A stretch of DNA of 64,000 nucleotides from Candidatus Aenigmatarchaeota archaeon. GTDB taxonomy: Archaea > Aenigmatarchaeota > Aenigmatarchaeia > Aenigmatarchaeales > JACQIB01. Position numbers and translations under genes: made by a program. Positions within the stretch are counted from its first letter, which is position 1, and the number at the start of each line of letters is the position of its first letter. The DNA lies in contig JACQIB010000005.1 of NCBI GenBank assembly GCA_016198755.1, forward strand, positions 64,001-128,000. Direction: 5' to 3'. The notes below the pieces were generated by a model that saw only the letters and a program-made list of their open reading frames with translations, had not been told where the DNA came from and did not search any database. Positions 1 through 64,000 of this stretch are shown in pieces.

Positions 1-1726
1 TGTCAAAAACCCCATAAGCGCTTTCCCCGTGTATAGTTCCGGCAACAACATTTGCTAAAGCTCCAATCCTCATTGCCTCGTACAGGGCTATTGCTTCTCT
101 CGATCTTACCTCGCCAATAAACAGACAGGAATCTCCCATTCTAAGAGCTGTTCTGATAGCCTCCTCAGCAGAAAGCTCAAGCTCAACTTTTGTTATAACA
201 CTTCTGGATTTCATTCTTTCAACATTATAGCTCAGCTTTCTCAGAGCCTCTATTGGAAGTTCATAAGTATCCTCAACTGTAATAATTCTGTAATAAGGGA
301 TAACCTGCAACATTAAGGAACCGAGTAGAGAAGTTTTTCCAGAGCCTCTGGTTCCTGCAACTAACAGTGTTCTCCCGTATGTTGTGAAAAACCAGAGCAA
401 ACCAGCTGTTAGTGGATCAAAGAAATGGTTTTGTATAAATAATGGAAATGTCCATGGTTCAAACCTGTGCCTTCTGAAAGCAAAAGCTAATCCTTCCGGT
501 GAAACTCTTGGCCCAATAGCTGCTACTCTTGCAACACCTCCTGGAACAGATATTTCAGTGTCTAAAACAGGATTTGCCTCGTCTAATGGGCGGCCTGATA
601 AAAGCTTAAATCTTGTTGACCATCTCTCCCCGTCCTCTTTTGTTGGAATAATATTTGTTTCACATTCATCAAATTCCTGATGTAGAATAAAAAGCGGTTG
701 TTCACCCAATGGGCTGTTTATGTGTATATCCTGTATCTTTGAGTCTGCAAGCAAAAGCTCCAGTACCCCCAATCCTGTAGTATACCTAGTAAGTATTTGT
801 GCTAACTCTTCAAGTTTTTCCTGTGAAAAGTTAAACCTGCGCAGGCTTGATATGTCCCTTAAAAGTTCTAGAGAAATAGAATGGAAAATATCCCTCATTT
901 TCTCCTGATCTCTGACCTCAAACTCCTGCGGCTTTCTCTCCTCCAGAGCCTTCCTTGAATCATCCAGTACAGTATATTCTTCCTCACTCAAAACAAATTC
1001 GGGCGGAGTTATCTGGTAAATGGGCCTTACTTTTCCAGGAACCTTAAAAATCTCAACTCTTGTTCCCCCGACATTATACTTGTCTATTATTTCCCCGCCT
1101 GCCGGAGGTTTTAACACAAACTTTGTAAGCATAAAGTTAGGTCTTATTATTGGGTGGAACAGTTTTCTGTATACTGAACGATCCCCTATATGGTAGCCTG
1201 TTAAAAAGGGCTGGGCGTTTTTAATTAGGTCTGTTTTTCCCAAAATTGTTTTTATAGGCTCCAGAACAGCTGATAAATAATGTTCAAGCGCTTTTTTCTC
1301 CTTTTCATTTTCTGTTCTTTTCAAAATTATTTTTATATGCCTTATTTCCCTTTCGATATCTAAATATCCTCCTATAGGATCCCCCCTCAACTGGACTGAA
1401 ACAAGTGTATAAAGCCAGCTTTTCCATTTGTCGAAAAACTTGCCGGAAATGGATTTGTCCAGATTTTCATCTGATATAATTTTTTCCTCCATTACGATCC
1501 TGTTTATTGAAGCTGCAATCTGAACAAGCATTTTTGTCTGCTCTGGACCATACTCATTTTCCCTCGTTTCTGCCATTACAACGCTTGTTACTTTTCTCTC
1601 TGAAAGCAGCTTATCTACTACCCGTGCCATGCAAACATCAAAGTCTTCTATGCTGGAGCCAAACAATGCTCCGGAGCAGTTTATCTTCATCCTCCCATCC
1701 TTCAGTTCTGTTACCTCATAAACCAA
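1..1726 (-). CDS. Type II/IV secretion (archaeal pilus assembly) ATPase, VirB11/FlaI-like; runs off the window edge
   Basis: Absent from the ORF track; translated by hand. TTG start at 1726 behind GGGGGAG gives MVYEVTELKDGRMKINCSG... Walker A LLVAGTRGSGKTS, Asp box IITVEDTYEL, Walker B ALRMGDSCLFIGEVR and His box GTIHG are all in the same frame. Confidence 0.92.
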   Translation of the reverse strand, partial: MVYEVTELKDGRMKINCSGALFGSSIEDFDVCMARVVDKLLSERKVTSVVMAETRENEYGPEQTKMLVQIAASINRIVMEEKIISDENLDKSISGKFFDKWKSWLYTLVSVQLRGDPIGGYLDIEREIRHIKIILKRTENEKEKKALEHYLSAVLEPIKTILGKTDLIKNAQPFLTGYHIGDRSVYRKLFHPIIRPNFMLTKFVLKPPAGGEIIDKYNVGGTRVEIFKVPGKVRPIYQITPPEFVLSEEEYTVLDDSRKALEERKPQEFEVRDQEKMRDIFHSISLELLRDISSLRRFNFSQEKLEELAQILTRYTTGLGVLELLLADSKIQDIHINSPLGEQPLFILHQEFDECETNIIPTKEDGERWSTRFKLLSGRPLDEANPVLDTEISVPGGVARVAAIGPRVSPEGLAFAFRRHRFEPWTFPLFIQNHFFDPLTAGLLWFFTTYGRTLLVAGTRGSGKTSLLGSLMLQVIPYYRIITVEDTYELPIEALRKLSYNVERMKSRSVITKVELELSAEEAIRTALRMGDSCLFIGEVRSREAIALYEAMRIGALANVVAGTIHGESAYGVFD

Positions 1727-1800
1727 GCCAAACTCCCCCCTTCTTTTATATATATAGGACAATAAAACTATATTTATCTTTACAGATAAAGGTTTTCCAA

Positions 1801-2142
1801 ATGCCAGAAGTGAATCTTTCAACAGTGCTGAACGAGGCTTTTAGGAGGCTTAATGAAGCTTCCAGAAGATTGAGAGCTTCTGAAGAGAGGTATGATGTTC
1901 TTGAAACAAGGCTGGAAGGGCTGCAAAATACAATGCTTAAAATCAGCGATGAGCTTTCAGGGAAGATAGAGAAAAGTTCAGGGGAACAGAAGGATTTTGA
2001 AGCAAGGTTAGTTAGGATAGAAGCAGATCTTACAAAAATTGGGCAGGCTATGGAAAAGAGCGCAAAATCCTCTGATTTGGAGGAGTTAAAGAATCTTGTG
2101 GAGCTTTATTCCCCGTTTAAAGAAAAGAGAAAGAGTGATTGA
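1801..2142 (+). CDS. Small coiled-coil hypothetical protein (113 aa)
   Basis: ATG at 1801 (MPEVNLSTVLNEAFRRLNE...) with heptad pattern. The upstream part of the listed ORF overlaps the ATPase and is not credible. Confidence 0.8.
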   Translation: MPEVNLSTVLNEAFRRLNEASRRLRASEERYDVLETRLEGLQNTMLKISDELSGKIEKSSGEQKDFEARLVRIEADLTKIGQAMEKSAKSSDLEELKNLVELYSPFKEKRKSD

Positions 2143-2143
2143 A

Positions 2144-2791
2144 ATGGCAGAGAAAAGAGTTTTCATACCAATTGATCTGGCTAAAAAACTGGCTGGGGAA
2201 GGGAAAAATGAGGGGGATATTATTGAGGAATTAAAGAAAAGGGGATTTACACCCTTCCAGATTGACAATGCTCTGAAAGCAGCGCTGAAAGATGCTGTTG
2301 TTCCAAAAAGGCCTTATGTTTCAACCTTACCCCCGCCTCAGGAAAGTATTCCAATGGCTGAATCTGAAACACCTGTGAACGTTGCAGGCGTTGAAAAGCC
2401 TTCTGAAGGCTATCCTCCAGAGAAGATTTTAATTCCTGAAAAGCTCCAGCCATTAGCTCCACCTGGGGAAAGGCCTCCTGCAATGGACGAGACAAAGCCC
2501 AGCGCGGGCGAAGTAACAGTAGAGGAACTTGTAGAGTCTGTTGTTGAGGAGAGATGGCAGGGAATGGCTGAAAAAATCGGTGCTTTTTTGAACAAGGAAG
2601 AATCTATAGCTTCTGAGTTAAAGTCCCTTAGGGAAAAAATAGAGGATGTTTCATCAGCAGAAAAGGCAACAGATTCTACTCTTTCACAGCAGATAGACCA
2701 GTTTTCCTCAGACCATGGGAAACTAGAAACCCGCCTAAAAGCTCTTGAAAAGGCTTTTAAAGAATTTGCAGAATGGTCAAGGAAGAAATAA
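2144..2791 (+). CDS. Hypothetical protein: N-terminal helical domain, Pro-rich linker, C-terminal coiled coil
   Basis: ATG 1 nt after the previous stop; MAEKRVFIPID...IIEELKKRGFTPFQIDNAL; VEELVESVVEERW followed by heptads. Confidence 0.8.
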   Translation: MAEKRVFIPIDLAKKLAGEGKNEGDIIEELKKRGFTPFQIDNALKAALKDAVVPKRPYVSTLPPPQESIPMAESETPVNVAGVEKPSEGYPPEKILIPEKLQPLAPPGERPPAMDETKPSAGEVTVEELVESVVEERWQGMAEKIGAFLNKEESIASELKSLREKIEDVSSAEKATDSTLSQQIDQFSSDHGKLETRLKALEKAFKEFAEWSRKK

Positions 2792-3313
2792 CTACTGACG
2801 CTGCTGTGGGGGCCCTTCCTGTTTCTCCTTTCCTTCCATTACCATCCATATTATAGCAACTATTATTACAATGAAGAAGAATAATGTTACATTTGCCTGC
2901 CCAGAAATATCTATTTGAGGGAATCCAATAAGCTGTAGCCCGCCTGCTCCAACGAAAACAAGCACTGCTATTATCACAAGAGCTGCAGCAAAATATACTT
3001 CGTACTTTTTAATCAGCGTCCCGCCCTTTCCAATTCCAGCTATTTCTAAAAATACCAACAAAATGAGTATTCCCAATACAACCATTACAAGAGCTGAAGA
3101 TAGTTTTGAAAGGAAGCTAATTATTTCTGTGGGAGCTGAAAAAATAACCAAAAACCCTACAACTATAGAGATTATTGCACGTGCAGCATTTGATTGCGGA
3201 AGCTTTACTTGATGTAAAACTCCGTAAACTATTGCAAAGCTCAAAAGCCAGAGCAGTATCTCTGGAAACCCTAAATTTTGTAATGTTGATAAAAATTCAG
3301 CCATTTTTTCCAC
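2792..3313 (-). CDS. Multi-pass membrane protein, paralog 1 of 3
   Basis: About 5 hydrophobic helices; motif LLWLLSFAIVYGVLHQVKLPQSN. Confidence 0.85.
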   Translation of the reverse strand: MEKMAEFLSTLQNLGFPEILLWLLSFAIVYGVLHQVKLPQSNAARAIISIVVGFLVIFSAPTEIISFLSKLSSALVMVVLGILILLVFLEIAGIGKGGTLIKKYEVYFAAALVIIAVLVFVGAGGLQLIGFPQIDISGQANVTLFFFIVIIVAIIWMVMEGKEKQEGPPQQRQ

Positions 3314-3316
3314 CTA

Positions 3317-3838
3317 TTATTTTTTATCCCCGCCTGGCATACCTTCTTTGTACATAAACCAGAAGGCAACCGCGATTATTATTGCGAAAATTACTATCGC
3401 AACAAGTGTATCAGATATTTCTGGAACAGAGATATTTATAACACTCAACCCGCCTGCTCCAATGAAAACAGAGAGAAGAATAAGCAAAATAATGCCTCCG
3501 AAGAACTTTGGATGTGCCATGAAAATATGGGTTCCGCCTGTTTTAACCTGTCCTATCTCAAGGAAGATTACAGCAACTAACAGTCCAACAGCAATCAATA
3601 CTCCAGCTACCACAAGGTTCTGGAGGAAAGCTACAGCTGGGGAAGCTGCTGATGCTAAAAGAACAAGGAAAGCAGCTGAAAGTGCAATTACCCCTTTTGC
3701 AGTGTTTGACTGGGGTATTTTTGCATGGTGTAACATCCCATAAACAACAGCTAAAGTAAGCAGCCAGAGTAAAACCAAAGGGGCTCCAGCATCCCTCAAA
3801 ATCACAATCATATCTTCAATTCCTGCCATTTTAACCAA
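3317..3838 (-). CDS. Multi-pass membrane protein, paralog 2 of 3
   Basis: LLWLLTLAVVYGMLHHAKIPQSN and FLEIG...GGT...FIGAGGL align with paralog 1. Confidence 0.85.
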   Translation of the reverse strand: MVKMAGIEDMIVILRDAGAPLVLLWLLTLAVVYGMLHHAKIPQSNTAKGVIALSAAFLVLLASAASPAVAFLQNLVVAGVLIAVGLLVAVIFLEIGQVKTGGTHIFMAHPKFFGGIILLILLSVFIGAGGLSVINISVPEISDTLVAIVIFAIIIAVAFWFMYKEGMPGGDKK

Positions 3839-3867
3839 TCCTATTTTGCCTCCTATTTATTTAAAGC

Positions 3868-4353
3868 TCAGCCTGCCTGCTTGGGATCGTACTTATAGGC
3901 TATCCAAAAGATGAAAAATATTAAGACCAGCCCTATAATAAAGGCCAAGTTCTGCGAACCTATACTGGGTATGTTTGGAACAGCTGTTATTCCAACCATA
4001 AGGAAAGCAATGAAAGCCAACCCTACAACAATGAGGGTGAAAGGCTCAACCTTTTCTTTCCCAGTCTTATCCTTTCCTATCCCCAAAGCTTTTGCAAGGA
4101 AAATTATAAAGAAAAATACAACAAAAAACCATGCTAAACCCGGTAGGATTTGAAAGAAGGTTGTTGTAAAAGCACTGTTAGTAGCAGCAAAGAGAGCTAT
4201 TCCCAAAGCTACAACAGCATTAACAGGCTTGCTTTTTAAAACTCCAGCAGTCTGCAGAATCCCGAAAACAATTGCAAAAACAAGGACAAAAGGCAGGTAA
4301 AAGGTTTGGTCTAATAAATTAAATGGTAAGCTGAATTCTGCCATATAAACCAC
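3868..4353 (-). CDS. Multi-pass membrane protein, more distant paralog 3
   Basis: LPFVLVFAIVFGILQ...NAVVALGIAL; same helix layout as paralogs 1 and 2. Confidence 0.82.
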   Translation of the reverse strand: MVYMAEFSLPFNLLDQTFYLPFVLVFAIVFGILQTAGVLKSKPVNAVVALGIALFAATNSAFTTTFFQILPGLAWFFVVFFFIIFLAKALGIGKDKTGKEKVEPFTLIVVGLAFIAFLMVGITAVPNIPSIGSQNLAFIIGLVLIFFIFWIAYKYDPKQAG

Positions 4354-4985
4354 TAAACAAATTCCTTTGACCTTTCTAGTTCGCGTATCTTAGCTTCTAA
4401 ATCAGCTTTCCTGAGCCTCCATGCATTTCTGGACTCTTCTAATGCCCTTCTCTCATCTCCGGCTTTAGTGGCCGAATAGGCTATATTCAACTCTCTCATC
4501 TTCTCATCACATACAATTATATCACTCTTCAGCCTGTCAATAACCTTTCCCTGCTCCCTTCTAGACCATATTTTTCCACCCGCTTTTTCCAGCAACATGC
4601 CTCTGGCCGCAGTTGTTGAAGGGTGTAATATCTTAGGTAGCATAAAAATAACCAAGCTGGTTCCAACAGTTACGAGCATCCAGAACTGGGCTGCCGAAGC
4701 TATAAATGCGTACCAACCATTCCAGATAACAAAAATGTAAAATGCAAAAGACATTAAGAGTCCCAGACCTTTATGACCGGTTCCTATTCTACTATATACT
4801 ATAAAGAGCCACAAAACTATGACTATATGTGGGAAGAAAAGCAAATTCAATAAATCTGATGTCATATCTCCGGTTGGCTGAATCTTTAGAATCCCGAAAA
4901 TTAACTCTGCAATATTGACTTGAGACAGGTCTGGAATGTTAATATTGGGGAGTGTTCCGGCCCCTATCTGAAAGAGTGGAAACAT
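4353..4985 (-). CDS. Membrane protein with C-terminal coiled coil
   Basis: About 3 hydrophobic segments followed by a charged heptad tail (LKSDI...LEAKIRELE). Confidence 0.8.
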   Translation of the reverse strand: MFPLFQIGAGTLPNINIPDLSQVNIAELIFGILKIQPTGDMTSDLLNLLFFPHIVIVLWLFIVYSRIGTGHKGLGLLMSFAFYIFVIWNGWYAFIASAAQFWMLVTVGTSLVIFMLPKILHPSTTAARGMLLEKAGGKIWSRREQGKVIDRLKSDIIVCDEKMRELNIAYSATKAGDERRALEESRNAWRLRKADLEAKIRELERSKEFV

Positions 4986-5015
4986 AAGAATTATTCATGA
5001 GCTATACTTATAAGC

Positions 5016-6458
5016 TTACTCTTTCTTTTCATCATCAACTGGTGTTGATGTAACCTCTATTGGCTTATCTTCTGCTTTATCTGGAAGAATATATGTGAAA
5101 GAATCTGCGGCACCCTTTCCACCCTGAACTTTTGTCTTGCCCCTGAAAAATTTCCCAATTGGAAGAGAACCAGGTTTTAGCAACTCGGCTCTTTTCTGTA
5201 TATAGGCAACAACAGTGGCATCTGTAAGCTCCCCGGCTTTTCTCGCCTCGTCCACATCCCTTCTTGCCTGATCAAGTGTTAATCTCAACCCTGCAACATC
5301 GCGACCAACTTCATCTAACATACCCTGCTTTACAGTAGCATCATTTTCTGCAGCCTCTGCCCTCTTTCTCAGCTCTTCAACCCCTATTAACAGGGTTTCC
5401 CTGTCTGAAGGTGCTGCCTGAGCTTGCTGTACTATTTTATCTGCCTCTGCTTTCACTCTTTCTGCTGCAGCTGCCCTTTCCTCTGCAGTTTTCATGGCAG
5501 CCTCTAAAACTTCCCTCCTCCGCTGCATATCACCCTCCTGATCAACAATTCTTGCTTCCCTCAGATTGAGCGCATCTGCTATTGCTTTGTATTTTACAGA
5601 ATTTTCATCTTCAACAGCCTTGAGACCAGCCTTTTCTTTCTCCAACGCCAGCCTTTGCTGTTCTATGTCTTTTTCTTTCCTGCTAACCATATCAAGTTCA
5701 GCTGCAAGAGCAGCAGTTCCAAGCTGCCTCTCCTTTTCTCTATCTTGATATGCTGTCTCTTCTGTCCTTAGCTTGTCATCCCTTTCTTTCAAACTATCTT
5801 CAAGCTCTCTGTATTGAACCCAGCGCTGCCCCAGTTCCTTTGAACTTGCATCTATATCTGTTCTCTTGGCTTCTAGAGCTCTTGAAGTAGACTCAAATGT
5901 TTCTTTTGCCTGCTTAAGTTCTTCTTTCTCCTTATCAATCCTAGCTCTTTCTTCATCTATTTGTGCCTTTTCCCCAGCCAGTTCATTGTCTTTCTCTTTC
6001 ATGCGCGCTGAGGTCTCTGTATTAAACCTTATGTGCTCCTGAAGTTCTGACATTTGTGAATCATACCTGACTTCCCTTCCTGTTAGATTTTCCTCCCTTG
6101 CTCTCAAATCCCTCTCAACACTTCTCAGATGATTCTGGGCTGCCTTTATCTCATCTTCTCTGGCTTTAACTCCATACCTGCTGTTCTTTAGAACATCTGC
6201 TTCCTCTCTGAGTGCAGCAGCATATTCCCTCAAAAACCAGGTTGTTGCATCCCTTTCTAAATTATTTCTTGTTTCTTGGGTACCTATGGGATCTGCAGTC
6301 CTGTAGTGAGAAATAATATCAGCAAACTGCCTATATGCCTTATCACTTAAGCCCTCTACTTCCGGAAGTCCAAATTTTGATGTTATATGAGTGTAAAGGC
6401 TTTGAGCTGCTTTTATGTCCTTTTCTGCTCCGGCTGCCCTTGGATCATCATTTATCAT
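5016..6458 (-). CDS. Long coiled-coil protein with a novel N-terminal domain
   Basis: 480-aa ORF; roughly residues 80-410 are E/K/R/A-rich heptads; own TATA box and SD. Confidence 0.85.
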   Translation of the reverse strand: MINDDPRAAGAEKDIKAAQSLYTHITSKFGLPEVEGLSDKAYRQFADIISHYRTADPIGTQETRNNLERDATTWFLREYAAALREEADVLKNSRYGVKAREDEIKAAQNHLRSVERDLRAREENLTGREVRYDSQMSELQEHIRFNTETSARMKEKDNELAGEKAQIDEERARIDKEKEELKQAKETFESTSRALEAKRTDIDASSKELGQRWVQYRELEDSLKERDDKLRTEETAYQDREKERQLGTAALAAELDMVSRKEKDIEQQRLALEKEKAGLKAVEDENSVKYKAIADALNLREARIVDQEGDMQRRREVLEAAMKTAEERAAAAERVKAEADKIVQQAQAAPSDRETLLIGVEELRKRAEAAENDATVKQGMLDEVGRDVAGLRLTLDQARRDVDEARKAGELTDATVVAYIQKRAELLKPGSLPIGKFFRGKTKVQGGKGAADSFTYILPDKAEDKPIEVTSTPVDDEKKE

Positions 6459-6489
6459 ATTTTATCACTGAATATTAAAACTTAAATAC
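6456..6489 (-). promoter_or_regulatory. Duplicated promoter/start region, copy 1 (TATTTAA box, GTGAT SD, ATG)
   Basis: catattttatcactgaatattaaaacttaaatac matches 8078..8111 at 32/34 nt. Confidence 0.8.
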
Positions 6490-8080
6490 TACCCCATCTT
6501 GCATATGGATCATCATCTGTTGGATTAATCTCTCCTGGTGTTCCACCGTTTCTTTTATGAGGCACTACAGCTGGTTCTACTTCCAACGCTGGCTCCTGTT
6601 CTAAAGGCGGAGCTGATGGTGGCTCAGCGAAAGATACTGGTGGATATGGAACCGATCTTGGTCTAAATGGAACTGGTCCTGGTCTCCATGCTGGAGGTGG
6701 CTGTATAGGCCGTGAACCCTCTTCTACTTGTCCAAATGAAGCAGGCAATGGCTCCTCTCTTCCAGCTCGTTCCCCTTCTCCATATGCCCATGGTGGAGGT
6801 GGTGGAACAGGAGATTGTACTGGTTCATCATACTGAGATGGTGAATATGGTGGTGGCTCTCGAGGAGGAGCGAGTAATGGAATTGACTGTACTGGAGATT
6901 TTGGAGTCTCCGGAGGCGGAGGAATTGGTGATTTGCGTCGTGATAAATAGTATCCTAAACCAGCTCTCATTCTCCCTGCCCCGACTCCCATTTTATATAG
7001 GCCATCACTTGCATACCTTCTAGCAGACCTTCTTGCTGATTTTGCAGGTTTATTTGCTTCTTTTACACTATTCGCTAAGCTCTTTATCCCATCTAAAGTG
7101 TCAATCTCTTTGTTAGCCCATTCTTTTATGCGTTCCAATCTATTATTGTCTCCATAAAAAATAACACGATATCCAGGAGGAGAATTTTTGGAGATATCCA
7201 TCGGAACTTTTCCTTTGAGACTCGAAATTGTTGTTACTGCCCTTTCATCAATTGCAGTGCTATTACGTATCAGGTGATTTACTGCAGCCTCTACTTGGGC
7301 TTTGCTGCCGTAAAATCTTCCTCTCATAACTCTGCCTGTTTTAAGAGGCTTTGTAAGATCTGTTTTTTTCATTAAATATTCAGCAGCTCCGGATTTTGGT
7401 ATTAGAATAGCTGACCCGTCACTTCCGTAGTATGCGTTTGCTTCCCTACCTGGTTGAAATTCATAAGTAACTTTTTCTTTCTTAGGCTTTTGTGTTTTTC
7501 CAGGTTTAATTACTATAACAACCTCATCATCCGCATTTCCGGATTGAGGAATACTGTTACCTGACTCCCGTATATTAAATACCCCACCAATTGGAGTATA
7601 AGGCGATTCCCCTCTGAACCAACTTCTTGGTTTTCCGGTAGTAACTGGTGCTTGTCCGAAAGAAGATGGAACTGTTATGGGCGGAACTCCAGTAACCGGT
7701 TCATCTGAACCAGATGCACCGCTGGGTGAAAGATACCCAGGTCCTTTAACATCCGGAGTAGAAGAAGGTGGTGACGCTGTAGAACTTCCCCCAGCCCTCG
7801 ATTTGGCTGGATTATAAAAAGTATCCATAAACCAGTTGTATGCTGCATCAGCCTCTTCCCTTGAAATTTCTTTGAATCTTCCAGGATCTCCCATTACACG
7901 TGTGTCGACCCTTCTTACAGTAGATGATAATACAGCTAAAACGTCTTTCTCAGGTATTCCGTATTCTTTAACATCGCTCTCAAGAACTCCTGCCCTCCTT
8001 AATATGGATTTGTATAGAGTTCTGGCTCCCTGCATATCTGGACTTTCTGGAGGCGGTGTTGGTTTTTTGAATATTCCCAT
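6482..8080 (-). CDS. Pro-rich multidomain hypothetical protein (532 aa)
   Basis: Long ORF with two globular-looking segments separated and followed by P/S-rich low-complexity regions. Confidence 0.85.
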   Translation of the reverse strand: MGIFKKPTPPPESPDMQGARTLYKSILRRAGVLESDVKEYGIPEKDVLAVLSSTVRRVDTRVMGDPGRFKEISREEADAAYNWFMDTFYNPAKSRAGGSSTASPPSSTPDVKGPGYLSPSGASGSDEPVTGVPPITVPSSFGQAPVTTGKPRSWFRGESPYTPIGGVFNIRESGNSIPQSGNADDEVVIVIKPGKTQKPKKEKVTYEFQPGREANAYYGSDGSAILIPKSGAAEYLMKKTDLTKPLKTGRVMRGRFYGSKAQVEAAVNHLIRNSTAIDERAVTTISSLKGKVPMDISKNSPPGYRVIFYGDNNRLERIKEWANKEIDTLDGIKSLANSVKEANKPAKSARRSARRYASDGLYKMGVGAGRMRAGLGYYLSRRKSPIPPPPETPKSPVQSIPLLAPPREPPPYSPSQYDEPVQSPVPPPPPWAYGEGERAGREEPLPASFGQVEEGSRPIQPPPAWRPGPVPFRPRSVPYPPVSFAEPPSAPPLEQEPALEVEPAVVPHKRNGGTPGEINPTDDDPYARWGSI

Positions 8081-8111
8081 ATTTTATCACTGAATAGTAA
8101 ACCTTAAATAC
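8078..8111 (-). promoter_or_regulatory. Duplicated promoter/start region, copy 2
   Basis: catattttatcactgaatagtaaaccttaaatac. Confidence 0.8.
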
Positions 8112-9299
8112 CTATGGTTTCCCTCCTTCGTCATTATAAATAGTTTCCCAGTCAATTTCTGGTTTGGCATTCTTTTGAGGTGCGGACTTTTTTCTCCTGC
8201 CAAACAAAGTCCACTTTCTTTTGGGAGGTCCTTCTACTACTGTTATGCCTGATTGAGGAACTGGAACTGATACGGGATTAGAAGGTATTGTAGGTCCTAC
8301 AAGAGCTGTTAAACAACTTTGATAAAATTGTTCTGTCGGTCCCCTCAATTCAACATTATCACCCATACCAGCTAGGTCTCCTTTTGCCTTCAAAAGAGCA
8401 TTCATAATATTTCTTTGTTTATCAGTTACCCACAAAACAGCAGACTCCCCATCCCCATCTAAAGGAACTACACCTTTTATTTTAGAAACCATAACTGAAC
8501 CGGGTTTGTCTAAACTATATCTACCTTTCCTGAGTGTATCCAAAACACCGTCTGCATCTGTTTGTGTCATATTAATTAATCTTAATTGTTTTCCGGTATT
8601 TTGCCTTCTTAGATATTCCACTGCACCAGGTGTTAAATAAAGTTTAACTTCACCACCATCAAACCTTCTTATTTTTATTCCCGGCAGGCCTTCAGGAACC
8701 TCTTCATTATAGCCTACTCCGCCTTCTCCTGCAGATTCAACTCTTATTTGAATTGTTTTTACATTACTTTCTGCTCCATGTGAAGATGTTTCTGAACCTC
8801 CTTTAGTATCCTCATGAAATTCAGATGGAAGATTGTCGATCATGACAGTGTTCCAGTAAGCAGCAAATGATTTTGCATCTTCTCCACTAACCTCGTAATT
8901 GCCATTTCCAACATCTTTTACTGTTAATTTGAATCTCTTACCTAAACCTTCGCTATCAAAAACCTCTTTTCTTATCTTATCTAGATAGAATACACTTGAA
9001 TCAGTACGTTGTTTACTGCCCGGGAGCTCTGCTACACTTTGTCCAGTATCTTCGTAAACAGGATCAAGATCAGAATTAGTTGCCTTTTTCCATGCATCTC
9101 TTATTCTTTCAGCATCTTGACCTTCTACTAAGTATCCAGTATTATCCTTTGTGGGGGTTATTGTAATATCTAGGATTCTATCCCAAGCTCTTCTTTTGAT
9201 TTCTGTAAGATATGTTGCGTTTATAACATACCCCTTTACATTCCTGTTTTCTGGACTCTGAGCTTTTGGTTCTTTAGAATCTTCTGCTGCACCTTCCAT
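8112..9299 (-). CDS. Hypothetical protein (395 aa) with an internal tandem domain repeat
   Basis: YLTEIKRRAWD...GYLVEGQDAERIRDAW versus YLDKIRKEVFD...NYEVSGEDAKSFAAYW. Confidence 0.85.
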   Translation of the reverse strand: MEGAAEDSKEPKAQSPENRNVKGYVINATYLTEIKRRAWDRILDITITPTKDNTGYLVEGQDAERIRDAWKKATNSDLDPVYEDTGQSVAELPGSKQRTDSSVFYLDKIRKEVFDSEGLGKRFKLTVKDVGNGNYEVSGEDAKSFAAYWNTVMIDNLPSEFHEDTKGGSETSSHGAESNVKTIQIRVESAGEGGVGYNEEVPEGLPGIKIRRFDGGEVKLYLTPGAVEYLRRQNTGKQLRLINMTQTDADGVLDTLRKGRYSLDKPGSVMVSKIKGVVPLDGDGESAVLWVTDKQRNIMNALLKAKGDLAGMGDNVELRGPTEQFYQSCLTALVGPTIPSNPVSVPVPQSGITVVEGPPKRKWTLFGRRKKSAPQKNAKPEIDWETIYNDEGGKP

Positions 9300-9302
9300 A
9301 TT

Positions 9303-9998
9303 TTATCCCCCAAATCTTTTTGCACGTGCATCAGTGTCACTCAGTATTCTTTCTATTCTCCTATCAAGAGCTACGTCTACACTTGCACCTGCATATGCAA
9401 CCATTCCCCTGTAAAGTGGACTCTGAGCTATCTTTAATCCTTCCATTACACCGGCGAATGTAGCGCCATCATATCCCCTATATTCTACTTGTGCATTTCC
9501 AACAATTACATTATGTGGTGTTCCAGGAGGAAATGCCTGATAAAAGCCTATACCTTCCTGTAATCCAGCAATACGCTTACCTGCATCCTCTTTTACTCTA
9601 ATTAGAGCTTGTTTCTTTACTTCTTTTAATGTATCTGGTTTTTCTATGTTTCTACTCGCTATAAGTGCCGCATCAGATGATGCAGTCAACTCAGACGCAG
9701 GCTTAATTCCCTGTGTAGTAGCTGTATAAATTGCATCTGCTTTCTGATAACCTCCACCGAAAGCTATGCCTCTAAAAAAGCGGTATACATCTCTCAAACC
9801 TATTACACCTAGCAATGGTCCAATTCCAAGATCCTCCCAATCCATCCTTTCTGCAATTGTTAATGTTGCATCGGGCTGCCTCTCCTTTCTTCCTCCGGCA
9901 GTTAACACTGTCTGCTCTGCTCCTAGAATTACATCTATAGGATCATTCTTATCGGGAGGAAGTGACTCCGGTACAAGAACTGTTGTTGTTGGTGCCAT
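9303..9998 (-). CDS. Hypothetical protein (231 aa)
   Basis: ORF preceded by GTGATAAAATATG; ends 3 nt before the start of the next gene. Confidence 0.8.
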   Translation of the reverse strand: MAPTTTVLVPESLPPDKNDPIDVILGAEQTVLTAGGRKERQPDATLTIAERMDWEDLGIGPLLGVIGLRDVYRFFRGIAFGGGYQKADAIYTATTQGIKPASELTASSDAALIASRNIEKPDTLKEVKKQALIRVKEDAGKRIAGLQEGIGFYQAFPPGTPHNVIVGNAQVEYRGYDGATFAGVMEGLKIAQSPLYRGMVAYAGASVDVALDRRIERILSDTDARAKRFGG

Positions 9999-10094
9999 AT
10001 TTTATCACTCATTATTTGGCAGCAAAACAATAAATCCTGAGTGTGAAATTGTTTTACTACCTAATAGTAGTATGTATTAACTAGTATATAAAGC

Positions 10095-11297
10095 CTACTG
10101 TTCGGGTGTTCCACCATTTCCCTTTTGCAACTCTTCCATCATTCTGCGCCTTATTTTGCTTAGTTCCACATCATCTGAATCAGATGGCTCTACTGGAGGG
10201 CTGGATTTTACTTTCTCTGCTACTCTCGCGGTTTCTGAGTCCGGAGACCTTTCACCAAAACCTAAATCCGCCAATACTCTCTTTTTGTTTTCATCGTCTT
10301 GAGATGGCTCAACAGGAACACCACTTTTTATTTCTTCTAAAACTCTATCTGTTTCTGGATCCATAGCCCTTCCGCTTGGTACTCCAGTACCCTGGCCTGC
10401 TTCTGGTTTATCATTCCGCACAGGTGGAACATATCCTGGAACTGGTTTATCAGAAGGCGGCTCGTATGTTGTAGAGACATGAGCTCCTGCAGCATAATCA
10501 CCTAAACCTGGAGTTTTAGCAGGTTCATCACTCTCAAACTCTGCTCCACAACATCCGCACCTAGCATCAGCAGCGCCAACATCTGCACCACACGATGGGC
10601 ACTCGAAAGCTTCTAATTTTTCGTCTTCTCCTTTTGGAGAATCTTCTCCATCTCCGCGATCAAGTCTTGTGAGTCTTGGACTACCGAAACCTTTATCCTT
10701 GGAGATTTTTAACCTGTCTAAAGCAACCCCTACAAGCATCTGGGCTTTTCTTAGATTATTTTCATAATGCAGATCTCCACTGCCCTTCCTCTCTGCTGCC
10801 TGTAAATGAAGCATTGCTGCAGTCACATCAGCCCCTACCTTCTCTGCAGCTTCTATATACCCCCTAACTCTTTCCATCTTAGGATCTAAAATAAGAACGC
10901 GACTTGACCTGTATGGAGGTGCGGGTGGAACTGGCGCCCTTCTTGGCGGTGATGGAGCAGGTCGGGAAGATGAAGGATTAGGATTATGACCTGCCGGAGG
11001 AGTTGGAATTCTCCTTGGAGGTTCATAACCAGAAGATTCTACTGTAGCTGGAGGAAGCGTTATAGGAAGTGCAGTGGGTTTCCTGCTTATTGCTATAGTC
11101 AGCCTATCCTGAATATCTTCTATTCTTGAATCAACTCCAAATTTGCCTTTATAGGGAGTTAAAGCATTCAGAGCAAGTTGGTAAGCTTGTGCAGCTGAAC
11201 CATAATCATGTAACCTTGCTAATCTGTCTCCTGCTCTTACGTAAGCATCTGCTCCAGCAACTTCCTTTCTCTTTTTAGTAATAAGGAGTAATTTCAT
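10095..11297 (-). CDS. Hypothetical protein with TPR/MIT-like helices, Pro-rich linker and double zinc ribbon
   Basis: AGDRLARLHDYGSAAQAYQLAL; FECPSCGADVGAADARCGCCGAEF; short C-terminal repeat ETxRVxExxKSxxPVEPS twice. Confidence 0.82.
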   Translation of the reverse strand: MKLLLITKKRKEVAGADAYVRAGDRLARLHDYGSAAQAYQLALNALTPYKGKFGVDSRIEDIQDRLTIAISRKPTALPITLPPATVESSGYEPPRRIPTPPAGHNPNPSSSRPAPSPPRRAPVPPAPPYRSSRVLILDPKMERVRGYIEAAEKVGADVTAAMLHLQAAERKGSGDLHYENNLRKAQMLVGVALDRLKISKDKGFGSPRLTRLDRGDGEDSPKGEDEKLEAFECPSCGADVGAADARCGCCGAEFESDEPAKTPGLGDYAAGAHVSTTYEPPSDKPVPGYVPPVRNDKPEAGQGTGVPSGRAMDPETDRVLEEIKSGVPVEPSQDDENKKRVLADLGFGERSPDSETARVAEKVKSSPPVEPSDSDDVELSKIRRRMMEELQKGNGGTPEQ

Positions 11298-11330
11298 TCT
11301 TATTACTGTATGGTAGTTAATATTTAAAGC

Positions 11331-11582
11331 TTACTGTTCTGGGCGCTGGAAGACTCCAAGCTGTGTGCAAATCTCCAGTATAGCCCAAGCCCAGATTACT
11401 GCCTCAAAGGCTCTAACTAAGTCACCGGAGCCTAGAAAGTGCTTTGAGTCGGAAATATAGGCTTTCATGTTTTCCATCATTTCTTCTCCTTTTTCGTCTG
11501 AGAGTTGTATTTGGTCTATAAATGGCTCTATTTTATCCAGCCACTTTTCAACTTCTTTCTCTGTCAGTTTCAACTTGTCCAT
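11331..11582 (-). CDS. DUF357 domain protein
   Basis: MKAYISDSKHFLGSGDLVRAFEAVIWAWA matches the archaeal DUF357 pattern; the family is often found next to dph5. Confidence 0.85.
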   Translation of the reverse strand: MDKLKLTEKEVEKWLDKIEPFIDQIQLSDEKGEEMMENMKAYISDSKHFLGSGDLVRAFEAVIWAWAILEICTQLGVFQRPEQ

Positions 11583-11633
11583 TCTATCTCCCCGGTCTGT
11601 TTCTTGCGCTGCAAAATTTGGAGCTGGCTGTAT

Positions 11634-12392
11634 TTATTGGCTGCGGGTGGCCTTGAGTTTTTCCAATATAGATTTTTTGACAGACTTGAACTCCGGCACC
11701 ATTGGTATAAGTGGGTCTAGTTCAGAGTTCCAGATAGCCTCTTTAAGGTTCAGGTGCTTTTCAAATTTACCTGGGCTCCAGCTTTCCCTATAATATTCCA
11801 GTTTTTTATCTGTCAATTCCTTATCAAAGGAAACTCCTTTCTCAAGCAGGAACCAAAGATCATAAACATCCCTGGCTTTTGTTCGGCTCATTATAGCCCT
11901 GACCTTTTCAGCCAGTATTTCCCTTTCGTCCATTACTAGGACATCAAACTCCGGTAGTTCCTCAATAAATCTCCCAACGGTTTTAATTAGTGGTTTCAAG
12001 GTTACATTTTCCCTAAAGCTAAAGTCTATGATAAAATTGCAAATGCTGTGCCTTACACCAAGATATAACGGTCCAGTTATTCTAAGAATAATTTTTAAAC
12101 CGTTTTCATACTCCTTTGTCTCAATTTCGTACTCTATACCAAATCTTTTCAGTCCAGACTCTAATTTTTTAGTGTCTACCTTGCCTACGCATGTAAAATC
12201 CAAATCTTCTGAAAACCTGTTCAGACCATAGCATTTTTTTAAGGCAGTGCCACCCTTAAAAATAAGGGTGTTTCCATACTCTTGGTAGAGAATAAACAAT
12301 ATTATATTCTGGATATAGTCCTTTTCTGCTTGGCCTAGATTTTTTAGACCTGCAACTTTTGCATAGTTTTTTAATTCTTCCTTTTGTATCAT
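11634..12392 (-). CDS. AbiEii/DUF1814 nucleotidyltransferase toxin (type IV TA)
   Basis: EKDY, FKGGTAL, RFSEDLDF, EILAEKVRA and KARDVYDL motifs. Confidence 0.92.
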   Translation of the reverse strand: MIQKEELKNYAKVAGLKNLGQAEKDYIQNIILFILYQEYGNTLIFKGGTALKKCYGLNRFSEDLDFTCVGKVDTKKLESGLKRFGIEYEIETKEYENGLKIILRITGPLYLGVRHSICNFIIDFSFRENVTLKPLIKTVGRFIEELPEFDVLVMDEREILAEKVRAIMSRTKARDVYDLWFLLEKGVSFDKELTDKKLEYYRESWSPGKFEKHLNLKEAIWNSELDPLIPMVPEFKSVKKSILEKLKATRSQ

Positions 12393-13075
12393 ATCTTTAG
12401 CCTCCATTTACTATATGTTTTTTCCCATTTCTTTGAGAATGGATTTAAAACGACATAGTTTTTGTCTAAGATAAAGTTGTGAGATATATCCACGCTCTTA
12501 ATAGTTTCCAGTAAATAACCGACTCGCTTAATAACATTGTTATTGCCTGTGATCTGGAGGTATTTAACAACTTTATCCTCATCTATTTTTGCGTTCTCAA
12601 ATATTTTTATTATTTCGTCAAAATTTCCACATTCCTTTGGTCTCAGAAAACAGTCTATTAAAAGCTTTTCATCCTCTGCAATAAAAATATCCCCCTCGTC
12701 CGTTCTTATTTTTTTATAGCCAAAAACTGGCTTAATGGAAACAAATTTTATATCGTACCCTTCAAACTTTATTGGGACGGCTCTTCTTGTGGTCGCGACC
12801 TGAACAGTGTTAAGAATCTGTTCTGTGTAACCAAGAAAGTAGGATGCTGACCAGAACGAGATATAGGAAGGATAAACTATGTTGCTAGCTATCAAGAAAA
12901 TGCTGTCCTTTGTGGTGTAAGCGTTTCTTTTTATCTTTTTTACTAACCCTCTTTGTTTTAACCTGTTCAAAATCAACTTTGCATATATTCCCTTACAATA
13001 CCCAATACGCTCTATATCTTGTATCTTAAAGACCGCTTTAGCTCTAAGCTTATCTAAAAGTTCTATCGCTTTCAT
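12389..13075 (-). CDS. AbiEi-like antitoxin/transcriptional regulator
   Basis: N-terminal wHTH; PSYISFWSASYFLG; EKLLIDC; IKRVGYLLE; stop overlaps the toxin start. Confidence 0.85.
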   Translation of the reverse strand: MKAIELLDKLRAKAVFKIQDIERIGYCKGIYAKLILNRLKQRGLVKKIKRNAYTTKDSIFLIASNIVYPSYISFWSASYFLGYTEQILNTVQVATTRRAVPIKFEGYDIKFVSIKPVFGYKKIRTDEGDIFIAEDEKLLIDCFLRPKECGNFDEIIKIFENAKIDEDKVVKYLQITGNNNVIKRVGYLLETIKSVDISHNFILDKNYVVLNPFSKKWEKTYSKWRLKI

Positions 13076-13098
13076 ATTATATTGTTTCTTGTTTTATG

Positions 13099-13191
13099 TA
13101 TATAAAGTTATCATTTTTGATAACTATCACTATACTTTATAGGAAAATATCTTATTTCAATTCTATATAATGATCAAATTTGATAACTATC
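13099..13191. promoter_or_regulatory. Putative AbiE autoregulatory operators
   Basis: Perfect palindrome AGTTATCA-TTTT-TGATAACT (13106..13125) beside the TATA box; degenerate second copy at 13164..13191. Confidence 0.65.
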
Positions 13192-13216
13192 TGGCAATTT
13201 TTTAGGAACTGCAGAC

Positions 13217-13942
13217 CTATTTGCTGTAAGTTTCCAGAGCTTCCTTTTCCTTAAAGTGGAGCTTTCCTGGCAAAATTAGAACTGCAGGGTATGGGAACCT
13301 TTTCTCCAGCAGTTCTTTTACAGGCGCGTAAACTATAGTTTGCTCTGGGGTTCCTAAAGCTGCTGCAGCAACAAATTTTTCTGCTGGCTTTGTTATTTTG
13401 GCTTTTAACAAAAACTTTAAAGCATCCACAGGGCCCATGTATAGGTTTACTTCAGAGTCTAAGTCTAAAAGCAATAGTGTATGTAAACCGAGCTTTTTGT
13501 TGCCTTCTATTGTTTCTTTCACAGCAGTTAGTTGGCCTGTAAATGGAATAGTAGCTGTGCGTCCGAACTTGTAGAGTTGGAGACCTGTTTCAGCTATTAC
13601 AGAAAAAATGCTTACAGAATGGAAAACCTTACAGGGAACAGACTGCTTTTTGCACTCAAGCAAAAGCTCCATATGGGTTGTGGCTGATAGAGGGTCTCCG
13701 ATTATCAGAACAGCAATATTTTTCTCCTTTGCTCTTTCAACTAGCAAGACAGAATCATCCTCCAAACCCTTCCTTTTAAGCAAAACAGGTTTTTTCCCCA
13801 TTGCCTTTTCTATATCAGCTGCAGAACCTTTCCAGAGGGAAGTATATTGTTCTATATACAGCTCATCAGCTGCTTTTCCAGCTTCTATTCCACCAACTGT
13901 TAAGTCTGCTGGGGAAAGGCCTATTCCAATAAGGTAGAGCAT
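13217..13942 (-). CDS. dph5: Diphthine synthase
   Basis: MLYLIGIGL, YIEQYTS, GDPLSATTH, GLQLYKFGRTATIP, GLHTLLLLD, PGKLHFKE. Confidence 0.95.
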   Translation of the reverse strand: MLYLIGIGLSPADLTVGGIEAGKAADELYIEQYTSLWKGSAADIEKAMGKKPVLLKRKGLEDDSVLLVERAKEKNIAVLIIGDPLSATTHMELLLECKKQSVPCKVFHSVSIFSVIAETGLQLYKFGRTATIPFTGQLTAVKETIEGNKKLGLHTLLLLDLDSEVNLYMGPVDALKFLLKAKITKPAEKFVAAAALGTPEQTIVYAPVKELLEKRFPYPAVLILPGKLHFKEKEALETYSK

Positions 13943-13971
13943 ATGGGAAATTAGTATGTAAAGTTTATAAC

Positions 13972-14544
13972 CTATAACAGGGCCAGCACCCTTTTCCTTA
14001 AAATTGCTGGGTATGATTTCAGATAGTCATTAAGCTTTTCCCTGTCTATGCGCTTTCTGAACTCCCTTATTGTTTCCTTATCCAGATATTGGTTGAAATA
14101 GACAAAATCTATAAGTGTTTTTTCTATGTCAGAAACTGGAAAATAAAAATCCCCCTGTTTTATCATTTCAAAGCCAAACAGGTATTTTGGTTTTATCCTA
14201 TGCAGGAAAACCTTGTTTTCAAAAACCATTACTTTTCTGTGTTTAACCTTCTGGGCGGTAACTATAATTGTTACTGTTTCCTGCTCCCATAGATTATGTA
14301 TGCTAAGTGCCTCATTCAAACCTAGATAAGCTGGTCTGTAGCAAAACACAGCAAGTGTTGGATCATCTTGGAGGGAATAAAACCCTTTTTTAATTCTATT
14401 TAACTCCCCCCTCTTTATCATGTTATTTACTAGCAGATAACTATAATTTTTGTTCCTTACATCTATGTTTATGTCCCCGAGTGTGGCTACTGGAGTTTTT
14501 TTCAGAAATTCCCTTATTTGCTTTATGTATTTTATTCTGCCCAT
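13972..14544 (-). CDS. AbiEi-like antitoxin
   Basis: wHTH (RGELNRIKKGFY); PAYLGLNEALSIH; SDIEKTLIDF. Confidence 0.82.
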   Translation of the reverse strand: MGRIKYIKQIREFLKKTPVATLGDINIDVRNKNYSYLLVNNMIKRGELNRIKKGFYSLQDDPTLAVFCYRPAYLGLNEALSIHNLWEQETVTIIVTAQKVKHRKVMVFENKVFLHRIKPKYLFGFEMIKQGDFYFPVSDIEKTLIDFVYFNQYLDKETIREFRKRIDREKLNDYLKSYPAILRKRVLALL

Positions 14545-15179
14545 CTTTTAATACCCTCCAACATCTCGGACATTCTGGGAGTGACGCCAGAGAAAACCAA
14601 CTGCTCCAAGTTTTCCGGGTCCACGGGCTCTTTGAACCCCTTTATAAATTCCTTAAGGGAAGATTTCAGATTTCCGCCATTTGTAATCCTTAAAAGGAAA
14701 TATATATCATAGAGATCCCTTATTTTTCTTCTCTCCTTATAGGTTGCCAGTTTTTCTTTTAACAGCTCTTCTGGGGAGAGCATATTTATGTTGAGAAACG
14801 TCCCGTCTGAGAGCTCAAAAGGTTTTGTTACAAAGGTCTTTTTATTCTGAAAAACTGCTTCAAACCTTAGTATAATGCTGGAATAGGAAAATTTTGAGTA
14901 TATTGAACGGTGCTTTTCTCTAAATTTTATAGTTCCAAACCCCTTGTTCTCAAGGCTTTTTTGGAATTTAATTAAATCCTCAGAATTGCTTAAATCCTCA
15001 GGAAGGTAAACGTCTATATCCTCTGAAAATCTATTGCTTCCATAACATCTCCATATTGCAGTGCCTCCGTGCAGGACAGCTTTTGGAATAATTCTAAAAA
15101 GCTCAGAAACCATGATATCCTGAGCTAGAGCCAGCTCTTTTTGTCCCCGTTTTCTCAGCCTGCTCATAAGCGGCAACAT
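14532..15179 (-). CDS. AbiEii/DUF1814 nucleotidyltransferase toxin
   Basis: LHGGTAIWRCY, RFSEDIDVY, EELLKEK, KIRDLYDIY. Confidence 0.9.
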   Translation of the reverse strand: MLPLMSRLRKRGQKELALAQDIMVSELFRIIPKAVLHGGTAIWRCYGSNRFSEDIDVYLPEDLSNSEDLIKFQKSLENKGFGTIKFREKHRSIYSKFSYSSIILRFEAVFQNKKTFVTKPFELSDGTFLNINMLSPEELLKEKLATYKERRKIRDLYDIYFLLRITNGGNLKSSLKEFIKGFKEPVDPENLEQLVFSGVTPRMSEMLEGIKRWAE

Positions 15180-15311
15180 ATTATATATTGTGCCATCCTT
15201 ATATATAAATATATGTTTGGCTTAATGTACTTGGTTATACAGCTTCCTTCTTTTGATTAAGAAAAGCTTATACATACCCATAGCTTACACTGAATCGTAT
15301 TAGGTGGTTAG

Positions 15312-16040
15312 ATGAGGCTGGCTTTTGATGTTATTGGGGGGAAGGAGGGGGCTGTTGCTGTTATTGAGGGGACTGATAAAACTGCAGCAAAAGAGATAAT
15401 GGAAAGGCATAAAAACGTACAGGCTGTTTTCGGGAAAGTTGGGGAGAGAAGGGGAGAATACAGACTATATAAGCTTAAACTACTGGCTGGTAAACCCAGT
15501 GAAGTTGTACACAGGGAAAGCGGGCTTTTGTTTAAGCTGGATCCTAGGAAAGTTTACTTTTCCCCGCGCGAAAGTACTGAGAGGCAGCGCTGTGCTGAGC
15601 TTGTTGGAAAAAAAGAAAATATTCTTGTATTGTTTGCAGGTGCAGGACCGCTGGCTATTGCTATTGCGAAAAAGCAGCCCTATGCAAAGGTTGTGGCTGT
15701 GGAAAAGAATCCTGCTGCTGTTAAATACGCGCAGGAAAATGTGAAACTTAACAGAACAATGAATGTTTCTGTTTTGAAAGCTGATGCTGCAAAGTTTAAG
15801 AGTAAAGAGAAATTTGACAGAATTTTCATGCCTTTGCCTGAGGGAGCAACGGGGTTTTTGCCTGTTGTCAAAAAGTTAGTTAAGCCAAAAGGCATAGTGT
15901 ATCTGTATACACTCTCGCATGAGAAAACTCTGTTTAGGGATGTTAAGGGACTGGATAGCTGGAAAATTGTTGGACAACAGAGAGTTCTTCCTTACGCACC
16001 CAGAGTTTGGAAGGTTAGGATTGATTTGAGACCAATATAA
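15312..16040 (+). CDS. trm5: tRNA (guanine37-N1) methyltransferase, Trm5 family
   Basis: HRESG, VYFSPRESTERQR, LFAGAGP, EKNP, DRIFMPLP. Confidence 0.8.
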   Translation: MRLAFDVIGGKEGAVAVIEGTDKTAAKEIMERHKNVQAVFGKVGERRGEYRLYKLKLLAGKPSEVVHRESGLLFKLDPRKVYFSPRESTERQRCAELVGKKENILVLFAGAGPLAIAIAKKQPYAKVVAVEKNPAAVKYAQENVKLNRTMNVSVLKADAAKFKSKEKFDRIFMPLPEGATGFLPVVKKLVKPKGIVYLYTLSHEKTLFRDVKGLDSWKIVGQQRVLPYAPRVWKVRIDLRPI

Positions 16041-16168
16041 TATTTTGTATTGTTTATCTTATATAATAAATAAGATTTGTAATACGAAAGATTTATTTAT
16101 ATTTAGACGGCAATGTCTATAGACAAAAATGTCTAAAGTATAAAAACTAGCTCGAACATAGAAGATTT

Positions 16169-16894
16169 ATGAAAATAGAGGCTGTTAGCGAGAAGGGGTT
16201 TATTGACATGCCAAAACTCCTCTCCCCATTTGTAAGGAAAGAGATAAATGGGCAGTATGTATGTGTTCCAAAAATAACTGAGGAATTTAAGTGGGTTTTT
16301 ACAAAGGAGTGTATGGCTACTGAAAAGCTGGATGGAACAAATGTAAGTATTGTTGTAAGAGGGGGGAAGATTATTGCTGTCTATAACAGGCTTAATCCAA
16401 TTGACCTGTTTGCAAAGGGGAATAAGAGATTTGCTGAGGGTATTTTGGAGGCTGTTGAACGAGGGTATATTGACCTGAAAAAGCTGAATGGGCAATACTT
16501 TGGGGAACTGATAGGACCACAGGTAAATGGGAACCCCTATGGTTTGGAGAAACACTTATGGATGTCGTTTGAGCAAATAAAAGAGCATTTGGGATTTAAG
16601 TTCTGGGGGGAGTTTGTGGAAGAATTAAATGGGTTAACAGATGAGGAGGTGTATAAGAAGGTAAGTGAAGTGTTTAAAGGGTTGTGGAGCCTTTATAAAA
16701 GAAAGAGGGGGGTAAAGGGGGAGGTAAACGAGTATACAAAGTTCGGGGGGCTGGCTGCTGAGGGGATTGTTTTCTACAGGAGGGGGGCGGAGATAAAGCT
16801 TGCGAAGGTGGAGAACAGGATAACTACTTTAGAGCTCTGTAAATTGAGGAGGGATATGTTTGATTGGTTTAAGGGGGAGGGGCATGCACAGTAG
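16169..16894 (+). CDS. ATP-dependent RNA ligase family protein
   Basis: Nucleotidyltransferase motifs: I TEKLDGTN, III YFGELIG, IV EGIVF, V CKLR; no OB domain. Confidence 0.8.
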   Translation: MKIEAVSEKGFIDMPKLLSPFVRKEINGQYVCVPKITEEFKWVFTKECMATEKLDGTNVSIVVRGGKIIAVYNRLNPIDLFAKGNKRFAEGILEAVERGYIDLKKLNGQYFGELIGPQVNGNPYGLEKHLWMSFEQIKEHLGFKFWGEFVEELNGLTDEEVYKKVSEVFKGLWSLYKRKRGVKGEVNEYTKFGGLAAEGIVFYRRGAEIKLAKVENRITTLELCKLRRDMFDWFKGEGHAQ

Positions 16895-16905
16895 CTCATC
16901 TATAT

Positions 16906-17733
16906 CTATGATAAGGCTATCTTGAAAGAATAGTGCCAAACATGCGGGGCATACGGTTTTATTCTGCGGTCTGTTATTTTTGCCCTGAACCCATGAGTTT
17001 GGCAGATTTTTTCTATTTTCTTTTTTGTCTTTTCCAAATCTTTCTCATGTATTTTTTTATGGAAGTGTATTATACAGCGCCTTTTGGCCATGTTGAGAGC
17101 TGCTGGCAAAAACTGCTCTGTATTATGCAAATAGCCCATTATAATCCTGTCTGCCTTTTTTTCCAGAACTTTCGAAAAGTGCCTGCAGTCGCCCTCAAAA
17201 ACTTCAATATTTTTTATTTTGTTAAGCAGAATATTCTTTCTTAGGTATTTTACAGAAAGTGGGTTTAGTTCTATTGAATAGACTTTTGAAACTGGAGTGG
17301 TTTTTGCTATTGGAAGGGACCAGTATCCAATTCCTGCAAACATATCCAGAACAGTTTCCTTCCTCTTTATTTCCCTGCAAATAATTTCCTTTTCCCCTTT
17401 GTTCCGTTCAGAGAACATTAACAACTCTGGGGGGAAGCTGTAAAGGACATTTAGTTCAGTGTGCACTATTTCTCTCTGCTTTTTCCCTGCCAGCAGCTCT
17501 GTTTTAGGCAGCCTGTAAACTCCATGTGAACCTTTTAACATATAAACAGCTTTCACATAAGGATATATCTTCAGTATAGCTTTTCCTACCAGTTTTCTTT
17601 TCTTTAACAATATAGAATTTAGGTGCAGGAAAATTACGTTTCCCATCATAAGATAACTGTGTGGTAGGAGAGCCGTTTCTTTTTCAGAAAGCTTTGGCTT
17701 TAGAGTTTCTGAAAGAAGAGTGTAGAAGCTCAT
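16906..17733 (-). CDS. Taw2/Tyw2-like (Trm5 family) tRNA wyosine-pathway transferase
   Basis: LMFSERNKGEK, DMFAGIGYWSLP, ELNP, N-terminal to ADRIIMGY. Confidence 0.8.
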   Translation of the reverse strand: MSFYTLLSETLKPKLSEKETALLPHSYLMMGNVIFLHLNSILLKKRKLVGKAILKIYPYVKAVYMLKGSHGVYRLPKTELLAGKKQREIVHTELNVLYSFPPELLMFSERNKGEKEIICREIKRKETVLDMFAGIGYWSLPIAKTTPVSKVYSIELNPLSVKYLRKNILLNKIKNIEVFEGDCRHFSKVLEKKADRIIMGYLHNTEQFLPAALNMAKRRCIIHFHKKIHEKDLEKTKKKIEKICQTHGFRAKITDRRIKPYAPHVWHYSFKIALS

Positions 17734-17775
17734 TTCAAATCATTTGGTTGCAGAGGCTTTAAACCTTTTGTTCAA

Positions 17776-18792
17776 TTATCTGCGAGGCCTGCGTCTGGAT
17801 CTCTCTGCAGTTTCCATGTCACGATGTACAGCTTCGGCTATTCTCTCATGCATGGGTCGTTGTGTCACAACAACTGGATCTCGTTCTCTAGCTGTTGCCA
17901 AAAATAATGATGACTCAGACAAAGGTTTTTTATTTCCAGTTGGATACGCAAGTTTGTTTTCTTCGTAAGCTACAGCACGCTGGAATGCTTTTCCATTGTT
18001 CCCTAAAGTAAACAGCCAAGCTTCCGTTGGAGTAAGCTCGTTTTCGCAATATCCATTCCATATTCCATAATCAAGTAATGGCAAAATTCTTCGTAAATGT
18101 TCCTCTGGACTGTTGCCTGGGGGATCTAACTTCATTTCAGTTTCCATTTCCTTTATTTTTCCTGTCCTAAACTCCAAAGCCTGATTTTTTCCTGTCATAC
18201 TGGAATAGAGTGATGTTTTCCAATGATAGCCTCCAAAAACACCTCTCACAGGCTTCAATATAGTCCATATTTCAGAGTTGTCATCTGATTCCAGCATTCT
18301 GCCGACAGTCAGATGATGTTCCCTATCTTTATTAGCTGAATTATATGCCTGAGCATAAGGAACTCTTTTTTGAGCGGGTTTAAGTGGGTTTGGCATAACG
18401 TTCATATATATAGTCATTGATGGCTCCCTGCTTTCAACGTCTCTGTCAGAAATGCTCTTCTCATATTCTCTCAAAAGATATATTCTAACCGGGCTTCGCC
18501 TGCACGGTTTCTTCCACTTTTCTACAACAGCGAGTGGATCGGGATCTGCTGTTTTATCAGGAACTAACATGGGCATTAGAAAGCGGTCTACACCAAGAGA
18601 AGCTGCTAATTGCACAGGAACGTCAGAAGAAACATGAATATAGATATTGGTATCCGAAGGGCTTAGTACCAGACCATATGGCGGACTTACACCTAAACTT
18701 ATTCTTCTGTTATCTTGGCTGTCATATATAACATGATTTCCATTAGAATCTTTTTCCCCGATTTTTCTTACAGTTAATTCTGGCATGTCCAT
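17776..18792 (-). CDS. Hypothetical protein (ORFan, 338 aa)
   Basis: Long ORF with a TATA-like box about 25 nt upstream; no recognisable motif. Confidence 0.75.
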   Translation of the reverse strand: MDMPELTVRKIGEKDSNGNHVIYDSQDNRRISLGVSPPYGLVLSPSDTNIYIHVSSDVPVQLAASLGVDRFLMPMLVPDKTADPDPLAVVEKWKKPCRRSPVRIYLLREYEKSISDRDVESREPSMTIYMNVMPNPLKPAQKRVPYAQAYNSANKDREHHLTVGRMLESDDNSEIWTILKPVRGVFGGYHWKTSLYSSMTGKNQALEFRTGKIKEMETEMKLDPPGNSPEEHLRRILPLLDYGIWNGYCENELTPTEAWLFTLGNNGKAFQRAVAYEENKLAYPTGNKKPLSESSLFLATARERDPVVVTQRPMHERIAEAVHRDMETAERSRRRPRR

Positions 18793-18817
18793 ACTTTTCT
18801 TACATACAAGAAGTTAT

Positions 18818-19066
18818 TTAAGCATTGGTTTTTTTGGTGCTATATTTTTTCCAGCGCGCTATCATCCTTTTTCTTTTAATCCAGTCTTTCAAAATATAGA
18901 AGTGCTCCACATATTCTTCTATAAAACTAAACAAAATAGCCAGTATTGCTATTATTGCTAAAACTTCAAAGGAGAGTTTTCCACCAGAGACAAAAACAGC
19001 TATTATATCCTCTATCAAACCAACAAAAAAGAAGAGCACAAAAAGCTCTATTTTTTTCAATTCCAT
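18818..19066 (-). CDS. Small two-helix membrane protein
   Basis: Hydrophobic 82-aa ORF (FFVGLIEDIIAV...AILFSFIEE). Confidence 0.7.
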   Translation of the reverse strand: MELKKIELFVLFFFVGLIEDIIAVFVSGGKLSFEVLAIIAILAILFSFIEEYVEHFYILKDWIKRKRMIARWKKYSTKKTNA

Positions 19067-19096
19067 ATGTAAATTAGGATTTGCAGCTTTAAAAGT

Positions 19097-20893
19097 TTAC
19101 TGCTTACTTTCCACAGGAACCGGGCATGCATGGTCTGCGCATTCAACGCAAACAGCTTTGTTTTCAACCTGCAAAACTTCTGCATCCCTTGAGCCAGATC
19201 TGTAAACTGTTATTCCCTTGCATCCGGTTTTCCATGCCTGAATATAGGCTGCTGCAACATCTTCTTTCGTGGCTGTAAATGAAAAATTTATTGTCTTTGA
19301 GACTGAATTATCACACCAGCGCTGGAAAGCAGACTGCATTTTCACGTGCCACTCCACAGATATTTGAGCTGAGATAACAAAAGTCTTTTTCAGTTCATCC
19401 GGAAGGTTTGCAGGACAGGAACCTGTCTTGACCATTTCTTTTAACAGTTCAGGACTCCACAAACCAGCTGCTTTTAACTTTTCTTCGAAAACAGGGTTAA
19501 CCTCATACAAAGTTTCACCATCCAGAACATTTCTTTTGAAAGCTAATGCAAATGTAGGTTCTATTCCACTGCTACAACCTGCAATAATGCTTATTGTTCC
19601 TGTGGGAGCAATTGTAGTTACAGTGCTGTTTCTGATTGATGGTCCGCCTGAGTAAATACTTGCACGGAAAGCTGGGAATGAACCGCGCTCTTCTGCCAAA
19701 ACAATAGAAGCTTTCTTTGCTTCAGTTTGTACAAACTGCATTATTTGTTCCCCAGTTAAGACGGCTGCTTCAGAGTTATAGGGAATTCCCATTTTGAAAA
19801 GTAAATCAGCAAAGCCCATTACACCCAAACCAATTTTTCGCGTAGTTTTGGTCATATCCTCTACTGATGGAAGCGGGTGTTTGCTCACACTTATTATATT
19901 GTCTAAAAAGTGAACCGCAGACCAGATTGTTTTTCTCAGTTTATCCCAGTCTACTCCATTTGAGAAATGGTTCGATATATTTATTGAACCCAAATTGCAG
20001 GACTCATACGGTAAAAGCGGGAGTTCGCCACAAGGATTAGTTGCAATCATTTGACCTAAAGCAGGTGTTGGATTGTATTTGTTTACAATATCCAAAAATA
20101 TTGCTCCCGGCTCCCCGTTTTTCCAAGCACCCTCAATAATCTCGTTAAAAAGCTCGTGCGCAGGAATTGTTTTCACAATTTTTCCATCATGCGGATCTGT
20201 CAGATCCCAGCCTTTCCCGCTTTCAACAGCCTCCATAAAAGCATCTGTTATTCCAACGGAAATATTGAAATTTGTTATTTCATTTTCCTTTTCTTTGCAG
20301 TGGATAAACTCCAAAATATCCGGATGGTCGCAGTTCATTATTCCCATATTAGCTCCCCCTCGGGCTAAACCCTGCCTCACAGCTTTCAGAGCCGCAGAGT
20401 ATATTTTAAGGAAAATAACTGGACCCGCTGCAACATCAGCAGTGTTCCTGACTGTTGCGCCTTTGTGCCTTATTTTGGAAAAGTTAAATCCTGTCCCGCC
20501 TCCGGCCTTCTGTATTTTAACTGCATCTTTCAGCGTGGAAAAAATACTGTCCATATTATCCTCTAAGGGAAGAACAAAACAAGCTGAGAGCATTCCAATA
20601 TCTGTACCAGCGTTAAGGAGAGTGGGGGAATTGGGAATAAAGTCCAAAGAACTGATAAGGTTGTAAAATTCCTGCTCCATTTTATCAATTTTAGCATTCT
20701 CGTTGTTAAGCAGATCCCCGGCTGCAATTGCCTTTGCAACTCTCCTGAACAACTCTTCAGGATTCTCCTTTGTACCGTCAGCTTTTGTGCGCAGGTATCT
20801 TTTATTCAGAACAGCCAGAGCATTCTCAGTAAGGGAAGGCATTTGTAGGGATTCTCGTGGGGGTTTATTAAGCATTTCTGTGCTGGGAAGCAA
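19097..20893 (-). CDS. nrdJ: Adenosylcobalamin-dependent (class II) ribonucleotide reductase; start uncertain (20842-20893)
   Basis: PNSPTL, LSACFV, GGGTG, RGGANMG, NFNISV, TNPCGE, CNLGSIN, TIAPTGT, SKTIN, KGITVYR. Confidence 0.95.
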   Translation of the reverse strand: MLPSTEMLNKPPRESLQMPSLTENALAVLNKRYLRTKADGTKENPEELFRRVAKAIAAGDLLNNENAKIDKMEQEFYNLISSLDFIPNSPTLLNAGTDIGMLSACFVLPLEDNMDSIFSTLKDAVKIQKAGGGTGFNFSKIRHKGATVRNTADVAAGPVIFLKIYSAALKAVRQGLARGGANMGIMNCDHPDILEFIHCKEKENEITNFNISVGITDAFMEAVESGKGWDLTDPHDGKIVKTIPAHELFNEIIEGAWKNGEPGAIFLDIVNKYNPTPALGQMIATNPCGELPLLPYESCNLGSINISNHFSNGVDWDKLRKTIWSAVHFLDNIISVSKHPLPSVEDMTKTTRKIGLGVMGFADLLFKMGIPYNSEAAVLTGEQIMQFVQTEAKKASIVLAEERGSFPAFRASIYSGGPSIRNSTVTTIAPTGTISIIAGCSSGIEPTFALAFKRNVLDGETLYEVNPVFEEKLKAAGLWSPELLKEMVKTGSCPANLPDELKKTFVISAQISVEWHVKMQSAFQRWCDNSVSKTINFSFTATKEDVAAAYIQAWKTGCKGITVYRSGSRDAEVLQVENKAVCVECADHACPVPVESKQ

Positions 20894-20936
20894 CTATGCA
20901 GGTTTCTATTTATAGGAAAAAAACACAACTTCTTTC

Positions 20937-21548
20937 ATGGAAATAACATTCAAAGGAAGGGAAATAATTTTCAACAAGGAGATGAATTTCCTGGACAAGC
21001 TGGTGGTGGAATTCTGCGGGATTTTGGAAGCTGCCGGCATAGAGTATGTTATTGTTTCGGGCTATGTTTCTATTTTATTTGGAAGGACTAGGACAACAGA
21101 AGATGTTGATATGTTTATTGAAAAGGTTTCCAAGGAGAAACTTGCGGGGGTTTTGGATGTGCTGGAAAAAAAGGGTTTTTGGGTAATAAATTCGGGTTCT
21201 GTTGATGATGCATTTGAAATTTTGAGCGATAATATAGCCATACGGATTGCTAAAGCTGAAAAAACTCTGCCGAACTTCGAAGTAAAATTTGCAAAGAAAG
21301 ACACAGATTTCTATTCCATGAAAAAAAGGCTGGCTGTAAATCTGCCTGATGGGAAAATATATATTTCACCAATAGAAATGCATATAGCATACAAGCTCTA
21401 TTTGGGAAGTGAAAAGGATATGGAAGATGCTTATCATGTCTATAAATTATTGAAAAACAATATTGATATAGGAGAGCTTAAGAGGTTGATAAATATGTTG
21501 GGGGTTGAAAAACAGGCAAGGAGGGAGCTGGCTGGTTTGTATGTTTAA
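20937..21548 (+). CDS. DUF6036-like nucleotidyltransferase
   Basis: YVIVSGYVSILFGRTRTTEDVD; IAYKLYLGSEKDMEDA. Confidence 0.78.
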   Translation: MEITFKGREIIFNKEMNFLDKLVVEFCGILEAAGIEYVIVSGYVSILFGRTRTTEDVDMFIEKVSKEKLAGVLDVLEKKGFWVINSGSVDDAFEILSDNIAIRIAKAEKTLPNFEVKFAKKDTDFYSMKKRLAVNLPDGKIYISPIEMHIAYKLYLGSEKDMEDAYHVYKLLKNNIDIGELKRLINMLGVEKQARRELAGLYV

Positions 21549-21699
21549 TCTCGAAGAGCTTGAAAAAGACAGGAAAATTAACAGGCTGGAGAGAAGAAAA
21601 TTCATTGATCTCTGGATTGATTTTATGGAAAAAAACCCTAATTATATATGGAGCAGGCAGCATGCAGATTTTGTGGATATGGTCTACGGGAAGAAATGA
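21541..21699 (+). CDS. Small partner protein of the nucleotidyltransferase (52 aa)
   Basis: ATG overlaps the upstream gene end; MFNLEELEKDRKINRLERRKFIDLWIDFMEKNPNYIWSRQHADFVD. Confidence 0.7.
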   Translation: MFNLEELEKDRKINRLERRKFIDLWIDFMEKNPNYIWSRQHADFVDMVYGKK

Positions 21700-21784
21700 T
21701 ATGATTAGAGAAGAACTTGAAATTTTGGAGTAATGTGAATCGGGGATTTGGAAGGTTTAAATGCGCTTTCTCCAAGTATGTTGG

Positions 21785-22276
21785 ATGCCAATAACTCCTT
21801 TCCACTGGTCTGTTCTGGCTTTAGGTTTTCTAGTCTTCAACAGCCTGTATCTGCCTGCTTTAGCAATCTCCTCTGTTATAATGGATATAGAACCTGCTTA
21901 CTATATGTTTATTTCTCCAAGAGCAGATGGACTGCTGCATGGATTTTTTCACACCTATATTGGAGTTACAATAATTGGATTGCTTGTTGGGTTTGTTCTT
22001 GTAAGGTTTAGGAAAAATGTAGATAGAATAATGGGTTTTCTAAAAATTCCTCAGCAAAGCATAAGCAACAGGCTTGTTTATGTCTCCTCATTGCTGGCAG
22101 CTTTCTCACATGTTTTTCTGGATTCTTTCATGCACTCGGATATGAAGCCTTTCTATCCGCTGCAGCAGAATCCTTTTTTGGGTTTGGTGAGTACTTTTGA
22201 TATTTACCTTTTAACAGGAATTGTGCTGCTTTCTGTTCCTGTTCTTTATTTGATTAAGGTTGTGAGAAAGGCTTAG
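21785..22276 (+). CDS. Membrane-bound metal-dependent hydrolase (DUF4184/YdjM-like)
   Basis: MPITPFH...D...HGFFHT...SHVFLDSFMH...PFYP. Confidence 0.82.
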   Translation: MPITPFHWSVLALGFLVFNSLYLPALAISSVIMDIEPAYYMFISPRADGLLHGFFHTYIGVTIIGLLVGFVLVRFRKNVDRIMGFLKIPQQSISNRLVYVSSLLAAFSHVFLDSFMHSDMKPFYPLQQNPFLGLVSTFDIYLLTGIVLLSVPVLYLIKVVRKA

Positions 22277-22362
22277 TGAAAGCTATAATAAAGGCATTAG
22301 AATAATGCTTCTGACTCTGTGTAAAACTAAGCAAATCTACAAGCACTGACTAAGGAAGAGCT

Positions 22363-22647
22363 TTACTGCAAAATTTTCATTGCAGTTGTTAATGCTCCTA
22401 TCAGGGCAGATACCAAGCCTATGGCACCGAAAATTGCAGAGCCAACTGAAAGGCTTGCTGCATAACCTGCCACAGAACTGAATCCACCTAATGCCTCGAA
22501 TGCTGCAGCAAGCAGGAAGAAAACCCCACCTACAGCAATCCAGGCAAATCCTTTCTCAGCTCTTGCCCTAACCTTTGCAAATTCTGCCAGAGCTGGCGCC
22601 AAAATCAGCGAAATGCTGAATGCCACCAGCGAAAACTCTAGGGCCAT
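22363..22647 (-). CDS. Small three-helix membrane protein
   Basis: Hydrophobic 94-aa ORF. Confidence 0.75.
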   Translation of the reverse strand: MALEFSLVAFSISLILAPALAEFAKVRARAEKGFAWIAVGGVFFLLAAAFEALGGFSSVAGYAASLSVGSAIFGAIGLVSALIGALTTAMKILQ

Positions 22648-22689
22648 GCTTTTCTATATGGGAGAACCAGTTAATAAGCGTTTCTTTGC

Positions 22690-23634
22690 CTAAAATCTCC
22701 TTATCTCCAGAGCTGCCTCATCAACTTTCCTTATGTATTTTTCTCTGTTTCCTGTAAAATCGACAAGCGTATATCTACTGACCTCATTGAATGGTTCTAT
22801 AACCTGCTCAGCCATGAGCTGTTTTATATTGCCTTCTTCCATGCTTGTACTTGGGTCTGCCAAGCAATCTCTGACTAATTTTAAGCGTTCTCTGGTTACC
22901 TGCGCACTCCCCATCAGAGTTGCAATATAGTTCCAGTCTATATGATTTGATCTGTATGCAATGAGGTTTGCAACATCAGAAACGTCCTTTATCCATGTTT
23001 TAGGCGCTCCATTTTCATCCTTTATCCTCTGCATATTCGTGAGCTTAAATGCTATAAAGTCATTTACCCCCTGAAACCTGACATGCTGCCCGCCGATATT
23101 GGCTGTGCTGGCATGGCTTTCTAGTCCAGCTAATGCAACAGCTGGATCAGGAAATATCCCTCTGTTAAAATAACCTTTTGTATAAAAACCCGGATCTATA
23201 ACATCCACAGCAAGCTCTGCTGGCAACTCTGTATTGCCATCTATAGGCTGCTTAAGCTGCACTGTTCCAACACGAATCTTCCTCTGACGTGGCCTGTCTT
23301 TGCCTGCTGCATCCTTTGTATATTTAGAACTCCGCTGTTCATAGGTTGGACCTAGCCTTGAAACAACTCCTTCGTCCGTAAGTGTTGAATAAAAATCTAC
23401 ATCCCCAACATATCTCAGTCTTTTCCTGTGAGTTAGCCATTCGGGAGTGGGGTTTATAACCCTGCCAGCAGAAACAGCACTGCCGGAGAGCGCATCAAGC
23501 ATATTCAGCTCATAAGCACAGCCCCCAGTTACTATTCCTCCTCCCAGTATTCTTGAAACATCAGACTCAACTCCCAGCCTTACTTCAAAAGGTATAAACT
23601 GTTCGCTCAGGGATTTCGGTTCCATTTCTGACAT
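22690..23634 (-). CDS. Divergent Pol-beta-superfamily nucleotidyltransferase
   Basis: IVTGGCA...VGDVDF...VDVID...IAFKL...KDVSDV layout. Confidence 0.65.
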   Translation of the reverse strand: MSEMEPKSLSEQFIPFEVRLGVESDVSRILGGGIVTGGCAYELNMLDALSGSAVSAGRVINPTPEWLTHRKRLRYVGDVDFYSTLTDEGVVSRLGPTYEQRSSKYTKDAAGKDRPRQRKIRVGTVQLKQPIDGNTELPAELAVDVIDPGFYTKGYFNRGIFPDPAVALAGLESHASTANIGGQHVRFQGVNDFIAFKLTNMQRIKDENGAPKTWIKDVSDVANLIAYRSNHIDWNYIATLMGSAQVTRERLKLVRDCLADPSTSMEEGNIKQLMAEQVIEPFNEVSRYTLVDFTGNREKYIRKVDEAALEIRRF

Positions 23635-23782
23635 AATAATTATTGGGGAGAAAAGCTTAAATCAGACCCTGATAGTAACAGAGGTTTTATGCACCTCTAA
23701 TAAACCAACACTGCAATGCGACTTCAATCATTAATGTGCTGCAAATTACGCCGTAAAGGTATAAAAAGATGTTCTTTGTATG

Positions 23783-24364
23783 CTATTTTATTTTACTCTC
23801 TACAGACCTTAGTGCATCAGAAAACTCTCTCTGAGCCTGCTCTACCGATCCCGTGTTCTGGATAACATGCAATTGCAATCCTGCGGCATTTGAATAATAC
23901 TCTGCTGCACGCCTTTCCATATGCAGTTCGTACTCTACTACAGCTAGGTCTTTAGATCTCCTTTCTCCAGCATCACTGTGGTCTGCCACCCTCCTTGCAA
24001 GCACTTGTTCTGGTGCTGCCTCAACCAAAAGATAACCTGTGATATGGTTCTTGGCTAACCAGTCGGGTATTCCCATCTCCCAACTACGTGGCATAGTACC
24101 GTCCATTATTAGAATTGTGTAATGGGAATCTACAATCACCTTTCGATTTGCCCTAGCAATTGCCTTAAAGGTTTCATCCCCAACCCTTGCCCGCTCGTCA
24201 TAAGGCAATCTATTGAGCATATCATTAGTAATACCATACTGGTTTGCATACCTAACCATCTCCTTGCTGACCGATACAACATCCCGCCCCAGCAAGTCCG
24301 CACCTTTTATTATGGTGCTTTTTCCAACAGCGTGCACTCCTCCAATCCAGACAGCATCAACCAT
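23783..24364 (-). CDS. P-loop kinase, archaeal adenylate kinase-like
   Basis: GGVHAVGKST, IVDSHY, LVEAAPEQVLARR...D...RR. Confidence 0.78.
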   Translation of the reverse strand: MVDAVWIGGVHAVGKSTIIKGADLLGRDVVSVSKEMVRYANQYGITNDMLNRLPYDERARVGDETFKAIARANRKVIVDSHYTILIMDGTMPRSWEMGIPDWLAKNHITGYLLVEAAPEQVLARRVADHSDAGERRSKDLAVVEYELHMERRAAEYYSNAAGLQLHVIQNTGSVEQAQREFSDALRSVESKIK

Positions 24365-24401
24365 TTTATCTATATAATAATAAAAAACAAATCTATTTAA
24401 A

Positions 24402-24971
24402 TCATCCTCTGAAAGTCTGGGATTGGAAACTGTAGAGTTTTATTGGATTTGTTTTCCAGCCGTCTGGAGGCAGGTTTACTTTCTTTGCTAAATTTTCTAA
24501 AAATTCTTCAGTTGTCCACTTGTTTTGGATAGGAGTGGATGGAAGGAAAATTCCTCCTAAAGATTTATGCTGCATTATTAGCCCATCTGTGGCAATCCTG
24601 ATTTGTTTAATATAATCATGCGGATCTTTTGCAAGCAAAAGGTCAGGTTCTGTCAAAATAGAAAGTTCTATTGTTAGCATTGGAAGGTCCTGCAACTCAA
24701 GCTGCGGGTAAGTTTTGTCCTGAGAAGCTGAAATAACAGCATCTGTTGAGGTTTTTATCAAAGAATCTGTTGGGAACGGTATTCCCTTAGAACCTCTTAA
24801 CTGTTTTTCCAGCCCAATTTTTTTGTAAAGCTTTACATAAACCCCGTGCTTTTCCTTTAGCTCTGGGGATAGAACACGCGGGAAGTCTATTACCCTTCTG
24901 TGCCTTAAGTAAAGCTCAAGAGCCTGCCTGCAAAACCCAGTCAAAAACCTGCCTGTTTCTTCTGAAACCAT
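24402..24971 (-). CDS. AMMECR1-domain protein
   Basis: GVYVKL...LRGSKG...IELSILT...DGL...GIFLP...W...EFL. Confidence 0.85.
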   Translation of the reverse strand: MVSEETGRFLTGFCRQALELYLRHRRVIDFPRVLSPELKEKHGVYVKLYKKIGLEKQLRGSKGIPFPTDSLIKTSTDAVISASQDKTYPQLELQDLPMLTIELSILTEPDLLLAKDPHDYIKQIRIATDGLIMQHKSLGGIFLPSTPIQNKWTTEEFLENLAKKVNLPPDGWKTNPIKLYSFQSQTFRG

Positions 24972-25015
24972 GTTAATCTATTGTTTTACAAGAATAAAAG
25001 GGTTTGAAAATTAGG

Positions 25016-25768
25016 CTAGGTGCGTGTCAAAGCCAATCTGGAATGTGTTGGCCTGTAATGTGTAAGAATAGATAAAGCATCATCATAAACAATAACAGGC
25101 TCACCGCTCTCTAAACTAATTCTTGGGGAAGCCCAGCCATCATCGCCGAAAGTTAAGCTTCTTATTGATGGAAATATCTCAAGTTCCTCCTCTATGTTTT
25201 CTGCTGTTACATCGCCCTTTAAAACTATTATTCCCTCCCTTGTTTTCACACTAGCAACGCCTCTTATTCCCATAGTTCTTGTTATGTCAACAACAGTTGG
25301 CACAACCTCACCGGTTTTTGAAACAGTTATTGTTGGCTTTTTAGCTACTATTCCTGAACTGTGCACGAGAGGGCCATATAAATGCTCAGGAGCTTCCCCG
25401 TAGTTTCTTCCGGACTTACTTTCTTTCAACAGTACCTTTCCAAATTCATCAGAATCCTGCAAACCAACCAAGCTAGCTTCCCATGTTTGCCCCCTGTATC
25501 TTGGTATTTGTAAGTGGGAAATAAGATAAACTGCCTGAGCCCATTCTACTCTGACTGTTCTATCAGGGCCAGCAAACATTTCTTTCAGGTAGGCTGGCGT
25601 TGATTCCTTTAACATTAAGGGAGATCCTAAGCACCTCCCATTAGGCAGTCTGGTATAGTTGCCAGTTGTTACAGAACCAGAATATCCCCAACCATAGCCG
25701 CGCTCCATTGGTGGAAGAGATATTTGTCCAGTAAACCTGTTTAGAAGTGCAACATTTGTTTTGGGCAT
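25016..25768 (-). CDS. Hypothetical protein (ORFan)
   Basis: Likely ATG at 25768 (MPKTNVALLNR), about 25 nt below a CTTAAAT box. Confidence 0.7.
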   Translation of the reverse strand: MPKTNVALLNRFTGQISLPPMERGYGWGYSGSVTTGNYTRLPNGRCLGSPLMLKESTPAYLKEMFAGPDRTVRVEWAQAVYLISHLQIPRYRGQTWEASLVGLQDSDEFGKVLLKESKSGRNYGEAPEHLYGPLVHSSGIVAKKPTITVSKTGEVVPTVVDITRTMGIRGVASVKTREGIIVLKGDVTAENIEEELEIFPSIRSLTFGDDGWASPRISLESGEPVIVYDDALSILTHYRPTHSRLALTRT

Positions 25769-25891
25769 TAGAGATAAAGTGCAGAAAAGAGATTTAAGCT
25801 TGCAGAGACCGCTGCAAGCGCCGAATGGAAAAGAAGAAGAAAAAACACGAAAAAATTCGGTTTTTTGGGTCTCGGAAAGCACTTGGCTCCC

Positions 25892-26272
25892 TTACCCAAT
25901 CTTCACTGAGCCTGCTCTCCATATTGACTCAATAGCCACTATAACTGCAGCTGGTGCTGCAAGTGCTGCAAGATTGCCCACGATATCACCCAAGTAACCC
26001 CCAACTGATGGGAAGTCCTTTAGGGAGAACTTGGCTGCTCCTGCAAGCAACAGAGCTATTGTTGCCAATAGGAAGGTCTCGGATTCATCCTTGGATACTG
26101 AACCCCAGCCGAGAGCTGCTAATAGCCCTACAACTGTTCCCAGTACTACCAAGGCGCTTCCTGCCCAGGGAAGGGTTGCGGAACCGACTACTCCTGCTAC
26201 TACTGAGATTATTACTCCCAGTATGAACAGATAGCCGCTTACCTTTACCCAGTCACCTGTTTTTCCTGCCAT
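25892..26272 (-). CDS. Four-helix membrane protein
   Basis: GGTGA SD; hydrophobic helices; LGTVVGLL...ESETFLLATIALL...APAAVIVAI. Confidence 0.8.
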   Translation of the reverse strand: MAGKTGDWVKVSGYLFILGVIISVVAGVVGSATLPWAGSALVVLGTVVGLLAALGWGSVSKDESETFLLATIALLLAGAAKFSLKDFPSVGGYLGDIVGNLAALAAPAAVIVAIESIWRAGSVKIG

Positions 26273-26361
26273 TGGTTTTCACCTTTACTTCTATTGGAAA
26301 GGGGTATACTTAAAGCTAACCCTAGCAAAAGCCGTATTATATTAGGTTTATATACCCCCTT

Positions 26362-26385
26362 AAAATACGGTAAATGCCGTATTTT
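26362..26385. promoter_or_regulatory. Inverted repeat (operator or terminator)
   Basis: AAAATACGG-TAAATG-CCGTATTTT; an extra half-site CCGTATT at about 26332. Confidence 0.5.
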
Positions 26386-26409
26386 CTAAGAATTTCCTTT
26401 ATAAAGTGG

Positions 26410-26857
26410 CTATCGAGCCGGATTTGAACTTGGAAAGAATACCTTTCTATATTGCTCTATCTCCTCTGGTGTCGCAGGAGTAGGATCTGTGCACAATTCT
26501 TGCAGCTCATGATGCCTTAATAGCCGTTCGTCTCCGTCAATAAAACATCCTAAAGTAGTTCCTTTTTCCAGAGTAGCTGGAATATGAACAACAAGTTTTT
26601 CCTCTCCTGAAAATTGGGAGAATCCTCGTGGCCTGACACCCATCTCAAGCAATTCTAAAACATTTACAAAGGGATTTGGATTGGCAAAGAGTTTTGGATC
26701 GGTATCTGGATGAGCTGATGCTGCTTCCCATGTTACATAGCTCACTGCATATGCTGCTGCATGACCCTGTTCAGTGGGTATATGTACCCTGGCTGGATAC
26801 TGCAGCATTTACTTTAGATGATACCGCATCCGACAGTGGTGCATCTGATATTACCAT
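26410..26857 (-). pseudogene. Hypothetical gene, probably frameshifted
   Basis: The promoter-proximal ATG at 26857 reads MVISDAPL...SQGTYTH then stop; the main ORF 26410..26808 is in another frame. The shift coincides with a CAGGGT(A)CAT direct repeat. Confidence 0.5.
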
Positions 26858-26900
26858 ATTGAAAATGAGGAAACAAATCTATTTAAAGTGAACTTTTGTG

Positions 26901-27434
26901 CTATAGAACCCTTCTTACAGCAGCATTAAAGTCAAACCTTAATTCTTTTGCTATGTCAGCGGCTCTCTGTTTTAGAGAATTTGAGTTAATTTCACCCATG
27001 GATGGAGGACGTTCTCCATATCCTAAAAAGAAAAACATCTTTTTCTGGGTGGGAAATACTAAAATATCCTCTTCTGGTATGCCTGCGCCATGTTGAGAAT
27101 ACTGCAACTTTGCCATGAACAACTCAGCATTTATCCCTGTGGGGAACTCTGTGCTGGGAAAGGCCCTGCCTGCATTAGGCACAACAATATGTGTTAGTCC
27201 ATTTACCTCCCTTGCCCAAGCCATGCCAGCAGCAGCCCTCCTTGTTATCTCATCTTGCAAAGCAACATAATTTCCAACAGTGCCTGAAATAACATAATCT
27301 GTAGAGAGCCTGCGTGGCCATATTCTATATCCATTATAATGTTTTACATGCTCCAGCGGGAGAAATCCGCGCAGACAAATCGAAGAACCTTCACTATCAA
27401 AACCGGCGTTATTCTCTGTAATATATGTTGGCAT
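26901..27434 (-). CDS. Hypothetical protein, paralog of 27475..28089
   Basis: FLPLEHVKHYNGYRIWPRRLSTD; MFFFLGY; RPPSMG. Confidence 0.75.
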   Translation of the reverse strand: MPTYITENNAGFDSEGSSICLRGFLPLEHVKHYNGYRIWPRRLSTDYVISGTVGNYVALQDEITRRAAAGMAWAREVNGLTHIVVPNAGRAFPSTEFPTGINAELFMAKLQYSQHGAGIPEEDILVFPTQKKMFFFLGYGERPPSMGEINSNSLKQRAADIAKELRFDFNAAVRRVL

Positions 27435-27474
27435 ATAGAAAAGGGAGAAAGAAAGCTATTTAAATAGATATTTT

Positions 27475-28089
27475 TTAATCTTCTGTTTCCCAGAACTCCT
27501 GCCTTCCAGCTACCGGAAACCAATGATCTGGAACAGAACTAACAACTTTGCTCTCTAAAGTTTGGCGCTGTTTGCCTGTAGAAGGGGGTTTTCCCCTGTA
27601 TTGCAACCTATAGTACATCATACCCGCCAGAAACCTAAACATAACAGACTCGGTTCCTATCCATGGATGCCTGTCTTCGGGGAGAATATACCACAGAGTT
27701 GCTCCAACAAGCTTAGCTCTCTCCGTTACTAAAGGCTCTTCGCGGAATGATCTACAGCCAGGAAATATTGCCTCAGTATTCCCATGATTCTTTGCCATTG
27801 TTATTGGATCAGCAGAGGTGCCCAAAGAGTTTCTTAGACTTTCCATTACAACAGTATCTTCACCTTTAAAAACATACGACATATTTACTCGGGCTGGATA
27901 AACAGTATCTGCGCTCAAGCCAGCAGGCCATATCAATCTATCCCCAGCATATTTTCTCAGTGGGACAAATCTTTCCACCACTGGATTGGAAACAGGATTA
28001 TATCCTGGATTAAGAGTTCTATAAAAAGTTCTTTCTTCATCCTCAGCAACGCGAGTCGGCTCTAAACCCAGCAAAGACATTACTCCCAT
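27475..28089 (-). CDS. Hypothetical protein, paralog of 26901..27434
   Basis: FVPLRKYAGDRLIWPAGLSAD; MFRFLAG; KPPSTG. Confidence 0.75.
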   Translation of the reverse strand: MGVMSLLGLEPTRVAEDEERTFYRTLNPGYNPVSNPVVERFVPLRKYAGDRLIWPAGLSADTVYPARVNMSYVFKGEDTVVMESLRNSLGTSADPITMAKNHGNTEAIFPGCRSFREEPLVTERAKLVGATLWYILPEDRHPWIGTESVMFRFLAGMMYYRLQYRGKPPSTGKQRQTLESKVVSSVPDHWFPVAGRQEFWETED

Positions 28090-28143
28090 TCAAAGGACTG
28101 TACAAAACAAACCTTTTAAACCTTTGCTTTTGGAAGAGAAAAG

Positions 28144-28234
28144 TGGTAGCGGAGGCTTGATTTGAACAAGCGACCTTCGGGTGTTTCAAGTTTTTTATGA
28201 GCCCGACGAGCACTCCAGGCTGCTCCACTCCGCT
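28144..28234 (-). tRNA. Initiator tRNA-Met(CAT) with a 13-nt intron (28183..28195) and encoded CCA
   Basis: AGCGGAGTGGAGCAGCCTGGAGTGCTCGTCGGGCTCATA[AAAAACTTGAAAC]ACCCGAAGGTCGCTTGTTCAAATCAAGCCTCCGCTACCA; A1-U72 pair, GGG/CCC anticodon stem, TTAAATA box upstream. Confidence 0.93.
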
Positions 28235-28349
28235 GTTCCTCTCTTTAGCCCCATTCTATTTAAGCCTTTCCGCGCGATTGTTCGGAAAAATACTGTGAAA
28301 AACATACCTTTCTAAATAGGTTTTTTCCCAAGTCAGATTTGGTGAGAAA

Positions 28350-28496
28350 ATGGGATGTAATTCAAGGCAGCTGAAAAGCAGGATTGAAAGGAATTTGAGG
28401 GAAAGGTGGAACAACAGACCACGCTACCCAACAAACCAGCCTGCAAGTTATGGACTACGGTCTGGGGATTCTCTGTATAAAGAAAAAGGGTTATAA
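28350..28496 (+). CDS. Small basic protein (48 aa), below the ORF-track cutoff
   Basis: GGTGAG SD then MGCNSRQLKSRIERNLRERWNNRPRYPTNQPASYGLRSGDSLYKEKGL. Confidence 0.5.
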   Translation: MGCNSRQLKSRIERNLRERWNNRPRYPTNQPASYGLRSGDSLYKEKGL

Positions 28497-28507
28497 TAGA
28501 CAGGAAT

Positions 28508-28837
28508 TTAAGAAACCTTTTCAGGTATTCCCTCTGATAGGTCAAAAACCTTCCAGTCTTTATAATTAAGTTTAACTGCGAGCAAAGCTTTTGCACCGCA
28601 GCTTTCAGCTGCTTTTTTAAGCTGGTTTAGCTGTTCCAGATGTTCGCGGCTATAGAAAGTTTTCTTTCTACTTTTTACCTCAATCAAATGTGTTACACCG
28701 CTGCGCACAGCAATTAAATCGCATATTGCTGTATCCCCAACTCCTGATCCAGCCACCCTGTGAACTAAAAACCCCTTTGAGCTTAAATGTTCCAGAAACT
28801 CCCTCTCCCTGCGCGAGCCTTTGCTATTCTGTGCCAT
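28508..28837 (-). CDS. hjc: Archaeal Holliday junction resolvase
   Basis: KGSRRERE...GFLVHRVAGSG...DLIA...IEVKS. Confidence 0.92.
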   Translation of the reverse strand: MAQNSKGSRREREFLEHLSSKGFLVHRVAGSGVGDTAICDLIAVRSGVTHLIEVKSRKKTFYSREHLEQLNQLKKAAESCGAKALLAVKLNYKDWKVFDLSEGIPEKVS

Positions 28838-28970
28838 AATCAAACCTCTCTGGTTTGAGTACGCAAACATATAACGTGTTTGCTGTAATCAAAACCTCTG
28901 TGTTTTGGGTATGTTAAACCCATGGGGGTTTCCCATGGTAAATAAATAGATTGCAACCTATAAAAGTCCC

Positions 28971-29894
28971 ATGCCTGGATTCAAGGATTTCAGTGGAAGG
29001 AAAGAAACAATTTCTTCAATGCTTCGTTTTGTTCAGGGCTGGAGAAAAGGAAAGGGATTCCTGATTTATGGGCCTTCTGGAACAGGTAAAAGCTCACTTG
29101 TAAGAACTTTAGCATATGAAACCGGAAGGGAATTAATAGAATGCACTGCAGCTGACTCCAGAGCTGCAGAAATGCTTGAAAAAACCATTGGATCTGCTTC
29201 AAAACAGAAGAGTTTGGTTGGAAAGGATAAAATAATTTTAGTAGACGAAGTGGATGCTCTTGCAGCGGGAGAGGGTGGAGCTATAATAGCAAAAATAATA
29301 AAAACCAGCTCTTATCCTGTTTTTCTTACAGCAAACAAACCCTTCCTTCCAAAGCTCTCACAGATAAGGGAGTGCTGTAATCTGCTGGAAGTCAGAGGAC
29401 TTTCAAAAGCTGAGATTGAGAAGGAACTGATAGGAAAGGGTATTGATAAGGGAAGGGCAGGGGAAATTGCTGCTGCAGCAGCTGGAGATTATAGGGCTGC
29501 ACTATTGGGTATAGAAGGTACTGATGGAAAGGATTTGGAAAAAACTGTTTTTGAGCTTCTTGGAGCTGTTTTCTACTCTAATCCAAAGGATGCTAAAGCA
29601 GCGCTGGAAAACCCTGCAGTAGATGGGGGGGAACTTATCAGGTGGATAGAAGAGAACTTGCCCAGTGTTTATTCCGGAAAAGAGCTGGAAAAGGCTTTTG
29701 ATTTGCTTAGCAAAGCTGATCTGGCAAAAGGAAAAAGAGCTAAAATTTACCTTAGTCTTTTGTCTTCTTTAAAGGGAAAAAAGAGCTTTTTCAAGTATCC
29801 TAAATGGATACAAAAACCTGATGTGGAAAACCTGCCTCACTGTTCTGCTAGAAAATCTGCTGTAGAAAAGAGCTTCATTAAAGGAAAACTTTAA
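28971..29894 (+). CDS. rfcL: Replication factor C large subunit-like AAA+ ATPase (short)
   Basis: YGPSGTGKS, ELIECTAADSR, IILVDEVD, PVFLTAN, WIEENLP, LSKADL. Confidence 0.82.
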   Translation: MPGFKDFSGRKETISSMLRFVQGWRKGKGFLIYGPSGTGKSSLVRTLAYETGRELIECTAADSRAAEMLEKTIGSASKQKSLVGKDKIILVDEVDALAAGEGGAIIAKIIKTSSYPVFLTANKPFLPKLSQIRECCNLLEVRGLSKAEIEKELIGKGIDKGRAGEIAAAAAGDYRAALLGIEGTDGKDLEKTVFELLGAVFYSNPKDAKAALENPAVDGGELIRWIEENLPSVYSGKELEKAFDLLSKADLAKGKRAKIYLSLLSSLKGKKSFFKYPKWIQKPDVENLPHCSARKSAVEKSFIKGKL

Positions 29895-30298
29895 ATTTCC
29901 CTTACAGCAGAGCGCGCACCGCATGCCTGGCATTTTAACTGCAAAATCCTGTTCTGCATTATAAGGTCTGTGTCAGGCCTTTTGCATTCTTTGCAAATAA
30001 CAAATTCTGTTTTATAACTTTCAATTTTCTGCTGCAAAATCCTTGCTGACAGTTTTGTCTGGAATGTACAGCGATCCTCGTCTATCGATCCTGGGGAAGC
30101 AAGCTCTTTGCTCAGAAACTTTAACAAATGCTTTGGCTCGCGTCTGAGAGATTTTGCTATCGGGGAAAAATTCTTTACTATTGTTGAGGTTCCTTGGAAC
30201 AACAATTCAGGTTCAGGAACTTCGAGCCTTTCTGTTCCTTTCTCAGTTTTAGGCAGCTTTTCAAAAGCCGAATGCAGCATTTCCTCATAGGTTTTCAT
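29891..30298 (-). CDS. eif2b: Translation initiation factor aIF-2 beta subunit
   Basis: YEEML...ERLEVP...TIVKNF...HLLKFLSKEL...VICKECKRPDT...CQACGA. Confidence 0.95.
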   Translation of the reverse strand: MKTYEEMLHSAFEKLPKTEKGTERLEVPEPELLFQGTSTIVKNFSPIAKSLRREPKHLLKFLSKELASPGSIDEDRCTFQTKLSARILQQKIESYKTEFVICKECKRPDTDLIMQNRILQLKCQACGARSAVREI

Positions 30299-30371
30299 AC
30301 TGCCTCTTTCTCTCTTAGGGCTTAAATAGGTTTTGCTAGGGTTATGTTTATTCAAGACCGTAGTCAGGAAC

Positions 30372-30893
30372 TTAAATGGAGTGGTGAAGATCAGGATTAA
30401 AGCCCCTTGACTGGCTCTTTAGAATTCTCATCCCAGTCTCTTTTGCAGCAGATTCAAAGGCATCCCTTTCTAGAAATCTATGGGGAGATTGGAAAACCCC
30501 GTAACCGCGTCCCCTGAGATAAACATCAAGCCAACAGCGGGGAGTGTTTTTTGTGTAAAGCAGGTGAGCTGAGTGCATTCCCATGTTTACACCATCGCTT
30601 AACTCTAAACCCTCCTCCAGCCTTCCAATTCCATATGCAACAATTACCAGTTCATTCCCATCTTCCATTGGAGCTACTGTCCTTGCATATGTTTTCTCCC
30701 TGATGGTTTCACAGAAGCCAGTATCCCAGAAATCAGCAGGCAGAGTTGAAATGCTCCTTGGTTTTGGAAAGCCAAAAGAATAGGCTACATTAGCATAACA
30801 TGGATAAACCCCGTTAACAGGCATATAAGCCATTACTTTAGCAGGAGTTGACACTGTACCAAAACCAGGATCACTTGTTAATAAGCCTCTCAT
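30372..30893 (-). CDS. Hypothetical protein (ORFan)
   Basis: 173-aa ORF with a TTTATA box upstream. Confidence 0.7.
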   Translation of the reverse strand: MRGLLTSDPGFGTVSTPAKVMAYMPVNGVYPCYANVAYSFGFPKPRSISTLPADFWDTGFCETIREKTYARTVAPMEDGNELVIVAYGIGRLEEGLELSDGVNMGMHSAHLLYTKNTPRCWLDVYLRGRGYGVFQSPHRFLERDAFESAAKETGMRILKSQSRGFNPDLHHSI

Positions 30894-30925
30894 AAGCTAT
30901 TTGGTGAAAGAAAGCTTTATAAAAG

Positions 30926-31684
30926 CTATATTTTCTTCAGGAAACCTGCGCGGGGCTCAAAGCAGATGCCATCCTCTAAAAGAGCTGATATTGCAGAATC
31001 TACAGCAGGCTCTGGAAAGGCAAGAGACTTTGCCACAGCTGAATATTCAGCCCCGCTTCCCTTATCTAGGCTTTCTATAGCAACCAGAACTTTGTCCTTT
31101 ACTTCAGTTTCCTTCAGAACATTTTCCTCTGTTTTTTGCTCTATAAGCTCCTGAGCTTCATGTATAGCTTCCACATCATCAGCCTGTACTCCCTGTGCTC
31201 CGGCTAAAACTTTCAATTCAGCCAAATCTGCAGCTTGTTTCTGCAGCTGGTGCACAATGGAAATTTTCTTGCGCTGATCCTGCAAAAGTTTTTTAAGCTC
31301 CAAAACCCTTAAAGTTTCAAAATTTGAGGTAACACCGCGTATTATTTCAGGTGCAAGATACACTTCCCCGTTATATTCCCTAACCTTCCCTGTAACATCC
31401 ACTAAATCTCCGGATTTAAACCCTTCAAGCATTTTTATATTAACAAAAACCTTGCACCTTAATGTATCAGAGCCATCATCCAATGTTATAGAACCATAGT
31501 TGCCGTCTTCTGAAACAAATTTATCCACAATCAAACCAAGAGTCCTGATTCTGCTCATTCTCCTTCCTAGGGATGTTATTATATAGCTGCTTTCAAACCC
31601 TGATTTTTTAACAAACTTTCCTTTTACAATCTCCTCAATCCCTGCTTTCTTTGCTGTAAGTCTTTTCTTCTCCATCTGCACCAA
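30926..31684 (-). CDS. Replication protein A, RPA2-like (OB fold plus C-terminal winged helix)
   Basis: RIRTLGLIVDK...TLDDGSD...VTGKVREY; C-terminal ALLEDGICFEPRAGFLK. Confidence 0.85.
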   Translation of the reverse strand: MVQMEKKRLTAKKAGIEEIVKGKFVKKSGFESSYIITSLGRRMSRIRTLGLIVDKFVSEDGNYGSITLDDGSDTLRCKVFVNIKMLEGFKSGDLVDVTGKVREYNGEVYLAPEIIRGVTSNFETLRVLELKKLLQDQRKKISIVHQLQKQAADLAELKVLAGAQGVQADDVEAIHEAQELIEQKTEENVLKETEVKDKVLVAIESLDKGSGAEYSAVAKSLAFPEPAVDSAISALLEDGICFEPRAGFLKKI

Positions 31685-31716
31685 CCCTCATTTTTCTGTT
31701 AAAAGTATTTATAGGG

Positions 31717-33720
31717 CTAAATTTTCTGCACAAAACCTGTGCGCGGCTCGAAAATCATACCCTCCCTCTTAAGCCTCTGTAAAAGTTCCTCGAAATCCTT
31801 CTCGTTTATACCTTCATCCTCTGCTGCAGCAAGCAGCTCTTCTTTTGGAATCTGCTTTCCTAAACTCTTTTCAAGCTTTCCAATCAAATCCAGTATCATT
31901 GTTATCTTTGTCCTTTGGGAAGCCGGTGTTCCTCCTTCCAGCTTATCCACATCAAGCTTTCCTGTCTCATAATCATATCCAAGCTGTTTTATTGATTCCT
32001 GCATCACATTTATTGCTCTTTCAGCATCCTGAACTTCAACTGTTGGAGATAGCCTTATTTTAGCTGAAGCTTCTGAAAGCCTGATTAATGCTTCGTTCTG
32101 CCTGAGTGTTATTGCTACTGTGTTTGAGCCTGAGTATAGACTTCTCATTGTCAGATAAAACTGCTTTAACCTCTCAGCTGCTTCGCGTGTCATTATTGGA
32201 TGGGCATTTTTCCTGCAATAAGCTATGTATTTTCTCAAAAACTCTGGCTTGATTAGAGGTTCTACTTTTTCTGGTGCAAGCCTTGTTTCCAGAATATGCG
32301 CAGCTAACTTTTCATCCTTTACTGGATCTGGAATATCTCTCAGGGCAAACTTTAGGTCAAACCTGCTTAACAGAGTATCTGGTATTGTTAATTGTTCAGC
32401 TATAGATTTGTATGGATCAAATCTGGAAAATTTTGGATTTGCACCAGCCAATACAGAAACCTGAGCTGGGAGCGTTGCAACTATAGAGGCTTTTGCTATG
32501 CTCACAGTCTGCTGTTCTAAAGCCTCGTGCATAGCAACCTGATCCTCAACTGAAATTTTGTCAAACTCATCTATTGCCATTATTCCCTTATTTGCCAGAA
32601 CCATTGCGCCTGCTTCCAGCACCCAGCCTCCCATTAACTCCTCATCTTTGACTACAGTCGCGGTCAGACCAGCGCCAGTTGCACCCCTTCCTGAAACATA
32701 CTTGCCGCGCGGGATTATTGAGGAAGTGAGCTTTAGCAATTGGGATTTTGCCACTCCCGGATCTCCTAAAAGCAAAACGTGAATATCGCCCCTGATTTTT
32801 GTACCATCAGGGAACTTATGCCTGACACCCCCGAAAAGTTGCAATATTATAGCATCCTTAATCTCACCCAGACCGTATATCGAGGGAGCAAGAGACTCGC
32901 GCAGCTTTTTATAAATCTCCGGATCTGCTGCAAACTCCATTATCTTTTCCTCATCCTGAGCTGTTGTGTTTACCTCTTCCCACTCTACATCAGTTGATTC
33001 AATGGAATTTGTTTCTATGAACATCTCCATTTGAGTTTTCATTCTTCCCTTTATCATCCTATGCAGCTCTTTTACAATCCCTACAATCTTCAGCCTGTTG
33101 CCAGGGTCTGTTTTCCTCTGCATATCAGGAGTTGTCAGATCCTCTTTCATGGAAATATTTACTTCACCTGGCCTTTCCCCGCTTGCTGTTTCATAAGGCT
33201 CCTCCAAAGTTATAACACGGGAATCATACAGCTTCCTGTCCACCATATCAAACCTTGCTTTTATTCCGCATTCAGGACAGGCTACTGGGCCGTTTAACAT
33301 CCTTTCCTTCTGCTCAACACCAAATTTTGCAGTACATTCAGGGCACTGGAAAATAGCTATTGAAATTTCCGGCCTGACCTCAGAAGCTCTCCTTACTGTA
33401 CCTTCTACAGCAATAAATTTCCCTATATGTTCTGAACGTAAGCTGCGTATCCTTATTGTTGCTGATTCCGGCAAATTAATGAACCTGACTTTAAACCCTT
33501 CTGTTCCTTCAGGAACATCAAGCTCGCGCAGGGCAAAGTTTACAATGGGCAGGAGCCTTTCTGGTTCGTTTAAAAGCTTGTCAGCCAGTTCAGGATCAAA
33601 TTTATCCAGATTTGAAAAATCAACTGCAATAGATTTTTTTCCTTCCCTTGTAGCTGTCAGTAAATCCTGCTCATAAAACTGCCTTAAAAATTCCTCAAAT
33701 CTTTCCTGTTCATTATCCAT
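31717..33720 (-). CDS. mcm: MCM replicative helicase (no intein)
   Basis: C4 zinc finger; GDPGVAKSQ; IDEFDK; arginine finger LLSRFD; TLRQNEA. Start MDNEQ at 33720. Confidence 0.97.
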   Translation of the reverse strand: MDNEQERFEEFLRQFYEQDLLTATREGKKSIAVDFSNLDKFDPELADKLLNEPERLLPIVNFALRELDVPEGTEGFKVRFINLPESATIRIRSLRSEHIGKFIAVEGTVRRASEVRPEISIAIFQCPECTAKFGVEQKERMLNGPVACPECGIKARFDMVDRKLYDSRVITLEEPYETASGERPGEVNISMKEDLTTPDMQRKTDPGNRLKIVGIVKELHRMIKGRMKTQMEMFIETNSIESTDVEWEEVNTTAQDEEKIMEFAADPEIYKKLRESLAPSIYGLGEIKDAIILQLFGGVRHKFPDGTKIRGDIHVLLLGDPGVAKSQLLKLTSSIIPRGKYVSGRGATGAGLTATVVKDEELMGGWVLEAGAMVLANKGIMAIDEFDKISVEDQVAMHEALEQQTVSIAKASIVATLPAQVSVLAGANPKFSRFDPYKSIAEQLTIPDTLLSRFDLKFALRDIPDPVKDEKLAAHILETRLAPEKVEPLIKPEFLRKYIAYCRKNAHPIMTREAAERLKQFYLTMRSLYSGSNTVAITLRQNEALIRLSEASAKIRLSPTVEVQDAERAINVMQESIKQLGYDYETGKLDVDKLEGGTPASQRTKITMILDLIGKLEKSLGKQIPKEELLAAAEDEGINEKDFEELLQRLKREGMIFEPRTGFVQKI

Positions 33721-33917
33721 TTTCCCACCCAAAAAGAGTTGGAGAGAATAGAATTTCCAAAGGTTAAATAGCTGAATGGAACTGAGAAAAAGTGAATCCA
33801 TGGGAAATTTTTTCTTTAACCTAAGCTTCCAGTGGGCAGGTAAACTGCTCAACAGAAAAGTTCTTAAACCTACCTACGGGAAAGAAAGTATTAATTCTAG
33901 ATTTGAGAATTTATTCC

Positions 33918-34325
33918 ATGGCTGTGGGGGCTGCAGAAGGGGTAAGAGAGGTGGTGGATGTTGATTTTTTAGCTGTTGCTATAGAACAACCAGTACTATT
34001 GGCTCTTATGCTAGATCTTAATGGCCGGAGACCGATGGATAGGGGTGCTTATGGAACTGCTTTCACATCAAGATACAACAAAGAGCATCAACCCCCTACT
34101 ACACAACAATACGTGGATGGTGTAATAGGAATTCTGGTTGAGAGAGGTATTGTTGGAACAACTCCAACAATTGATGGAGAAGATGTTTATGTCAATAAAG
34201 GACAACAGGCTCTGTTCGCTGTGCTTGGAAAATACAAAGTTGAAAGTGGTTGTGTTATTACAAAACCCAATGGACATTCAACACCGAGAAGCCAGCTACC
34301 TATTTTTGAACAAAAACAAACTTAG
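33918..34325 (+). CDS. Hypothetical protein, possibly winged-helix-like
   Basis: ATG at 33918; the stop lies inside repeat copy 1. Confidence 0.65.
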   Translation: MAVGAAEGVREVVDVDFLAVAIEQPVLLALMLDLNGRRPMDRGAYGTAFTSRYNKEHQPPTTQQYVDGVIGILVERGIVGTTPTIDGEDVYVNKGQQALFAVLGKYKVESGCVITKPNGHSTPRSQLPIFEQKQT

Positions 34326-34378
34326 CTCTGTATTATTTTTTTATTAAGATTCTTCAGCCTCTTATCTACCTTTACAAC
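34309..34378. repeat. Direct repeat copy 1 (duplicate of the tbp 3' end and flank)
   Basis: Near-identical to 34983..35051 (2 substitutions, 1 extra T). Confidence 0.92.
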
Positions 34379-34394
34379 GACCCGTCTTATATGC

Positions 34395-34661
34395 TTAATT
34401 CCTTCTGAGCTTTTTGTATACTACGCTCCTATGATCTACTAACCTAACAAATATTTCCCTTTTTGATTCCTCTATATCCAATATAACCCTATAGTCACCA
34501 ACCCTTAGCTTATACCCGTTGTCTCCGGCTAAACGGGAAACGAAGATATGTGGGCTTTCTTTTAGAGACTCTATTTTAAGAAATATTCTTCTCGCAAGAA
34601 TATGCTCCAATTTTCTCATTTGTTCCAGAGATTTCGGATCCCACAATATTTTATATGCCAC
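34395..34661 (-). CDS. relE: RelE/ParE family toxin
   Basis: YKILW...RRIFLKIESL...YKLRVGDYRVI...VDHRSVVY. Confidence 0.9.
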   Translation of the reverse strand: MAYKILWDPKSLEQMRKLEHILARRIFLKIESLKESPHIFVSRLAGDNGYKLRVGDYRVILDIEESKREIFVRLVDHRSVVYKKLRRN

Positions 34662-34683
34662 AAGAATATTGCTGTCCGCTCCC

Positions 34684-34881
34684 TTATAAGAATTCCCTTC
34701 TGACAGCTTCGTGTTCTGTAAATTCGCTCTTCTCTCTCCTTCTGGACTCCGCTAATAGCCTTTTGGCGTGGCCTGACAACTCTATTTCATCTTCTATTAC
34801 CATTCTAAGCTCCTCAACATTCTCCTTTAACGACAGTATATCCTTGTGCATGTGCTCTAAAGATAGCTGTTGGGTTTTCAT
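34684..34881 (-). CDS. Putative antitoxin of the RelE toxin
   Basis: Small acidic protein directly upstream of relE; EFTEHEAVRREF tail. Confidence 0.75.
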   Translation of the reverse strand: MKTQQLSLEHMHKDILSLKENVEELRMVIEDEIELSGHAKRLLAESRRREKSEFTEHEAVRREFL

Positions 34882-34925
34882 AATAAAGAGTTGTTTTTTA
34901 TAACTTATAAGGCTTTGCCTGTTCA

Positions 34926-34968
34926 AAGGTTCTTCGGCCTTTTATCTACCTTTACAACAGCGCGCTCA
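34926..34968. repeat. Partial third copy of the tbp 3' segment
   Basis: aaggttcttcggccttttatctacctttacaacagcgcgctca matches 35019..35061 with 3 mismatches in 43 nt. Confidence 0.88.
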
Positions 34969-34982
34969 GATACCCGCATTTT

Positions 34983-35051
34983 AACAAGAACAAACTTAGC
35001 TCTGTATTATTTTTTATTAAGGTTCTTCAGCCTCTTATCTACCTTTACAAC
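34983..35051. repeat. Direct repeat copy 2 (native tbp 3' end)
   Basis: Encodes VVKVDKRLKNLNKK-stop on the minus strand. Confidence 0.92.
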
Positions 35052-35549
35052 AGCGCGTTCAACATCGGCTATGCTTCTGCCTCCAGTGCAAATAACTTTT
35101 CCTGAACCAAACAACAAAAAGGTCACTTTAGGATCGTCCATTCTGTAAACCAATCCTGGGAATTGTTCAGGCTCGTATTCTGTGTTTTCTAAAGTGAAAG
35201 CAATATCATCTAAATTTAATTCCCCTTCAATTTTTGCAGAAGCAACAATATTTTCCAGCCTTACAGTATAGTTGGAAGGTATCCTTATGCCAAGTTTTCT
35301 CATTTTTCCAACTATTTTAGCTATGACTTCCTTTGATTCCTTTGGACTTTTTGCACCTGTACATACAATCTTTCCTGAAGAAAAAATCAAAGCTGCTGCT
35401 TTCGGCTCTTTCATTCTCAAAACCACTCCAGGAAACTGTTCAGGCTCGTACTCTATCCCTTCCAGTCCAGCCACAACCTTTTCAAGCTTTACTTCAGTAT
35501 TCAAGTTAGCAGAAGCCACAACGTTCTCAATTTTTATTCTATAGGCCAT
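35007..35549 (-). CDS. tbp: TATA-box binding protein
   Basis: Two repeats of ENxVAS...YEPEQFPG...LxFxSGKxxCTG. Confidence 0.97.
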   Translation of the reverse strand: MAYRIKIENVVASANLNTEVKLEKVVAGLEGIEYEPEQFPGVVLRMKEPKAAALIFSSGKIVCTGAKSPKESKEVIAKIVGKMRKLGIRIPSNYTVRLENIVASAKIEGELNLDDIAFTLENTEYEPEQFPGLVYRMDDPKVTFLLFGSGKVICTGGRSIADVERAVVKVDKRLKNLNKK

Positions 35550-35634
35550 TTTAGAACCCCTTTCAAGCTTAGGGTATTTATAAAGGAGGGGGTATTTAAA
35601 TACCTTTTTAAAGGCCTGCAGCGCAGGTTTTCGA

Positions 35635-36321
35635 ATGAAATGCGCAGCTTTGTTTTCGGGAGGAAAGGACAGCACACGGGCAATTTACTTGGCACAGAAA
35701 GCTGGGCACGATGTGGTTGTTTTGTTAACAGTTTTCAGTCAAAACGAGGAAAGCTATATGTTCCATACATGCAACATTGAGCTGAGCAAATTGCAAGCTC
35801 AGGCTATGAAACTGCCGCAGCTTGTTGCAGAAACTGAGGGAAAAAAGGAGGAAGAACTGGAGGATTTGGAAAAACTAATTGCAGAAGCCAAAAATAAGTT
35901 TGGTATAGAGGGTGTAGTTTGCGGGGGTTTGGCTTCTGTTTACCAAGGGAGCAGGATTGAAAAGATTTGCAAGGGATTGAAACTGGAAATGTTAGCTCCT
36001 TTGTGGTGTATCCCTGCTGAGGAACACTTGAAAGGATTATTGAGAGAAGGGTTTAAGGTTATTTTTACTGGAGTTTTTGCTGATGGGTTGGGAAAAGAGT
36101 GGTTAGGAAGGGAACTGGATGAGAAAGCTGTGCAGGAGCTTTTGGAACTGGAAAAAAAGAAGGGAGTTAGCCCAGTTGGGGAGGGGGGAGAATTTGAGTC
36201 TGCTGTTCTGGATTGCCCTCTTTTTAAAGGGAAAATAAAAATTGTTGAATCTGAACCCAAATGGGAAGGTTTATCTGGAAAATTACTGATTAAGAAAACA
36301 TATCTTATTTCTAAGCCTTAA
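35635..36321 (+). CDS. dph6: Diphthine--ammonia ligase family PP-loop ATPase
   Basis: FSGGKDS, SYMFH, PLW, GEGGEFES. Confidence 0.88.
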   Translation: MKCAALFSGGKDSTRAIYLAQKAGHDVVVLLTVFSQNEESYMFHTCNIELSKLQAQAMKLPQLVAETEGKKEEELEDLEKLIAEAKNKFGIEGVVCGGLASVYQGSRIEKICKGLKLEMLAPLWCIPAEEHLKGLLREGFKVIFTGVFADGLGKEWLGRELDEKAVQELLELEKKKGVSPVGEGGEFESAVLDCPLFKGKIKIVESEPKWEGLSGKLLIKKTYLISKP

Positions 36322-37345
36322 GACTTCCGTTTGCATAGTAAGGATAGAGTTTAGGGTCCCATCTAACGCTCCCCGGATAACATACATCAGCTGTCTCAAC
36401 CGTGGCCATTATTGTTTGTACATGGATTATTGAACGGTGGTTTTCAGAAATCTTTCCGGCTTCATTCTCCCTTCTCAGCTCCTCATCCTCAAGCTCCCTT
36501 ATTTCAGCTGATTGTCTACCTCTTGCTGCAGCCAGAGTTTCGAAGTATCTGTTATTAGCCTGCCTGTTCCTCCTTCCATACCACCAGATTTTCACTGGAC
36601 CTGATAGGACAAATGTGGCTGCTGAAGAAAGGAATGGAACCAATACTTTAACCACTTCTGCATCTGGCATTCCAGCAAACAAGCCAATACCCAATGCCCC
36701 TGCTGTTGCAAGATTCTTTACTTGTCCCTTTAGCTCTCCAACCTCTATTTTAGTTTTCTGTATATTATCTATTTCAATCTTCCATCTATTTTCCATTGCT
36801 GTAATATCATCTTCATAATCCCTTTCAACTCTTCTTACTCTCTCTGTATATGTGGTTTCTATATCTGCAAGCTCAGCCCTGAGCCTGCCCCTCGCAGAAG
36901 CCAGCCTTGCCCCAGCATTTCTTGCATGGGTTACATATGTGGTCATATACCTGACATTCAACAAATCTATATCATCCACTGTATCATCTGTAACTTTTCC
37001 AGCAAGCTTTTCCAGCCAATCAACTTCATTTTTAGCTTGCTCTATTCTGGCAGGTCTGGTTTTCCCGTCAGCTTTTTCATCCAAAAGCGTTGCATAATGG
37101 TTTGAATAATCTACAACCTCAAATGGTCCGGGAACAGGATCTCTTGGAAAATACTTCAAATCAACCTGTATTCCAAACCTTTCCGCAAACAAATGTTGCC
37201 AGCTTGCATACCTGTTAAGATTCAGGTCTTCAAGCCTGTATAGGTCTGTTGGAGAAACGCTTAGTGGAGCCACATGCCTTGGCCTAACACTGTTATCTGT
37301 TACCCTCCTTCCAGCTGTACCGCCAGCTAACATTGTTCCTATCAT
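36311..37345 (-). CDS. Hypothetical protein: coiled coil, hydrophobic hairpin, coiled coil
   Basis: 344-aa ORF; LATAGALGIGLFAG...VLVPFLSSAATFVLSG between charged helices. Confidence 0.78.
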   Translation of the reverse strand: MIGTMLAGGTAGRRVTDNSVRPRHVAPLSVSPTDLYRLEDLNLNRYASWQHLFAERFGIQVDLKYFPRDPVPGPFEVVDYSNHYATLLDEKADGKTRPARIEQAKNEVDWLEKLAGKVTDDTVDDIDLLNVRYMTTYVTHARNAGARLASARGRLRAELADIETTYTERVRRVERDYEDDITAMENRWKIEIDNIQKTKIEVGELKGQVKNLATAGALGIGLFAGMPDAEVVKVLVPFLSSAATFVLSGPVKIWWYGRRNRQANNRYFETLAAARGRQSAEIRELEDEELRRENEAGKISENHRSIIHVQTIMATVETADVCYPGSVRWDPKLYPYYANGSLKA

Positions 37346-37378
37346 AATAGGGCTTGGATAGAAATCTTTTTATACCCA

Positions 37379-38161
37379 TTATAAGAGGGCATCCTTTAGT
37401 GCCGTACTGCACTCACAGGAACGCTCAGCAGGCAGGGCTTCTATTGCTGAAAACAGGAGTTTGCGTGCATTTTCAACATTTGCAGACATTGTTTTTAAAA
37501 TCTCCTGTATGCTTACATGAGAATCCTTCCAGCAGTCATAATCTGTTACAAGAGAAATGTTTGAATAGCATATTTCTGCTTCTCTTGCTAAAACAGCCTC
37601 AGGAACCAGAGTCATGCCAACCACATCAACCCCCCATTTCCTGAACAAATTGCTCTCAGCTTTAGTTGAAAAGCGGGGACCCTGAATGCAGATGTAGGTT
37701 CCTGCTGGCTTTATTGGCAGATTTAATTTTTGGCCGGCAGCTATAATAAGGGAGCGAAGCTGGGGACAAAAAGGCTCTGCAACAGAGATATGGCAGGTTT
37801 TGCTGCCTTCATAAAAGCTGGAAGAGCGGCCCGCGGTGCGGTCAATAAACTGGTCCAGCAAAACAATGTCTCCGGGCTTTAGCTCTTCCTTTAAGCTTCC
37901 GCAGGAACTGGCTGCAAGTATCCTTTTTATTCCCAACTCTTTTAAGGCCCAGATATTTGCCCTGTAATTAACTAAGTGCGCAGGATACTGGTGTCCTCTC
38001 CCATGCCTTGATAAGAAAGCAATTTTCATACCATTAAAAGTTCCTATAATAATATTGTCTGAAGGCTTCCCATATGGGGTGTGTACTTTTACCTCCTCTA
38101 TATTCTTCAGCTCTTCCGCGCTGTAAAGTCCCGAACCCCCGATAATTGCTATCTCAGGCAT
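37379..38161 (-). CDS. mtnP: S-methyl-5'-thioadenosine phosphorylase
   Basis: IAIIGGSG, TPYGKPS, RHGRGH, NYRANI, GPRFSTKAES, VGMT, TDYD. Confidence 0.93.
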   Translation of the reverse strand: MPEIAIIGGSGLYSAEELKNIEEVKVHTPYGKPSDNIIIGTFNGMKIAFLSRHGRGHQYPAHLVNYRANIWALKELGIKRILAASSCGSLKEELKPGDIVLLDQFIDRTAGRSSSFYEGSKTCHISVAEPFCPQLRSLIIAAGQKLNLPIKPAGTYICIQGPRFSTKAESNLFRKWGVDVVGMTLVPEAVLAREAEICYSNISLVTDYDCWKDSHVSIQEILKTMSANVENARKLLFSAIEALPAERSCECSTALKDALL

Positions 38162-38204
38162 AGGGTATTTATGTGAATAGACAAAAATATAAACCTGTGA
38201 TAAA

Positions 38205-38660
38205 ATGACAATAGACAAGCCTTTATACGAGCTCAAGCCCAGCAGGATATCTTTTGTTACAAATTACTTTCTTTCTGCTGTTCTTGTTAGTATTGTTGGA
38301 GCTGTAAAAGCCCTTGGATTGTACATAAATGAAGTTGGAATTGCTGCTGCGGGGGGATTGGTTTTAATTCTTTTGGTTATTCCTGAAATTGCAAGGGTTA
38401 GGCATCTGTATAAAATTACACCTTCGCAGGTTGTTCAGGAAGTGGGAATTTTAAAAAAGCAGAGGGATAGCATTTTTCTCAATAATATTGCAGATTTGAA
38501 TTCTGACCAGAACTTTTCCCAGAGGTTGCTTATGTTTGGGGATATAAAGATTGGATCTTCCTCTGGGGCTGAGAAGATTGTTTTAAAGGGCATTAGAAAC
38601 CCAAGGGAAATTGTTATAGAGCTTGAAAGGCTAATGCACGAATACGGGAAAGATAAGTAG
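38205..38660 (+). CDS. Membrane protein with a bacterial-PH (bPH_2) domain
   Basis: Two TM helices then YKIT...GIL...Q...QRLLMFGDIKI. Confidence 0.8.
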   Translation: MTIDKPLYELKPSRISFVTNYFLSAVLVSIVGAVKALGLYINEVGIAAAGGLVLILLVIPEIARVRHLYKITPSQVVQEVGILKKQRDSIFLNNIADLNSDQNFSQRLLMFGDIKIGSSSGAEKIVLKGIRNPREIVIELERLMHEYGKDK

Positions 38661-38661
38661 T

Positions 38662-39657
38662 TTATTCTTCAAGTCTTGGGAGTGAAGATAACTCTTTTTT
38701 CAAAGATTCAATTGTTTCAGAGCTGTTTGGGTTTATTCCCAAATCCAGAGCAAGATAAACGCTTATCAGGTCTGCCATGTACAATAATGAAAAGATTTTA
38801 CAGAGAAGGCTTTCCCCAAGAGCCCAAAGCTCTGTATTGGTTTTAAATGCCAGCCTTTTTGTTAATTCAATTCTCTGCCCAACCCTGTCATCCTCCTGAG
38901 GGTCGCGCAGCAAAACAGCTATTGTTTCCTTCGCTCTCGGATCAACAGGCCATGCCATTATCTCGTTGTGATTCATTTCTGGAAACTCTGACCAATAAGA
39001 AAGTGTTCTGCAATCTTCTTGTAACCTGTTGGAAAACCTGCGGGCTATTGATGTATATGGACCTGCACCGAAAATAATCGGAAACTTCCCTCTCAATAGA
39101 ACTGCAACGCCTTTTGCACCGTTATCCACCGAAACATAACCCAGCTCAGGTTTCATGCTGTTTAACAAATTAACTGTCTCAATTACGTTATTCTCCATAT
39201 CTAAAAACCCTGAAACATGGAGTGTTTTCAGCATTGGGAAAAATAGGGTTGCAACTGCAGCACGCGGCTGGGGTGCTTTTGGAATCTTAATAAAAACTGC
39301 TCCTGAGCTTGCACAGAGTTCTTCCAGCTTTCCTCCAGTCCCAATACCCACAACAATTGCACCGCGCTCGAGTGCTTTTTTAGTTGCTGTTAAAGTTTCT
39401 TCTGTATTTCCTGAATGGGAAACTGAAAAGAAAAGGGTCTCGCTGGAAACAAAGGCTGGTATTGAATAGGAACGGTTTACAAAAACCGGTATCGGGAGAG
39501 TTTCCAGCAATAAGGATTGTAAGATATCCCCGCCTATTGAGCTGGCACCCATGCCGGCAACAACAATATTTTTTGGCTTCTGCACAGTAGGTACAGGCAA
39601 AGACCAGGCTGCATAAATCTGGTTTGGCATCGACAATGTATAGTTTAGGAAATCCAT
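38662..39657 (-). CDS. Bifunctional phosphoglucose/phosphomannose isomerase (SIS)
   Basis: GMGASSIGG, SHSGNTEET, PQPRAA, FPEMNHNEI. Confidence 0.9.
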   Translation of the reverse strand: MDFLNYTLSMPNQIYAAWSLPVPTVQKPKNIVVAGMGASSIGGDILQSLLLETLPIPVFVNRSYSIPAFVSSETLFFSVSHSGNTEETLTATKKALERGAIVVGIGTGGKLEELCASSGAVFIKIPKAPQPRAAVATLFFPMLKTLHVSGFLDMENNVIETVNLLNSMKPELGYVSVDNGAKGVAVLLRGKFPIIFGAGPYTSIARRFSNRLQEDCRTLSYWSEFPEMNHNEIMAWPVDPRAKETIAVLLRDPQEDDRVGQRIELTKRLAFKTNTELWALGESLLCKIFSLLYMADLISVYLALDLGINPNSSETIESLKKELSSLPRLEE

Positions 39658-39661
39658 ACCT

Positions 39662-40411
39662 TCATTTCCCAAGATTCTTCCCTCTTTCTCCCGTATATTC
39701 ATACTCAGAACTCTCTAATCTTTTTGCAAAGGGCTTCTCTTCTGTCAGCTCCTCAATAACATGAGCTGAAATCCCTGCTGTGCGGGGGATAACAAAAAAG
39801 GCTTTTGCTACCCTCCAATGGAACCCCATTTCAGAAATTATTGCTGCTATTGCTCCGTCTACATTCAAACACAACTTTTTTCCCTGGGATTTTTCAAGTT
39901 CTTTCTCTAGTTCAAGAGCAAAGTTGCAGTAGCTCCCGAAAATCCCAAGTTCTTTTGCAAGCTTGAAAAGTTTATGAGTTCTTGGATCTGTTGTATAAAC
40001 TTTATGTCCATAGCCTGGAAGCCTTTCTTTCTTGGCTGAAAAGGCAGAAACAACATCCCCAGCTGTTTTACCAAGGTTCTCCTGCAGTACCTTGGCACAG
40101 CCTTCACCAGCACCCCCGTGATGTTCTCCTATTGCAAGTATTCCGGCTGCCAAGCCCTGCACAAAACTTCCGGAACCGGAAGCTGCTGTCCTTGCAGACA
40201 TTATTGAAGGAGTTCCTATACTATGTTCAGCAACAGAAACCAAAATTGAATCAACCATTTTCCCTTCCTCAGCTGTTGGAAGCTTTCCCCTCAGCAGTAA
40301 ATAAACCATTTCAGCATAACTTATTTTTCCTACAAGCTCTTCCAGAGAGTAGCCACGAACAGATGTTCCCTCGTCCGTAGAGTCTGAAATTTTCGTTTTC
40401 CACTTTACCAT
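39662..40411 (-). CDS. ccl: Citryl-CoA lyase (citrate synthase-like fold)
   Basis: WKTKIS...RGY, HGGAGE, PGYGH, DPR, LNVDGAIAA; 249 aa. Confidence 0.88.
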   Translation of the reverse strand: MVKWKTKISDSTDEGTSVRGYSLEELVGKISYAEMVYLLLRGKLPTAEEGKMVDSILVSVAEHSIGTPSIMSARTAASGSGSFVQGLAAGILAIGEHHGGAGEGCAKVLQENLGKTAGDVVSAFSAKKERLPGYGHKVYTTDPRTHKLFKLAKELGIFGSYCNFALELEKELEKSQGKKLCLNVDGAIAAIISEMGFHWRVAKAFFVIPRTAGISAHVIEELTEEKPFAKRLESSEYEYTGERGKNLGK

Positions 40412-41311
40412 TTAAATCGCCCCCTTTATCAGTTCCCCTAACTTATCATGGGTTTCAGCTATTAAAACACCTGCTTCTCTCAGAGCTTTTATTTTCTCTG
40501 TTGGGCTCCCTCTCCCATTTTCTATCAATGCACCGGCATGCCCAAACTGAGTTCCATGCGGGAGTTTTTCAGCAAAAACACCTGCAATAAAGGCTGCTAT
40601 AGGTTTTGTAAACTCTTTCTTTTTTATTGCTTCAGCAATCTTATCCTCGTAAGTTCCCCCAGGCTCACCGAAAATTACAACGCCCTTTGTTTCAGGATCC
40701 TTCTCAAACATTCTTAACAGATCCACAAAATCTGTTCCCAAAATTACATCCCCGCCTATTCCAATTACTGTGCTCTGTCCTAAGCCAGCAGAGCGCACAA
40801 CCCAGGCTGTTTCATTTGTCATTCCACCACTCTTTGATATTACTCCAATAGGGCCCGGTGTGTAAATTTTATCAGTATCGTCCTTTATCCCTCCCAGAAC
40901 TCCAATCTTGCACTGCTTTGGACTAACTATTCCAATAGAAGAGGGTCCAATAATCCTTGCACCATATATATTCGCATACCTTATCATCTGCACAGTATCC
41001 TGTATTGCAACCCCTTCTGTTATCAGATTTACAAGCTTAATCCCGTTGGAAACAGCTTCTATAACAGCTTCCTTCGCAGCTGCAGGCGGAACATAAACAG
41101 CTGTGCAGTTTATTTCAGGGTGGTTTTTCAAAGCTTCATGTACAGAATTATAAACAGGAACTCCTTCTGTGGTCTGTCCTCCCTTTCCAGGTGTTACCCC
41201 AGCAACAACTTTAGTTCCATATTCGAGCATTGTGCGGAGGGCTACCTGCCCAGTCCTTCCAGTAATGCCTTGTATCAAAACCCTTGTATCTTTGTTTACC
41301 AGAATGCTCAT
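40412..41311 (-). CDS. CoA-binding alpha subunit of citryl-CoA synthetase (succinyl-CoA synthetase alpha family)
   Basis: [23 protein letters not shown], phospho-His FGHAGA. Confidence 0.88.
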
Positions 41312-42477
41312 TTTAACCTCTCCATTATTGTTTTTGCTGTCGAAGTCATTGAAACTTCAGAACCATGCACTTCCAAATCCAGCCCTAATTCCTTTCCAAC
41401 ATCTCTTAAAAGCTGTAGTCCTTCCCTCTCATAAGGTCCAGAGCGGCGCACAACAATTGGATATTTTGGCTTCACTTCTCTCAGCGCTTCAACAACGCCC
41501 TGCATTGTCTGGTCCACTCTTGTAAAATTTGCAATCGCCCCTACAATCCATAATCCTTTCAAACAAGGCTGGCCCAGAATAGCTTTTGTTAGAGCATATA
41601 CTTTTTCTTTCGGCGGATCTCCTGAAAACTCAGCATAATTCGCCGGATTCCCACCAGCCAGAATCAAAGCATCCATAGCAGCCATGCTTCCTCCGCCTCC
41701 GGCAGCAAGAAAACCAATATCCCCCCCAAGTTCAATAAACTTTACAGAACCTCTATAGTCTGCTTCATCAACCTGCTTAACAGAAAGCTCCCTGTCTGTT
41801 AGTTCCCTTCCAACACCTATCATTCTGGGTGGGTAAACCCTGTCTTTGTGTTTGTAGCCAGCATCATTATCCAGTTCAATTAAGGCTCCAACAGCCACCA
41901 GCTCCCCCTCTTCAGTCAGGGACAATGGATTTATTTCAAGCAGCCTGCAATCCTCCTCCAGAAAGACAGAATAAAGACGCAATGCAAACTCCGATATTTT
42001 AGGTATTAATTCTGAAGGAAACCCTGCATCCACAGCAGCATCCCTTGCCTGCCACTCTTTTAACCCTAACAACTGATCTATTGGCTTCTTTACCAAATTT
42101 CCTTTTGCAAGCTCGACAACATCCACTCCCCCGCGCGTGCTTAATAGGAGAACAGGCAGCTGGGAATCTGTATCATATAGGAAACTAATGTAAAATTCTT
42201 CCTTGGTTTTTGTTTTTCTTTCAAGCAAAACAGATTTTACTTTTTCTTTCAGCACAAGAGAACCCAGCAAACTGTTTGTAAAGTTAACTGCCTCAGCAGA
42301 GTTGGAAAAGGCCTTGATAGCCCCAGCCTTCCCGCGCCCGCCTGAAAGAACCTGAGCTTTAACAACAACATCATCAAATGGCATTTCTGAAACTGCTGAA
42401 GTAGAGAGAATACCTATGGGAACTTTAATCCCGTGCTTTCTCAGCAGCTGTTTACTTTCAAACTCGTATAGTCTCAT
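41308..42477 (-). CDS. ATP-grasp beta subunit with an ATP-citrate-lyase-type citrate-binding domain
   Basis: [46 protein letters not shown]. Confidence 0.88.
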
Positions 42478-44423
42478 TCAACCACCACTAACGCAGGCAG
42501 TTCATTCAAGCTGCGTATCCAGAAGTCAGGGCTTCCCTCTTTGTTTTTACCTATCAAAGCTGTTTTTGCACCAAAAGCATGCGCATCTTTCAAATCCCTT
42601 TCCCAGCTGTTTCCAACCACAAGAACGCGCTCTGGGTTTGTTTTCATCTGAGAAAGGATAATTTTAATATACTCTGGGGAAGGTTTCATTGTGCCCGTTT
42701 TCTCCGGAGTTATTATTGTTTCAAACATATGGAAAACCCTGCTGTTGAAAGCAGAGTTAATCTTCTTCTTTAATTCAGGTAAAAACTCATCGCTTGCTAT
42801 ACAGATATCGCATGAATCTGAGAGTATATCCAAAACATTTTCCACACCCTTCTCAACCTCCAAATCAGCACCAACCTGCTTCCAGAACTGCTCCAACCCC
42901 TTTTCTATAGTTCCTCCATTGACTTTTGTTCCCAGCTTTTCTAATGTAAGGTTAATTGCATGCTCCCTTCTCCTTTTCTCTGGTTCTTTAGAGTCTTTTA
43001 GGCTGGAAACAACTGTTTTCCATGTTCCTTCTATCAAAGCTTCTGGCAAACCTGTGCTTTTGGAAAGTATAATAAACAAATTCTCGTAAGCCTTGTCAGC
43101 ATGTATTTTATATAATGTTCCGTCAGCATCAAAAACAACTGTATCAAACTTTTTTGCAGGTATTTCCCTTTTCTTTTTAATTCCGTTAAACTCTGAGTAA
43201 TAAGTTGTATAGGATTCTATATTTTCCTTAACGAGAGTCATTGGACCTATAACAGTATTACAGCCCACTAAAACCCCTGGCATTATGTTAACTCCGGTCC
43301 CAACTTTAACATTATGCGCAAGCACACAGCCAAAATAACTCAGGCCAGTCCCAACTCTTTTCTCTCTTACTGTAGACTTTATTTCTCCCCTGTCTATCCT
43401 CCTGTTTGCTGTTGTAAAGCCTGTTCCTATCTTGCAATTTCTTCCGAAGACAGAATTGCCAAAATAACCATTGTGTACATGACAACCTTCCTGAAAAATG
43501 CTTCCTGTAACTTCGGCATGAGCACCAACCATTGTATTGTTTTCCAGATTAGAATATCCTCTTACCAGTGTTCCGTTTCCAACAACACAATTCTCTCCTA
43601 TATAACATGGACCCTTTATAATAGCGTTCTCATAAATTATAGCACCCTCGCCAATCCAGACATCTCCTATAATTTTTGCCCCTTCCTCTATTTTTGCTGT
43701 TTCCGCAATCTTCTGCCCACTCAATCTATAATTCATCAAAAGCCTGCAACAAGTCAGCATATCCCACGAATACTTTAGGGAAGGGAGTTGCTGCTCTGTT
43801 ATTATAACACTGCAATCTTTTTCCTTTCCCATTAGGTTTAGAGCTTCTTCAAATGAATATTCCTGTGCGGGAACTTTTTTGTGGAAAGAAAAGAAGTTTT
43901 TTGGCAAAAGGTAAATGCCGCATACCATTACATCTGAAGGAGCTTTGCCGTCTTCAGGTTTTTCTATTGTTTCAATAAACTTGTCTCCATTTAACTTGAA
44001 AAACCCTCCTCTTGATAAGTCCACAGAATGCTTACCAACGAAAACTGCAGCTGCGCCTGTTTCCTTCTTCTTTTCAACCATTTGCTTTACCAAAGAACCG
44101 CAGGTAAAGTGGTTTGCATTAAGTACAAAGAAGTCCCCGTCTATCAGGGATTCAGCCTGCATTAGGGCATCTCCCATTCCCTTTGGTTCTTTTTGCACAA
44201 CAAACTGCAAATCAAAAGAGAATTTCTTTCCTGCAAATTCTTTCTCAGCCCCCCTCTCAGGACCCTGAACAACAACAACTTTATTTAACCCAGCTTCTTC
44301 CAGTTCTATCAATGTCCATTCCAAAAGGCTGCGGCCCATTATTTTGAATAAAGCTTTCTTATGCTTCTCAGAAAGCGGCCAGAATCTTTTTGATTCACCT
44401 GCGGATAAAACAACTGCCTGCAT
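42474..44423 (-). CDS. GlmU-like sugar-1-phosphate nucleotidylyltransferase/acetyltransferase fused to a HAD hydrolase
   Basis: LSAGESKRFWP; EKP; hexapeptide repeats; C-terminal VVFDADGTL...KP...VGNSWERD. Confidence 0.88.
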   Translation of the reverse strand: MQAVVLSAGESKRFWPLSEKHKKALFKIMGRSLLEWTLIELEEAGLNKVVVVQGPERGAEKEFAGKKFSFDLQFVVQKEPKGMGDALMQAESLIDGDFFVLNANHFTCGSLVKQMVEKKKETGAAAVFVGKHSVDLSRGGFFKLNGDKFIETIEKPEDGKAPSDVMVCGIYLLPKNFFSFHKKVPAQEYSFEEALNLMGKEKDCSVIITEQQLPSLKYSWDMLTCCRLLMNYRLSGQKIAETAKIEEGAKIIGDVWIGEGAIIYENAIIKGPCYIGENCVVGNGTLVRGYSNLENNTMVGAHAEVTGSIFQEGCHVHNGYFGNSVFGRNCKIGTGFTTANRRIDRGEIKSTVREKRVGTGLSYFGCVLAHNVKVGTGVNIMPGVLVGCNTVIGPMTLVKENIESYTTYYSEFNGIKKKREIPAKKFDTVVFDADGTLYKIHADKAYENLFIILSKSTGLPEALIEGTWKTVVSSLKDSKEPEKRRREHAINLTLEKLGTKVNGGTIEKGLEQFWKQVGADLEVEKGVENVLDILSDSCDICIASDEFLPELKKKINSAFNSRVFHMFETIITPEKTGTMKPSPEYIKIILSQMKTNPERVLVVGNSWERDLKDAHAFGAKTALIGKNKEGSPDFWIRSLNELPALVVVE

Positions 44424-44424
44424 T

Positions 44425-45393
44425 CTAATCACCAATTACCTCCAGTAAGGCTGCTGCTGTTTCCGCAGGTTTGTGTTTTATTATATGCGGCCAGTCTTTC
44501 ATTCCGCCCCCCCTAACCCTGTCTTTCTTTTGGGCCTCGCCCAGTGGAGTTTTGTCCACCAAATCCTTAACGATAATTTTTATTCCATCTACATTATCTA
44601 TAGTAACTAGGTCCATTCCAGAATTTTTGTAAAATTCCAGCACATCATCTGAAGGAGTGCCATTGTTTGCAATAACAACATCGGGTTTTCTGCCTGCATA
44701 CTTCTCAATCTCAGCACAGTGCATAGATAATGTAAAACCGGATCTGGAGGTAATGTTTGCTACGTATATGATCTTTTTGCCTTTCAGAGATTCTTTTACT
44801 CCTTCAGACAGAAGTATGGGTATTGTGCTTGTGGAAAGGCCGCCAGGAGCCAGCACAACAAAATCAGCATTTTTTATACTTTCTATCACAGCTTCTGTTG
44901 CCTTTGCAGAAGGATCTAAAAAAAGCCTGTCTACTCTGCTGCTATTATCCCTTGTTCCAATCTCCTGCTCCCCTTTCAGTATTTTCCCATCACCAAGCTC
45001 AGCAACAATATCTGTTTTTTCCTCTGAAACGGGCAAAACCTGACCACGTGCGCCAGAGAGCTTGCCCAGTTTTTCCAGTGCAGCTGTAAGGGAGCCCTCT
45101 GTTTTTATTTTTGAAACAAGCATAAGGTTACCTAAAGAAACACCTTTCATCTCACTCTCTGTAAACCTGTAGGATAAAAGCTTTGTAACAGGATTTTCAG
45201 GATCTGCTAAAGCAGCCAAACAGCTGCGTGCATCACCTATTCCTATAATTCCAAACTGCTCCCTTAAAATTCCTGAATGTCCACCGTTGTCTGTTACAGT
45301 AACAACAGCTGTTAAATTATGGGGAGTGTTGCGCAGCCCGCGTAAGAGATGAGCAAGACCGGAGCCGCCACCGAAGAGAACGATTTTCTTCAT
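44425..45393 (-). CDS. YvcK/GlmR (UPF0052, CofD-like) protein
   Basis: GGGSG, VTVTDNGGHSG, GDAR, GNL, APGGLSTS. Confidence 0.88.
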   Translation of the reverse strand: MKKIVLFGGGSGLAHLLRGLRNTPHNLTAVVTVTDNGGHSGILREQFGIIGIGDARSCLAALADPENPVTKLLSYRFTESEMKGVSLGNLMLVSKIKTEGSLTAALEKLGKLSGARGQVLPVSEEKTDIVAELGDGKILKGEQEIGTRDNSSRVDRLFLDPSAKATEAVIESIKNADFVVLAPGGLSTSTIPILLSEGVKESLKGKKIIYVANITSRSGFTLSMHCAEIEKYAGRKPDVVIANNGTPSDDVLEFYKNSGMDLVTIDNVDGIKIIVKDLVDKTPLGEAQKKDRVRGGGMKDWPHIIKHKPAETAAALLEVIGD

Positions 45394-45398
45394 TATAA

Positions 45399-46100
45399 TC
45401 ACTCCTCCATTAGCTTTCCAGCCAGCTTCACATCAGCATCCAAAAACTCTTCAATGCTATCAAAGTCCATCCAACCGCTGGAAACCTTAAAGGTTTTTAC
45501 ATACTGCTTTGCAGCAAGCTTGTTAACAGCTTCCACTAAAGACAATTCACCTCCATCTATTGGAACAATGCTTTCTATCTCTTCAAAAATATTTGATTCA
45601 AACCTGTAGAGGGCTGTGTTTATCAGGTTTGTTGGGGGGTTTGCAGGCTTTTCTATTATTGCTTTCAGTTTATCCCCCTCCGTTATAACAACTCCATATT
45701 CATGTGGATTTGAAACCTCTGTAACACCAACAGCTGTCCCAGTTTCTGCAAGAGCTCTCCCTACATCAGCTGTTGAATAAAGGGAATCACCCATAAGGAC
45801 AATGAACGGCTCGCGCCCGACAAACTTTTCAGCTGCTGCAACAGCATGCGCTGTTCCTCTTAGCTCACCCTGTTCTATCAGTGTTATGCCAGAAAAGTTT
45901 TCTTTCTTCAAAAATTCCATTATCTTTTCCTTCTTATACCCAACAACAATGCCAATCTCATCATTCCCTGATTTTTTCAAAGCAGTGACAAGATACCAAA
46001 GAAGCGGCTTCTGGCCTATATTTATCAAAACCTTTGGTATGCTTTCTGTCAGCGGGGCTGCCCTTCTGCCCATCCCTGCTGCCAAAATAACTGCTTTCAT
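45399..46100 (-). CDS. Sugar-phosphate nucleotidyltransferase
   Basis: ILAAGMGRR..PLT..PK; GTAHA; GD; EKP. Confidence 0.9.
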   Translation of the reverse strand: MKAVILAAGMGRRAAPLTESIPKVLINIGQKPLLWYLVTALKKSGNDEIGIVVGYKKEKIMEFLKKENFSGITLIEQGELRGTAHAVAAAEKFVGREPFIVLMGDSLYSTADVGRALAETGTAVGVTEVSNPHEYGVVITEGDKLKAIIEKPANPPTNLINTALYRFESNIFEEIESIVPIDGGELSLVEAVNKLAAKQYVKTFKVSSGWMDFDSIEEFLDADVKLAGKLMEE

Positions 46101-46741
46101 TTCATACCCTCCAATGCTTTTCCTTTATTCAGAAACTCTGTTAGCGATACGAAGACTTCATCAGCTGCAGATAAACCAGAAACATAAGACTTGTTTGGTA
46201 TCGCAACACAATACAAACCTGCGTTCTTCGCATCTCTCACTCCCTTTGCAGAGTCTTCAAGTACAAAGCAGTCTTCAGGCTTTAATTTCATTTTAATTAC
46301 AGCATTTCTATACGCCGCAGTCTTTGTGCCAAAATCTTCTGAGGAATTTATTATAGGGAAGTATACATCCAGACCTGTGCCCTTTAGTATTTTTGCTATT
46401 ATGCCCTTTGAACTATTGGAAACCAAAGCCAATTTTAATCCATTCTTCTGGAGTATCAATAACAACTGTTTATACGCTTTTTTAGTCTTTATTTTTGCAG
46501 GTATGGCATCCAGAACAAGTCTATTATATCGAGATACTATAGCCTCGTCTGAAAGCATTATTTTGTAATCGTTCCTGTATACTTCTATATTTTCAGTAGC
46601 GCTATTCCCTATAAACTTTTTATAATCATCCAACGTTAAATTAAATCCAAGGGTTTTTAAAAATGCCTTCTTGCCTAGCCAGTGGAATTCCTCTGTATCT
46701 GCAATAACTCCATCCATATCGGAAATAAATCCTTTGAACAT
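46097..46741 (-). CDS. HAD family phosphatase (beta-PGM/CbbY-like)
   Basis: DMDGVIADTE; VSNS; LEDSAKGV..AKNAG. Confidence 0.88.
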   Translation of the reverse strand: MFKGFISDMDGVIADTEEFHWLGKKAFLKTLGFNLTLDDYKKFIGNSATENIEVYRNDYKIMLSDEAIVSRYNRLVLDAIPAKIKTKKAYKQLLLILQKNGLKLALVSNSSKGIIAKILKGTGLDVYFPIINSSEDFGTKTAAYRNAVIKMKLKPEDCFVLEDSAKGVRDAKNAGLYCVAIPNKSYVSGLSAADEVFVSLTEFLNKGKALEGMK

Positions 46742-46742
46742 T

Positions 46743-49700
46743 TTATTTCACCGTCACCGATTTGGCTAAATTTCTTGGAAAGTCAGGATTGCATCCTCTC
46801 ATTATGGCAAGGTGGTAGGCGAGAACCTGCATTGGTATTATCTGGCAGATGGAATTGAAAACTCCCGCATCCCATACTCTTATCCAGTGGTCAAACACCT
46901 CGTTGTTCTTGGGTCCGACTCCGATTATAATTGCTCCACGGGCTTTCAGCTCTGTTGCATTGCTTATAATATCTTTTTCTGTGTCCTCTGAAACAAAAAC
47001 AATACATGGAGTTCCTTTGTCTATCAATGCTATTGTTCCATGTTTCAGCTCCCCCCCAGGATAGGCTTCTGCATGTATATAGGATATCTCTTTTATTTTC
47101 AGCGCTGCTTCCATTGCTGTTGTATACTGCAAACCTCTCCCAATCAGATAGATATGCTCTTTGTCCTTTAGCAGCTCTGCAACCTTTTTTGTATGCTCCC
47201 TTGCAGCTCCTGAGGTTAAGTGGTATAAAATGTAGATAAGGTTCTGAAGTTTTTCTTTCCCGTCATCATATTTGCCTGCAACAGCATATGCCAAAAGGGT
47301 TAGCAGAGCAACCTGTGCAGTAAAGGCTTTGGTGGAAACAACTGAGATTTCTGGACCAGCGTTTGTCATAAGGTAATGGTCTGCCTCCCTCATTATAGTA
47401 GATCCCATAACATTTACAATGGCTACAGTTTCTGCTCCCCTCTCCTTTGCAGCCTTTATTGGAAGGAGGGTATCCATTGTTTCCCCTGACTGGGAAACTG
47501 CTATAACAAGAGTTTTCTCATTTATGAAGTCGGCATAGTTCATGAACTCTGAGCCTGTTATTGTTACTGTATTCATCTTTGCAACTTTTGCGAAAATATA
47601 GTTAGCATGCCTGCATGCATAGGAAGCTGTGCCGCATGCCACAAAAACAACATTCTCAGCTTTTCTTATCAGCTTTGCAATATTCTCAACTTTTTGCCTG
47701 TTTTGAAGTAAAGAACGCTTAACTGTATCCACTTGTTCTAGAATTTCCTTTATTGTAAAGTGATCGAAATTGCCTTTTTTTGCCTGTTCGGGAGACCAGT
47801 CTATTATATCCGGCTTCCTATCTACAACTTCTGCTGTCAGAAGATTTTCCAGCTTAACTCCGCTCTTGTCTATTATTGCCAGTTCATTATCCCTGAAAAA
47901 TAAAACCTTCTTTGTATGGTCTAAAAAAGCAGGTATATCAGAAGCTATAAAATATTCCTTCTCCCCTACACCTATAACAAGCGGGGAGTCCCTGCGCGCA
48001 GCCAGAAGCATTGGATAATCCTTATGGACAGCCAAAATAGCATAGGCTCCGTCTATTGTTTTTACTGTTTCCTTGAAAGCTTTTAGGAAATCCATTCCCA
48101 TATCCATAAAGTACTGGACTGCGAGGGGGATGGTTTCCGTGTCTGTCTGGCTGGCAAATTTGTATCCTTTTGACTGGAGAAAATTGCGCAGCTCCTGGTA
48201 ATTCTCAACTATCCCGTTATGTATAACAGCAATTTTTCCGTCATTTGAAAGGTGTGGGTGGGCATTTTCTTTCGTTACGCCTCCATGAGTTGCCCACCTA
48301 GAGTTGTGACTTATTAAACCATCTGCAACAAAATTTTCTGTCCCTGGAACTTGTAAGTCATAGACATAAGGAACATCGCTGACAAATTTTCTTATTTCAG
48401 TTATTTTTTGAAAAACAACATCGCTATTCAAATATCTACCAAGATCTGACGAGACTTCTATATTTCCTTTTGCCTGCATCAAGCTTAATAATTGAAGAGC
48501 TGATGTTTTTGTTATAAAGGCTTTTCCGTAAAGCGCTTTGCCCTTTATAGCATATTTCTGGTACATTTCTGCTTTTGTAAGCGGGATGGATTTGTAAGAA
48601 TGTGAGTGTCCCTTGATCATTTTAGAAAGTATACGCTCAGCTTTTTGTAGCTTTTCCGTGCTTGTAAAGCCAATGTTTTTTAAGAATCCCTCTACATCAT
48701 CCGCTGTGTTTATGTTTAGTCCATATACTGGACCCCATACTCTTTCATATTTACTGAAGGAAGACAATATTCCGAATCTTAACAAAAGGAGCTTTAGAGC
48801 CTTTATTAAATTTTCATTATTCATTCTAATCATAATTTGCCTGGATTTTGTGTTGCAGGCTGACTCTGCGTCAAACAATCCGCGTATAAAACCTCTTAAC
48901 TCTTCATCTGGTGTTCTGCCAATGAGTGGGGGCAGAGCCTTGCCTCTTCCAGTCTTGCATATTTCAGGAAAGTTGTACCTTATCCAATCGCATAAAAATT
49001 TGCTATTAATTTCTAATAGGAATGCCTCAGCTTCTTTTAACTTAACTATTCTGCTATTTACATTAAACAGTTTTTTTGCAATTTGTGCATATTTTTTCAA
49101 AACATCTTTTCTGGAGTCTTTAAACCTGATACACCTCTCGTGCACATGTCCGTCTCCAACTAAATAACCTAAGAACTGCAAAAGATCTTCACTGGTGGTT
49201 TCAGGCAATATAATATCTTTTCCGTGTATAGAGTAAACTACTAAAAACCTTTCAGGCTGTATGGAACATATTTGAGATAATTTTATCATAAAACTCTCTT
49301 CAAAATTTCTATCCATGCTACAGAAGTGATCTAAAACAGACCTGCTTAAGCCTGCAATAGTTGCAAATTTATCTATTGTAAGATTATTTTGCCTTAAATA
49401 AGACTTGAAGAGCTCTACAACATCTTTATCATATTTGTAATATCTCTTTAGTGGAACCGTACTTAGATGTTGCGTTTTCCCCTCTATAGTTATTCTAGAT
49501 GGGCATATTAAAATATCTCCGGTGGATAACTCACTTACATGCTTTACAGAAATTTTGCCACTATTTGCAACAAACATCCTGTGCTCTCCAGTACAGACTA
49601 AAGTATTTGCTGGGGTTTTTATCTCAAAAAGCTCATGAGGACTTTCGTGTCTCATTGCATAACAGCTTCTGGTTTTAAGCTTTAGAGTGTCAAAATCTAA

Positions 49701-50000
49701 TGTCATAACTTCTTTATAATCCATTATATCTTCTATTTTGCAGACTGTACCGTCGGCCAGCTGTATATAACTGTTAGGATGTAAGCAGTGGGCAAATGCA
49801 ATCTTTCCCTCAAACTTCTGGGCATCAAAGCCTGAAAAAACCTGATTTACCTTCCCAACATCCTTGTGAACAAGAACTCCGGAACCGTTTACAATAGCTA
49901 CCCCAGCAGAGTCATACCCCCTGTATTCCAGCTTTTTTATTCCATCCAAAACTATTTCCGTCCCGTTTCTCTCCCCAAAATATCCTATTATTCCGCACAT
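46743..50000 (-). CDS. glmS: Glutamine--fructose-6-phosphate transaminase with an intein
   Basis: MCGI, EYRGYDSAG, RWATHG, NAHPH, HNG, SQSGET, GELKHG, PRNLAKSVTV. Confidence 0.97.
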   Translation of the reverse strand: MCGIIGYFGERNGTEIVLDGIKKLEYRGYDSAGVAIVNGSGVLVHKDVGKVNQVFSGFDAQKFEGKIAFAHCLHPNSYIQLADGTVCKIEDIMDYKEVMTLDFDTLKLKTRSCYAMRHESPHELFEIKTPANTLVCTGEHRMFVANSGKISVKHVSELSTGDILICPSRITIEGKTQHLSTVPLKRYYKYDKDVVELFKSYLRQNNLTIDKFATIAGLSRSVLDHFCSMDRNFEESFMIKLSQICSIQPERFLVVYSIHGKDIILPETTSEDLLQFLGYLVGDGHVHERCIRFKDSRKDVLKKYAQIAKKLFNVNSRIVKLKEAEAFLLEINSKFLCDWIRYNFPEICKTGRGKALPPLIGRTPDEELRGFIRGLFDAESACNTKSRQIMIRMNNENLIKALKLLLLRFGILSSFSKYERVWGPVYGLNINTADDVEGFLKNIGFTSTEKLQKAERILSKMIKGHSHSYKSIPLTKAEMYQKYAIKGKALYGKAFITKTSALQLLSLMQAKGNIEVSSDLGRYLNSDVVFQKITEIRKFVSDVPYVYDLQVPGTENFVADGLISHNSRWATHGGVTKENAHPHLSNDGKIAVIHNGIVENYQELRNFLQSKGYKFASQTDTETIPLAVQYFMDMGMDFLKAFKETVKTIDGAYAILAVHKDYPMLLAARRDSPLVIGVGEKEYFIASDIPAFLDHTKKVLFFRDNELAIIDKSGVKLENLLTAEVVDRKPDIIDWSPEQAKKGNFDHFTIKEILEQVDTVKRSLLQNRQKVENIAKLIRKAENVVFVACGTASYACRHANYIFAKVAKMNTVTITGSEFMNYADFINEKTLVIAVSQSGETMDTLLPIKAAKERGAETVAIVNVMGSTIMREADHYLMTNAGPEISVVSTKAFTAQVALLTLLAYAVAGKYDDGKEKLQNLIYILYHLTSGAAREHTKKVAELLKDKEHIYLIGRGLQYTTAMEAALKIKEISYIHAEAYPGGELKHGTIALIDKGTPCIVFVSEDTEKDIISNATELKARGAIIIGVGPKNNEVFDHWIRVWDAGVFNSICQIIPMQVLAYHLAIMRGCNPDFPRNLAKSVTVK
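48303..49787 (-). mobile_element. 495-aa intein with LAGLIDADG homing endonuclease and HTH insert
   Basis: AH|CLHPNS..., TGEH block B, FLGYLVGDG, FIRGLFDAES, VYDLQV..TENFVADGLISHN|SRW. Confidence 0.95.
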
Positions 50001-50060
50001 GCTTCTCCCTTAATCCCCTTTATTTAAACCCTTACTGAATCATAGGTACAAAAGAGACTT

Positions 50061-50124
50061 TATCTTTTAGATAAGTAAGCTATTTAAAGCCCTATTAAAA
50101 ATATTATAATAGCACTAAAAGATA
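50061..50124. promoter_or_regulatory. Inverted repeats in the divergent glmS/regulator promoter
   Basis: TATCTTTTAG (50061) and CTAAAAGATA (50115); inner CTATTA and TAATAG. Confidence 0.55.
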
Positions 50125-50139
50125 GTTTGTAGTGGTTGT

Positions 50140-51051
50140 ATGGCAAGGATTTTTGAGACAGTGAAGGGTGAAACGCTTGGTCAGAGCGCTAAGTTACTGC
50201 AGCCCAGCCAAATAAAGCCTGCTTTATCCCAGCTTTCTTGGAAAATTTTGAAAAGCTTGGCTGAAAGGAGTTCATATCCAAAAGCTGTTGCAAGATCTCT
50301 GGGGGAGAATGAACAGAAAGTATATTACCATATACGCAGGCTGGAAAAAGCTGGCTTAATCAGGATTGAAAGCAGGATAGAGAGGGGTGGTGGTGTAGCA
50401 AAAATATACTCTATAACAGCGCCTGCGTTTGCTTTGATTCTAAAACCGCTTGAACCTGTCTCAGCCGGAATAAAGGAAACTCCTGAAGTCTTGGAGCCTT
50501 TTGTGCAGAATGAAAAACTAAACTGCAAAATTATTGTAGCCAGCCCTGAGCCTCATGGGTATACTGGAGGGAGGGGGAAGGACGCGCCTGTTTCAACAGA
50601 GCTTGGATTATTCTTGGGGCAGTTTGTCAATAGCTTTCCACCGCGCTCTGTTTTATTTGATGCTGAAGCGCATGAAAATATTTTAAAACAAAATATTATT
50701 GTTATTGCAGGGCCTGGAGTTAACTCTGTTACTTTTAAGGCAAACAAAAAGCTTCCAATAAGGTTTGAGGGAAAGGGGGAATTTTTCACATCCCTGTTTT
50801 CAACTGCAACAGGGAAAAAGTACGCAGATGAAAGCTGCGGAGTTGTTTTGAAAATAAAAAATCCTTTCAATCCTGCAGCAGAGCTTATTCTTTTAGCTGG
50901 ACGCAGAGCAGCTGGAACGCGCGCTGCGATTGTTGCCTTTACTCAGAAGCTGGAGTATATTTCTGGTGGAAAAAAGCACTGGGCACATGTTGTTAAAGGA
51001 TTTGATACAAACAGGGATGGTTTTGTGGATGATGTGAAAGTGCTGGAGTAA
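50140..51051 (+). CDS. ArsR-type HTH transcriptional regulator with a C-terminal alpha/beta domain
   Basis: WKILKSL...YPKAVARSLG...VYYHIRRLEKAGLI; C-terminal NIIVIAGPGVN, NPFN, AGRRAAGT. Confidence 0.85.
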   Translation: MARIFETVKGETLGQSAKLLQPSQIKPALSQLSWKILKSLAERSSYPKAVARSLGENEQKVYYHIRRLEKAGLIRIESRIERGGGVAKIYSITAPAFALILKPLEPVSAGIKETPEVLEPFVQNEKLNCKIIVASPEPHGYTGGRGKDAPVSTELGLFLGQFVNSFPPRSVLFDAEAHENILKQNIIVIAGPGVNSVTFKANKKLPIRFEGKGEFFTSLFSTATGKKYADESCGVVLKIKNPFNPAAELILLAGRRAAGTRAAIVAFTQKLEYISGGKKHWAHVVKGFDTNRDGFVDDVKVLE

Positions 51052-51188
51052 AACTGCTTTATGTTGAAAAATTTGCAGCGTAAGCTCCCGAATAAGGATC
51101 AAAATACTCCGCATAGCCGGCTTTCCTCATAAAATATCTCTGCATGTCTTTCCTTGTTTCCTCTATCTCTTTTTCTGTTTTTACTCTG

Positions 51189-51464
51189 TCATCTTCCATT
51201 TTTCTCACCCCCATTTTTCAAAACCCTTCCAAACTCTGTTACTCTCAGAAAAACTGAGCCGTTCCCATACTCCAGAAAACCAAGCCTCCTGAACTTCCTC
51301 ATGCTGTGCCAGACTGAAGTCTCTGAGAAACCATGCTTTTCAGACACTGTCCTTACAAAACTGGAAGCTGTAACAGACCTGTCAAAAACAAAAGCCTCCT
51401 GCAAAACCAGCAGTTGCCTCCTGCTTAAAGCAGCCCTAGCTAATGCGGAAACCTGCTCTTTCAC
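51189..51464 (-). CDS. Small winged-helix protein
   Basis: LSRRQLLVL...SETSVWHSMRKFRRLGFLEY...VTEFGR. Confidence 0.7.
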   Translation of the reverse strand: MKEQVSALARAALSRRQLLVLQEAFVFDRSVTASSFVRTVSEKHGFSETSVWHSMRKFRRLGFLEYGNGSVFLRVTEFGRVLKNGGEKNGR

Positions 51465-51646
51465 CCTGTTAGTTGGTAGATACCAATCCCCATGAGAATC
51501 ACCATTTTAGAAAGCTTATGGGAGACTTTACAGTATAAGAATCAGGATTTTGCCTGAGTTTAAAGTCTCTGCTTTCATTTTCAAAACCTTTTAATCATTG
51601 GAAGGTAGAAATATTTAAAGCATATCTACTAAAGTTTTAGGGCATA

Positions 51647-51982
51647 TTACTCTATTAATTTATAGATAATATGTCTTATTTTATTAAAAGTTTCTATTTT
51701 AATTTCTCCAATTTTTAACTTAATAAGAGATTTGCTTATGCTGAAAATTCTGTCAACCTTAACTTTGCTATCTGTGATTAGCCTGCCAGTTTCTAGGTCT
51801 TTATTTGTTATTAAAAGTGTGTGTTCCCTTATTTGTATATTTGTTGTCATGGGGACTACTATTATATCATCAAATTTTGAATTGTAATTGTTATTCGAGA
51901 GTACTATAACAGGCCTTACCTTAGAGGTTTTCATATCAGAAAATGGAAAAGATAATAATACTATATCCCTTTGCGAGACCAC
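51647..51982 (-). CDS. mazF: PemK/MazF toxin
   Basis: DIVLLSFPFSD...KVRPVIVLS...VPMTT...IG. Confidence 0.9.
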   Translation of the reverse strand: MVSQRDIVLLSFPFSDMKTSKVRPVIVLSNNNYNSKFDDIIVVPMTTNIQIREHTLLITNKDLETGRLITDSKVKVDRIFSISKSLIKLKIGEIKIETFNKIRHIIYKLIE

Positions 51983-52257
51983 TTCTTACCACCTTTTAAG
52001 TAGAGATTCCATATTTCATCCTCTTTGTTGTTCCACAACGCCTTGACAGATAGTTCGGCAGCCTTTTGTATATCCTCAAAAGTATCTATTTTCCTAATTG
52101 CTATTTCTGGTTTTTCTAATATAATATTTTTATCTTTACTTATCAATAAAAGCTCATCGCCTTTTTTAATTCCAAACTCTCTCTGTATTATTTTAGGTAG
52201 AGTTATCTGGCCTTTAGATGATACTTTAATCGAACTTATTGTAGGCAACCTTTTCAT
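51961..52257 (-). CDS. AbrB/MazE-type antitoxin
   Basis: KVSSKGQITLPK.I...GIKKGD; tail LWNNKEDEIW. Confidence 0.88.
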   Translation of the reverse strand: MKRLPTISSIKVSSKGQITLPKIIQREFGIKKGDELLLISKDKNIILEKPEIAIRKIDTFEDIQKAAELSVKALWNNKEDEIWNLYLKGGKKWSRKGI

Positions 52258-52264
52258 AATTAGA

Positions 52265-52280
52265 GTAAGAATTTTCTTAC
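52265..52280. promoter_or_regulatory. Palindromic operator of the MazEF-type operon
   Basis: GTAAGAA-TT-TTCTTAC between the TATA box and the ATG. Confidence 0.7.
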
Positions 52281-52312
52281 ATATAAAGCTTTAGTACATG
52301 ATAATAGTAGTA

Positions 52313-53752
52313 TTACTTATTTAACTCCTCTTCCAGCACAGTCTTCACAACAGCACCATCTATTTTTCCTCTTGCCTCTTTCATTACCTCGCCCATCAGC
52401 GCGGGGAACTTCTTTTCTCCAACTAAAGCAGGCCATTTTTGGAAAACTTTCTTTACTAATTTTCTTAAATCCTCTTCTGAGAACTGCTGCATTGGGAGAG
52501 TGGAAAGCGGCATTTCAGGGTTGCGGGAAAGCTTTTCCAGAAGCTGCGGAACAGCTTCCTTTGCAATTTTCTTTAACTCAAGAGCAGAAAGCAGCTCGCG
52601 TAGCTGGGAATCCTGTATACTTTCAACAGGTATTCCTTTCCTTCTCAAGTCTTTTATGGTATTTGTTAGAACGCTTGCTATAAGCACATGCTCTGGGCTG
52701 CGCTCAAAGCTCTCGAAAATATCCAAATAGTCAGACTTCAGAACCTGTTCTGCTAAATCTTTGGGAAGGATTGACTGAAAACGGGCAAGTTTCCTTTCAA
52801 AAGTTTCCGGTGTTTGTATTGAAGCCAAAAAGTTTGGAAGCAGTGATATCGGGGGCACATCTGTTTCAGGATACATTCTTTCCCCACCTGGAAGAGGTCT
52901 TGAAAAAACTGTTGTGCCATCAGGCTGTGCAACTCTTGTTTCCTCCTCACTCTTCCCTATTTTCATAAGCTCAACCTGCCTTAGAACTTCTTTCTCTATA
53001 AGAGTTTCCATTAGATCCAGCTCTTGCACTCCTTTAACTTCAACCCTCTTTCCTCCCTTTACTGAAAGATTAATATCCTGCCTTGTAACACCAATTCCCC
53101 GCTGGCTTTTCCCTGTACTTCTAACAATCATTCCAAGCTTTTCAGAAACCTCCCTCGCGTGCGCAGCGCTTTTTACTTCTGGGAAAGTGCTAATCTCTAT
53201 TAGTGGTATTCCTAACCTGTCAAGCCTGTAAACAACTCTATCTTCCTTTTGTTCCACAATTCCTGCAGACTCCTCTTCAATGGAAATTGCCTGTATCCTC
53301 ACTGGTCCAAGGGAAGTGGATATTATTCCTCCTGTAGCAATCAGGGCTGTCCTTTGGAAAGAAGTTGTATTAGAACCGTCAATAATCGTTTTTCTCATTA
53401 CATGAACTTCATCCACAATTCTGCTTCCCAAAAGCTTGCAAACCTGTATTGCAACAGTTAAAGCTTCCATATTTAATGGATGCGGAGGCTCCTCGTCCCT
53501 TTCCACTTCGCATGTTATATTTGGAAAACACTGGTAATGGAAAGTGCGATCCCTTAAAAACTCATAGGAAGCTGCAACATCCACCCTTCCCATTTCCCCT
53601 GCAACAGGTCTCAGCCTTCTTGTTATTGTAAAGTTTGGCTTTTCTGCCGAGAGCTTTGGAATACAAGAACAGAATAGTTTCTCGTGGGTAGAAAGCCTGT
53701 TGTGGATTTCTATCCCGCATTTGAACCCAACAGCTTCGTAATCAACCACCAT
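52313..53752 (-). CDS. gatE: Glu-tRNA(Gln) amidotransferase subunit E (short form)
   Basis: KCGIEIH, KLFC, DEEPP, MRKTIIDGSNTTSFQRT, DRLGIPLIEI, RQDIN, RPLPGGERMYPETD. Confidence 0.95.
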   Translation of the reverse strand: MVVDYEAVGFKCGIEIHNRLSTHEKLFCSCIPKLSAEKPNFTITRRLRPVAGEMGRVDVAASYEFLRDRTFHYQCFPNITCEVERDEEPPHPLNMEALTVAIQVCKLLGSRIVDEVHVMRKTIIDGSNTTSFQRTALIATGGIISTSLGPVRIQAISIEEESAGIVEQKEDRVVYRLDRLGIPLIEISTFPEVKSAAHAREVSEKLGMIVRSTGKSQRGIGVTRQDINLSVKGGKRVEVKGVQELDLMETLIEKEVLRQVELMKIGKSEEETRVAQPDGTTVFSRPLPGGERMYPETDVPPISLLPNFLASIQTPETFERKLARFQSILPKDLAEQVLKSDYLDIFESFERSPEHVLIASVLTNTIKDLRRKGIPVESIQDSQLRELLSALELKKIAKEAVPQLLEKLSRNPEMPLSTLPMQQFSEEDLRKLVKKVFQKWPALVGEKKFPALMGEVMKEARGKIDGAVVKTVLEEELNK

Positions 53753-54203
53753 ACAGCTCCCTCCATGCTTCCTTTATCAGCGCCACATTCTTTTTTGTTT
53801 CTTCTGTTCCAACAACCCGCAGGCTGGGATCCTCTATTTTTTCATACCATTCCCCGCTCTCGTCCTTGGTTCTGGGTATTATATGCCAGTGTAAGTGGGG
53901 GATAGATTGTCCTGCAATTTCTCCTTCCTGCAGAGCTATGTTAAAACCCTCTGCATTGTATGTGTGTACGACTGCTTTTGTTGCCATGTGAAGTATTCTG
54001 GACATCTCTTCCACCTCATTCTCACCCATCTCTAGGAAGCTTGGGATATGTTTTTTGGGGGATAAAAGGATGTGGCCCATAAAAACAGGTTTTAGGTTGT
54101 AAAACAAAATAAACTTTTCATTTTCAAAAATTATTTGGGCTCTGGCAACAAACCCTTTCCCTACTATATCCTTCTCCTCTATGGTACAAAATGGGCAGCT
54201 CAT
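53742..54203 (-). CDS. HIT family hydrolase
   Basis: CPFC; GH..PKKH; AGQSIPHLHWHIIPR. Confidence 0.92.
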   Translation of the reverse strand: MSCPFCTIEEKDIVGKGFVARAQIIFENEKFILFYNLKPVFMGHILLSPKKHIPSFLEMGENEVEEMSRILHMATKAVVHTYNAEGFNIALQEGEIAGQSIPHLHWHIIPRTKDESGEWYEKIEDPSLRVVGTEETKKNVALIKEAWRELYGG

Positions 54204-55567
54204 ACAAAAAACACCTCTGTTCTGTCAGAGAGCTCGCCGCGCAGGTTTTTGCCAAACAACTCTTTTGCTTCCTTTGGATAGTTGCTGAGTAACCAAGAAA
54301 GCTTTATGTAAGATGTATCTGTTGTCATGTCTGAAAAGTTGCCTAAAATACCTATGCTTTGCAAAGCCCGCTGGTTTTCATAAACGTTAAGATTAAGCCT
54401 GCCGTAGATTGCCAGTGGGCTGAGAGCCACAACAGTTCCGCCCTTAACAAGCTCTTCTAGGGATTTTAAAATTTTCGTATGTTCTTTTGTAAATTCATCT
54501 ATCTCTGAAGTTGGAAGGTTTCCTAAACCTGATGTTTCAACTATTAACCCGTCATAGTCCTTGTAAAACAAAAATTCTGAAGCAAACATGTTTACCCTGA
54601 ATCTCAAGATACCCACTTTTATTTTTTCATTGAATAGCTTGAGCCTGAAGGGGCCTGGGGTTTTGGTGGGTTTTGAAACCCAGTCTATTTTCCTTGTTCT
54701 GTAGTCTACAAAAGCATATGGATAGGAATTTACAGGGCGAAAAGCATCCCTGCGAGAAGAATGGAGTTTTCTGCACTTGCAGGCTGGCAAAATCCAGCAA
54801 CGATCATCGGAGCTGGAGGAATGCATACAAACACCGACGGCTGGAAAGTCTGCTGTGGCTGCGAAAAACACAGCGTTTATCAGGTTCATTGCAGCATCCG
54901 AACTCCCCCTGTCAGAACTTCTTTGAGAGCCAGCTAAAATAACTGGAACAGAAAGATTTTCAAGAGCAAATGAAAGAGCTGCTGAAGTTATGTGCAAAGT
55001 ATCTGTGCCATGAGTTATAACAATGCCGCGCGCGCCTGCGCGGATTTCCTTTTCTATTTCCTTAGCAAGTATATTGTAGTGGGGAAAACGCATGTCCTGC
55101 GACCACATATTCCTTACTAATCTTGATTTAATGTTTGCAAACTCTGCTATCTCAGGGAACATTCCTATAATGTCCTCGGGGGTAAAGGAGGAGGCTACAC
55201 CACCGGTTTTGTAGTCTACCTTGCTTGCTACAGTACCGCCTGTGTGCAGGATTGCTATCGTAGGCTTAGAAGAATCTGTTTTAAACTTGGGTTTTTCATG
55301 CACTCCGGACTCAGAAACTGGAACCTTCGGGACTGCAGGCTCTTTTGTATGGGAAAGCTCTATGGAAACTCCCTTCACAAACTTTATACCTATATTGTAG
55401 CCGGAATCCATTTTTAGTACAATGCAGTCTGGAGAGCCCTGCGATATTCTGGGCATTAGTATTCCTTCATAAACAGCTGTACCCTTGGAAACCTGTACTC
55501 TGTTCCCTAACTTAGCCTTTGCAATCTTTATTGCAGCCTGCACAGCTGCAGAGTAGTTCTCTAGCAT
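54200..55567 (-). CDS. gatD: Glu-tRNA(Gln) amidotransferase subunit D
   Basis: KMDSGYNIG, TGGTVASKVDYKTG, HGTDT, SQRSSDRGSSD, KLHSSRRDAF. Confidence 0.95.
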   Translation of the reverse strand: MLENYSAAVQAAIKIAKAKLGNRVQVSKGTAVYEGILMPRISQGSPDCIVLKMDSGYNIGIKFVKGVSIELSHTKEPAVPKVPVSESGVHEKPKFKTDSSKPTIAILHTGGTVASKVDYKTGGVASSFTPEDIIGMFPEIAEFANIKSRLVRNMWSQDMRFPHYNILAKEIEKEIRAGARGIVITHGTDTLHITSAALSFALENLSVPVILAGSQRSSDRGSSDAAMNLINAVFFAATADFPAVGVCMHSSSSDDRCWILPACKCRKLHSSRRDAFRPVNSYPYAFVDYRTRKIDWVSKPTKTPGPFRLKLFNEKIKVGILRFRVNMFASEFLFYKDYDGLIVETSGLGNLPTSEIDEFTKEHTKILKSLEELVKGGTVVALSPLAIYGRLNLNVYENQRALQSIGILGNFSDMTTDTSYIKLSWLLSNYPKEAKELFGKNLRGELSDRTEVFFV

Positions 55568-55592
55568 AGAAAGAATTCTGCCGCGCCCGTAT

Positions 55593-56441
55593 TTAAGTTT
55601 CTGCTGACGCAACTTTTCTGGCAAAGATGTGGCTATATTGGCTGGTTGCCCTTATATCCTCTTCAACAACTAAGCCAATAGCTGGAGAGCCTTCAATTTT
55701 CTCTCTTACAAAAGTATCCCATGTAAGCTCTGCTGCCTTTTCCTCGGATAGGAAGGGGGGAACATAGAACGCATAATCATTTATGTTGTCATCTACTACA
55801 ACAATGCCCCTGCTGGTTGTGTTTTTCGCCATGTTACTAAGGGCAGCTACAACATTTCCATCAGCTAACTCTTTATCGTGATTAAAGAAGTGGGTCAAAA
55901 CGTTCAGGCAGATACACAAGTCAAATTGCCCGTATTTTGAAAGTCCCTTGGTAGCGATATTGCCCCGAACCAGTTTTACTTCACCTTCTCTAAGCTTCCT
56001 CCTGAAGGATTCTGGTATTTTGGCTTTTGTGGAAGCTGGTTTCTTTTGTTGGCCTGTATCATCCAAATACTGGTTCCATATACCAATAGATTCCTGTGTT
56101 GGATGTGTGTTAGTTACAGAGTGCTTTCGTTCCAATGCCCTAAGATTGTGCGGGTTTATGTCAAGAACAACCATCCTATAGTCTTTTGAAAGCCCTTCAA
56201 GAGCACCAGCAACTTCAAATGGCTCTGATATGCTATACCCTGCATCTCTGCTGTCTGCACCAACACCAACCAGTAGAACATTTGGATCCTGTGGAAGGGC
56301 TGCAATATACCTTCTCAGCGGTGCATACAAAAGAGGATACCTGCCGAAGTATGTTTTGTTTATAGGACTGGAAGAAGGTACACGGGTTTTGAGACCTGTA
56401 GACAGAGACATTAATCTGGCTGAAACCGCGGATTCTGGCAC
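55593..56441 (-). CDS. Divergent class I SAM-dependent methyltransferase-like protein (CheR-like motifs)
   Basis: VLLVGVG...EPF, VLDIN, GNI, FDLCICLNVLTHF. Confidence 0.6.
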   Translation of the reverse strand: MPESAVSARLMSLSTGLKTRVPSSSPINKTYFGRYPLLYAPLRRYIAALPQDPNVLLVGVGADSRDAGYSISEPFEVAGALEGLSKDYRMVVLDINPHNLRALERKHSVTNTHPTQESIGIWNQYLDDTGQQKKPASTKAKIPESFRRKLREGEVKLVRGNIATKGLSKYGQFDLCICLNVLTHFFNHDKELADGNVVAALSNMAKNTTSRGIVVVDDNINDYAFYVPPFLSEEKAAELTWDTFVREKIEGSPAIGLVVEEDIRATSQYSHIFARKVASAET

Positions 56442-56481
56442 AATATAATATACACAAAAAACAATTTAAAGATATTAAATC

Positions 56482-56685
56482 CTAAAATTTTGTGAGCGGC
56501 TTGGAGCTTTCTAGCAGGGGGGTTACTTTTGGTTTTCCCCTTTCTTTTTCTATAAGCTTTGCGTATTTGCATTTTGGGCAGGTTAGCCAGCTTGTAAGTG
56601 TTCCTGGGATTGTTAAAAGGTCTGCGCTGCAGCGGGGGCACTGGGTGCTTGCTTCAGTTATCTTAAGTTGCTTCACTACCACCAC
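56482..56685 (-). CDS. Small zinc-ribbon protein
   Basis: CPRC...CPKC; GTG start overlapping the upstream gene. Confidence 0.75.
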   Translation of the reverse strand: MVVVKQLKITEASTQCPRCSADLLTIPGTLTSWLTCPKCKYAKLIEKERGKPKVTPLLESSKPLTKF

Positions 56686-57053
56686 TCTCCTCTTCCCTGC
56701 TTTATCTGCACTTCATGGAAAATTCTGGAGTGTTTATCCTGCAATTCTTCCGGTGAAAGTATGCTTTCAGCTTTGTTTACAAATATCATTTCAAGATCAC
56801 CCATCTTGTTCTCAAAATTTCCTGTAAGGCTGAAGCGCACTCCTTTCTTCAGCATCAGTTTACAGAAGGGTTGTTTTGACTGGAAAAGCCTGTCCACACC
56901 AACATCTTCCAGAAAGCCTACAATAATATAGTTTGTCTGCTCTACAGCAACAAGTTTTTTCAGCAGCTTTCTGGCCTTTTCCTTTGATTTTTCTATAGAG
57001 CTGAAATATCCGCGGGGTATCAGCTCTGCCTCTTCCCTTGTTCTTGCTAACAT
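56676..57053 (-). CDS. Hypothetical protein (125 aa)
   Basis: GTGAT SD; coupled to the zinc-ribbon gene. Confidence 0.7.
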   Translation of the reverse strand: MLARTREEAELIPRGYFSSIEKSKEKARKLLKKLVAVEQTNYIIVGFLEDVGVDRLFQSKQPFCKLMLKKGVRFSLTGNFENKMGDLEMIFVNKAESILSPEELQDKHSRIFHEVQIKQGRGEWW

Positions 57054-57167
57054 TTTATCACTGCCTATAATTTAGGCAAAAACCTATTTAAGGGAGTATG
57101 TGCTCACAGGCAAGTGATTGATTTTCAGCAAAAATAGTTATTTAAAGGTTGTTTATGTATAATTGCC

Positions 57168-57470
57168 ATGCGAGAAAGGGATGGAGCTGCATTGGACAAT
57201 TGGAGACCTGATGCTTTGGGATTTGTTTTAGTTAGTGCTGCAATACGTGAAGAGAGGAATGTATACAGAAGCTTATGCGATCTAAAGGAAAGGGCAGGAA
57301 TACATGCTAGGCCAGTTTATGTTGAATCATTGTTACCTGGTGTTTGTGATGCTATAGTGAAAATAGAGGGGGAAGATTATCAGGCGATGGGAGACTATGT
57401 ATCTAATGTTATTCGGGTTTTACCTGGTGTTGTAGATATAAAAACTCTTACAGTAACTAAACCCGAATAA
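57168..57470 (+). CDS. Lrp/AsnC ligand-binding-domain-only protein
   Basis: GFVLV...G..DAIVKIE...IRVLPGVVDIKTL. Confidence 0.75.
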   Translation: MRERDGAALDNWRPDALGFVLVSAAIREERNVYRSLCDLKERAGIHARPVYVESLLPGVCDAIVKIEGEDYQAMGDYVSNVIRVLPGVVDIKTLTVTKPE

Positions 57471-58289
57471 TCAGGCATGGATTTCCAGTATATCTTTATC
57501 AGCCAGCTTATGCTCTAATCCAACTTTTTCCCCTACATGTTTTACAGATTTGCCCCAAACTTTTGCAAATTTGAAAAAGCGCAGGAAGTCTTTATGCACA
57601 TGGGAAGCAGCATCCTTTACATTAGAGCCCCGTTTAAGTACCAGAGCCCTTTTTTCAGGCTGTTTTCCGGGTTCTTTTGTGTAAATATGGATTAGTTTCA
57701 CGGAAGACCAGACTTTCTCGAAAATACCAGTTGGGTTCCTTGAATCTATGTAAACAAAGGGTGTACGAATCCTGAAACGCTCAATCAATCCTATCAAAGA
57801 TTCCTTCTGCTCTTCTATGCTTCTTGTAGAGTCTATTACCAGAACAATACAGTCTGAACTTGCTGCAATACTCATCCACTGGGGAATAAAGGTTGATGGA
57901 ATTTCCACAAACTGCATTTTAACACCCTCCCATTCTGCAACACCCATTTCAGGCTTTACTGTTGTATAGGAACGGTTGGAAATCTCTACCTTTGAGCCTG
58001 TCAAAGCTTTGAGAAGAGTTGACTTACCTGTTTGTGTTAATCCAAGCAGACAAACCTGTAAATCCCCCTCCTTCTGTATCTTGAAAGAGCTGCGCGTCCC
58101 TTTCTTTTCTGTTTGAGAGAGGAGTTTGCTTAATTTTGCCTTTAAATCAGCCTGCACATGGCTGGTTCCTTTGTGTTTTGGTATAGTAGAAATCATTTCC
58201 CTGAGCGCAGCTATTTTTTCATCCTTTGTTCTGGCATTTATGTACTTCTCATGCGCCTGTGCATACTCTACTGTAACATTTGTTGGCAT
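57471..58289 (-). CDS. DRG/OBG-family GTP-binding protein with TGS domain (shortened)
   Basis: MPTN...PKHKGT...LKAKLSKL; GLTQTGKST; YTT; IYTKEPG...HKDF..FKFAKVWG...VGLEHKLADKDI. Confidence 0.88.
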   Translation of the reverse strand: MPTNVTVEYAQAHEKYINARTKDEKIAALREMISTIPKHKGTSHVQADLKAKLSKLLSQTEKKGTRSSFKIQKEGDLQVCLLGLTQTGKSTLLKALTGSKVEISNRSYTTVKPEMGVAEWEGVKMQFVEIPSTFIPQWMSIAASSDCIVLVIDSTRSIEEQKESLIGLIERFRIRTPFVYIDSRNPTGIFEKVWSSVKLIHIYTKEPGKQPEKRALVLKRGSNVKDAASHVHKDFLRFFKFAKVWGKSVKHVGEKVGLEHKLADKDILEIHA

Positions 58290-58298
58290 TGAACCACG

Positions 58299-60605
58299 TT
58301 AGTAATACTCGCTTCTGTAAGTGTCTTCTTTTTCGGGTAAAAAGACTGTTTCCTCGCTTTTCTTTTCCTCTTTCTTCTCTGCAGGTTTGTGTTTCCTGAA
58401 CTTAAGGAAGTAAACAAGGGCAGCTATAACAGCCAAGACAATAACTAAAATAAAGAGTTCTGTGTACGGGAAAGAAGGTTGGGGGGGAGGTTTTTGCAGC
58501 TCTGATTTTAGCTGTTCTAACTGAGATTCCGCGGTTTCTAAGTTTGAAAGGGCTGCTTCTATATCCCCTTCAGCCAGCTTTGATTCTGCTGAAGATATTG
58601 TATTGTTTACATTTTCATAGAGATTTGTTAAGCCTTTTGAGGAGGCTGTAAGCCTAAGTGTTTCGAGCTCTGATAAGAGAGATGTTATGTTCTCTGAAAG
58701 GTCCTGCACCTCGAAAACAGCAGATAATATGGCCGTGCCAATATTAGAACTGATTTCTATATCCCCTCTATATACTCCGGATTTCAGCTTTGTACCATCA
58801 ACTGAAAGTTTTATAATGGAAGAGTTCTTGCCTAAAATATAGTTTGGAACCTGAACCACAGAAACAATTCCCTCCAAATCCCCTTTGGATTTAACTGAAA
58901 TTTCCCCCAAAATCAAAGGAGCTCTATTTTTTAACACAAATGTTTTTGTAAGCGGCTCTTTTGTGGATATTGGGCTTTTCCATTCCTTGGGCTCTATATC
59001 AATCCATGTGCCTGTTATATTCCACAAGCTTAGAGTAACTGGAATTGTTCTGGAAAACTGGTCTGCTGTAAACCCTAAATCAGCATAATAATCCCCTTCT
59101 TCAAGTTTTGTGCTGTTTAAAGTTACTGTAAATGAACCGGTTTCCTTGGGAAGGATTTCGCGCGGAGGCAGGCTAAAGCTTATCCTGCTTGATAGGAAAC
59201 CGGAAACAGTCAAATTAAGGTTTGTTATTGATTTGTTTCCTGTGTTTTTGACTGTAAAAGTCTGGGTTGAAACTGTGCCAGACCTGAGCGGTATTATCCA
59301 TTCTGTAGGTCCTATGGAGTAATCCTTATCTGTGAGTGGGGAAATCATTGTTATTTTCTTATAATCCCCGCCTGTTTCTGTATTGTTCAGGGCTGTTACT
59401 TCGAGATAAACATCCCCATATTGTTTAAGCTCATATTCACTCCTGTAAAGGCTGTTATAATAGGCAAGCCTTCCGCTCCCTACCTGAGTCAGGTTCTCTA
59501 ATAAAATTCTATAGGAAAGCTCTGCTGGTAACGAGCTGTTTGCAGAAATTGATATTGAACCTGCTTTATAGGAGTTTGTTAAAATATCGACTTTAATATT
59601 TCCAACAGTAACATTGTAAAGATAGTTTGTGTCGCCTGCTGTTATGTTCAGGGTTTCGTTCTTTGAAAGCTTTACACCCTTTAACACCCAGCCGCCTATT
59701 ATATTATCATAACTTAGCAGAGTTTCTGTTCCGCCTAATGGAAGGGAGAATTTTCCAGCTTTCACATCTTTTCCAAACCTGTCTTTTACATTTAACAGCA
59801 GCCAAAACTCTTTCCCTGCTGTTGGATGGGAAGGGAATGTTGAAGTTTCGATCTTCAAAAGATGGTCATTCATTGTATAAACTACAGCCCTGTCAAAAAT
59901 CCCCCATGTTGAATTTGTATACAAACTTGTTTCATCAAGCCCCCAAAAAAGAAGCTTTCCTTTGGCTGTGATTTTGCTTGAAACAATATCATAAAAGGAT
60001 ACTGGTATATCTGCGGAGGAGCATTCTGCTGTAAGCCAGGAAATATCCGGCTGGGCCGTGGACAAAGCTATTCTTACCCGCCCCTCCTTTGTGTATACAT
60101 CAGTAACCTTTCCTAAATCTTTTGTAACATATCCATCTGTCTCTACTTTTACAGACTTTTTAAGGCAGCTGTTGGATTTGTGCGGATAAGAGGAATAGTC
60201 AATAAAACATCCTTCTATTCCAGCTGTTCTGTTAACAGTAGCTGAGCCCATTGTAAGGAAAGCTGGCTTTTTCTGGGAGGTTATATTGTTGCAGAAAAAG
60301 TTTCTTTGTGCTTTTGAGGAGTTTGAGAGGTCTATCGAGGTTGTGCCTACAAAAACCATATCTGCTGCAGAGATGTAGCTATTTGCAGTACTTGTACCCG
60401 CAACAACCTGCTGCTCATTCAGGACTGTAACCGTATAATTAAGGCCTGATAACCTGCTGCAAAAATCCTTGTCAACGCCCTTTAAAGCAGAACAGGGGCT
60501 TTCGGTGTCTGCAGCTGTTATATAGACTATCATTTTTCCTTCTGCAGCTACAGGAATATACAGCAATGCCAGTATAAACAAAGCTGCAAGAATGGGTTTG
60601 TGCAT
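58299..60605 (-). CDS. Secreted, C-terminally anchored surface protein with Ig-like repeats
   Basis: Signal peptide; many N-x-S/T sequons; two beta-rich repeats (TFTVKNTG / TFVLKNRA; G.Y...I); coiled-coil stalk; TM helix and basic tail. Confidence 0.85.
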   Translation of the reverse strand: MHKPILAALFILALLYIPVAAEGKMIVYITAADTESPCSALKGVDKDFCSRLSGLNYTVTVLNEQQVVAGTSTANSYISAADMVFVGTTSIDLSNSSKAQRNFFCNNITSQKKPAFLTMGSATVNRTAGIEGCFIDYSSYPHKSNSCLKKSVKVETDGYVTKDLGKVTDVYTKEGRVRIALSTAQPDISWLTAECSSADIPVSFYDIVSSKITAKGKLLFWGLDETSLYTNSTWGIFDRAVVYTMNDHLLKIETSTFPSHPTAGKEFWLLLNVKDRFGKDVKAGKFSLPLGGTETLLSYDNIIGGWVLKGVKLSKNETLNITAGDTNYLYNVTVGNIKVDILTNSYKAGSISISANSSLPAELSYRILLENLTQVGSGRLAYYNSLYRSEYELKQYGDVYLEVTALNNTETGGDYKKITMISPLTDKDYSIGPTEWIIPLRSGTVSTQTFTVKNTGNKSITNLNLTVSGFLSSRISFSLPPREILPKETGSFTVTLNSTKLEEGDYYADLGFTADQFSRTIPVTLSLWNITGTWIDIEPKEWKSPISTKEPLTKTFVLKNRAPLILGEISVKSKGDLEGIVSVVQVPNYILGKNSSIIKLSVDGTKLKSGVYRGDIEISSNIGTAILSAVFEVQDLSENITSLLSELETLRLTASSKGLTNLYENVNNTISSAESKLAEGDIEAALSNLETAESQLEQLKSELQKPPPQPSFPYTELFILVIVLAVIAALVYFLKFRKHKPAEKKEEKKSEETVFLPEKEDTYRSEYY

Positions 60606-60636
60606 GTAAATAACTTTCCCTCTGCAAATAAAAACC

Positions 60637-61203
60637 CTATTGGCTGGCTTCCAGAAGGAGTATTTTCTCGAAAAACAGGCTTTCCTCAGCTACACTCTTG
60701 GTTTTGAACCCCTCCTGCCTGAAAGCCTGTAAAACCTTTTCCAAACCTGTAAGGCTGCTGATTAAAAGCAAAACTCTTCCATTTGGAAACAAATGGATTT
60801 TGCAGTTTTCAATGAATTTCAAAATCAATTCTGAGCCTTCGCCAGCGCTCCATTCTTTCTCTTCATCAACAGGCAAATATGGGGAATTAAAAAGAATAAT
60901 GTCAAATTTGCCCTGAACAAAGGAAAAAAGGTCTGATTGGAAAGCTTTTATTTTGCACCCGTTCTTTTCAGCGTTTTGTAGAGTGCATTCTACAGCTTTT
61001 TCATTTATGTCTACAGCTGTAACTTCAGCCTTCCCTTTGCTGCAGAGTATTGAAAGCAATCCTGAACCACAGCCTATCTCCAAAATCTTCTTTCCCTTTA
61101 AATCAAGATTCTCAAGAAAGTGTGCAAACAGGAAAGAATCCTCGCGGGGCTCATAAACCTCCTCTGTTTCCAGTACAATGCTGCGGAAAAACACCTTTCC
61201 CAT
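60637..61203 (-). CDS. HemK2/PrmC-like protein methyltransferase
   Basis: VYEPREDS, LEIGCGSG, DIN, SDLF, FNSPY. Confidence 0.88.
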   Translation of the reverse strand: MGKVFFRSIVLETEEVYEPREDSFLFAHFLENLDLKGKKILEIGCGSGLLSILCSKGKAEVTAVDINEKAVECTLQNAEKNGCKIKAFQSDLFSFVQGKFDIILFNSPYLPVDEEKEWSAGEGSELILKFIENCKIHLFPNGRVLLLISSLTGLEKVLQAFRQEGFKTKSVAEESLFFEKILLLEASQ

Positions 61204-61251
61204 TTTTATCACAGGTGTTGTTTTAAATATAAAGCTGCAAAAACTCTAGGA

Positions 61252-61833
61252 ATGGCATTTGGTTTGGGATGGATAGATAAAGCAGTTGGATGGGATAGAA
61301 CACTGCTTCAATCTATAAACAACTTATCCGGAAATCCACTACTGGATTTATTATTTATATTTATAACTAATGTTGGTTTTTATGCTGTATGGGCTCTACT
61401 GGCTGCTATTCTGCTCTGGAAAAGAGAGAAAAAAGCCGGCCTGACTTTGCTTTTTGGGCTTGCAGTGGATATTGTTACTATAGTTGTACTGAAAACTGCA
61501 TTCCACCGCCCGCGTCCCTTTGAGGTTTTCGAGCTCCGCCTGCCAGCGGGGGGAGAAATTGGCTCCTCTTTTCCTTCGGGTCATACACAAACTGCTTTTA
61601 TGGCTGCAACCATTTTGGGCAGCTTTTATAGGAAAGCGCGCTGGCCCCTGTTTGCTCTGTCTATTTTAATCGGCTTCAGCAGGCTTTACTTGGGTGTTCA
61701 TTATCCGCTGGATGTGCTGGCAGGAGCCCTGACAGGAGCTTCTATTGGATTGTTTATGCTGAATATTTTTCCAATTCAAAAATTGCAGGATAAGCTGCAG
61801 GGTTTTTGGAATAGAATGAAAGGTGACAAATAA
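61252..61833 (+). CDS. PAP2 family membrane phosphatase
   Basis: KxxxxRPRP, SFPSGH, SRLYLGVHYPLDV. Confidence 0.92.
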   Translation: MAFGLGWIDKAVGWDRTLLQSINNLSGNPLLDLLFIFITNVGFYAVWALLAAILLWKREKKAGLTLLFGLAVDIVTIVVLKTAFHRPRPFEVFELRLPAGGEIGSSFPSGHTQTAFMAATILGSFYRKARWPLFALSILIGFSRLYLGVHYPLDVLAGALTGASIGLFMLNIFPIQKLQDKLQGFWNRMKGDK

Positions 61834-61888
61834 TAGATTAAATAGACATATGGATCTGTTTTATATAATTTATGTACGAATTTGTTAT

Positions 61889-62488
61889 ATGGCAGGAAAA
61901 GGTACTGGAAATGAAATATTGATAATGCCTGTTCGGTTTTCTACTTTTACGCATGAGTATTCTTTTCCACCTCCGTTAAGTTTTCTTGTTCCGTTAGAAT
62001 ACGCAGAAATTACAAGAGCCCCGCAGAAACATGTTAGAATCGTCGGTGCTCATAGCGAAACTCCACGTGTTGTTGCCAATTATAAAACAGCTGGTACACC
62101 ATCAGATAGATTAAAGGATTATATGAAGGAAACAAGCGGAGCAGACAGATATACTTCTAAAGATAATTCTGTAACATTATGGTTTCCAAGAAATCTGCAG
62201 GATGTTGTCATTTTTGGACACGATACTGTACCTGAGACTGCAACAATTTCATCGGCTTTTGTTTGCTTTTCAAATGAAATAAAAGAAGATAATTTTAAAG
62301 ATAATTCAGTTAGAGTTTTGTATAATACGAGAAAACCGCCTGGACATGTGTCAGGCATGGATTATTCAGTTGATTACAGCAGGGTAAAAGAACCTGTTAG
62401 GAGCATTGTGGAAGCTGTGCTGGAATCAAGGGGTATTATAAAACATGATATTCATGTTAATAGAACCGAAGCTGTTGCAGCAGCTTAA
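61889..62488 (+). CDS. Hypothetical protein (ORFan)
   Basis: ATG at 61889, about 25 nt below TTTTATATA. Confidence 0.7.
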   Translation: MAGKGTGNEILIMPVRFSTFTHEYSFPPPLSFLVPLEYAEITRAPQKHVRIVGAHSETPRVVANYKTAGTPSDRLKDYMKETSGADRYTSKDNSVTLWFPRNLQDVVIFGHDTVPETATISSAFVCFSNEIKEDNFKDNSVRVLYNTRKPPGHVSGMDYSVDYSRVKEPVRSIVEAVLESRGIIKHDIHVNRTEAVAAA

Positions 62489-62607
62489 AATTCAAACCCG
62501 CAGTTAATGCAAGTATAATTCTTTCTTGGGTTTTCTGTATCCAGAGAAGGAAGTGAACGGTCAGACTGAACTGTGGGTGAGTTGCAGCGTCTGCACAGGA
62601 TTGTCAT
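62485..62607 (-). CDS. Micro zinc-finger protein (40 aa), missed by the ORF track
   Basis: MTILCRRCNSPTVQSDRSLPSLDTENPRKNYTCINCGFEF; TTTAAATA box about 25 nt upstream. Confidence 0.72.
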   Translation of the reverse strand: MTILCRRCNSPTVQSDRSLPSLDTENPRKNYTCINCGFEF

Positions 62608-62747
62608 GTAAAAGTTTACGTATCATAACTATTTAAAAACTGTGTTAGGCAAATTTAACTCGCAGTACCGAGTAAATTTATTTGAGCTTTTTGTTTTCCA
62701 GCTGATTTAAAAGCTGCGCAGGCAAATTAGGTTGGAATGTGAGAAGA

Positions 62748-63740
62748 ATGTTGGCAATAGAAATGAAGGGTGTTGGAAAGCAATATGAACAGAATATTGT
62801 AGAGCCTGGCATAGCTGGGGCTGTAAAGTGGTATTTGCATAGAAAAATAAAAACTGTACAGGCTCTGAAAGGGTTTTCCCTGTCTGTGAAAGAAGGTGAG
62901 ATGATGGGGGTTATTGGACCAAATGGAGCAGGAAAAAGCACTGCAATAAAAATAATGACGGGTATATTGAGGTCTGATTCCGGAAGCGTCAGGGTTTTAG
63001 GGAAGGATCCGTTTGAACAGAGGCAGGATCTTGCAAAGGATATTGGAGTTGTTTTTGGGCAAAGAACTCAGTTGTGGTGGGATTTACCCCCAAGGGATAC
63101 TTTTGATTTGCTGCATGCAATCTATAATATTCCTGATAAAACTTTCAGTAAAAACCTTGAGATGTTTACAGAAATTTTGGATCTGGGGCCTTTGTTAGGA
63201 AAGCCTGTTAGGAAACTCTCGCTAGGAGAGAGGATGAGATGTGAGATAGCAGCTGCCCTTTTGCATAATCCGAAATTAGTTTTTTTGGATGAGCCAACTA
63301 TAGGGTTAGACTTGATAGCAAAGGAAAACGTAAGGGATTTTTTAATAAAAATAAACAGGGAAAATAAAACAACCATAATACTTACAACACATGATATGGG
63401 AGATATAGAAGAACTGTGCGATAGGGTTGCGATTGTAGATATTGGAAAAAAGGTTTATGATGGGAAGCTGGAAAAGATAAGAAAATTGTTTGGAAAGGAA
63501 AAGGAAGTTTCAGTTGAGTTCCATTCACAGCCCTCTGCACAGGAATTAAGAAAGCTTGGGATGAAGATTGTAAAGAGAGAAGGGGAAAGGTATTGGTTTT
63601 CTGTTCATGGGAATATTTCTTCTGCTGTTAAAAAGCTTGTGAACAGGTTTAACCTCCATGATATTGAAATAGAAGAACCTGAGATAGAAGAGATTATAAA
63701 GAAAGTTTATAGGGAAGGTGTGAGGAATGCCAAATACTAG
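62748..63740 (+). CDS. ABC-2 type exporter ATP-binding subunit
   Basis: GPNGAGKST, LSLGERMR, FLDEPT, LTTH. Confidence 0.95.
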   Translation: MLAIEMKGVGKQYEQNIVEPGIAGAVKWYLHRKIKTVQALKGFSLSVKEGEMMGVIGPNGAGKSTAIKIMTGILRSDSGSVRVLGKDPFEQRQDLAKDIGVVFGQRTQLWWDLPPRDTFDLLHAIYNIPDKTFSKNLEMFTEILDLGPLLGKPVRKLSLGERMRCEIAAALLHNPKLVFLDEPTIGLDLIAKENVRDFLIKINRENKTTIILTTHDMGDIEELCDRVAIVDIGKKVYDGKLEKIRKLFGKEKEVSVEFHSQPSAQELRKLGMKIVKREGERYWFSVHGNISSAVKKLVNRFNLHDIEIEEPEIEEIIKKVYREGVRNAKY

Positions 63741-64000
63741 GGGATTGTTAGCTCTATCTAAAACTGCGTTTAAAAATTACACGGCTTACAGGGCCGAACT
63801 GCTTGTAGGTTCTGTTACAGTTTTTGTTTCTGTCACAATATCAGTGCTTTTCTGGGCTGCTGTATACGGATGGGATTACCAAAGAATAATTGCAGGGTTT
63901 ACACTGGCACAGATTGTAACATATTCTGCACTTTCCCTTTTCATAGCAAGGATAGCTGATACTGGGATAGAGTATGAGATGGAGGAGCTGGTTAAAACAG
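63727..64000 (+). CDS. ABC-2 type exporter permease (partial)
   Basis: MPNTRGLLALSKTAFKNYTAYRAE...FWAAVY...GFTLAQIVTY; overlaps the ATPase end. Confidence 0.85.
   Translation, partial: MPNTRGLLALSKTAFKNYTAYRAELLVGSVTVFVSVTISVLFWAAVYGWDYQRIIAGFTLAQIVTYSALSLFIARIADTGIEYEMEELVKT

Follow-up and report, generated by a model that had tools for sequence, protein, structure and literature searches.

Does the group of unannotated genes beside a pilus-type secretion ATPase in an Aenigmatarchaeota (DPANN) cell, a tiny groundwater archaeon, form an apparatus tied to the pilus motor? The start of the window (the whole 64,000-nucleotide stretch analysed here) lies within a large type IV pilus-like locus. 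The initial annotation described nine co-oriented genes converging on two coiled-coil genes that diverge from the ATPase, and this gene layout is real: the ORF listing contains the nine minus-strand ORFs, the convergent genes meet with zero spacing at 2791/2792, and the plus-strand coiled-coil genes diverge from the minus-strand ATPase.

Gene layout at the end of a pilus-like locus

The features are listed below, with the basis of each description in brackets.

1–1729, minus strand: N-terminal two-thirds or so of a CpaF/FlaI-like secretion ATPase (Pfam, NCBIfam, orthologues)
1730–1800, no strand: AT-rich divergent intergenic region, 71 bp (sequence reading)
1801–2142, plus strand: cc113, small cytoplasmic coiled coil of 113 aa (alignment)
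2144–2791, plus strand: cc215, coiled coil of 215 aa (alignment)
2792–3313, minus strand: TM1, 5-TM protein of 173 aa, final gene of the minus-strand operon (paralogy, AF2 model)
3317–3838, minus strand: TM2, 5-TM paralogue of 173 aa, best conserved subfamily (alignment)
3868–4353, minus strand: TM3, 5-TM paralogue of 161 aa (tree clade)
4353–4985, minus strand: TMcc210, 210 aa, three TM helices and a cytoplasmic antiparallel helical hairpin (AF2 model)
5016–6458, minus strand: cc480, soluble coiled-coil ORFan of 480 aa (weak SMC-type coiled-coil matches, codon score)
6482–8080, minus strand: pro532, proline-rich soluble ORFan of 532 aa (no family match)
8112–9299, minus strand: p395, soluble ORFan of 395 aa (large-collection search)
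9303–9998, minus strand: p231, soluble ORFan of 231 aa (no family match)
10095–11297, minus strand: zn400, proline-rich ORFan of 400 aa with a zinc-ribbon-like motif (motif reading)
11331–11582, minus strand: DUF357 gene (Pfam PF04010, E 9e-14)

By the genome's own codon usage every ORF is coding, at 0.10–0.32 per codon (controls: test genes 0.205 ± 0.049, off frame −0.29 ± 0.13). Searched against Pfam, PHROGs, NCBIfam and PADLOC, the eleven unannotated genes from cc113 to zn400 returned only weak, sub-threshold matches of coiled-coil type. Only six of them are conserved, namely cc113, cc215, TMcc210, TM1, TM2 and TM3.

The part of the ATPase inside the window matches T2SSE (Pfam PF00437) at E 2.3e-14, the full protein at E 1.3e-17; its NCBIfam matches to FlaI (9.8e-38) and TadA (4e-33) lie far under the equivalog cut-offs. 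The listed ORF has 782 aa and extends beyond the left edge of the window, as far as G000:C3:63474. Translation probably starts at a TTG near 1729 and not at 1822, giving about 751 aa; both the sequence and the orthologue alignments, which set in at query residues 12–44, mostly 31–35, point to this start. Orthologues occur in 54 of 61 genomes (E <= 1e-150), the divergent gap to cc113 measures about 66–72 bp in the five relatives checked, and the region at 1730–1800 is a candidate promoter. Platform and prepilin genes had been suggested for the left flank, and both are there: a TadC/T2SSF platform (Pfam PF00482) and about 15 pilin-like ORFs, judged by eye and without a predictor from a short charged N-terminus followed by a hydrophobic helix. 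An A24 prepilin peptidase above cut-off is encoded elsewhere in the genome. The pilus gene set of ATPase, platform, pilin-like ORFs and prepilin peptidase is thus complete, which we count in favor of a pilus-accessory role, as we do the lack of coiled-coil or TM-module genes at the genome's second ATPase–TadC pair (C2).

Conserved membrane and coiled-coil families

The description of three paralogous proteins with roughly five TM helices holds: the other two share 39% and 22% identity with the first, and the AF2 model of TM1 (pLDDT 82.8) shows an N-terminal amphipathic helix and five TM helices. The Lys/Arg distribution of TM1 fits an N-out/C-in topology. The TM2 alignment (A3) has a mean column identity of 43% over 17 orthologues, and its sequence is held in the Atlas from residue 4. 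TM3 invariably stands first after the TM-hairpin gene; since 19 of 21 first-position genes fall into one 19-tip clade (support 0.996), the duplication of the array is old and its order fixed. Among 69 family members, conserved residues include a Gly in helix TM1 (64/69), a Glu at the cytoplasmic end of helix TM3 (49/69) and a GG motif (63/69 and 46/69). The family is unnamed, numbers 2726 representatives and occurs as tandem arrays in 59 of the 61 genomes of the class, with three paralogues per array here and 3–5 in relatives. It matched nothing in Pfam, NCBIfam, PHROGs or PDB sequences, and Foldseek returned nothing at E <= 0.001 and no convincing fold match.

TMcc210, which is modelled by AF2 with helices at 41–66, 72–88, 92–120, 122–172 and 176–209 and a hairpin at pLDDT 85–97, may be distantly related to TM helices 1–3 of this family (hhalign 39%, E 3e-4). 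An orthologous TMcc210 gene was detected in 28 of 36 loci, each time immediately upstream of the TM array.

The two coiled-coil genes are themselves paralogous, cc113 aligning with the C-terminal portion of the longer cc215 (hhalign probability 90.8%, E 1.2e-6). An N-terminal motif, RRxNExxRRLRxLEER, is conserved in cc113 (alignment A6, 19 sequences, mean column identity 41%). In cc215, a small helical N-terminal domain is followed by a proline-rich linker and a conserved C-terminal coiled coil (alignment A4); inspection of the N-termini by eye, without a predictor, revealed neither a TM segment nor a signal-like hydrophobic stretch. Sub-threshold cc215 matches are weak: RecX_HTH1 in 4 of 19 members, and DUF7310 in 8 of 19. 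The latter is a Pfam family of coiled coils, with a match above cut-off in one control genome.

The canonical order, in which the TM array converges on cc215–cc113 and this pair diverges from the ATPase(–TadC), is preserved in 27 of the 36 distinct related loci. TM paralogues, TMcc210 and both coiled-coil genes are thus linked to an orthologous ATPase in related genomes, where their separation had been named as the finding that would speak against a common apparatus. Rearranged loci keep pieces adjacent, and we count this for a pilus-accessory role: in G011, cc215 follows the TM array in the same orientation after 55 bp, with cc113 beside the ATPase; G009 has cc215 beside the array and cc113 beside the ATPase; in L059 the pair diverges from TMcc210; and in G002 it lies beside the ATPase, the array being about 50 kb from the latter. 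In all three rearranged genomes of the same order cc113 adjoins the ATPase. The array stands without nearby coiled-coil genes or ATPase in 3 of 36 loci (G002, G051 and G055), and in G051 and G055 ATPase, pair and array are all dispersed. Because the conserved block also includes unrelated housekeeping genes (a TP_methylase-family gene, DUF357 and a TRM5-like gene), synteny here is no proof of shared function; the co-oriented TP_methylase-family gene precedes DUF357 in 18 of 22 loci. Co-occurrence cannot discriminate either, because the TM family and the ATPase are both near-universal in the class.

Relation to known accessory systems

In archaella, ArlX of Crenarchaeota is a membrane-anchored coiled coil and ArlC/D/E of Euryarchaeota are cytoplasmic; these proteins are encoded beside a FlaI-type ATPase and a FlaJ/TadC platform and form a cytoplasmic scaffold. 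The present locus likewise places coiled-coil proteins beside such an ATPase and platform. However, its ATPase reaches 130 bits where the NCBIfam cut-off for FlaI is 550, its coiled-coil genes have no match to FlaC_arch (PF05377), which has a precomputed match in only 1 of 34 cc215 homologues, and we know of no multi-copy 5-TM family in archaella. In bacterial type IVa pili, PilM/PilN/PilO comprise membrane-anchored coiled coils joining the motor in the cytoplasm to the part of the machine in the envelope, PilN and PilO being single-pass proteins with periplasmic ferredoxin-like domains. They share no homology with the present genes, and nothing there resembles a tandem 5-TM family. More generally, the six conserved proteins showed no homology past threshold to known pilus or archaellum accessory proteins.

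Closer parallels come from pilus loci in archaea. In the parts consulted of Makarova et al. 2016 (PMC4858521), halobacterial subclade 4F loci encode an intracellular coiled-coil protein, arCOG07564, specifically linked to the ATPase–TadC pair, and this ATPase clade is also present in nanoarchaea. The likeness is one of description without a sequence link, DUF7310 being matched sub-threshold as given above and having no match at all in this genome, and the portion seen describes no TM array. Hamm et al. 2024 (Nat Commun 15:6449, PMC11291902), as far as consulted, report coiled-coil proteins adjoining CpaF/TadC genes in cluster-2 DPANN, Aenigmarchaeota included, and their proteomic detection in Ca. 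Nanohaloarchaeum, which we count for a pilus-accessory role. Their loci share with ours a CpaF-like ATPase and TadC with adjacent coiled-coil proteins and a PDB look-alike, reovirus sigma-1 6GAO (profile match to cc215, E 1.9e-4); a cc215 homologue of the same architecture is also present in a nanohaloarchaeon, Ca. Nanosalina sp. By description, the coiled-coil genes may belong to the same families as NAR1_03220 and NAR1_01690 of that study. What had been called an undescribed apparatus is therefore only partly so: coiled-coil proteins of this kind are already published, whereas the word "transmembrane" never occurs in the main text as seen, which describes no TM-paralogue array, TM-hairpin protein or hypervariable slot; Supplementary Dataset 13, covering ten genes on either side, may include these genes.

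Competing readings and the variable slot

We favor, at roughly even confidence, the reading that the region forms the right-hand edge of the cell's main Tad/archaeal T4P (type IV pilus-like) locus and contains two conserved accessory modules of that machine: the paralogous, cytoplasmic coiled-coil pair divergent from the ATPase, and an operon ending in TMcc210 and the three anciently duplicated 5-TM proteins. Next to the TadC platform, the TM paralogues and TMcc210 would build a hetero-oligomeric membrane base. Together with the TMcc210 hairpin in the cytoplasm, the coiled-coil pair may form a scaffold touching the ATPase at its long N-terminal extension, by analogy with archaellar ArlX or ArlCDE or with PilMNO in bacterial pili. 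It is gene neighborhood and synteny that suggest a physical link between membrane module and motor. The five upstream hydrophilic genes would be co-transcribed with the membrane module.

A less likely explanation, to which we still give appreciable weight, is that TM array, TMcc210 and coiled-coil pair constitute an independent membrane-associated system (membrane remodelling, division or a cell–cell junction, for example) merely lying beside pilus genes in a conserved gene order. The housekeeping genes on the other side of the block, the solitary coiled-coil pair of G051 and G055, the distant TM array of G002 and the failure to find pilus accessory homology are all in its favor; yet cc113 and the ATPase diverge over a short gap in the 27 canonical loci and stay neighbors in three rearranged genomes, and the association of coiled-coil and T4P genes extends over several DPANN phyla in what was consulted of Hamm et al. 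(PMC11291902). Quite improbable, in our judgment, is that the 5-TM paralogues are small solute channel or transporter subunits unrelated to pili, leaving the coiled coils to the pilus alone. Small multi-pass proteins with conserved Gly, Glu and GG positions, near-universal in very reduced genomes, would fit such an essential membrane function. Nevertheless, no known transporter, the match that had been named as adverse, emerged from Pfam, NCBIfam, PDB sequences or Foldseek (E <= 0.001); moreover, cc215 accompanies the array in G009, G011 and L059, and wherever TMcc210 was detected the array is headed by this protein with its cytoplasmic coiled-coil hairpin.

The claim that all nine genes form one apparatus fails for the five hydrophilic ones, for which neither 48 related loci nor the rest of this genome contain a homologue; they are strain-specific soluble proteins filling a hypervariable slot, not conserved parts. 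For p395, a search of a 5.8-billion-protein collection covering homologues of 217–692 aa scored 3776 candidates, none of them at E <= 0.001, although proteins of a close relative, with a cc215 88% identical to the present one, are in the collection; the Atlas held no usable match, its own model having pLDDT 0.45. Neither p231 nor pro532 has a family match in Pfam, PHROGs or NCBIfam, and pro532 has no homologue. Pfam and NCBIfam matches are likewise lacking for zn400, whose only PHROG matches, two weak ones with a best E of 0.0022, are to families of unknown function; p231 and zn400 have no relative in viral contigs. Of the zinc-ribbon/TPR label given to zn400, a CxxC...CxCC zinc-ribbon-like motif is visible and no TPR family appears at E <= 0.1. 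The label "mosaic" comes down to one weak pair, pro532 and p395 (BLASTP E 8e-4, 25% over 89 aa), with no detectable similarity between pro532 and cc480; the latter has 40% charged residues and a codon score of 0.317.

That these five genes came in by horizontal acquisition or as a cassette-like insertion, and serve a separate function outside the apparatus, is a serious possibility, though short of an even one. It would account for their absence from the syntenic slot of every relative and that of p395 from the collection, and two AbiE toxin–antitoxin pairs are inserted just upstream; four adjacent genes are low in GC3 (pro532 0.24, p395 0.22, p231 0.23, zn400 0.26; genome 0.35 ± 0.04). Against it, the genes share the orientation of the TM operon and are tightly packed, with gaps of 3–96 bp, their codon-usage scores are typical of the genome, and an integrase, repeat boundary and viral relative were looked for and none found. 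The upstream border of the slot is the conserved DUF357 gene, probably outside the apparatus; DUF357 is described as a pan-archaeal family of unknown function in the part consulted of PMC6393860. Since every relative has 1–6 unrelated soluble genes at the same site, which also argues against such an insertion, the slot itself is conserved.

Gene layout and family assignment

ORF listing and translation bore out the gene layout given in the initial annotation. Nine minus-strand ORFs, all co-oriented and spaced by gaps of 0–96 bp (2792-11297), converge on two plus-strand coiled-coil genes, cc113 (113 aa) and cc215 (215 aa), which are separated from the divergent ATPase gene by an AT-rich spacer of 71 bp:

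1..1729, minus strand: pilus-type ATPase
1801-2142, plus strand: cc113, coiled-coil protein
2144-2791, plus strand: cc215, coiled-coil protein
2792-4353, minus strand: TM1, TM2 and TM3, paralogous 5-TM proteins
4353-4985, minus strand: TMcc210, three TM helices and a helical hairpin
5016-6458, minus strand: cc480, ORFan
6482-8080, minus strand: pro532, ORFan
8112-9299, minus strand: p395, ORFan
9303-9998, minus strand: p231, ORFan
10095-11297, minus strand: zn400, ORFan
11331-11582: DUF357 gene
11634-13075: AbiEii/AbiEi-type toxin-antitoxin pair
13217-13942: TP_methylase-family gene
13972-15179: AbiEii/AbiEi-type toxin-antitoxin pair
15312-16040: TRM5-like gene

No base separates the stop codon of cc215 (TAA, plus strand) from that of TM1 (TAG, minus strand) at 2789-2794 (2791/2792), which leaves no space for an intergenic terminator. 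All of the ORFs look coding by the codon usage of the genome, scoring 0.10–0.32 per codon, where held-out long ORFs score 0.205 ± 0.049 and off-frame readings −0.29 ± 0.13. The only sequencing runs containing this stretch are four groundwater metagenomic DNA runs from one study, possibly its sample of origin, with no RNA run among them. Searches of Pfam, PHROGs, NCBIfam and PADLOC assigned a family to the ATPase alone, as had been expected from the sequence, and returned nothing for the other genes beyond weak coiled-coil cross-matches. The TPR label originally given to the 400-aa protein zn400 was dropped, as no TPR family matched it, and the description of some proteins as mosaic has one weak protein pair behind it (E = 8e-4), the other pair tested showing nothing. 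The interpretation offered at the outset, a membrane channel or anchor with a scaffold linked to the pilus motor, is as a whole supported in part.

A class-wide membrane protein family and its gene neighbourhood

Searched with a profile built on TM1, TM2 and TM3, 59 of the 61 genomes of the class, the studied genome included, showed tandem TM-family arrays; the two genomes without a match are 83% and 81% complete. The AF2 model of the family, built on a 69-sequence alignment (pLDDT 82.8), comprises an N-terminal amphipathic helix followed by five TM helices. Lys/Arg residues per TM protein amount to 1.1 in loop 1, 3.1 in loop 3 and 1.5 at the C-terminus, against 0.03 in loop 2 and 0.23 in loop 4. 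Additionally, six of the 69 members (from loci L022, L023, L026 and L027, and two genes from L024) carry an extra hydrophobic, signal-peptide-like segment at the N-terminus, which ends in an A/V-x-A-like site ahead of the amphipathic helix. This segment implies a putatively exported N-terminus in the members that carry it and, combined with the Lys/Arg distribution over the loops, fits a predicted N-out/C-in topology of the TM proteins. Conserved positions include G31 (64/69), E90 at the predicted cytoplasmic end of the TM3 helix (49/69), and G124 and G125 (63/69 and 46/69, respectively).

In a midpoint-rooted FastTree phylogeny, 19 of the 21 genes lying directly after TMcc210 fell into one clade of 19 tips with a support of 0.996; genes at second and later positions grouped more loosely, with 16/17 tips (support 0.09) and 18/19 tips (support 0.42). 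The first-position clade indicates that at least one TM duplication is older than the class and that gene order has been fixed. An exhaustive profile search yielded 2726 cluster representatives at E ≤ 0.001, of which 969 reached E ≤ 1e-10, and every homologue name seen was "hypothetical protein". Atlas clusters for the family carry the labels Methanobacteriota (score 0.93) and Nanobdellota (0.90), which are database labels and putative. A single homologue labelled "Naiadarchaeales" does not speak for an occurrence in Undinarchaeota, as its locus (L068) is built like those of the studied genome's own family. The TM2 group has no relative in IMG/VR.

A match of the TM proteins to a known, unrelated transporter, which the initial annotation would have taken as a refutation, was not found: searches of Pfam, PHROG, NCBIfam and PADLOC linked the 5-TM paralogues to no named family of transporters or channels, and the 69-sequence profile gave zero matches to PDB sequences at E ≤ 1. 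Foldseek returned nothing at E ≤ 0.001 for the TM model against PDB folds, and the best VIA wide match of this model (Z 7.2, 70 residues) covers helix hairpins only and lies below the chance level for helical models. A relationship between the TM family and TadC was not supported, with an hhalign probability of only 0.5% between the two alignments. For TMcc210, the model comprises three TM helices and then a confident antiparallel helical hairpin, for which the fold search retrieved generic helical hairpins and no specific fold (best E 0.57); its hhalign probability against the TM family is 39%.

Gene order was read with family HMMs, built from the first matches, in 36 distinct loci (20 retrieved by identifier and 28 found by scanning species genomes, minus 12 duplicates). 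In 27 of the 36, TMcc210 and three to five TM genes converge on cc215 and cc113, which diverge from the ATPase gene, with DUF357 and variable genes before TMcc210 and TadC after the ATPase as optional outer members. The neighbourhood conservation proposed as a check was observed within the class for the six genes from cc113 to TMcc210. Among the nine non-canonical loci, three stop at a contig edge (L036, L040, L062), two retain cc215 alone beside the TM array (L019, L021), one has the coiled-coil pair divergent from TMcc210 (L059), and three have neither the coiled-coil genes nor the ATPase at the TM array (L016, L032, L034). Rearrangements supply the main argument for a functional tie, as the coiled-coil genes then keep next to one or other partner. 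In the related genome G002, cc113 and cc215 stay with the ATPase, ~50 kb away from the TM array; in G009, cc113 lies with the ATPase and cc215 is convergent on the TM array; and in G011, cc113 again accompanies the ATPase and cc215 is co-oriented, 55 bp beyond the last TM gene. In G051 and G055, which belong to different families within the class, the three modules are all dispersed and the coiled-coil pair is still together. The two coiled-coil proteins are themselves related, cc113 being paralogous to the C-terminal part of cc215 (hhalign 90.8%, E 1.2e-6).

The upstream border calls for caution in reading synteny. In 18 of 22 loci, DUF357 has a co-oriented TP_methylase-family gene, inferred to be diphthine-synthase-like, upstream of it, and a TRM5-like gene on the opposite strand often comes next; DUF357 itself is described in the available text of PMC6393860 as a pan-archaeal family of no assigned function that is linked elsewhere to other genes. 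The presence of these three genes in one conserved block indicates that the block mixes unrelated functions. They lie close together in relatives and are split in the window by the two AbiE pairs inserted among them.

A conserved slot of variable content

The space between the DUF357 gene and TMcc210 contains one to six co-oriented genes in all 23 relatives with both borders on the locus, and these genes share almost no sequence clusters, so the position of this slot is conserved and its content is hypervariable. Counting the five ORFans of the window, 42 of 44 slot proteins have no TM segment, and the median charged fraction of slot proteins is 0.31 vs 0.25 for the genome. The five ORFans have no homologue among the ORFs of 48 related loci (phmmer, E ≤ 0.1), no paralogue in the studied genome and no phmmer match at E ≤ 1 in L068; against three slots of the same family type, BLASTP gave a single, non-significant match (E 0.012). 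Motifs seemingly shared with slot proteins of G002, G005 and L068 (a repeat of ~50 aa, a "GG...PL" segment, and a zinc ribbon like that of a 309-aa protein of L068) were seen by eye and are not claimed, the one BLASTP match at E 0.012 and the absence of phmmer matches at E ≤ 1 lending them no support. For p395, there was nothing among 3776 scored candidates of a 5.8-billion-protein collection and no usable Atlas match; the same collection includes a closer relative, represented by a 75-kb contig whose cc215 and TM1 are 88% and 72% identical, respectively.

Slot variation may have arisen through cassette replacement or through very fast divergence. The four adjacent ORFans at 6482-11297 have a GC3 of 0.22–0.26 vs 0.35 ± 0.04 for long ORFs of the genome, and their overall GC of 0.38–0.45 is at or above the genome level; the low GC3 suggests that these genes differ in origin or in the selection acting on them. 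A viral origin was considered and rejected, as p231 and zn400 have no IMG/VR relatives and PHROGs gave nothing meaningful. A defence system was likewise set aside, the PADLOC matches being only weak SMC-like coiled-coil cross-matches.

The pilus locus and possible roles of the module

The studied genome (890,842 bp, 6 contigs), in which the window occupies G000:C3:64001-128000, is estimated to be 89% complete. Its ATPase (782 aa as listed) belongs to the T2SSE/VirB11 superfamily (PF00437, E 1.3e-17, 63.9 bits vs a cut-off of 24.9). Inspection of the left flank, as initially suggested, revealed the ATPase followed by a plus-strand HTH/DUF6015 gene, a T2SSF/TadC platform gene (767 aa; PF00482, E 8.7e-9, 35.9 bits vs a cut-off of 25.2) and then pilin-like ORFs. 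About 15 minus-strand ORFs of this flank, judged by eye, encode a short charged N-terminus followed by a hydrophobic helix and are candidate pilin-like substrates with putative class III signal peptides. The three large ones are paralogues, of which one (729 aa, left-flank locus L002 10448-12637) carries two C-terminal CARDB domains (E 1.5e-26), domains typical of archaeal cell-surface proteins. Given these flanking genes, the studied module lies at the border of the principal type IV pilus-like locus in this genome. Two further features accompany it:

G000:C3:61852-63477 (L002 15852-17477), plus strand: HTH/DUF6015 protein, 541 aa, between the ATPase and TadC genes
G000:C5:178825-179118, on another contig: A24 prepilin peptidase (PF01478, 29.6 bits, above cut-off)

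The TadC gene directly adjoins the ATPase gene in the relatives examined, and the studied genome has one gene in between; the 541-aa protein encoded there contains several HTH motifs, ends in a DUF6015 domain (E 1.1e-26) and was seen in this genome only. At G000:C2:188292-192655, a second, minimal pair consists of a 665-aa ATPase and a 597-aa TadC and is accompanied by one pilin-like gene, with no coiled-coil or TM-array genes alongside.

Part of this locus has published counterparts. Across cluster-2 DPANN archaea, Aenigmarchaeota included, Hamm et al. 2024 described two type IV pilus loci that are conserved and carry coiled-coil proteins (CCPs) that resemble reovirus sigma-1 (6GAO), some of which were detected in Ca. 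Nanohaloarchaeum by proteomics (available text of PMC11291902). The cc113/cc215 genes likewise lie beside the ATPase, here and in the 27 loci. The structure 6GAO is also a match of the cc215 profile (E 1.9e-4), which in addition retrieves a homologue of the same architecture from the nanohaloarchaeon Ca. Nanosalina sp. (E 1.8e-29). Look-alike and homologue lend indirect support to a putative homology with the CCPs NAR1_03220 and NAR1_01690. The initial description of the apparatus as undescribed must accordingly be narrowed: its coiled-coil part is already known in kind, while no publication on the TM array was found in the literature on DPANN or Aenigmatarchaeota pili and coiled-coil proteins. 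The word "transmembrane" is absent from the main text of PMC11291902, whose neighbourhood table sits in its supplements, and the available sections of Makarova et al. 2016 (PMC4858521) and Makarova et al. 2019 (PMC6393860) report that pilus loci contain dark-matter genes as well as coiled-coil ones, and describe no such TM array. DUF7310 (PF23991; gathering score 40 bits) weakly matched 8 of 19 cc215 members, with a best E of 1.1e-5, and gave no match at E ≤ 0.01 in the window cc215 or the studied genome; no publication on this family was found.

The analysis delineates an unnamed, class-wide membrane family whose gene order is fixed and whose paralogy is old, and which synteny ties to a published pilus-plus-coiled-coil locus, and, beside this machine, a slot of soluble proteins fixed in place and hypervariable in sequence. 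The TM module thereby provides specific candidate proteins for the membrane portion of the machine. The chances appear evenly balanced for an arrangement in which the TM paralogues and TMcc210 would form a hetero-oligomeric membrane base, and the TMcc210 hairpin with the cc113/cc215 pair would build, through putative contacts, a cytoplasmic scaffold on the N-terminal extension of the ATPase. Base and scaffold would parallel ArlX, ArlCDE or PilMNO as analogous but not homologous parts. A complex prediction of cc113, cc215 118-215 and TMcc210 116-210 scored 0.00 in two control-free runs and speaks neither for nor against these contacts. Should the link hold, the TM module would add to the known components of archaeal type IV filament machines; otherwise, the TM family would still stand as a nearly universal family of no assigned function in very small genomes.

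The ATPase matches FlaI and TadA NCBIfam models far under their equivalog cut-offs, reaching 130.2 bits vs 550 for the archaellum FlaI model NF058587; FlaC_arch (PF05377) is absent from the Pfam scans of cc113 and cc215, and its three weak matches in a genome-wide search at E ≤ 1 all lie outside these genes. The ATPase and coiled-coil genes thus differ from those of an archaellum on both counts. DPANN archaea live attached to hosts, and cryo-ET studies of Nanobdellota have reportedly revealed large attachment organelles with no genes named, the main text of PMC11420986 containing no pilus, ATPase or coiled-coil term; to our knowledge, the proteins of DPANN contact structures are largely unidentified. 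It is conceivable, and in our view improbable, that the 5-TM, TM-hairpin and coiled-coil proteins and the pilus-type ATPase constitute such a host-contact or cytoplasmic-bridge organelle, with the slot proteins as strain-specific cargo or host-matching adaptors; their turnover would then stem from an arms race with the host.

The window ATPase carries no intein, and orthologues in four related loci (L017 13824-17600, L018 2845-8181, L025 4386-8117 and L029 12537-16280) reach 1243–1778 aa through in-frame insertions of ~500 aa. Counted along the window ATPase, they lie around residues 514-519 or 572-574, with both sites filled in L018, and the insertion in L017 matches Intein_splicing (E 3.6e-25) and LAGLIDADG_3 (E 8.7e-16).

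Follow-up and report, generated by a model that had tools for sequence, protein, structure and literature searches.

Introduction

Archaeal 'dark matter' islands offer a close parallel to the locus analysed here. According to Makarova et al. (2019; PMC6393860), DPANN genomes hold an unusually high share of unannotated, fast-evolving genes, and these genes are clustered in islands. The gene trio described below is likewise a contiguous run of unannotated, fast-evolving DPANN genes; the passages of that article considered here describe no case like the present one, in which a slot of fixed position is bounded by conserved genes throughout an order and contains genes with pieces in common. A second parallel lies next to the trio, in the tandem paralogue array of the membrane-protein genes TM161 and TM173. 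Trio and array both point to local duplication followed by divergence, but the trio shares only parts of genes, in differing architectures, and no orthologue of its copies is detectable beyond the genus. A third comes from the prokaryotic coiled-coil scaffolds (SMC-related, arcadin-4 and EzrA-type rods). One trio product, P0001, similarly joins a globular head to a helix of ∼330 residues that is heptad-periodic and nearly free of proline, but it has neither an ATPase head nor a hinge.

Results

Three orphan genes with modular architectures

We analysed a 64,000-nucleotide stretch of contig JACQIB010000005.1 from a Candidatus Aenigmatarchaeota archaeon (assembly GCA_016198755.1), hereafter called the window. 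Three ORFs, all on the minus strand, follow one another with intergenic gaps of 23–31 bases. P0001 (480 aa; 5016..6458) bears an N-terminal head (the claimed domain A, residues ∼13-90), a coiled-coil rod (residues ∼95-425) and a Gly/Lys-rich tail. P0002 (532 aa; 6482..8080) is composed of a head A, a Ser/Pro/Gly linker, module B, a helix, a basic Gly-rich segment and a long Pro-rich tail (residues ∼383-500; 6581..6934, minus strand), the last delimited from the sequence and its composition track. P0003 (395 aa; 8112..9299) contains the repeats C1 and C2, module B, a conserved helical segment and a short basic tail (LFGRRKK). An earlier sequence-only reading of this DNA had reported ORFs of these lengths, and every peptide that it quoted was found; its labels C-C-B for P0003, A-B-Pro-rich for P0002 and A-coiled coil for P0001 were also correct. 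None of the three proteins reached a curated cut-off with any Pfam, NCBIfam or PHROGs family, and no PDB sequence matched them below E = 0.04. The modules A, B and C, which the reading could not recognise, are absent from the family libraries searched and not recognisable among solved structures. P0001 carries a precomputed PF28019 label in a protein collection; this family lies outside the Pfam copy searched here, and a literature search found no mention of it.

The rod of P0001 (residues 95-425) has one proline in 331 residues and a heptad periodicity of up to z 4.7. Three named families were considered for P0001 and rejected: Pfam TPR_MLP1_2 (PF07926; E = 0.0088, 16.5 bits against a gathering cut-off of 36), NCBIfam SMC_prok_B (19.9 bits against a curated cut-off of 567) and the archaea-specific SMC-related protein, ASRP (20.8 bits against a cut-off of 300). 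In the latter two only coiled-coil stretches were matched, and all three matches reflect coiled-coil composition only. The motif FFRG occurs at residue 437 of P0001 and at residue 74 of the neighbouring orphan P0004.

A hypervariable slot between conserved flanks

The upper boundary of the slot is a housekeeping gene of the DUF357 family (11331..11582, minus strand; E 9e-14), identified from this match, from locus comparison and from passages of PMC6393860. The lower boundary is P0006 (210 aa; 4353..4985, minus strand), a conserved protein with membrane segments and a C-terminal coiled coil. P0006 was matched in 18 of 20 relatives' loci at E 4e-10 to 4e-46 (missing from L036 and L038 only), and its relatives have hydrophobic segments as well. 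Downstream lie TM173b, TM173a and TM161 (2792..4353, minus strand), paralogous small multi-pass membrane proteins. This conserved operon consists of one membrane and coiled-coil protein and three to five paralogous small multi-pass proteins; the TM173a family is present, as tandem arrays, in 38 of 41 genomes, the archaeon's own included. The host of the trio is a tiny groundwater archaeon.

Besides the trio, the slot holds two orphans. P0004 (231 aa; 9303..9998, minus strand) has a short GTGATAAAATATG motif before its start. P0005 (400 aa; 10095..11297, minus strand) shows a helical N-terminus, a Pro-rich linker, a Cys4 zinc-ribbon-like motif and a C-terminal tandem repeat with a unit of ∼35 aa (internal score 76); its DZR and TPR matches were below threshold. 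The interval from DUF357 to P0006 thus contains five ORFs here; among seven relatives' loci in which both flanks were seen, it contains one ORF in five, two in one and four in one. In the related loci examined, the slot occupies the same position and its proteins have analogous architectures.

The flanking genes match relatives at E 1e-10 to 1e-54, whereas slot orthologues within one genus (G002 and G006) match at only E 6e-14 to about 1e-3. A search of 40 related genomes gave no convincing relative of P0002, P0003 or P0004, and no trio module matched the relatives' slot proteins above reversed-sequence decoys, so homology of slot contents across genera is argued from position and architecture alone. 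The only outside relative of the trio found was P0008, a metagenome fragment that is 68% identical to P0003 over 69 aa and beyond that dissimilar, with a long Pro-rich tail. The matched segment of P0003 (residues 280-345; 8265..8462, minus strand) is conserved and is the sole part with an outside relative. An identity limited to 69 aa fits modular turnover.

Module B is probably shared by P0002 and P0003

The sequence-only reading had described three domains chained across the neighbouring genes. The opposing view is that the likeness is mostly chance: unrelated fast-evolving orphans would stand side by side, with at most B truly shared, and A and C would be reader-picked resemblances in charged, helix-rich sequence. 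On the evidence of this and the next two sections, we consider that view rather unlikely.

Module B spans residues ∼203-314 of P0002 (7139..7474, minus strand; from pairwise statistics and a low-confidence model) and residues ∼199-296 of P0003 (8412..8705, minus strand; from pairwise statistics, with the profile stretch 199-296 matched to P0002 202-314). A slightly narrower delimitation places it at ∼207-314 and ∼203-296, respectively. BLASTP on the single pair gave 25% identity over 89 aa at E = 8e-4, and Smith-Waterman comparison of the chosen segments gave z = 9.2, a score reached by none of 2000 shuffles. For the full-length proteins under BLOSUM62, global shuffling reached the score 3 times in 500 and block shuffling 4 times in 500; with BLOSUM45 significance was lost (29/500 and 92/500, respectively). 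The match was weak at proteome scale (BLASTP E = 0.32; phmmer E ∼5 against 6527 ORF segments), and about one adjacent pair in this twilight range is expected per genome, both in line with chance. Against chance, seven adjacent-gene pairs were observed at 27.7-40 bits where 0.93 were expected (422 pairs in the band, of 404,550), a 7.5-fold enrichment by which a neighbour pair in the twilight band should be real about six times in seven. The pair TM173a/TM161, at 28.1 bits, lies close to B at 27.7 bits; these two are true paralogues, confirmed via relatives despite the low pairwise score. Sharing between neighbours, moreover, is unambiguous in the relative G002, where two adjacent slot proteins (682 aa and 302 aa) have a module in common at E = 1e-11. 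AF2 predicted, at low confidence, the order β-β-β-α-α-β-β-α for B of P0002. The B models of both proteins had pLDDT < 50; since each alignment used for folding included the B of the other protein, the matching order of elements does not count as independent evidence. Judged by the pairwise E value, the shuffle tests and the neighbour calibration, and weak as it is at proteome scale, B is probably a real piece shared by P0002 and P0003; piecewise sharing between neighbours is credible here and is seen again in G002's version of the locus.

A plausible tandem repeat in P0003

The two copies of C in P0003 are C1 (residues 21-85; 9045..9239, minus strand) and C2 (residues 98-165; 8805..9008, minus strand). 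Comparison of the chosen segments gave z = 5.1, with 3 of 2000 shuffles reaching the score. In the whole-protein self-comparison 19 of 300 shuffles did so, and 86 of 728 proteins of the same genome had an internal score as high, as a chance resemblance would predict; against it, C1 and C2 stand in tandem, are of equal length and have their predicted elements in register. The AF2 model of C1 (E23-27, H28-42, E47-49, E55-59, H60-74, E81-83; pLDDT 62-76) follows β-α-β-β-α-β, the element order of a ferredoxin-like α+β sandwich, whereas that of C2 follows only α-β-β-α, at pLDDT < 50. The claim that C occurs twice draws on the segment shuffles and on the element order repeated in register, and is marginal in whole-protein shuffles; a tandem repeat is plausible.

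C1 shares its predicted element order with ferredoxin-like small domains (ACT, HMA, an EF-G domain, CutA1-like), which make up nearly all of its weak structural matches; HMA and EF-G types also appear among the low-TM neighbours of an Atlas model. The best match reached only Z 3.7, below the meaningful level and without sequence relation, and none of 48,161 chains reached Z >= 5 with this weak query model (mean pLDDT 40.8). No ligand or metal motif was identified. We tentatively assign C1 to the ferredoxin-like type, at the level of fold class only.

A predicted helical head and an upstream cassette in two copies

Domain A of P0002 (residues 7-99; 7784..8062, minus strand) was predicted to be helical with confidence (helices 14-30, 34-39, 44-64 and 66-97; pLDDT 79-92 in most blocks), and a structure search returned generic helical matches only, the best at Z 5.4. 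The resemblance of the P0001 and P0002 N-termini was not significant by sequence (BLASTP E = 3.5; z = 2.1 for the chosen segments, with 82 of 2000 shuffles reaching the score). With BLOSUM45 only, z rose to ∼4 (range by matrix 2.1 to 4.2) and 1 of 1000 shuffles reached the score. The A stretch is not the top local alignment between the full-length proteins, and its placement by MAFFT was unstable. These values favour chance; what speaks against it is that the A matches begin at residue 14 in one protein and residue 15 in the other, and that these same two genes alone carry a common upstream cassette. The cassette is 34 bases long, comprises a TATA-like TTTAAG and a ribosome-binding-like GTGAT motif, and ends at the ATG of P0001 in one copy (6456..6489, minus strand) and at that of P0002 in the other (8078..8111, minus strand). 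The copies are identical at 32 of 34 positions, with identity ending at both edges, and are the only two in the 0.89-Mb genome with up to 6 mismatches allowed; the best upstream pairs in four relatives' loci reached 15–19 of 34. Sequence comparison did not establish a common A; the N-terminal register, the cassette and the confident helical fold in P0002 lend it indirect support, and P0001 and P0002 probably share a helical head.

With A non-significant by sequence and C marginal unless segments are hand-picked, 'three domains chained' was too strong a description. The internal relationships of the trio comprise one that is solid (B) and two that are tentative (A and C).

Discussion

The explanation we prefer, which taken as a whole we hold to be evenly poised, is that the trio consists of lineage-restricted, very fast-evolving genes in a hypervariable slot of a small DPANN genome, made and remade as parts of genes were duplicated locally. 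Module B would have been copied between the neighbours P0002 and P0003, C duplicated in tandem within P0003, and a 5' regulatory cassette, probably together with a helical head, came to be common to P0001 and P0002; the copies would then have diverged almost beyond recognition. This duplication-and-divergence component is in part demonstrated. The products comprise a coiled-coil rod of ∼330 residues, small globular modules, Pro-rich tails and basic patches. Composition and neighbourhood point most likely to a structural or adaptor role in the cytoplasm, in which the products would form a membrane-associated scaffold together with the adjacent membrane proteins.

Alternatively, the slot may encode proteins that an episymbiotic DPANN cell exports or exposes on its surface, with the adjacent membrane proteins handling them. 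Diversification in an arms race between this cell and its host would then account for the extreme divergence and modular turnover. Divergence far beyond that of the flanks, the slot's unvarying association with a conserved, uncharacterised array of membrane proteins, the Pro-rich and repeat-bearing architectures and the small, DPANN-type genome of this Aenigmatarchaeota relative agree with such a role. However, a 19-residue hydropathy scan found no hydrophobic segment in P0001-P0005 and none of them is signal-peptide-like, a long heptad rod with basic tails is more typical of cytoplasmic scaffolds, and the cluster showed neither a secretion ATPase nor any known secretion component; we judge export unlikely.

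A more elaborate form of the scaffold would be modular, membrane-anchored and specific to the Aenigmatarchaeota, with P0001 as rod, P0002 as adaptor and P0003 as repeat protein, joined through shared heads and B modules and docked on the membrane array; it might even form the cytoplasmic side of an episymbiont cell-cell contact apparatus, rebuilt in each genus as neighbouring genes exchange pieces. The sequence-only reading had likewise proposed that shared modules could bind each other and chain the three proteins into a single scaffold. Common ancestry of modules does not by itself imply homotypic binding, and we regard this assembly as unlikely. If it were true, A, B and C would represent novel protein domains, and the locus would illustrate rapid, naturally occurring domain shuffling in a prokaryote. 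Finally, a remnant of an integrated virus or mobile element beside the membrane-protein operon is highly improbable: the content is all orphan, two AbiE toxin-antitoxin pairs lie just past DUF357 and neighbours have weak coiled-coil-type PHROG matches, but P0001-P0004 belong to no PHROG family, P0002 and P0003 have no relative in viral contigs nor P0003 in phage records, the cluster has no integrase, the only tRNA gene found is ∼17 kb past the slot (28144-28234), the GC content matches the remainder of the window, and slot position and architectures recur in the related loci examined.

To our knowledge, almost nothing is known of DPANN cell architecture. The locus is a concrete, bounded case in which a conserved, still-unnamed operon (38/41 genomes) always stands beside a slot whose genes become unrecognisable from one genus to the next and seem to be put together from copied pieces. 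If the slot products are made and associate with the membrane proteins, they would open a way into a cell structure specific to this lineage, and the locus would show, in a natural setting, how local partial duplication gives rise to new multi-domain proteins.

Organization of the locus

The window lies on contig 3 of an archaeal genome of 0.89 Mb that is 89% complete, and MCM, TYW2 and DUF357 genes of archaeal kind are found in it. Among named genomes its nearest relative is a Candidatus Aenigmatarchaeota MAG, which bears out the DPANN affiliation guessed in the sequence-only reading. Three orphan ORFs on the minus strand, P0001 (5016-6458, 480 aa), P0002 (6482-8080, 532 aa) and P0003 (8112-9299, 395 aa), form a tight co-directional row with two further orphans, P0004 (231 aa) and P0005 (10095-11297, 400 aa). 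P0005 has a helical N-terminus, a Pro-rich linker and a zinc-ribbon-like CPSCG...CGCCG, and its C-terminus carries a ~35-residue tandem repeat with an internal score of 76; its matches to the DZR and TPR models were all sub-threshold. A DUF357 gene lies upstream of the row and is a flank only; DUF357 is near-universal in archaea, listed for 463 of 524 genomes in the tally given in PMC6393860. Two AbiEii/AbiEi toxin-antitoxin pairs are located just past DUF357 at 11634-13075 and 13972-15179. Elsewhere in the window, a GlmS-type gene (46743-50000; glutamine amidotransferase and SIS domains) is split by an intein that contains a LAGLIDADG domain, and a tRNA-Asp call (28144-28234) spans 91 bases, exceeding a standard tRNA, and may contain an intron. 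An Rfam scan of the window gave 0 matches.

Downstream of the row is a membrane-protein operon on the minus strand (2792-4985). It encodes P0006, which combines membrane segments with a coiled coil, and three paralogous multi-pass proteins of ~165-175 aa that belong to no family in Pfam or NCBIfam. The operon is conserved across the order, where 38 of 41 genomes carry it in tandem arrays, and its TM173a family was present in 38 of the 41 genomes searched (this one included), mostly in tandem arrays. Language-model neighbours of the operon proteins were unnamed archaeal clusters, the few recorded taxa including Methanobacteriota, Aenigmatarchaeota and Nanobdellota. A divergent gene on the plus strand (2096-2791) encodes a small helical N-domain, a Pro-rich linker and a coiled coil. 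Its protein adjoins the membrane array in relatives too (E as low as 1e-16) and showed weak coiled-coil matches to arcadin-4 and EzrA models, none stronger.

The orphan row occupies a variable slot

In 20 fetched loci the gene order was DUF357, a variable stretch, a P6-like gene (related to P0006), TM161, TM173 copies and the divergent coiled-coil gene. Among the seven loci in which both flanks were seen, the stretch between DUF357 and the P6-like gene contained one ORF in five, and in the two others two and four ORFs; here it contains five. For slot orthologues of two genomes of the same genus, G002 and G006, the E values were no better than 6e-14 and ran up to about 1e-3. With reversed decoys, E values went down to 1.6e-6 for a single low-complexity membrane protein and to about 0.01 for the rest, which makes the weakest orthologue matches borderline.

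Two adjacent slot genes of G002 (7569-10533 of its locus), which encode proteins of 682 aa and 302 aa, have a C-terminal module of ~95 residues in common (E = 1e-11). Piece sharing thus recurs at this locus and is not peculiar to one genome. The 682-aa protein may contain a further internal repeat (z = 4.2, score reached in 1 of 1000 shuffles, hand-chosen segments).

The modules of the orphans studied here matched none of the relatives' slot proteins above decoys. Small patterns picked out by eye ('...DG.Y.V.G..ED..F...' and 'L.P..GA.EYL') had appeared to be shared with these slot proteins, and a common module of this kind was rejected on profile and decoy tests: a profile of the two C copies of P0003 found nothing among these proteins, profile-profile comparison gave probabilities of at most 0.6, and the B, C, A and tail segments scored no higher than reversed decoys against 31 of them. 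Orthology of P0004 to the small DUF357-adjacent protein of other families was unsupported, that protein's HMM missing P0004.

Shared segments within the trio

The sequence-only reading had described P0001-P0003 as mosaics of three shared modules: a head (A) common to P0001 and P0002, a module (B) common to P0002 and P0003, and a repeat (C) occurring twice in P0003. This description is partly confirmed: B is probably real, C is plausible and A is unproven.

For B, BLASTP aligned P0002 207-295 with P0003 203-281 at 25% identity (E = 8e-4, single comparison), and Smith-Waterman alignment of chosen segments gave z = 9.2, and none of the 2000 shuffles scored as high. Full-length proteins were also shuffled, which avoids picking the segment after the fact; the score was then reached by 3/500 global and 4/500 block shuffles with BLOSUM62, and by 29/500 and 92/500 with BLOSUM45. 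B was weak in a whole-proteome search (BLASTP E = 0.32; phmmer E ~5 against 6527 ORF segments), and we therefore calibrated the score empirically on gene pairs of the same genome. Of 404,550 protein pairs, 422 scored 27.7-40 bits, and seven of these were adjacent genes where 0.93 were expected; one of the seven, TM173a/TM161, is a pair of true paralogues as confirmed by relatives. A neighbouring pair scoring like B should thus be real about six times in seven, and we judge B to be probably a genuine shared module.

The two copies of C, C1 and C2, are in tandem and of equal length. Their chosen segments aligned with z = 5.1 (3/2000 shuffles), and when the whole of P0003 was aligned with itself, 19/300 shuffles equalled its best internal score; scores as high occurred in 86 of the genome's 728 proteins and in 44 of the 216 of similar length. 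These values come from Smith-Waterman alignment, since BLAST self-comparison of P0003 gave no off-diagonal match owing to failure of the heuristic to seed and is uninformative. In a poor AF2 model of P0003 (mean pLDDT 40.8), C1 is the best part (pLDDT 62-76, order beta-alpha-beta-beta-alpha-beta), and C2 has alpha-beta-beta-alpha at the positions aligned to C1 with pLDDT under 50. We consider the repeat plausible, the balance tipping modestly in its favour. A fold search with the model returned weak ferredoxin-like neighbours (best Z 3.7) and named no family, at most a hint of fold class. A reading of B and C as variants of one module was rejected (z below 0).

Judged by sequence, A fails. BLASTP of the pair gave E = 3.5, and segment comparison gave z = 2.1 with 82/2000 shuffles reaching the score; with BLOSUM45 only, z was ~4, six negative-control pairs of N-termini giving z of at most 2.2. 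The best local alignment of full-length P0001 and P0002 falls outside A, and MAFFT placed the P0001 fragment unstably. Three indirect points favour the link. Residues 7-99 of P0002 were modelled by AF2 as a confident helical domain (pLDDT 79-92 in most blocks) from an alignment that included the P0001 head; the matching stretches start at residue 14 in one protein and residue 15 in the other; and both genes carry the same 34-base upstream cassette. Fold searches with the P0002 head returned generic helical rows (best Z 5.4) and no named family. On this evidence the P0001-P0002 link is tentative, lying slightly on the doubtful side. That the resemblances in the trio are mostly chance, with B alone real, is a reading that the shuffle results for A and C favour and the indirect points oppose; we regard it as unlikely, if the strongest of the alternatives.

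The cassette, promoter/ribosome-binding-like in character, ends at the start codons of P0001 (6456-6489) and P0002 (8078-8111). Its two copies are identical at 32 of 34 bases and no other copy with six or fewer mismatches occurs in the genome; in the loci of four relatives, the closest upstream pairs agreed at only 15-19 of 34 bases. The identity ends sharply on either side, which argues for a discrete, putative regulatory cassette and against a large duplication of recent date. P0004 is preceded by a shorter context of the GTGATAAAATATG type, which lies, in altered form, ahead of P0003 too.

A short pattern, [FW]FRG, occurs seven times in a crude set of 900 ORFs of the genome, three of them in the cluster (0.06 expected). 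It or a like tail is found at residue 437 of P0001, 154 of P0002, 74 of P0004 and 365 of P0003; P0003 and its outside relative P0008 bear LFGRRK and LFRRGKK. The pattern was picked after seeing the data and is absent from the relatives' slot proteins (0 observed, 0.25 expected), and it was rejected as a conserved short linear motif.

The trio is lineage-restricted

The cluster proteins never reached the curated cut-off in Pfam, NCBIfam or PHROGs; A, B and C matched no family in any of these libraries, in keeping with the sequence-only reading, which recognised none of them. A precomputed label, PF28019, sits on P0001 in the protein collection. No match better than E = 0.04 was found among PDB sequences. 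A profile of P0003 plus the B core of P0002, run exhaustively with HMMER against 1.84 billion representatives, recovered three proteins: P0002 itself, P0007 (a shorter alternative call of P0003) and P0008. P0008 (215 aa) is encoded on one 36-kb metagenome contig and shares 68% identity with P0003 over residues 280-345, past which it continues into a long Pro-rich tail missing from P0003; C1, C2 and the core of B were unmatched in this search. Word-based searches of 5.8 billion clusters recovered only the queries, no P0003 homologue was found among 3776 candidates, and P0002 residues 1-340 and P0001 residues 1-100 found only themselves.

P0002, P0003 and P0004 had no convincing match in 40 related genomes, the lone P0002 match (E = 0.002 over 62 residues) lying in another contig context. 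The A profile gave one off-locus match (E = 0.006) over 42 genomes of the order, where about 0.25 would be expected, and a metagenome scan with P0006 yielded a single contig, which was cut, and one match confined to coiled coil. The stretch is present, identical, in four DNA runs of one groundwater study, from which it may derive; no RNA run is listed as containing it. A foreign contig in two of the four runs matches 18-base stretches at 7058-7075 (P0002) and 8964-8981 (P0003), ~500 bases apart in that contig versus ~1900 in the window; these matches may have arisen by chance, given the size of the data, or may mark a distant relative of the locus.

A model for the slot

Conserved genes bound the slot, its contents change far faster than the flanks do, and neighbours share pieces, all three points being shown at least in part. 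Slot genes would arise when parts of genes are duplicated locally and the copies then diverge rapidly. P0001-P0005 contain no hydrophobic segment and their products are predicted to be cytoplasmic. Exported host-interaction proteins caught in an arms race would also be expected to change fast; given these predictions, we hold that explanation to be improbable. That the row is a mobile-element remnant is highly improbable, since none of P0001-P0004 matches a PHROG family, no relative of P0002 or P0003 was found in viral contigs or of P0003 in phage records, and the slot position is conserved.

In the model of local duplication and divergence, P0001 would be a head followed by a heptad-periodic rod of ~330 residues, P0002 a head-linker-B-Pro-rich adaptor and P0003 a repeat protein. 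The sequence-only reading proposed that the shared modules could bind one another homotypically and so chain the three proteins into one scaffold. Because the slot is always linked to the membrane-protein operon, the trio may have a structural role in association with the membrane. The locus is a dark-matter slot, restricted to its lineage and fast-evolving, in which genes share pieces with one another, and the membrane-protein operon beside it may be a more important unknown than the trio itself.

Follow-up and report, generated by a model that had tools for sequence, protein, structure and literature searches.

Copies of the tbp 3′ end flank a predicted RelE/ParE toxin-antitoxin operon in an aenigmatarchaeal genome

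Results

The DNA analyzed here, referred to as the window, is a stretch of 64,000 nt from the metagenome-assembled draft genome of an Aenigmatarchaeota archaeon (6 contigs, 890,842 nt, 89% complete). The locus under study extends from the gene for the TATA-binding protein to that for the replicative helicase and comprises the following features:

31717..33720, minus strand: mcm, replicative helicase (Pfam MCM 1.7e-90, together with MCM_N, MCM_OB, MCM_lid and MCM_WH_arc)
33721..35006: DNA inserted in comparison with relatives, from the tbp stop to the mcm start, 1,286 nt, with the convergent gene, the toxin-antitoxin (TA) operon and repeat copies
33903..34325, plus strand: convergent gene, lineage-restricted, its last 11 codons and stop inside copy A
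34293..34385 (core 34305..34378): repeat copy A, comprising a displaced tail of tbp, a spacer of 7 nt and the convergent gene's real end
34395..34661, minus strand: toxin of the RelE/ParE family, 88 aa (Pfam ParE_toxin PF05016)
34684..34881, minus strand: antitoxin, 65 aa, ending 22 nt before the toxin start in the same operon
34882..34916, minus strand: A+T-rich spacer of about 35 nt with TATA-like words, putative cassette promoter as read from the sequence
34917..34965: repeat copy B, a third piece of the tbp tail that carries a separate stop codon
34967..35058: repeat copy C, comprising the genuine 3′ end of tbp (35007..35051), a spacer of 7 nt and a 33-nt arm (34967..34999)
35007..35549, minus strand: tbp, TATA-binding protein, 180 aa (Pfam TBP 2.1e-62, two repeats), the sole tbp locus in the genome

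In 17 of the 19 loci compared from relatives, mcm is found just downstream of tbp on the same strand, with the aligned ends of both genes 59-275 nt apart and ORF-to-ORF gaps of about 7-185 nt. Since tbp directly adjoins mcm in these relatives but is separated from it by 1,286 nt in the window, this DNA is, judged by gene order, an insertion. The two genes are probably co-transcribed in the relatives; in the genome studied, the insert parts them. The insert's GC content (0.36-0.41) shows no contrast with the flanks.

The convergent gene, which probably starts with the ATG at 33918, belongs to no Pfam family and had no match among 41 genomes of the order. A search of 5.8 billion proteins yielded a single homologue, P0002, at 63% identity, so that the gene, called an ORFan in the original prediction, is not a strict orphan. 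Patterns for the gene context of P0002 gave 15 matches in genome_contigs and 82 in metagenome_contigs, none of which was confirmed. The original prediction had also proposed a comparison of the 3′ flank of tbp in related genomes. The relatives compared carry tbp-mcm without the convergent gene and are too distant to provide a true empty tbp site. For the repeat at tbp, a 33-nt degenerate pattern had no match in metagenome_contigs and a 29-nt pattern none in viral_contigs.

The toxin matches PF05016 with an E-value of 4.5e-7 and 30.8 bits (cut-off 23), and sequence matches in the PDB include 2khe (3.9e-7) and Escherichia coli RelE (4v7j, 1.5e-5). Its nearest database relatives are at most 54% identical, and the search for relatives in viral_contigs returned nothing beyond a 15-residue match. 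The antitoxin has no Pfam match and belongs to no known family. Modeled as a complex, toxin and antitoxin reached a score of 0.86, compared with 0.07 for the best control, a model value that may be driven by likeness to RelE-antitoxin complexes already solved. These observations lead us to predict that the operon is a type II TA system of the RelE/ParE superfamily. Its promoter may be seen in the A+T-rich spacer 34882..34916; a scan for sigma-70-type promoters and terminators remained at chance level, the sigma-70 consensus not applying to archaea.

A blastn search against the whole genome recovered the repeats that had been predicted to flank the antitoxin-relE pair at exactly the predicted positions (34309..34378 and 34983..35051; 95.7% identity over 70 nt, with 2 mismatches and 1 indel). 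A repeat search extended the pair to 34293..34385 and 34967..35058 (families D2 and D3, each of 49 nt, at 92% and 86%), a 93-nt direct repeat which brackets the 0.58-kb TA operon and contains the final 14 codons of tbp together with the stop of the convergent gene, a content that had likewise been foreseen and is borne out by copies A and C. The start-to-start spacing of copies A and C is 674 nt, in agreement with the proposed unit of about 670 bp. In an empirical test, none of 1500 positions drawn at random from the genome attained the flank alignment score of 125. The third tbp-tail copy expected upstream of the TA promoter is present as well: copy B comprises 39-49 nt and adjoins the putative promoter, its best 39 nt being 95% identical to copy C and 29 nt being 93% identical to copy A. 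Copies A, B and C had no further occurrence in the 890,842-nt genome by blastn, and a search for a fourth, decayed tbp-tail copy between the start of the convergent gene and mcm found none (best local score 15, equalled in 162 of 500 shuffles).

The three copies differ in what they preserve. Copy C holds the genuine end of tbp, namely the stop at 35007..35009 and 14 codons. Read in the tbp frame, copy A keeps the tail residues up to ..KRLKNLNKK with 1 synonymous change, and one additional A in an A-run abolishes the tbp stop. In copy B, 11 codons agree with the real tail, 2 are altered synonymously and 1 non-synonymously (L>P), after which TGA follows. In copy C, the 33-nt arm corresponds to a piece of the end of the convergent gene that has diverged. 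It has 7 mismatches to copy A, whereas the other 59 nt of the repeat hold 2 differences (Fisher p = 0.009), and it encodes QIPAF followed by a stop, which is nearer to the P0002 allele (..QIPTFGQE) than to that of its own genome (..QLPIFEQKQT). On this comparison, the arm appears to be a diverged allele of the convergent gene's end.

All four sequencing runs searched yielded a single Logan contig that spans 33600..35700 with 0 differences, at depths of 11-77; these runs belong to one study, possibly the source of the DNA itself, and are not independent of the assembly. No alternative contig over 33600..35090 was present in the four runs. The 31-mer graph is unambiguous because the longest exact word common to copies A and C, 29 nt, is shorter than 31 nt. 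Misassembly is unlikely, and the repeat junctions, which might have turned out to be unspanned, are spanned by the contigs of all four runs with 0 differences. Neither a circle junction nor an empty-site joint was found in these contigs, a format in which rare variants are dropped.

Profile searches of the 89%-complete genome gave a best match of 12 bits, below the cut-off, for tyrosine recombinases (PF00589), no match for serine recombinases (PF00239) and none over the cut-off for PF07282. Between the repeats there is no ORF except the TA pair, and the 1,286-nt spacer contains no integrase fragment. The view of the element as a minimal cassette of (putative) promoter, antitoxin and toxin without an integrase is thereby upheld, and the PF00589 and PF00239 searches found no integrase elsewhere in this genome either. 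In the phylum, tyrosine recombinases are present in 203 of 301 genomes. With respect to known classes of mobile elements, the direct repeats include and regenerate the end of the target gene, as in integrative elements, and no integrase was found in the element or in the 89%-complete genome. With insertions that show long target duplication, the locus shares an addictive module without mobility gene and direct repeats of more than 30 bp that are unique in the genome. An integron gene cassette was rejected, as the repeats are site-specific ends of tbp and its neighbor, attC is lacking and no tyrosine recombinase was found. The same applies to a transposon or insertion sequence: none of the 6 inverted pairs found forms a terminal inverted repeat at the ends of the unit, and no transposase was seen in a check that consisted of ORF inspection and PF07282 (no match over the cut-off).

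The layout recurs. In the genome studied, 3 of 12 TA-like pairs have flank repeats at p<0.01: the pair at tbp, a HicAB cassette whose 59-nt repeat covers the next gene's promoter and its first 8 codons (p = 0.0007), and a cassette at the aspS tail with a repeat of 22/26 nt (p = 0.005). A TA pair at aspS was found in none of 12 loci of relatives. A recombination motif common to the repeats at tbp, aspS and HicAB was considered by eye; the likeness of the tbp and aspS tails is due to similar residues (..RLK..). Across the phylum, 18 of 86 RelE/ParE loci (5/30 and 13/56) have flank repeats at p<0.01, compared with 0 of 29 ribosomal S28e loci used as control (Fisher p = 0.003), and 3-4 of 24 HicA loci have them as well; about four fifths of the TA loci are without repeat. 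The repeats correspond to the tails of neighboring genes, to their heads including the promoter, or to the 3′ ends of tRNAs. For 10 of 13 cases, the start of the right copy lies between -8 and +11 nt relative to the toxin stop. Three loci have tRNA 3′ ends as target; ARAGORN missed the tRNAs at 3 of 4 loci, whereas Rfam identified intron-containing tRNAs in L065 and L099 and no tRNA in L141. Loci L090 and L171 were rejected as target duplications, being tandem TA paralogues instead, and L128, L130, L068, L100 and L140 were not taken as such, the last three being intergenic repeats. That one and the same cassette sits at the same target was likewise rejected for aspS, where the toxins of genomes G000 and G247 are 38% identical and the antitoxins unrelated.

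In a sister case from another genus, a cassette lies between two copies of the tail of a glutaredoxin-like gene in 2 genomes, and 2 further genomes of this genus have the single tail 20-30 nt from the same neighbor. Comparison of these sequences shows an empty site, with two occupied and two empty genomes.

Over the coding ends of 15 repeat pairs, 43 synonymous and 16 non-synonymous codon differences were counted. Had the copies started out identical and one of them then decayed, a share of 39% would be expected by a rough model of our own, against which the binomial p is 1.4e-7; two genera contribute two pairs each that may be single events, and dropping one of each leaves 36 versus 13. As the differences are mostly synonymous, they indicate that the repeat copies are diverged functional alleles, which would mean that the cargo is accompanied by a gene end of foreign origin. 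Taken alone, the A/C pair offers little for this argument, namely 1 synonymous change, 1 indel and the arm of 33 nt. One relative has a perfect repeat (75/75). In several diverged pairs, the longest identical stretch is about 9-16 nt, as read by eye from the alignments.

Discussion

With moderate confidence, the locus can be explained by a minimal cassette with a foreign copy of its target's end that recombined with the chromosome, at tbp at least twice. The unit, a promoter of about 35 nt followed by antitoxin and toxin, would have entered the tbp tail by recombination between the copy of the target end travelling with the cassette and the chromosomal copy, either by a single crossover with a presumed small circular intermediate or by an equivalent homology-anchored insertion. 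Such an event would restore both tbp and the convergent gene in intact form and place the displaced copy beyond the cassette, giving rise to copies C and A. Copy B, located between copy C and the promoter, would be the tbp tail of an earlier insertion, in its own lineage or in a donor, from which it follows that the tbp site would have been used at least twice; the order of events is our reconstruction. Regarding copy B as the scar of an earlier cassette, as originally suggested, is one possible reading, and a tbp tail carried along by the cassette from an earlier host is an equally good one. As the cassette encodes no recombinase and the genome searches found none, the joining enzyme might be the host recombination machinery or one supplied in trans. 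Once established, the addictive TA pair would resist its loss.

The original prediction had considered tbp an att-like hotspot hit more than once, or the TA pair a minimal cassette mobilized in trans. Repeated use of the site agrees with the three tail copies, which imply more than one event, and movement of minimal TA cassettes as units gains support from the recurrence in genome and phylum and from the sister empty site. The occurrence of unrelated cassettes at the aspS tail in two genomes, and of related cassettes at different targets, argues against a cassette-specific att/integrase pair and in favor of recombination by likeness between the carried gene-end copy and the chromosome. There are also observations that speak against the explanation preferred here. 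Identities of about 9-16 nt are short for ordinary homologous recombination and fit a site-specific enzyme better; three targets are tRNA 3′ ends, a classic integrase target, in a phylum where 203 of 301 genomes carry tyrosine recombinases; a repeat is lacking at about four fifths of the TA loci; and the contigs of the four runs, from which rare variants are dropped, contain neither circle junction nor empty-site variant.

Among the alternatives, a local rearrangement is unlikely and still the first to be weighed. In this case, one illegitimate insertion would have generated the repeats in place, by staggered-break fill-in, template switching or tandem duplication and subsequent deletion, with copies born identical and no gene end carried. 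The A/C core, 96% identical with only one coding difference, and the perfect 75/75 repeat in one relative are in line with such an origin, and by our own derivation tandem duplication plus deletion can yield the order C-B-cassette-A. Published restriction-modification (RM) duplications, in the part of PMC2853133 available, are near-identical to their target (for example, 45/46 and 47/47). On the other hand, a neutral displaced copy should gain mainly non-synonymous changes, which is the reverse of the 43 versus 16 seen in 15 pairs; the arm of copy C, with 7 differences versus 2 in the rest (p = 0.009), resembles another allele; and copy B has its own stop codon and two synonymous changes.

Quite unlikely is that one or more larger elements with an integrase (virus, plasmid or island) had integrated site-specifically into the tbp tail and then eroded, leaving the TA pair and att repeats. 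Direct repeats that regenerate a gene or tRNA 3′ end are a hallmark of integrases, in relatives some targets are tRNA 3′ ends, 203 of the 301 phylum genomes have tyrosine recombinases, and very small genomes are expected to shed non-essential DNA. Such erosion would however require repeated pairs of deletions, one halting within about 10 nt of the toxin stop and the other within about 25-75 nt of the antitoxin start, with the att copies spared each time (10 of 13 right copies lie at -8 to +11 nt of the toxin stop; left spacers were read from alignments). In addition, the 1,286-nt spacer holds no integrase fragment and none was found in the genome, the aspS target holds unrelated cassettes, and related cassettes occur at different targets. 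An artefact of assembly, be it a strain chimera or a collapsed or expanded repeat, is hardly conceivable: repeats in a draft of six contigs are a classic source of misjoins, but four per-run assemblies (from runs that are possibly the source) are identical over 33600..35700 without alternative contig, no exact A/C word exceeds 29 nt, so that the 31-mer graph is unambiguous, and all genes at the locus are intact.

The route by which stand-alone TA modules enter chromosomes is still called unclear in the accessible part of a 2026 study (PMC13617665). If entry with a carried gene end is the correct explanation, the tbp locus and its look-alikes offer a concrete and testable route. Recurring around roughly one in five such modules of related archaea (18/86 RelE/ParE loci), the layout points to a poorly described, recombinase-free entry of selfish modules into genomes. 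Essential, conserved genes (tbp, aspS, tRNAs) would serve as landing pads in genomes with little mobile-element machinery, which bears on how symbiotic, streamlined archaea gain genes. It is a tentative and rather doubtful generalization that ultra-small archaea harbor recombinase-less mobile units of 0.5-0.7 kb, in which a TA operon with its own promoter has 14-90 nt of a conserved host gene end or tRNA end as its only integration module; these units would pass through small circles, reach new lineages by recombination over short homology at the conserved end, regenerate the host gene at every entry and stack displaced ends at hot spots like the tbp tail. If true, they would represent a general answer to the question of how solitary TA modules spread without transposases or integrases.

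Comparison with known systems

Integrative elements that carry a replacement of their target's 3′ end are well known, including tRNA-targeting elements of archaea and bacteria as well as phage 21 and e14 in icd. They keep the target intact, and their carried copy differs from that of the host mainly at synonymous sites. The locus resembles them in its attL/attR-like repeats, the intact target, the mostly synonymous differences and the tRNA 3′ ends among the targets. It differs in that no integrase is present in the unit or was found in the genome, in the unit size of about 0.6 kb, and in targets and cassettes that are not paired one-to-one.

TA cassettes of chromosomal integrons are compact, bear a promoter and are bounded by repeats that start at the end of the last gene, all of which is similar to the arrangement described here. 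In contrast to integron cassettes with attC and IntI, the repeats here are host gene ends that are different at each site, and no tyrosine recombinase was found.

A further parallel is provided by rhs loci, for which the available portion of a 2009 paper (PMC2935791) describes that a newly arriving gene end and its cargo recombine with the gene already in place, whose former end is displaced downstream, leading to arrays. Common to both is that displaced ends accumulate and that no dedicated recombinase is needed. As far as that portion goes, an rhs tip alters the function of the protein and brings an immunity gene, whereas here the end of a housekeeping gene is unchanged and the cargo is unrelated to its target.

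Insertion with long target duplication was reportedly described for RM gene complexes by Nobusato and colleagues in 2000. It is the closest known counterpart, sharing an addictive module, the lack of a mobility gene and long, unique direct repeats. DNA breakage by the restriction enzyme, as proposed for RM systems, cannot apply here, since RelE and HicA cut RNA. The cargo consists of type II TA operons of 0.5-0.7 kb in DPANN-type archaea, and the repeats are gene or tRNA ends whose copies are often diverged alleles, as opposed to the near-identical duplicates of RM cases. For the latter, the text of Furuta, Abe & Kobayashi 2010 (PMC2853133), in the part available, reports modules without mobility gene and with long direct repeats (>30 bp, of variable length) that are unique in the genome and present once where a related genome has the empty site, some of them overlapping the 3′ end of a neighboring gene; the systems covered there are bacterial, with no archaeal case left after the authors' screen. 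A review (PMC3874152) ascribes long target duplication, in its accessible sections, to RM systems only. Our literature search returned no description of TA cassettes flanked by gene ends or direct repeats in archaea or DPANN, and in Makarova et al. 2009 (PMC2701414) none of the terms ‘direct repeat’, ‘flanked’, ‘integrase’, ‘target site’ and ‘integron’ occurs. The tbp locus and its counterparts would extend long target duplication from bacterial RM systems to TA operons and to archaea.

Anatomy of the tbp locus

The draft genome under study (G000; 890,842 nt, 6 contigs, 89% complete, about 40% G+C) shows archaeal gene content in the window (G000:C3:64001-128000), namely TBP, MCM and diphthamide synthase. 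Between tbp and mcm lies a RelE-type toxin-antitoxin (TA) operon accompanied by three repeats of the tbp tail, called copies A, B and C, the order on the minus strand being tbp, C, B:

35549..35007, minus: tbp
34967..35058: repeat copy C, overlapping the tbp end
34917..34965: repeat copy B, tbp part of the repeat only
between copy B and the 65-aa ORF: spacer of about 35 nt
34881..34684, minus: 65-aa ORF, upstream partner of the toxin gene
34661..34395, minus: RelE/ParE toxin gene
34293..34385: repeat copy A, overlapping the end of the convergent gene
33903..34325, plus: convergent gene (135-140 aa), convergent to tbp and the TA operon

Whole-genome blastn revealed 95.7% identity over 70 nt between 34309..34378 and 34983..35051 and no further match to these sequences elsewhere in G000, and a repeat search stretched this A/C pair to 34293..34385 and 34967..35058. 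The repeat of about 70 bp bracketing the TA pair and its third copy are real and lie where the original prediction had placed them. The repeat unit consists of the final 14 codons and stop of tbp, 7 nt, and the convergent gene's stop with its final 11 codons. Relative to the real tbp tail, copy B agrees in 11 codons, differs synonymously in 2 and non-synonymously in 1, and then ends in a TGA of its own. The flank alignment score of 125 was reached by none of 1500 random genome positions; a fourth tbp-tail copy was looked for beside mcm and not found.

The longest exact word common to copies A and C is 29 nt. Each of four runs yielded one contig that spans 33600..35700 with no differences at a depth of 11-77, and the per-run contigs contained no joints and no alternative contig over the repeat region; these runs belong to one study and are maybe the source of the assembly, and they support the assembly path rather than representing an independent population. 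With the repeat region unbroken in all four, a misassembly is unlikely.

Of 19 tbp loci in relatives, 17 have mcm next to tbp, downstream and on the same strand, with aligned ends 59-275 nt apart and ORF gaps of about 7-185 nt; in G000 the distance is 1,286 nt. Judged against these relatives, of which the closest shares at most about 74% nucleotide identity in tbp, the DNA between both genes is an insertion. It separates tbp from mcm, and mcm must use the 180-nt region at window 33721-33902, shared divergently with the convergent, lineage-restricted gene. The region is conserved in the one known relative, as the N-terminal extension of P0002 (the homologue of the convergent gene) shows.

The toxin matches ParE_toxin (PF05016, 4.5e-7) and solved RelE structures; no database relative exceeds 54% identity to it, and many of the nearest carry the name of Thermoplasmatota proteins in their sources. 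For the 65-aa ORF no known family was found. A complex model of this ORF with the toxin scored 0.86 (best of 3 controls, 0.07), passing a mark that 51 of 78 solved complexes and 2 of 108 mismatched pairs also attained, with runs agreeing in at least 98% of contacts and a partner pLDDT of at least 87. The model supports binding of the toxin by the predicted partner, although RelE-antitoxin complexes are already solved and the pass may reflect likeness to these. The convergent gene had been labeled an ORFan; none of 41 genomes of the order contains a match to it, yet it is no strict orphan, since one homologue (63% identical) was found among 5.8 billion proteins, and it is therefore a real gene of narrow distribution.

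Recurrence of flank repeats

In G000, left and right flanks were aligned for 12 TA-like pairs, picked by eye from 47 adjacent small-ORF pairs, plus the tbp pair, and scored against 1500 random positions. Flank repeats stood out in three pairs (tbp, HicA/HicB and aspS), one was borderline (p = 0.044) and eight showed nothing. A MazF/PemK toxin with a MazE-type antitoxin (window 51647-52257, Pfam) had no significant flank repeat. The following loci, on contigs C2 and C3, lie outside the window:

G000:C3:3454-4102 (locus L035): HicA/HicB operon with repeats; downstream gene of 345 aa
G000:C2:49039-49643 (locus L031, 1192-1796): aspS-linked RelE/ParE operon; antitoxin DUF7557
G000:C3:245726-246819 (locus L036, 2227-3320): Fic/DOC gene with repeats

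At the HicA/HicB pair (G000:C3:3537-3990, Pfam), the 59-nt repeat (p = 0.0007) duplicates the promoter region of the next gene together with its first 8 codons, the sole coding difference being synonymous; the upstream copy may now drive the TA operon. The second RelE pair, directly behind aspS, has a 26-nt repeat of the AspRS tail (22 identical, p = 0.005) with three of three coding differences synonymous, and its toxin ORF runs into the displaced copy and stops inside it. No TA pair is present behind aspS in any of 12 loci from relatives, and AspRS has a conserved C-terminus. A Fic/DOC-family gene (314 aa) is located between perfect 30-nt direct repeats at a spacing of 1,064 nt, GGTGACTAC-type words being repeated at both ends of the gene. 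Separately, a 34-nt repeat (window 6456-6489 and 8078-8111, 94% identical) precedes consecutive paralogous genes of 480-532 aa and probably represents a promoter or leader that is repeated within the pilus-accessory region.

Across the phylum, PF05016 was found in 128 of 301 sampled genomes. A first sample of 31 loci (the 30 listed PF05016 loci minus that of G000, plus two others; 30 testable) yielded flank repeats in 5/30 at p<0.01 and 8/30 at p<0.05 against 2000 random positions. In a second sample of 60 loci, the next-best PF05016 matches, 13 of 56 testable ones reached p<0.01 against 1500 mismatched flank pairs, and 10 exceeded the stricter cut-off of the first null. For HicA loci the corresponding number was 4 of 24 testable. 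Control loci of ribosomal protein S28e gave 0/29 in both geometries, compared with 18/86 RelE/ParE loci (Fisher test, p = 0.003).

The repeats corresponded to co-directional gene tails (aspS in genome G247, a 133-aa gene in two genomes of one genus, a 78-aa gene), to convergent gene tails (glutaredoxin-like in two genomes, DUF357-like by sequence, a small basic gene with a perfect 75/75), to promoters plus first codons of downstream genes (RFC-like, kinase-like and ATP-cone-like, named by sequence reading rather than family search), and to tRNA 3′ ends (tRNA-Val by ARAGORN and two intron-containing tRNAs by Rfam). The latter two genes (L065, 2018-2140, 123 nt; L099, 1257-1399, 143 nt) were missed by ARAGORN and found by Rfam, presumably contain introns, and each have a TA cassette at the 3′ end.

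Two loci, L090 (G179:C22, 1092-1861) and L171 (G211:C12), were rejected as target duplications, being tandem arrays of paralogous TA operons with a common promoter and leader (60 nt identical in L090); such likeness is a source of flank repeats other than target duplication. The repeat hits at L128 and L130 are of unclear kind.

In 10 of 13 cases of the second sample, the right copy had its start between -8 and +11 nt relative to the stop of the toxin gene. The left copy, read from alignments, ended about 24-74 nt before the antitoxin start. Since the copies abut the operon this closely, the units are bare operons. Among 11 genomes searched of the genus of G081, G081 and G149 contain 85%-identical operons between two tail copies of the glutaredoxin-like gene, and G187 and G146 show the empty site, a single tail with the same neighbour gene 20-30 nt away.

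Origin of the repeat copies

Fifteen repeat pairs overlap a coding end and together show 43 synonymous versus 16 non-synonymous codon differences (36 versus 13 with one member of each same-genus pair dropped). Had the copies started out identical, with later drift of the displaced one, about 39% synonymous differences would be expected under our rough model, in which about one quarter of random changes are synonymous (binomial p = 1.4e-7). Stop codons are often kept in place in displaced copies. Synonymous excess and kept stops therefore indicate that the copies diverged as working gene ends in separate lineages and were joined later, a gene end having moved along with the cargo. At the tbp locus, mismatches are concentrated in the convergent-gene arm of copy C (7 in 33 nt, versus 2 differences over the remaining 59 nt; p = 0.009). 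This arm encodes a tail nearer to the P0002 allele, which points, on weaker evidence, in the same direction as the phylum pairs, namely to diverged alleles.

Such an arrangement could arise if a small circle carrying the operon and one gene-end copy joined the chromosome by a single crossover, which would place the regenerated end first, then promoter, antitoxin and toxin, and the displaced end last; a linear piece inserted by anchoring homology would lead to the same outcome. For the order C-B-operon-A, the incoming piece may stem from a lineage with the operon already behind tbp, in which copy B would have served tbp as its working tail and the displaced copy would have been A-like, with recombination inside the 93-nt segment. 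Different histories in two steps may also account for this order.

An integrase acting at the gene-end repeats would fit the tRNA targets and the shortest identical stretches of about 9-16 nt (by eye from alignments). The aspS target, however, holds unrelated cassettes, and related ones (54% and 67% identity) are found at aspS and at a tRNA, which disfavours dedicated att/integrase pairs. In G000, no match over the cut-off was obtained for Phage_integrase (best 12 bits) or TnpB-type proteins and none for Resolvase, the genome being 89% complete. Tyrosine recombinases occur in 203 of 301 genomes of the phylum and were found neither in G000 nor in four of six other genomes of its family. The only neighbourhood of this kind noticed was L066 (G121:C20:13338-14426), where a gene for a 275-aa tyrosine recombinase precedes a ParE/RelE toxin gene by about 370 nt. 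The joining may be due to the host's recombination machinery or to a recombinase acting in trans. The earlier reading as an att-like hotspot or a cassette mobilised in trans is partly right.

Comparison with known systems

Integrase-borne replacement of gene ends is known from phage 21/e14 at icd, and homology-facilitated illegitimate recombination is a further process for comparison. No description of archaeal TA operons flanked by gene-end duplications was found in the literature searched. The nearest description, in the relevant parts of PMC2853133, is the "insertion with long target duplication" of restriction-modification systems, confined there to bacteria, with no archaeal case listed as passing that screen; passages of a review (PMC3874152) likewise ascribe long target duplication to restriction-modification systems. 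The tbp locus belongs to a kind of insertion that recurs and is under-described, for which Rhs C-terminal displacement via circular intermediates, as outlined in parts of PMC2935791, is a mechanistic parallel.
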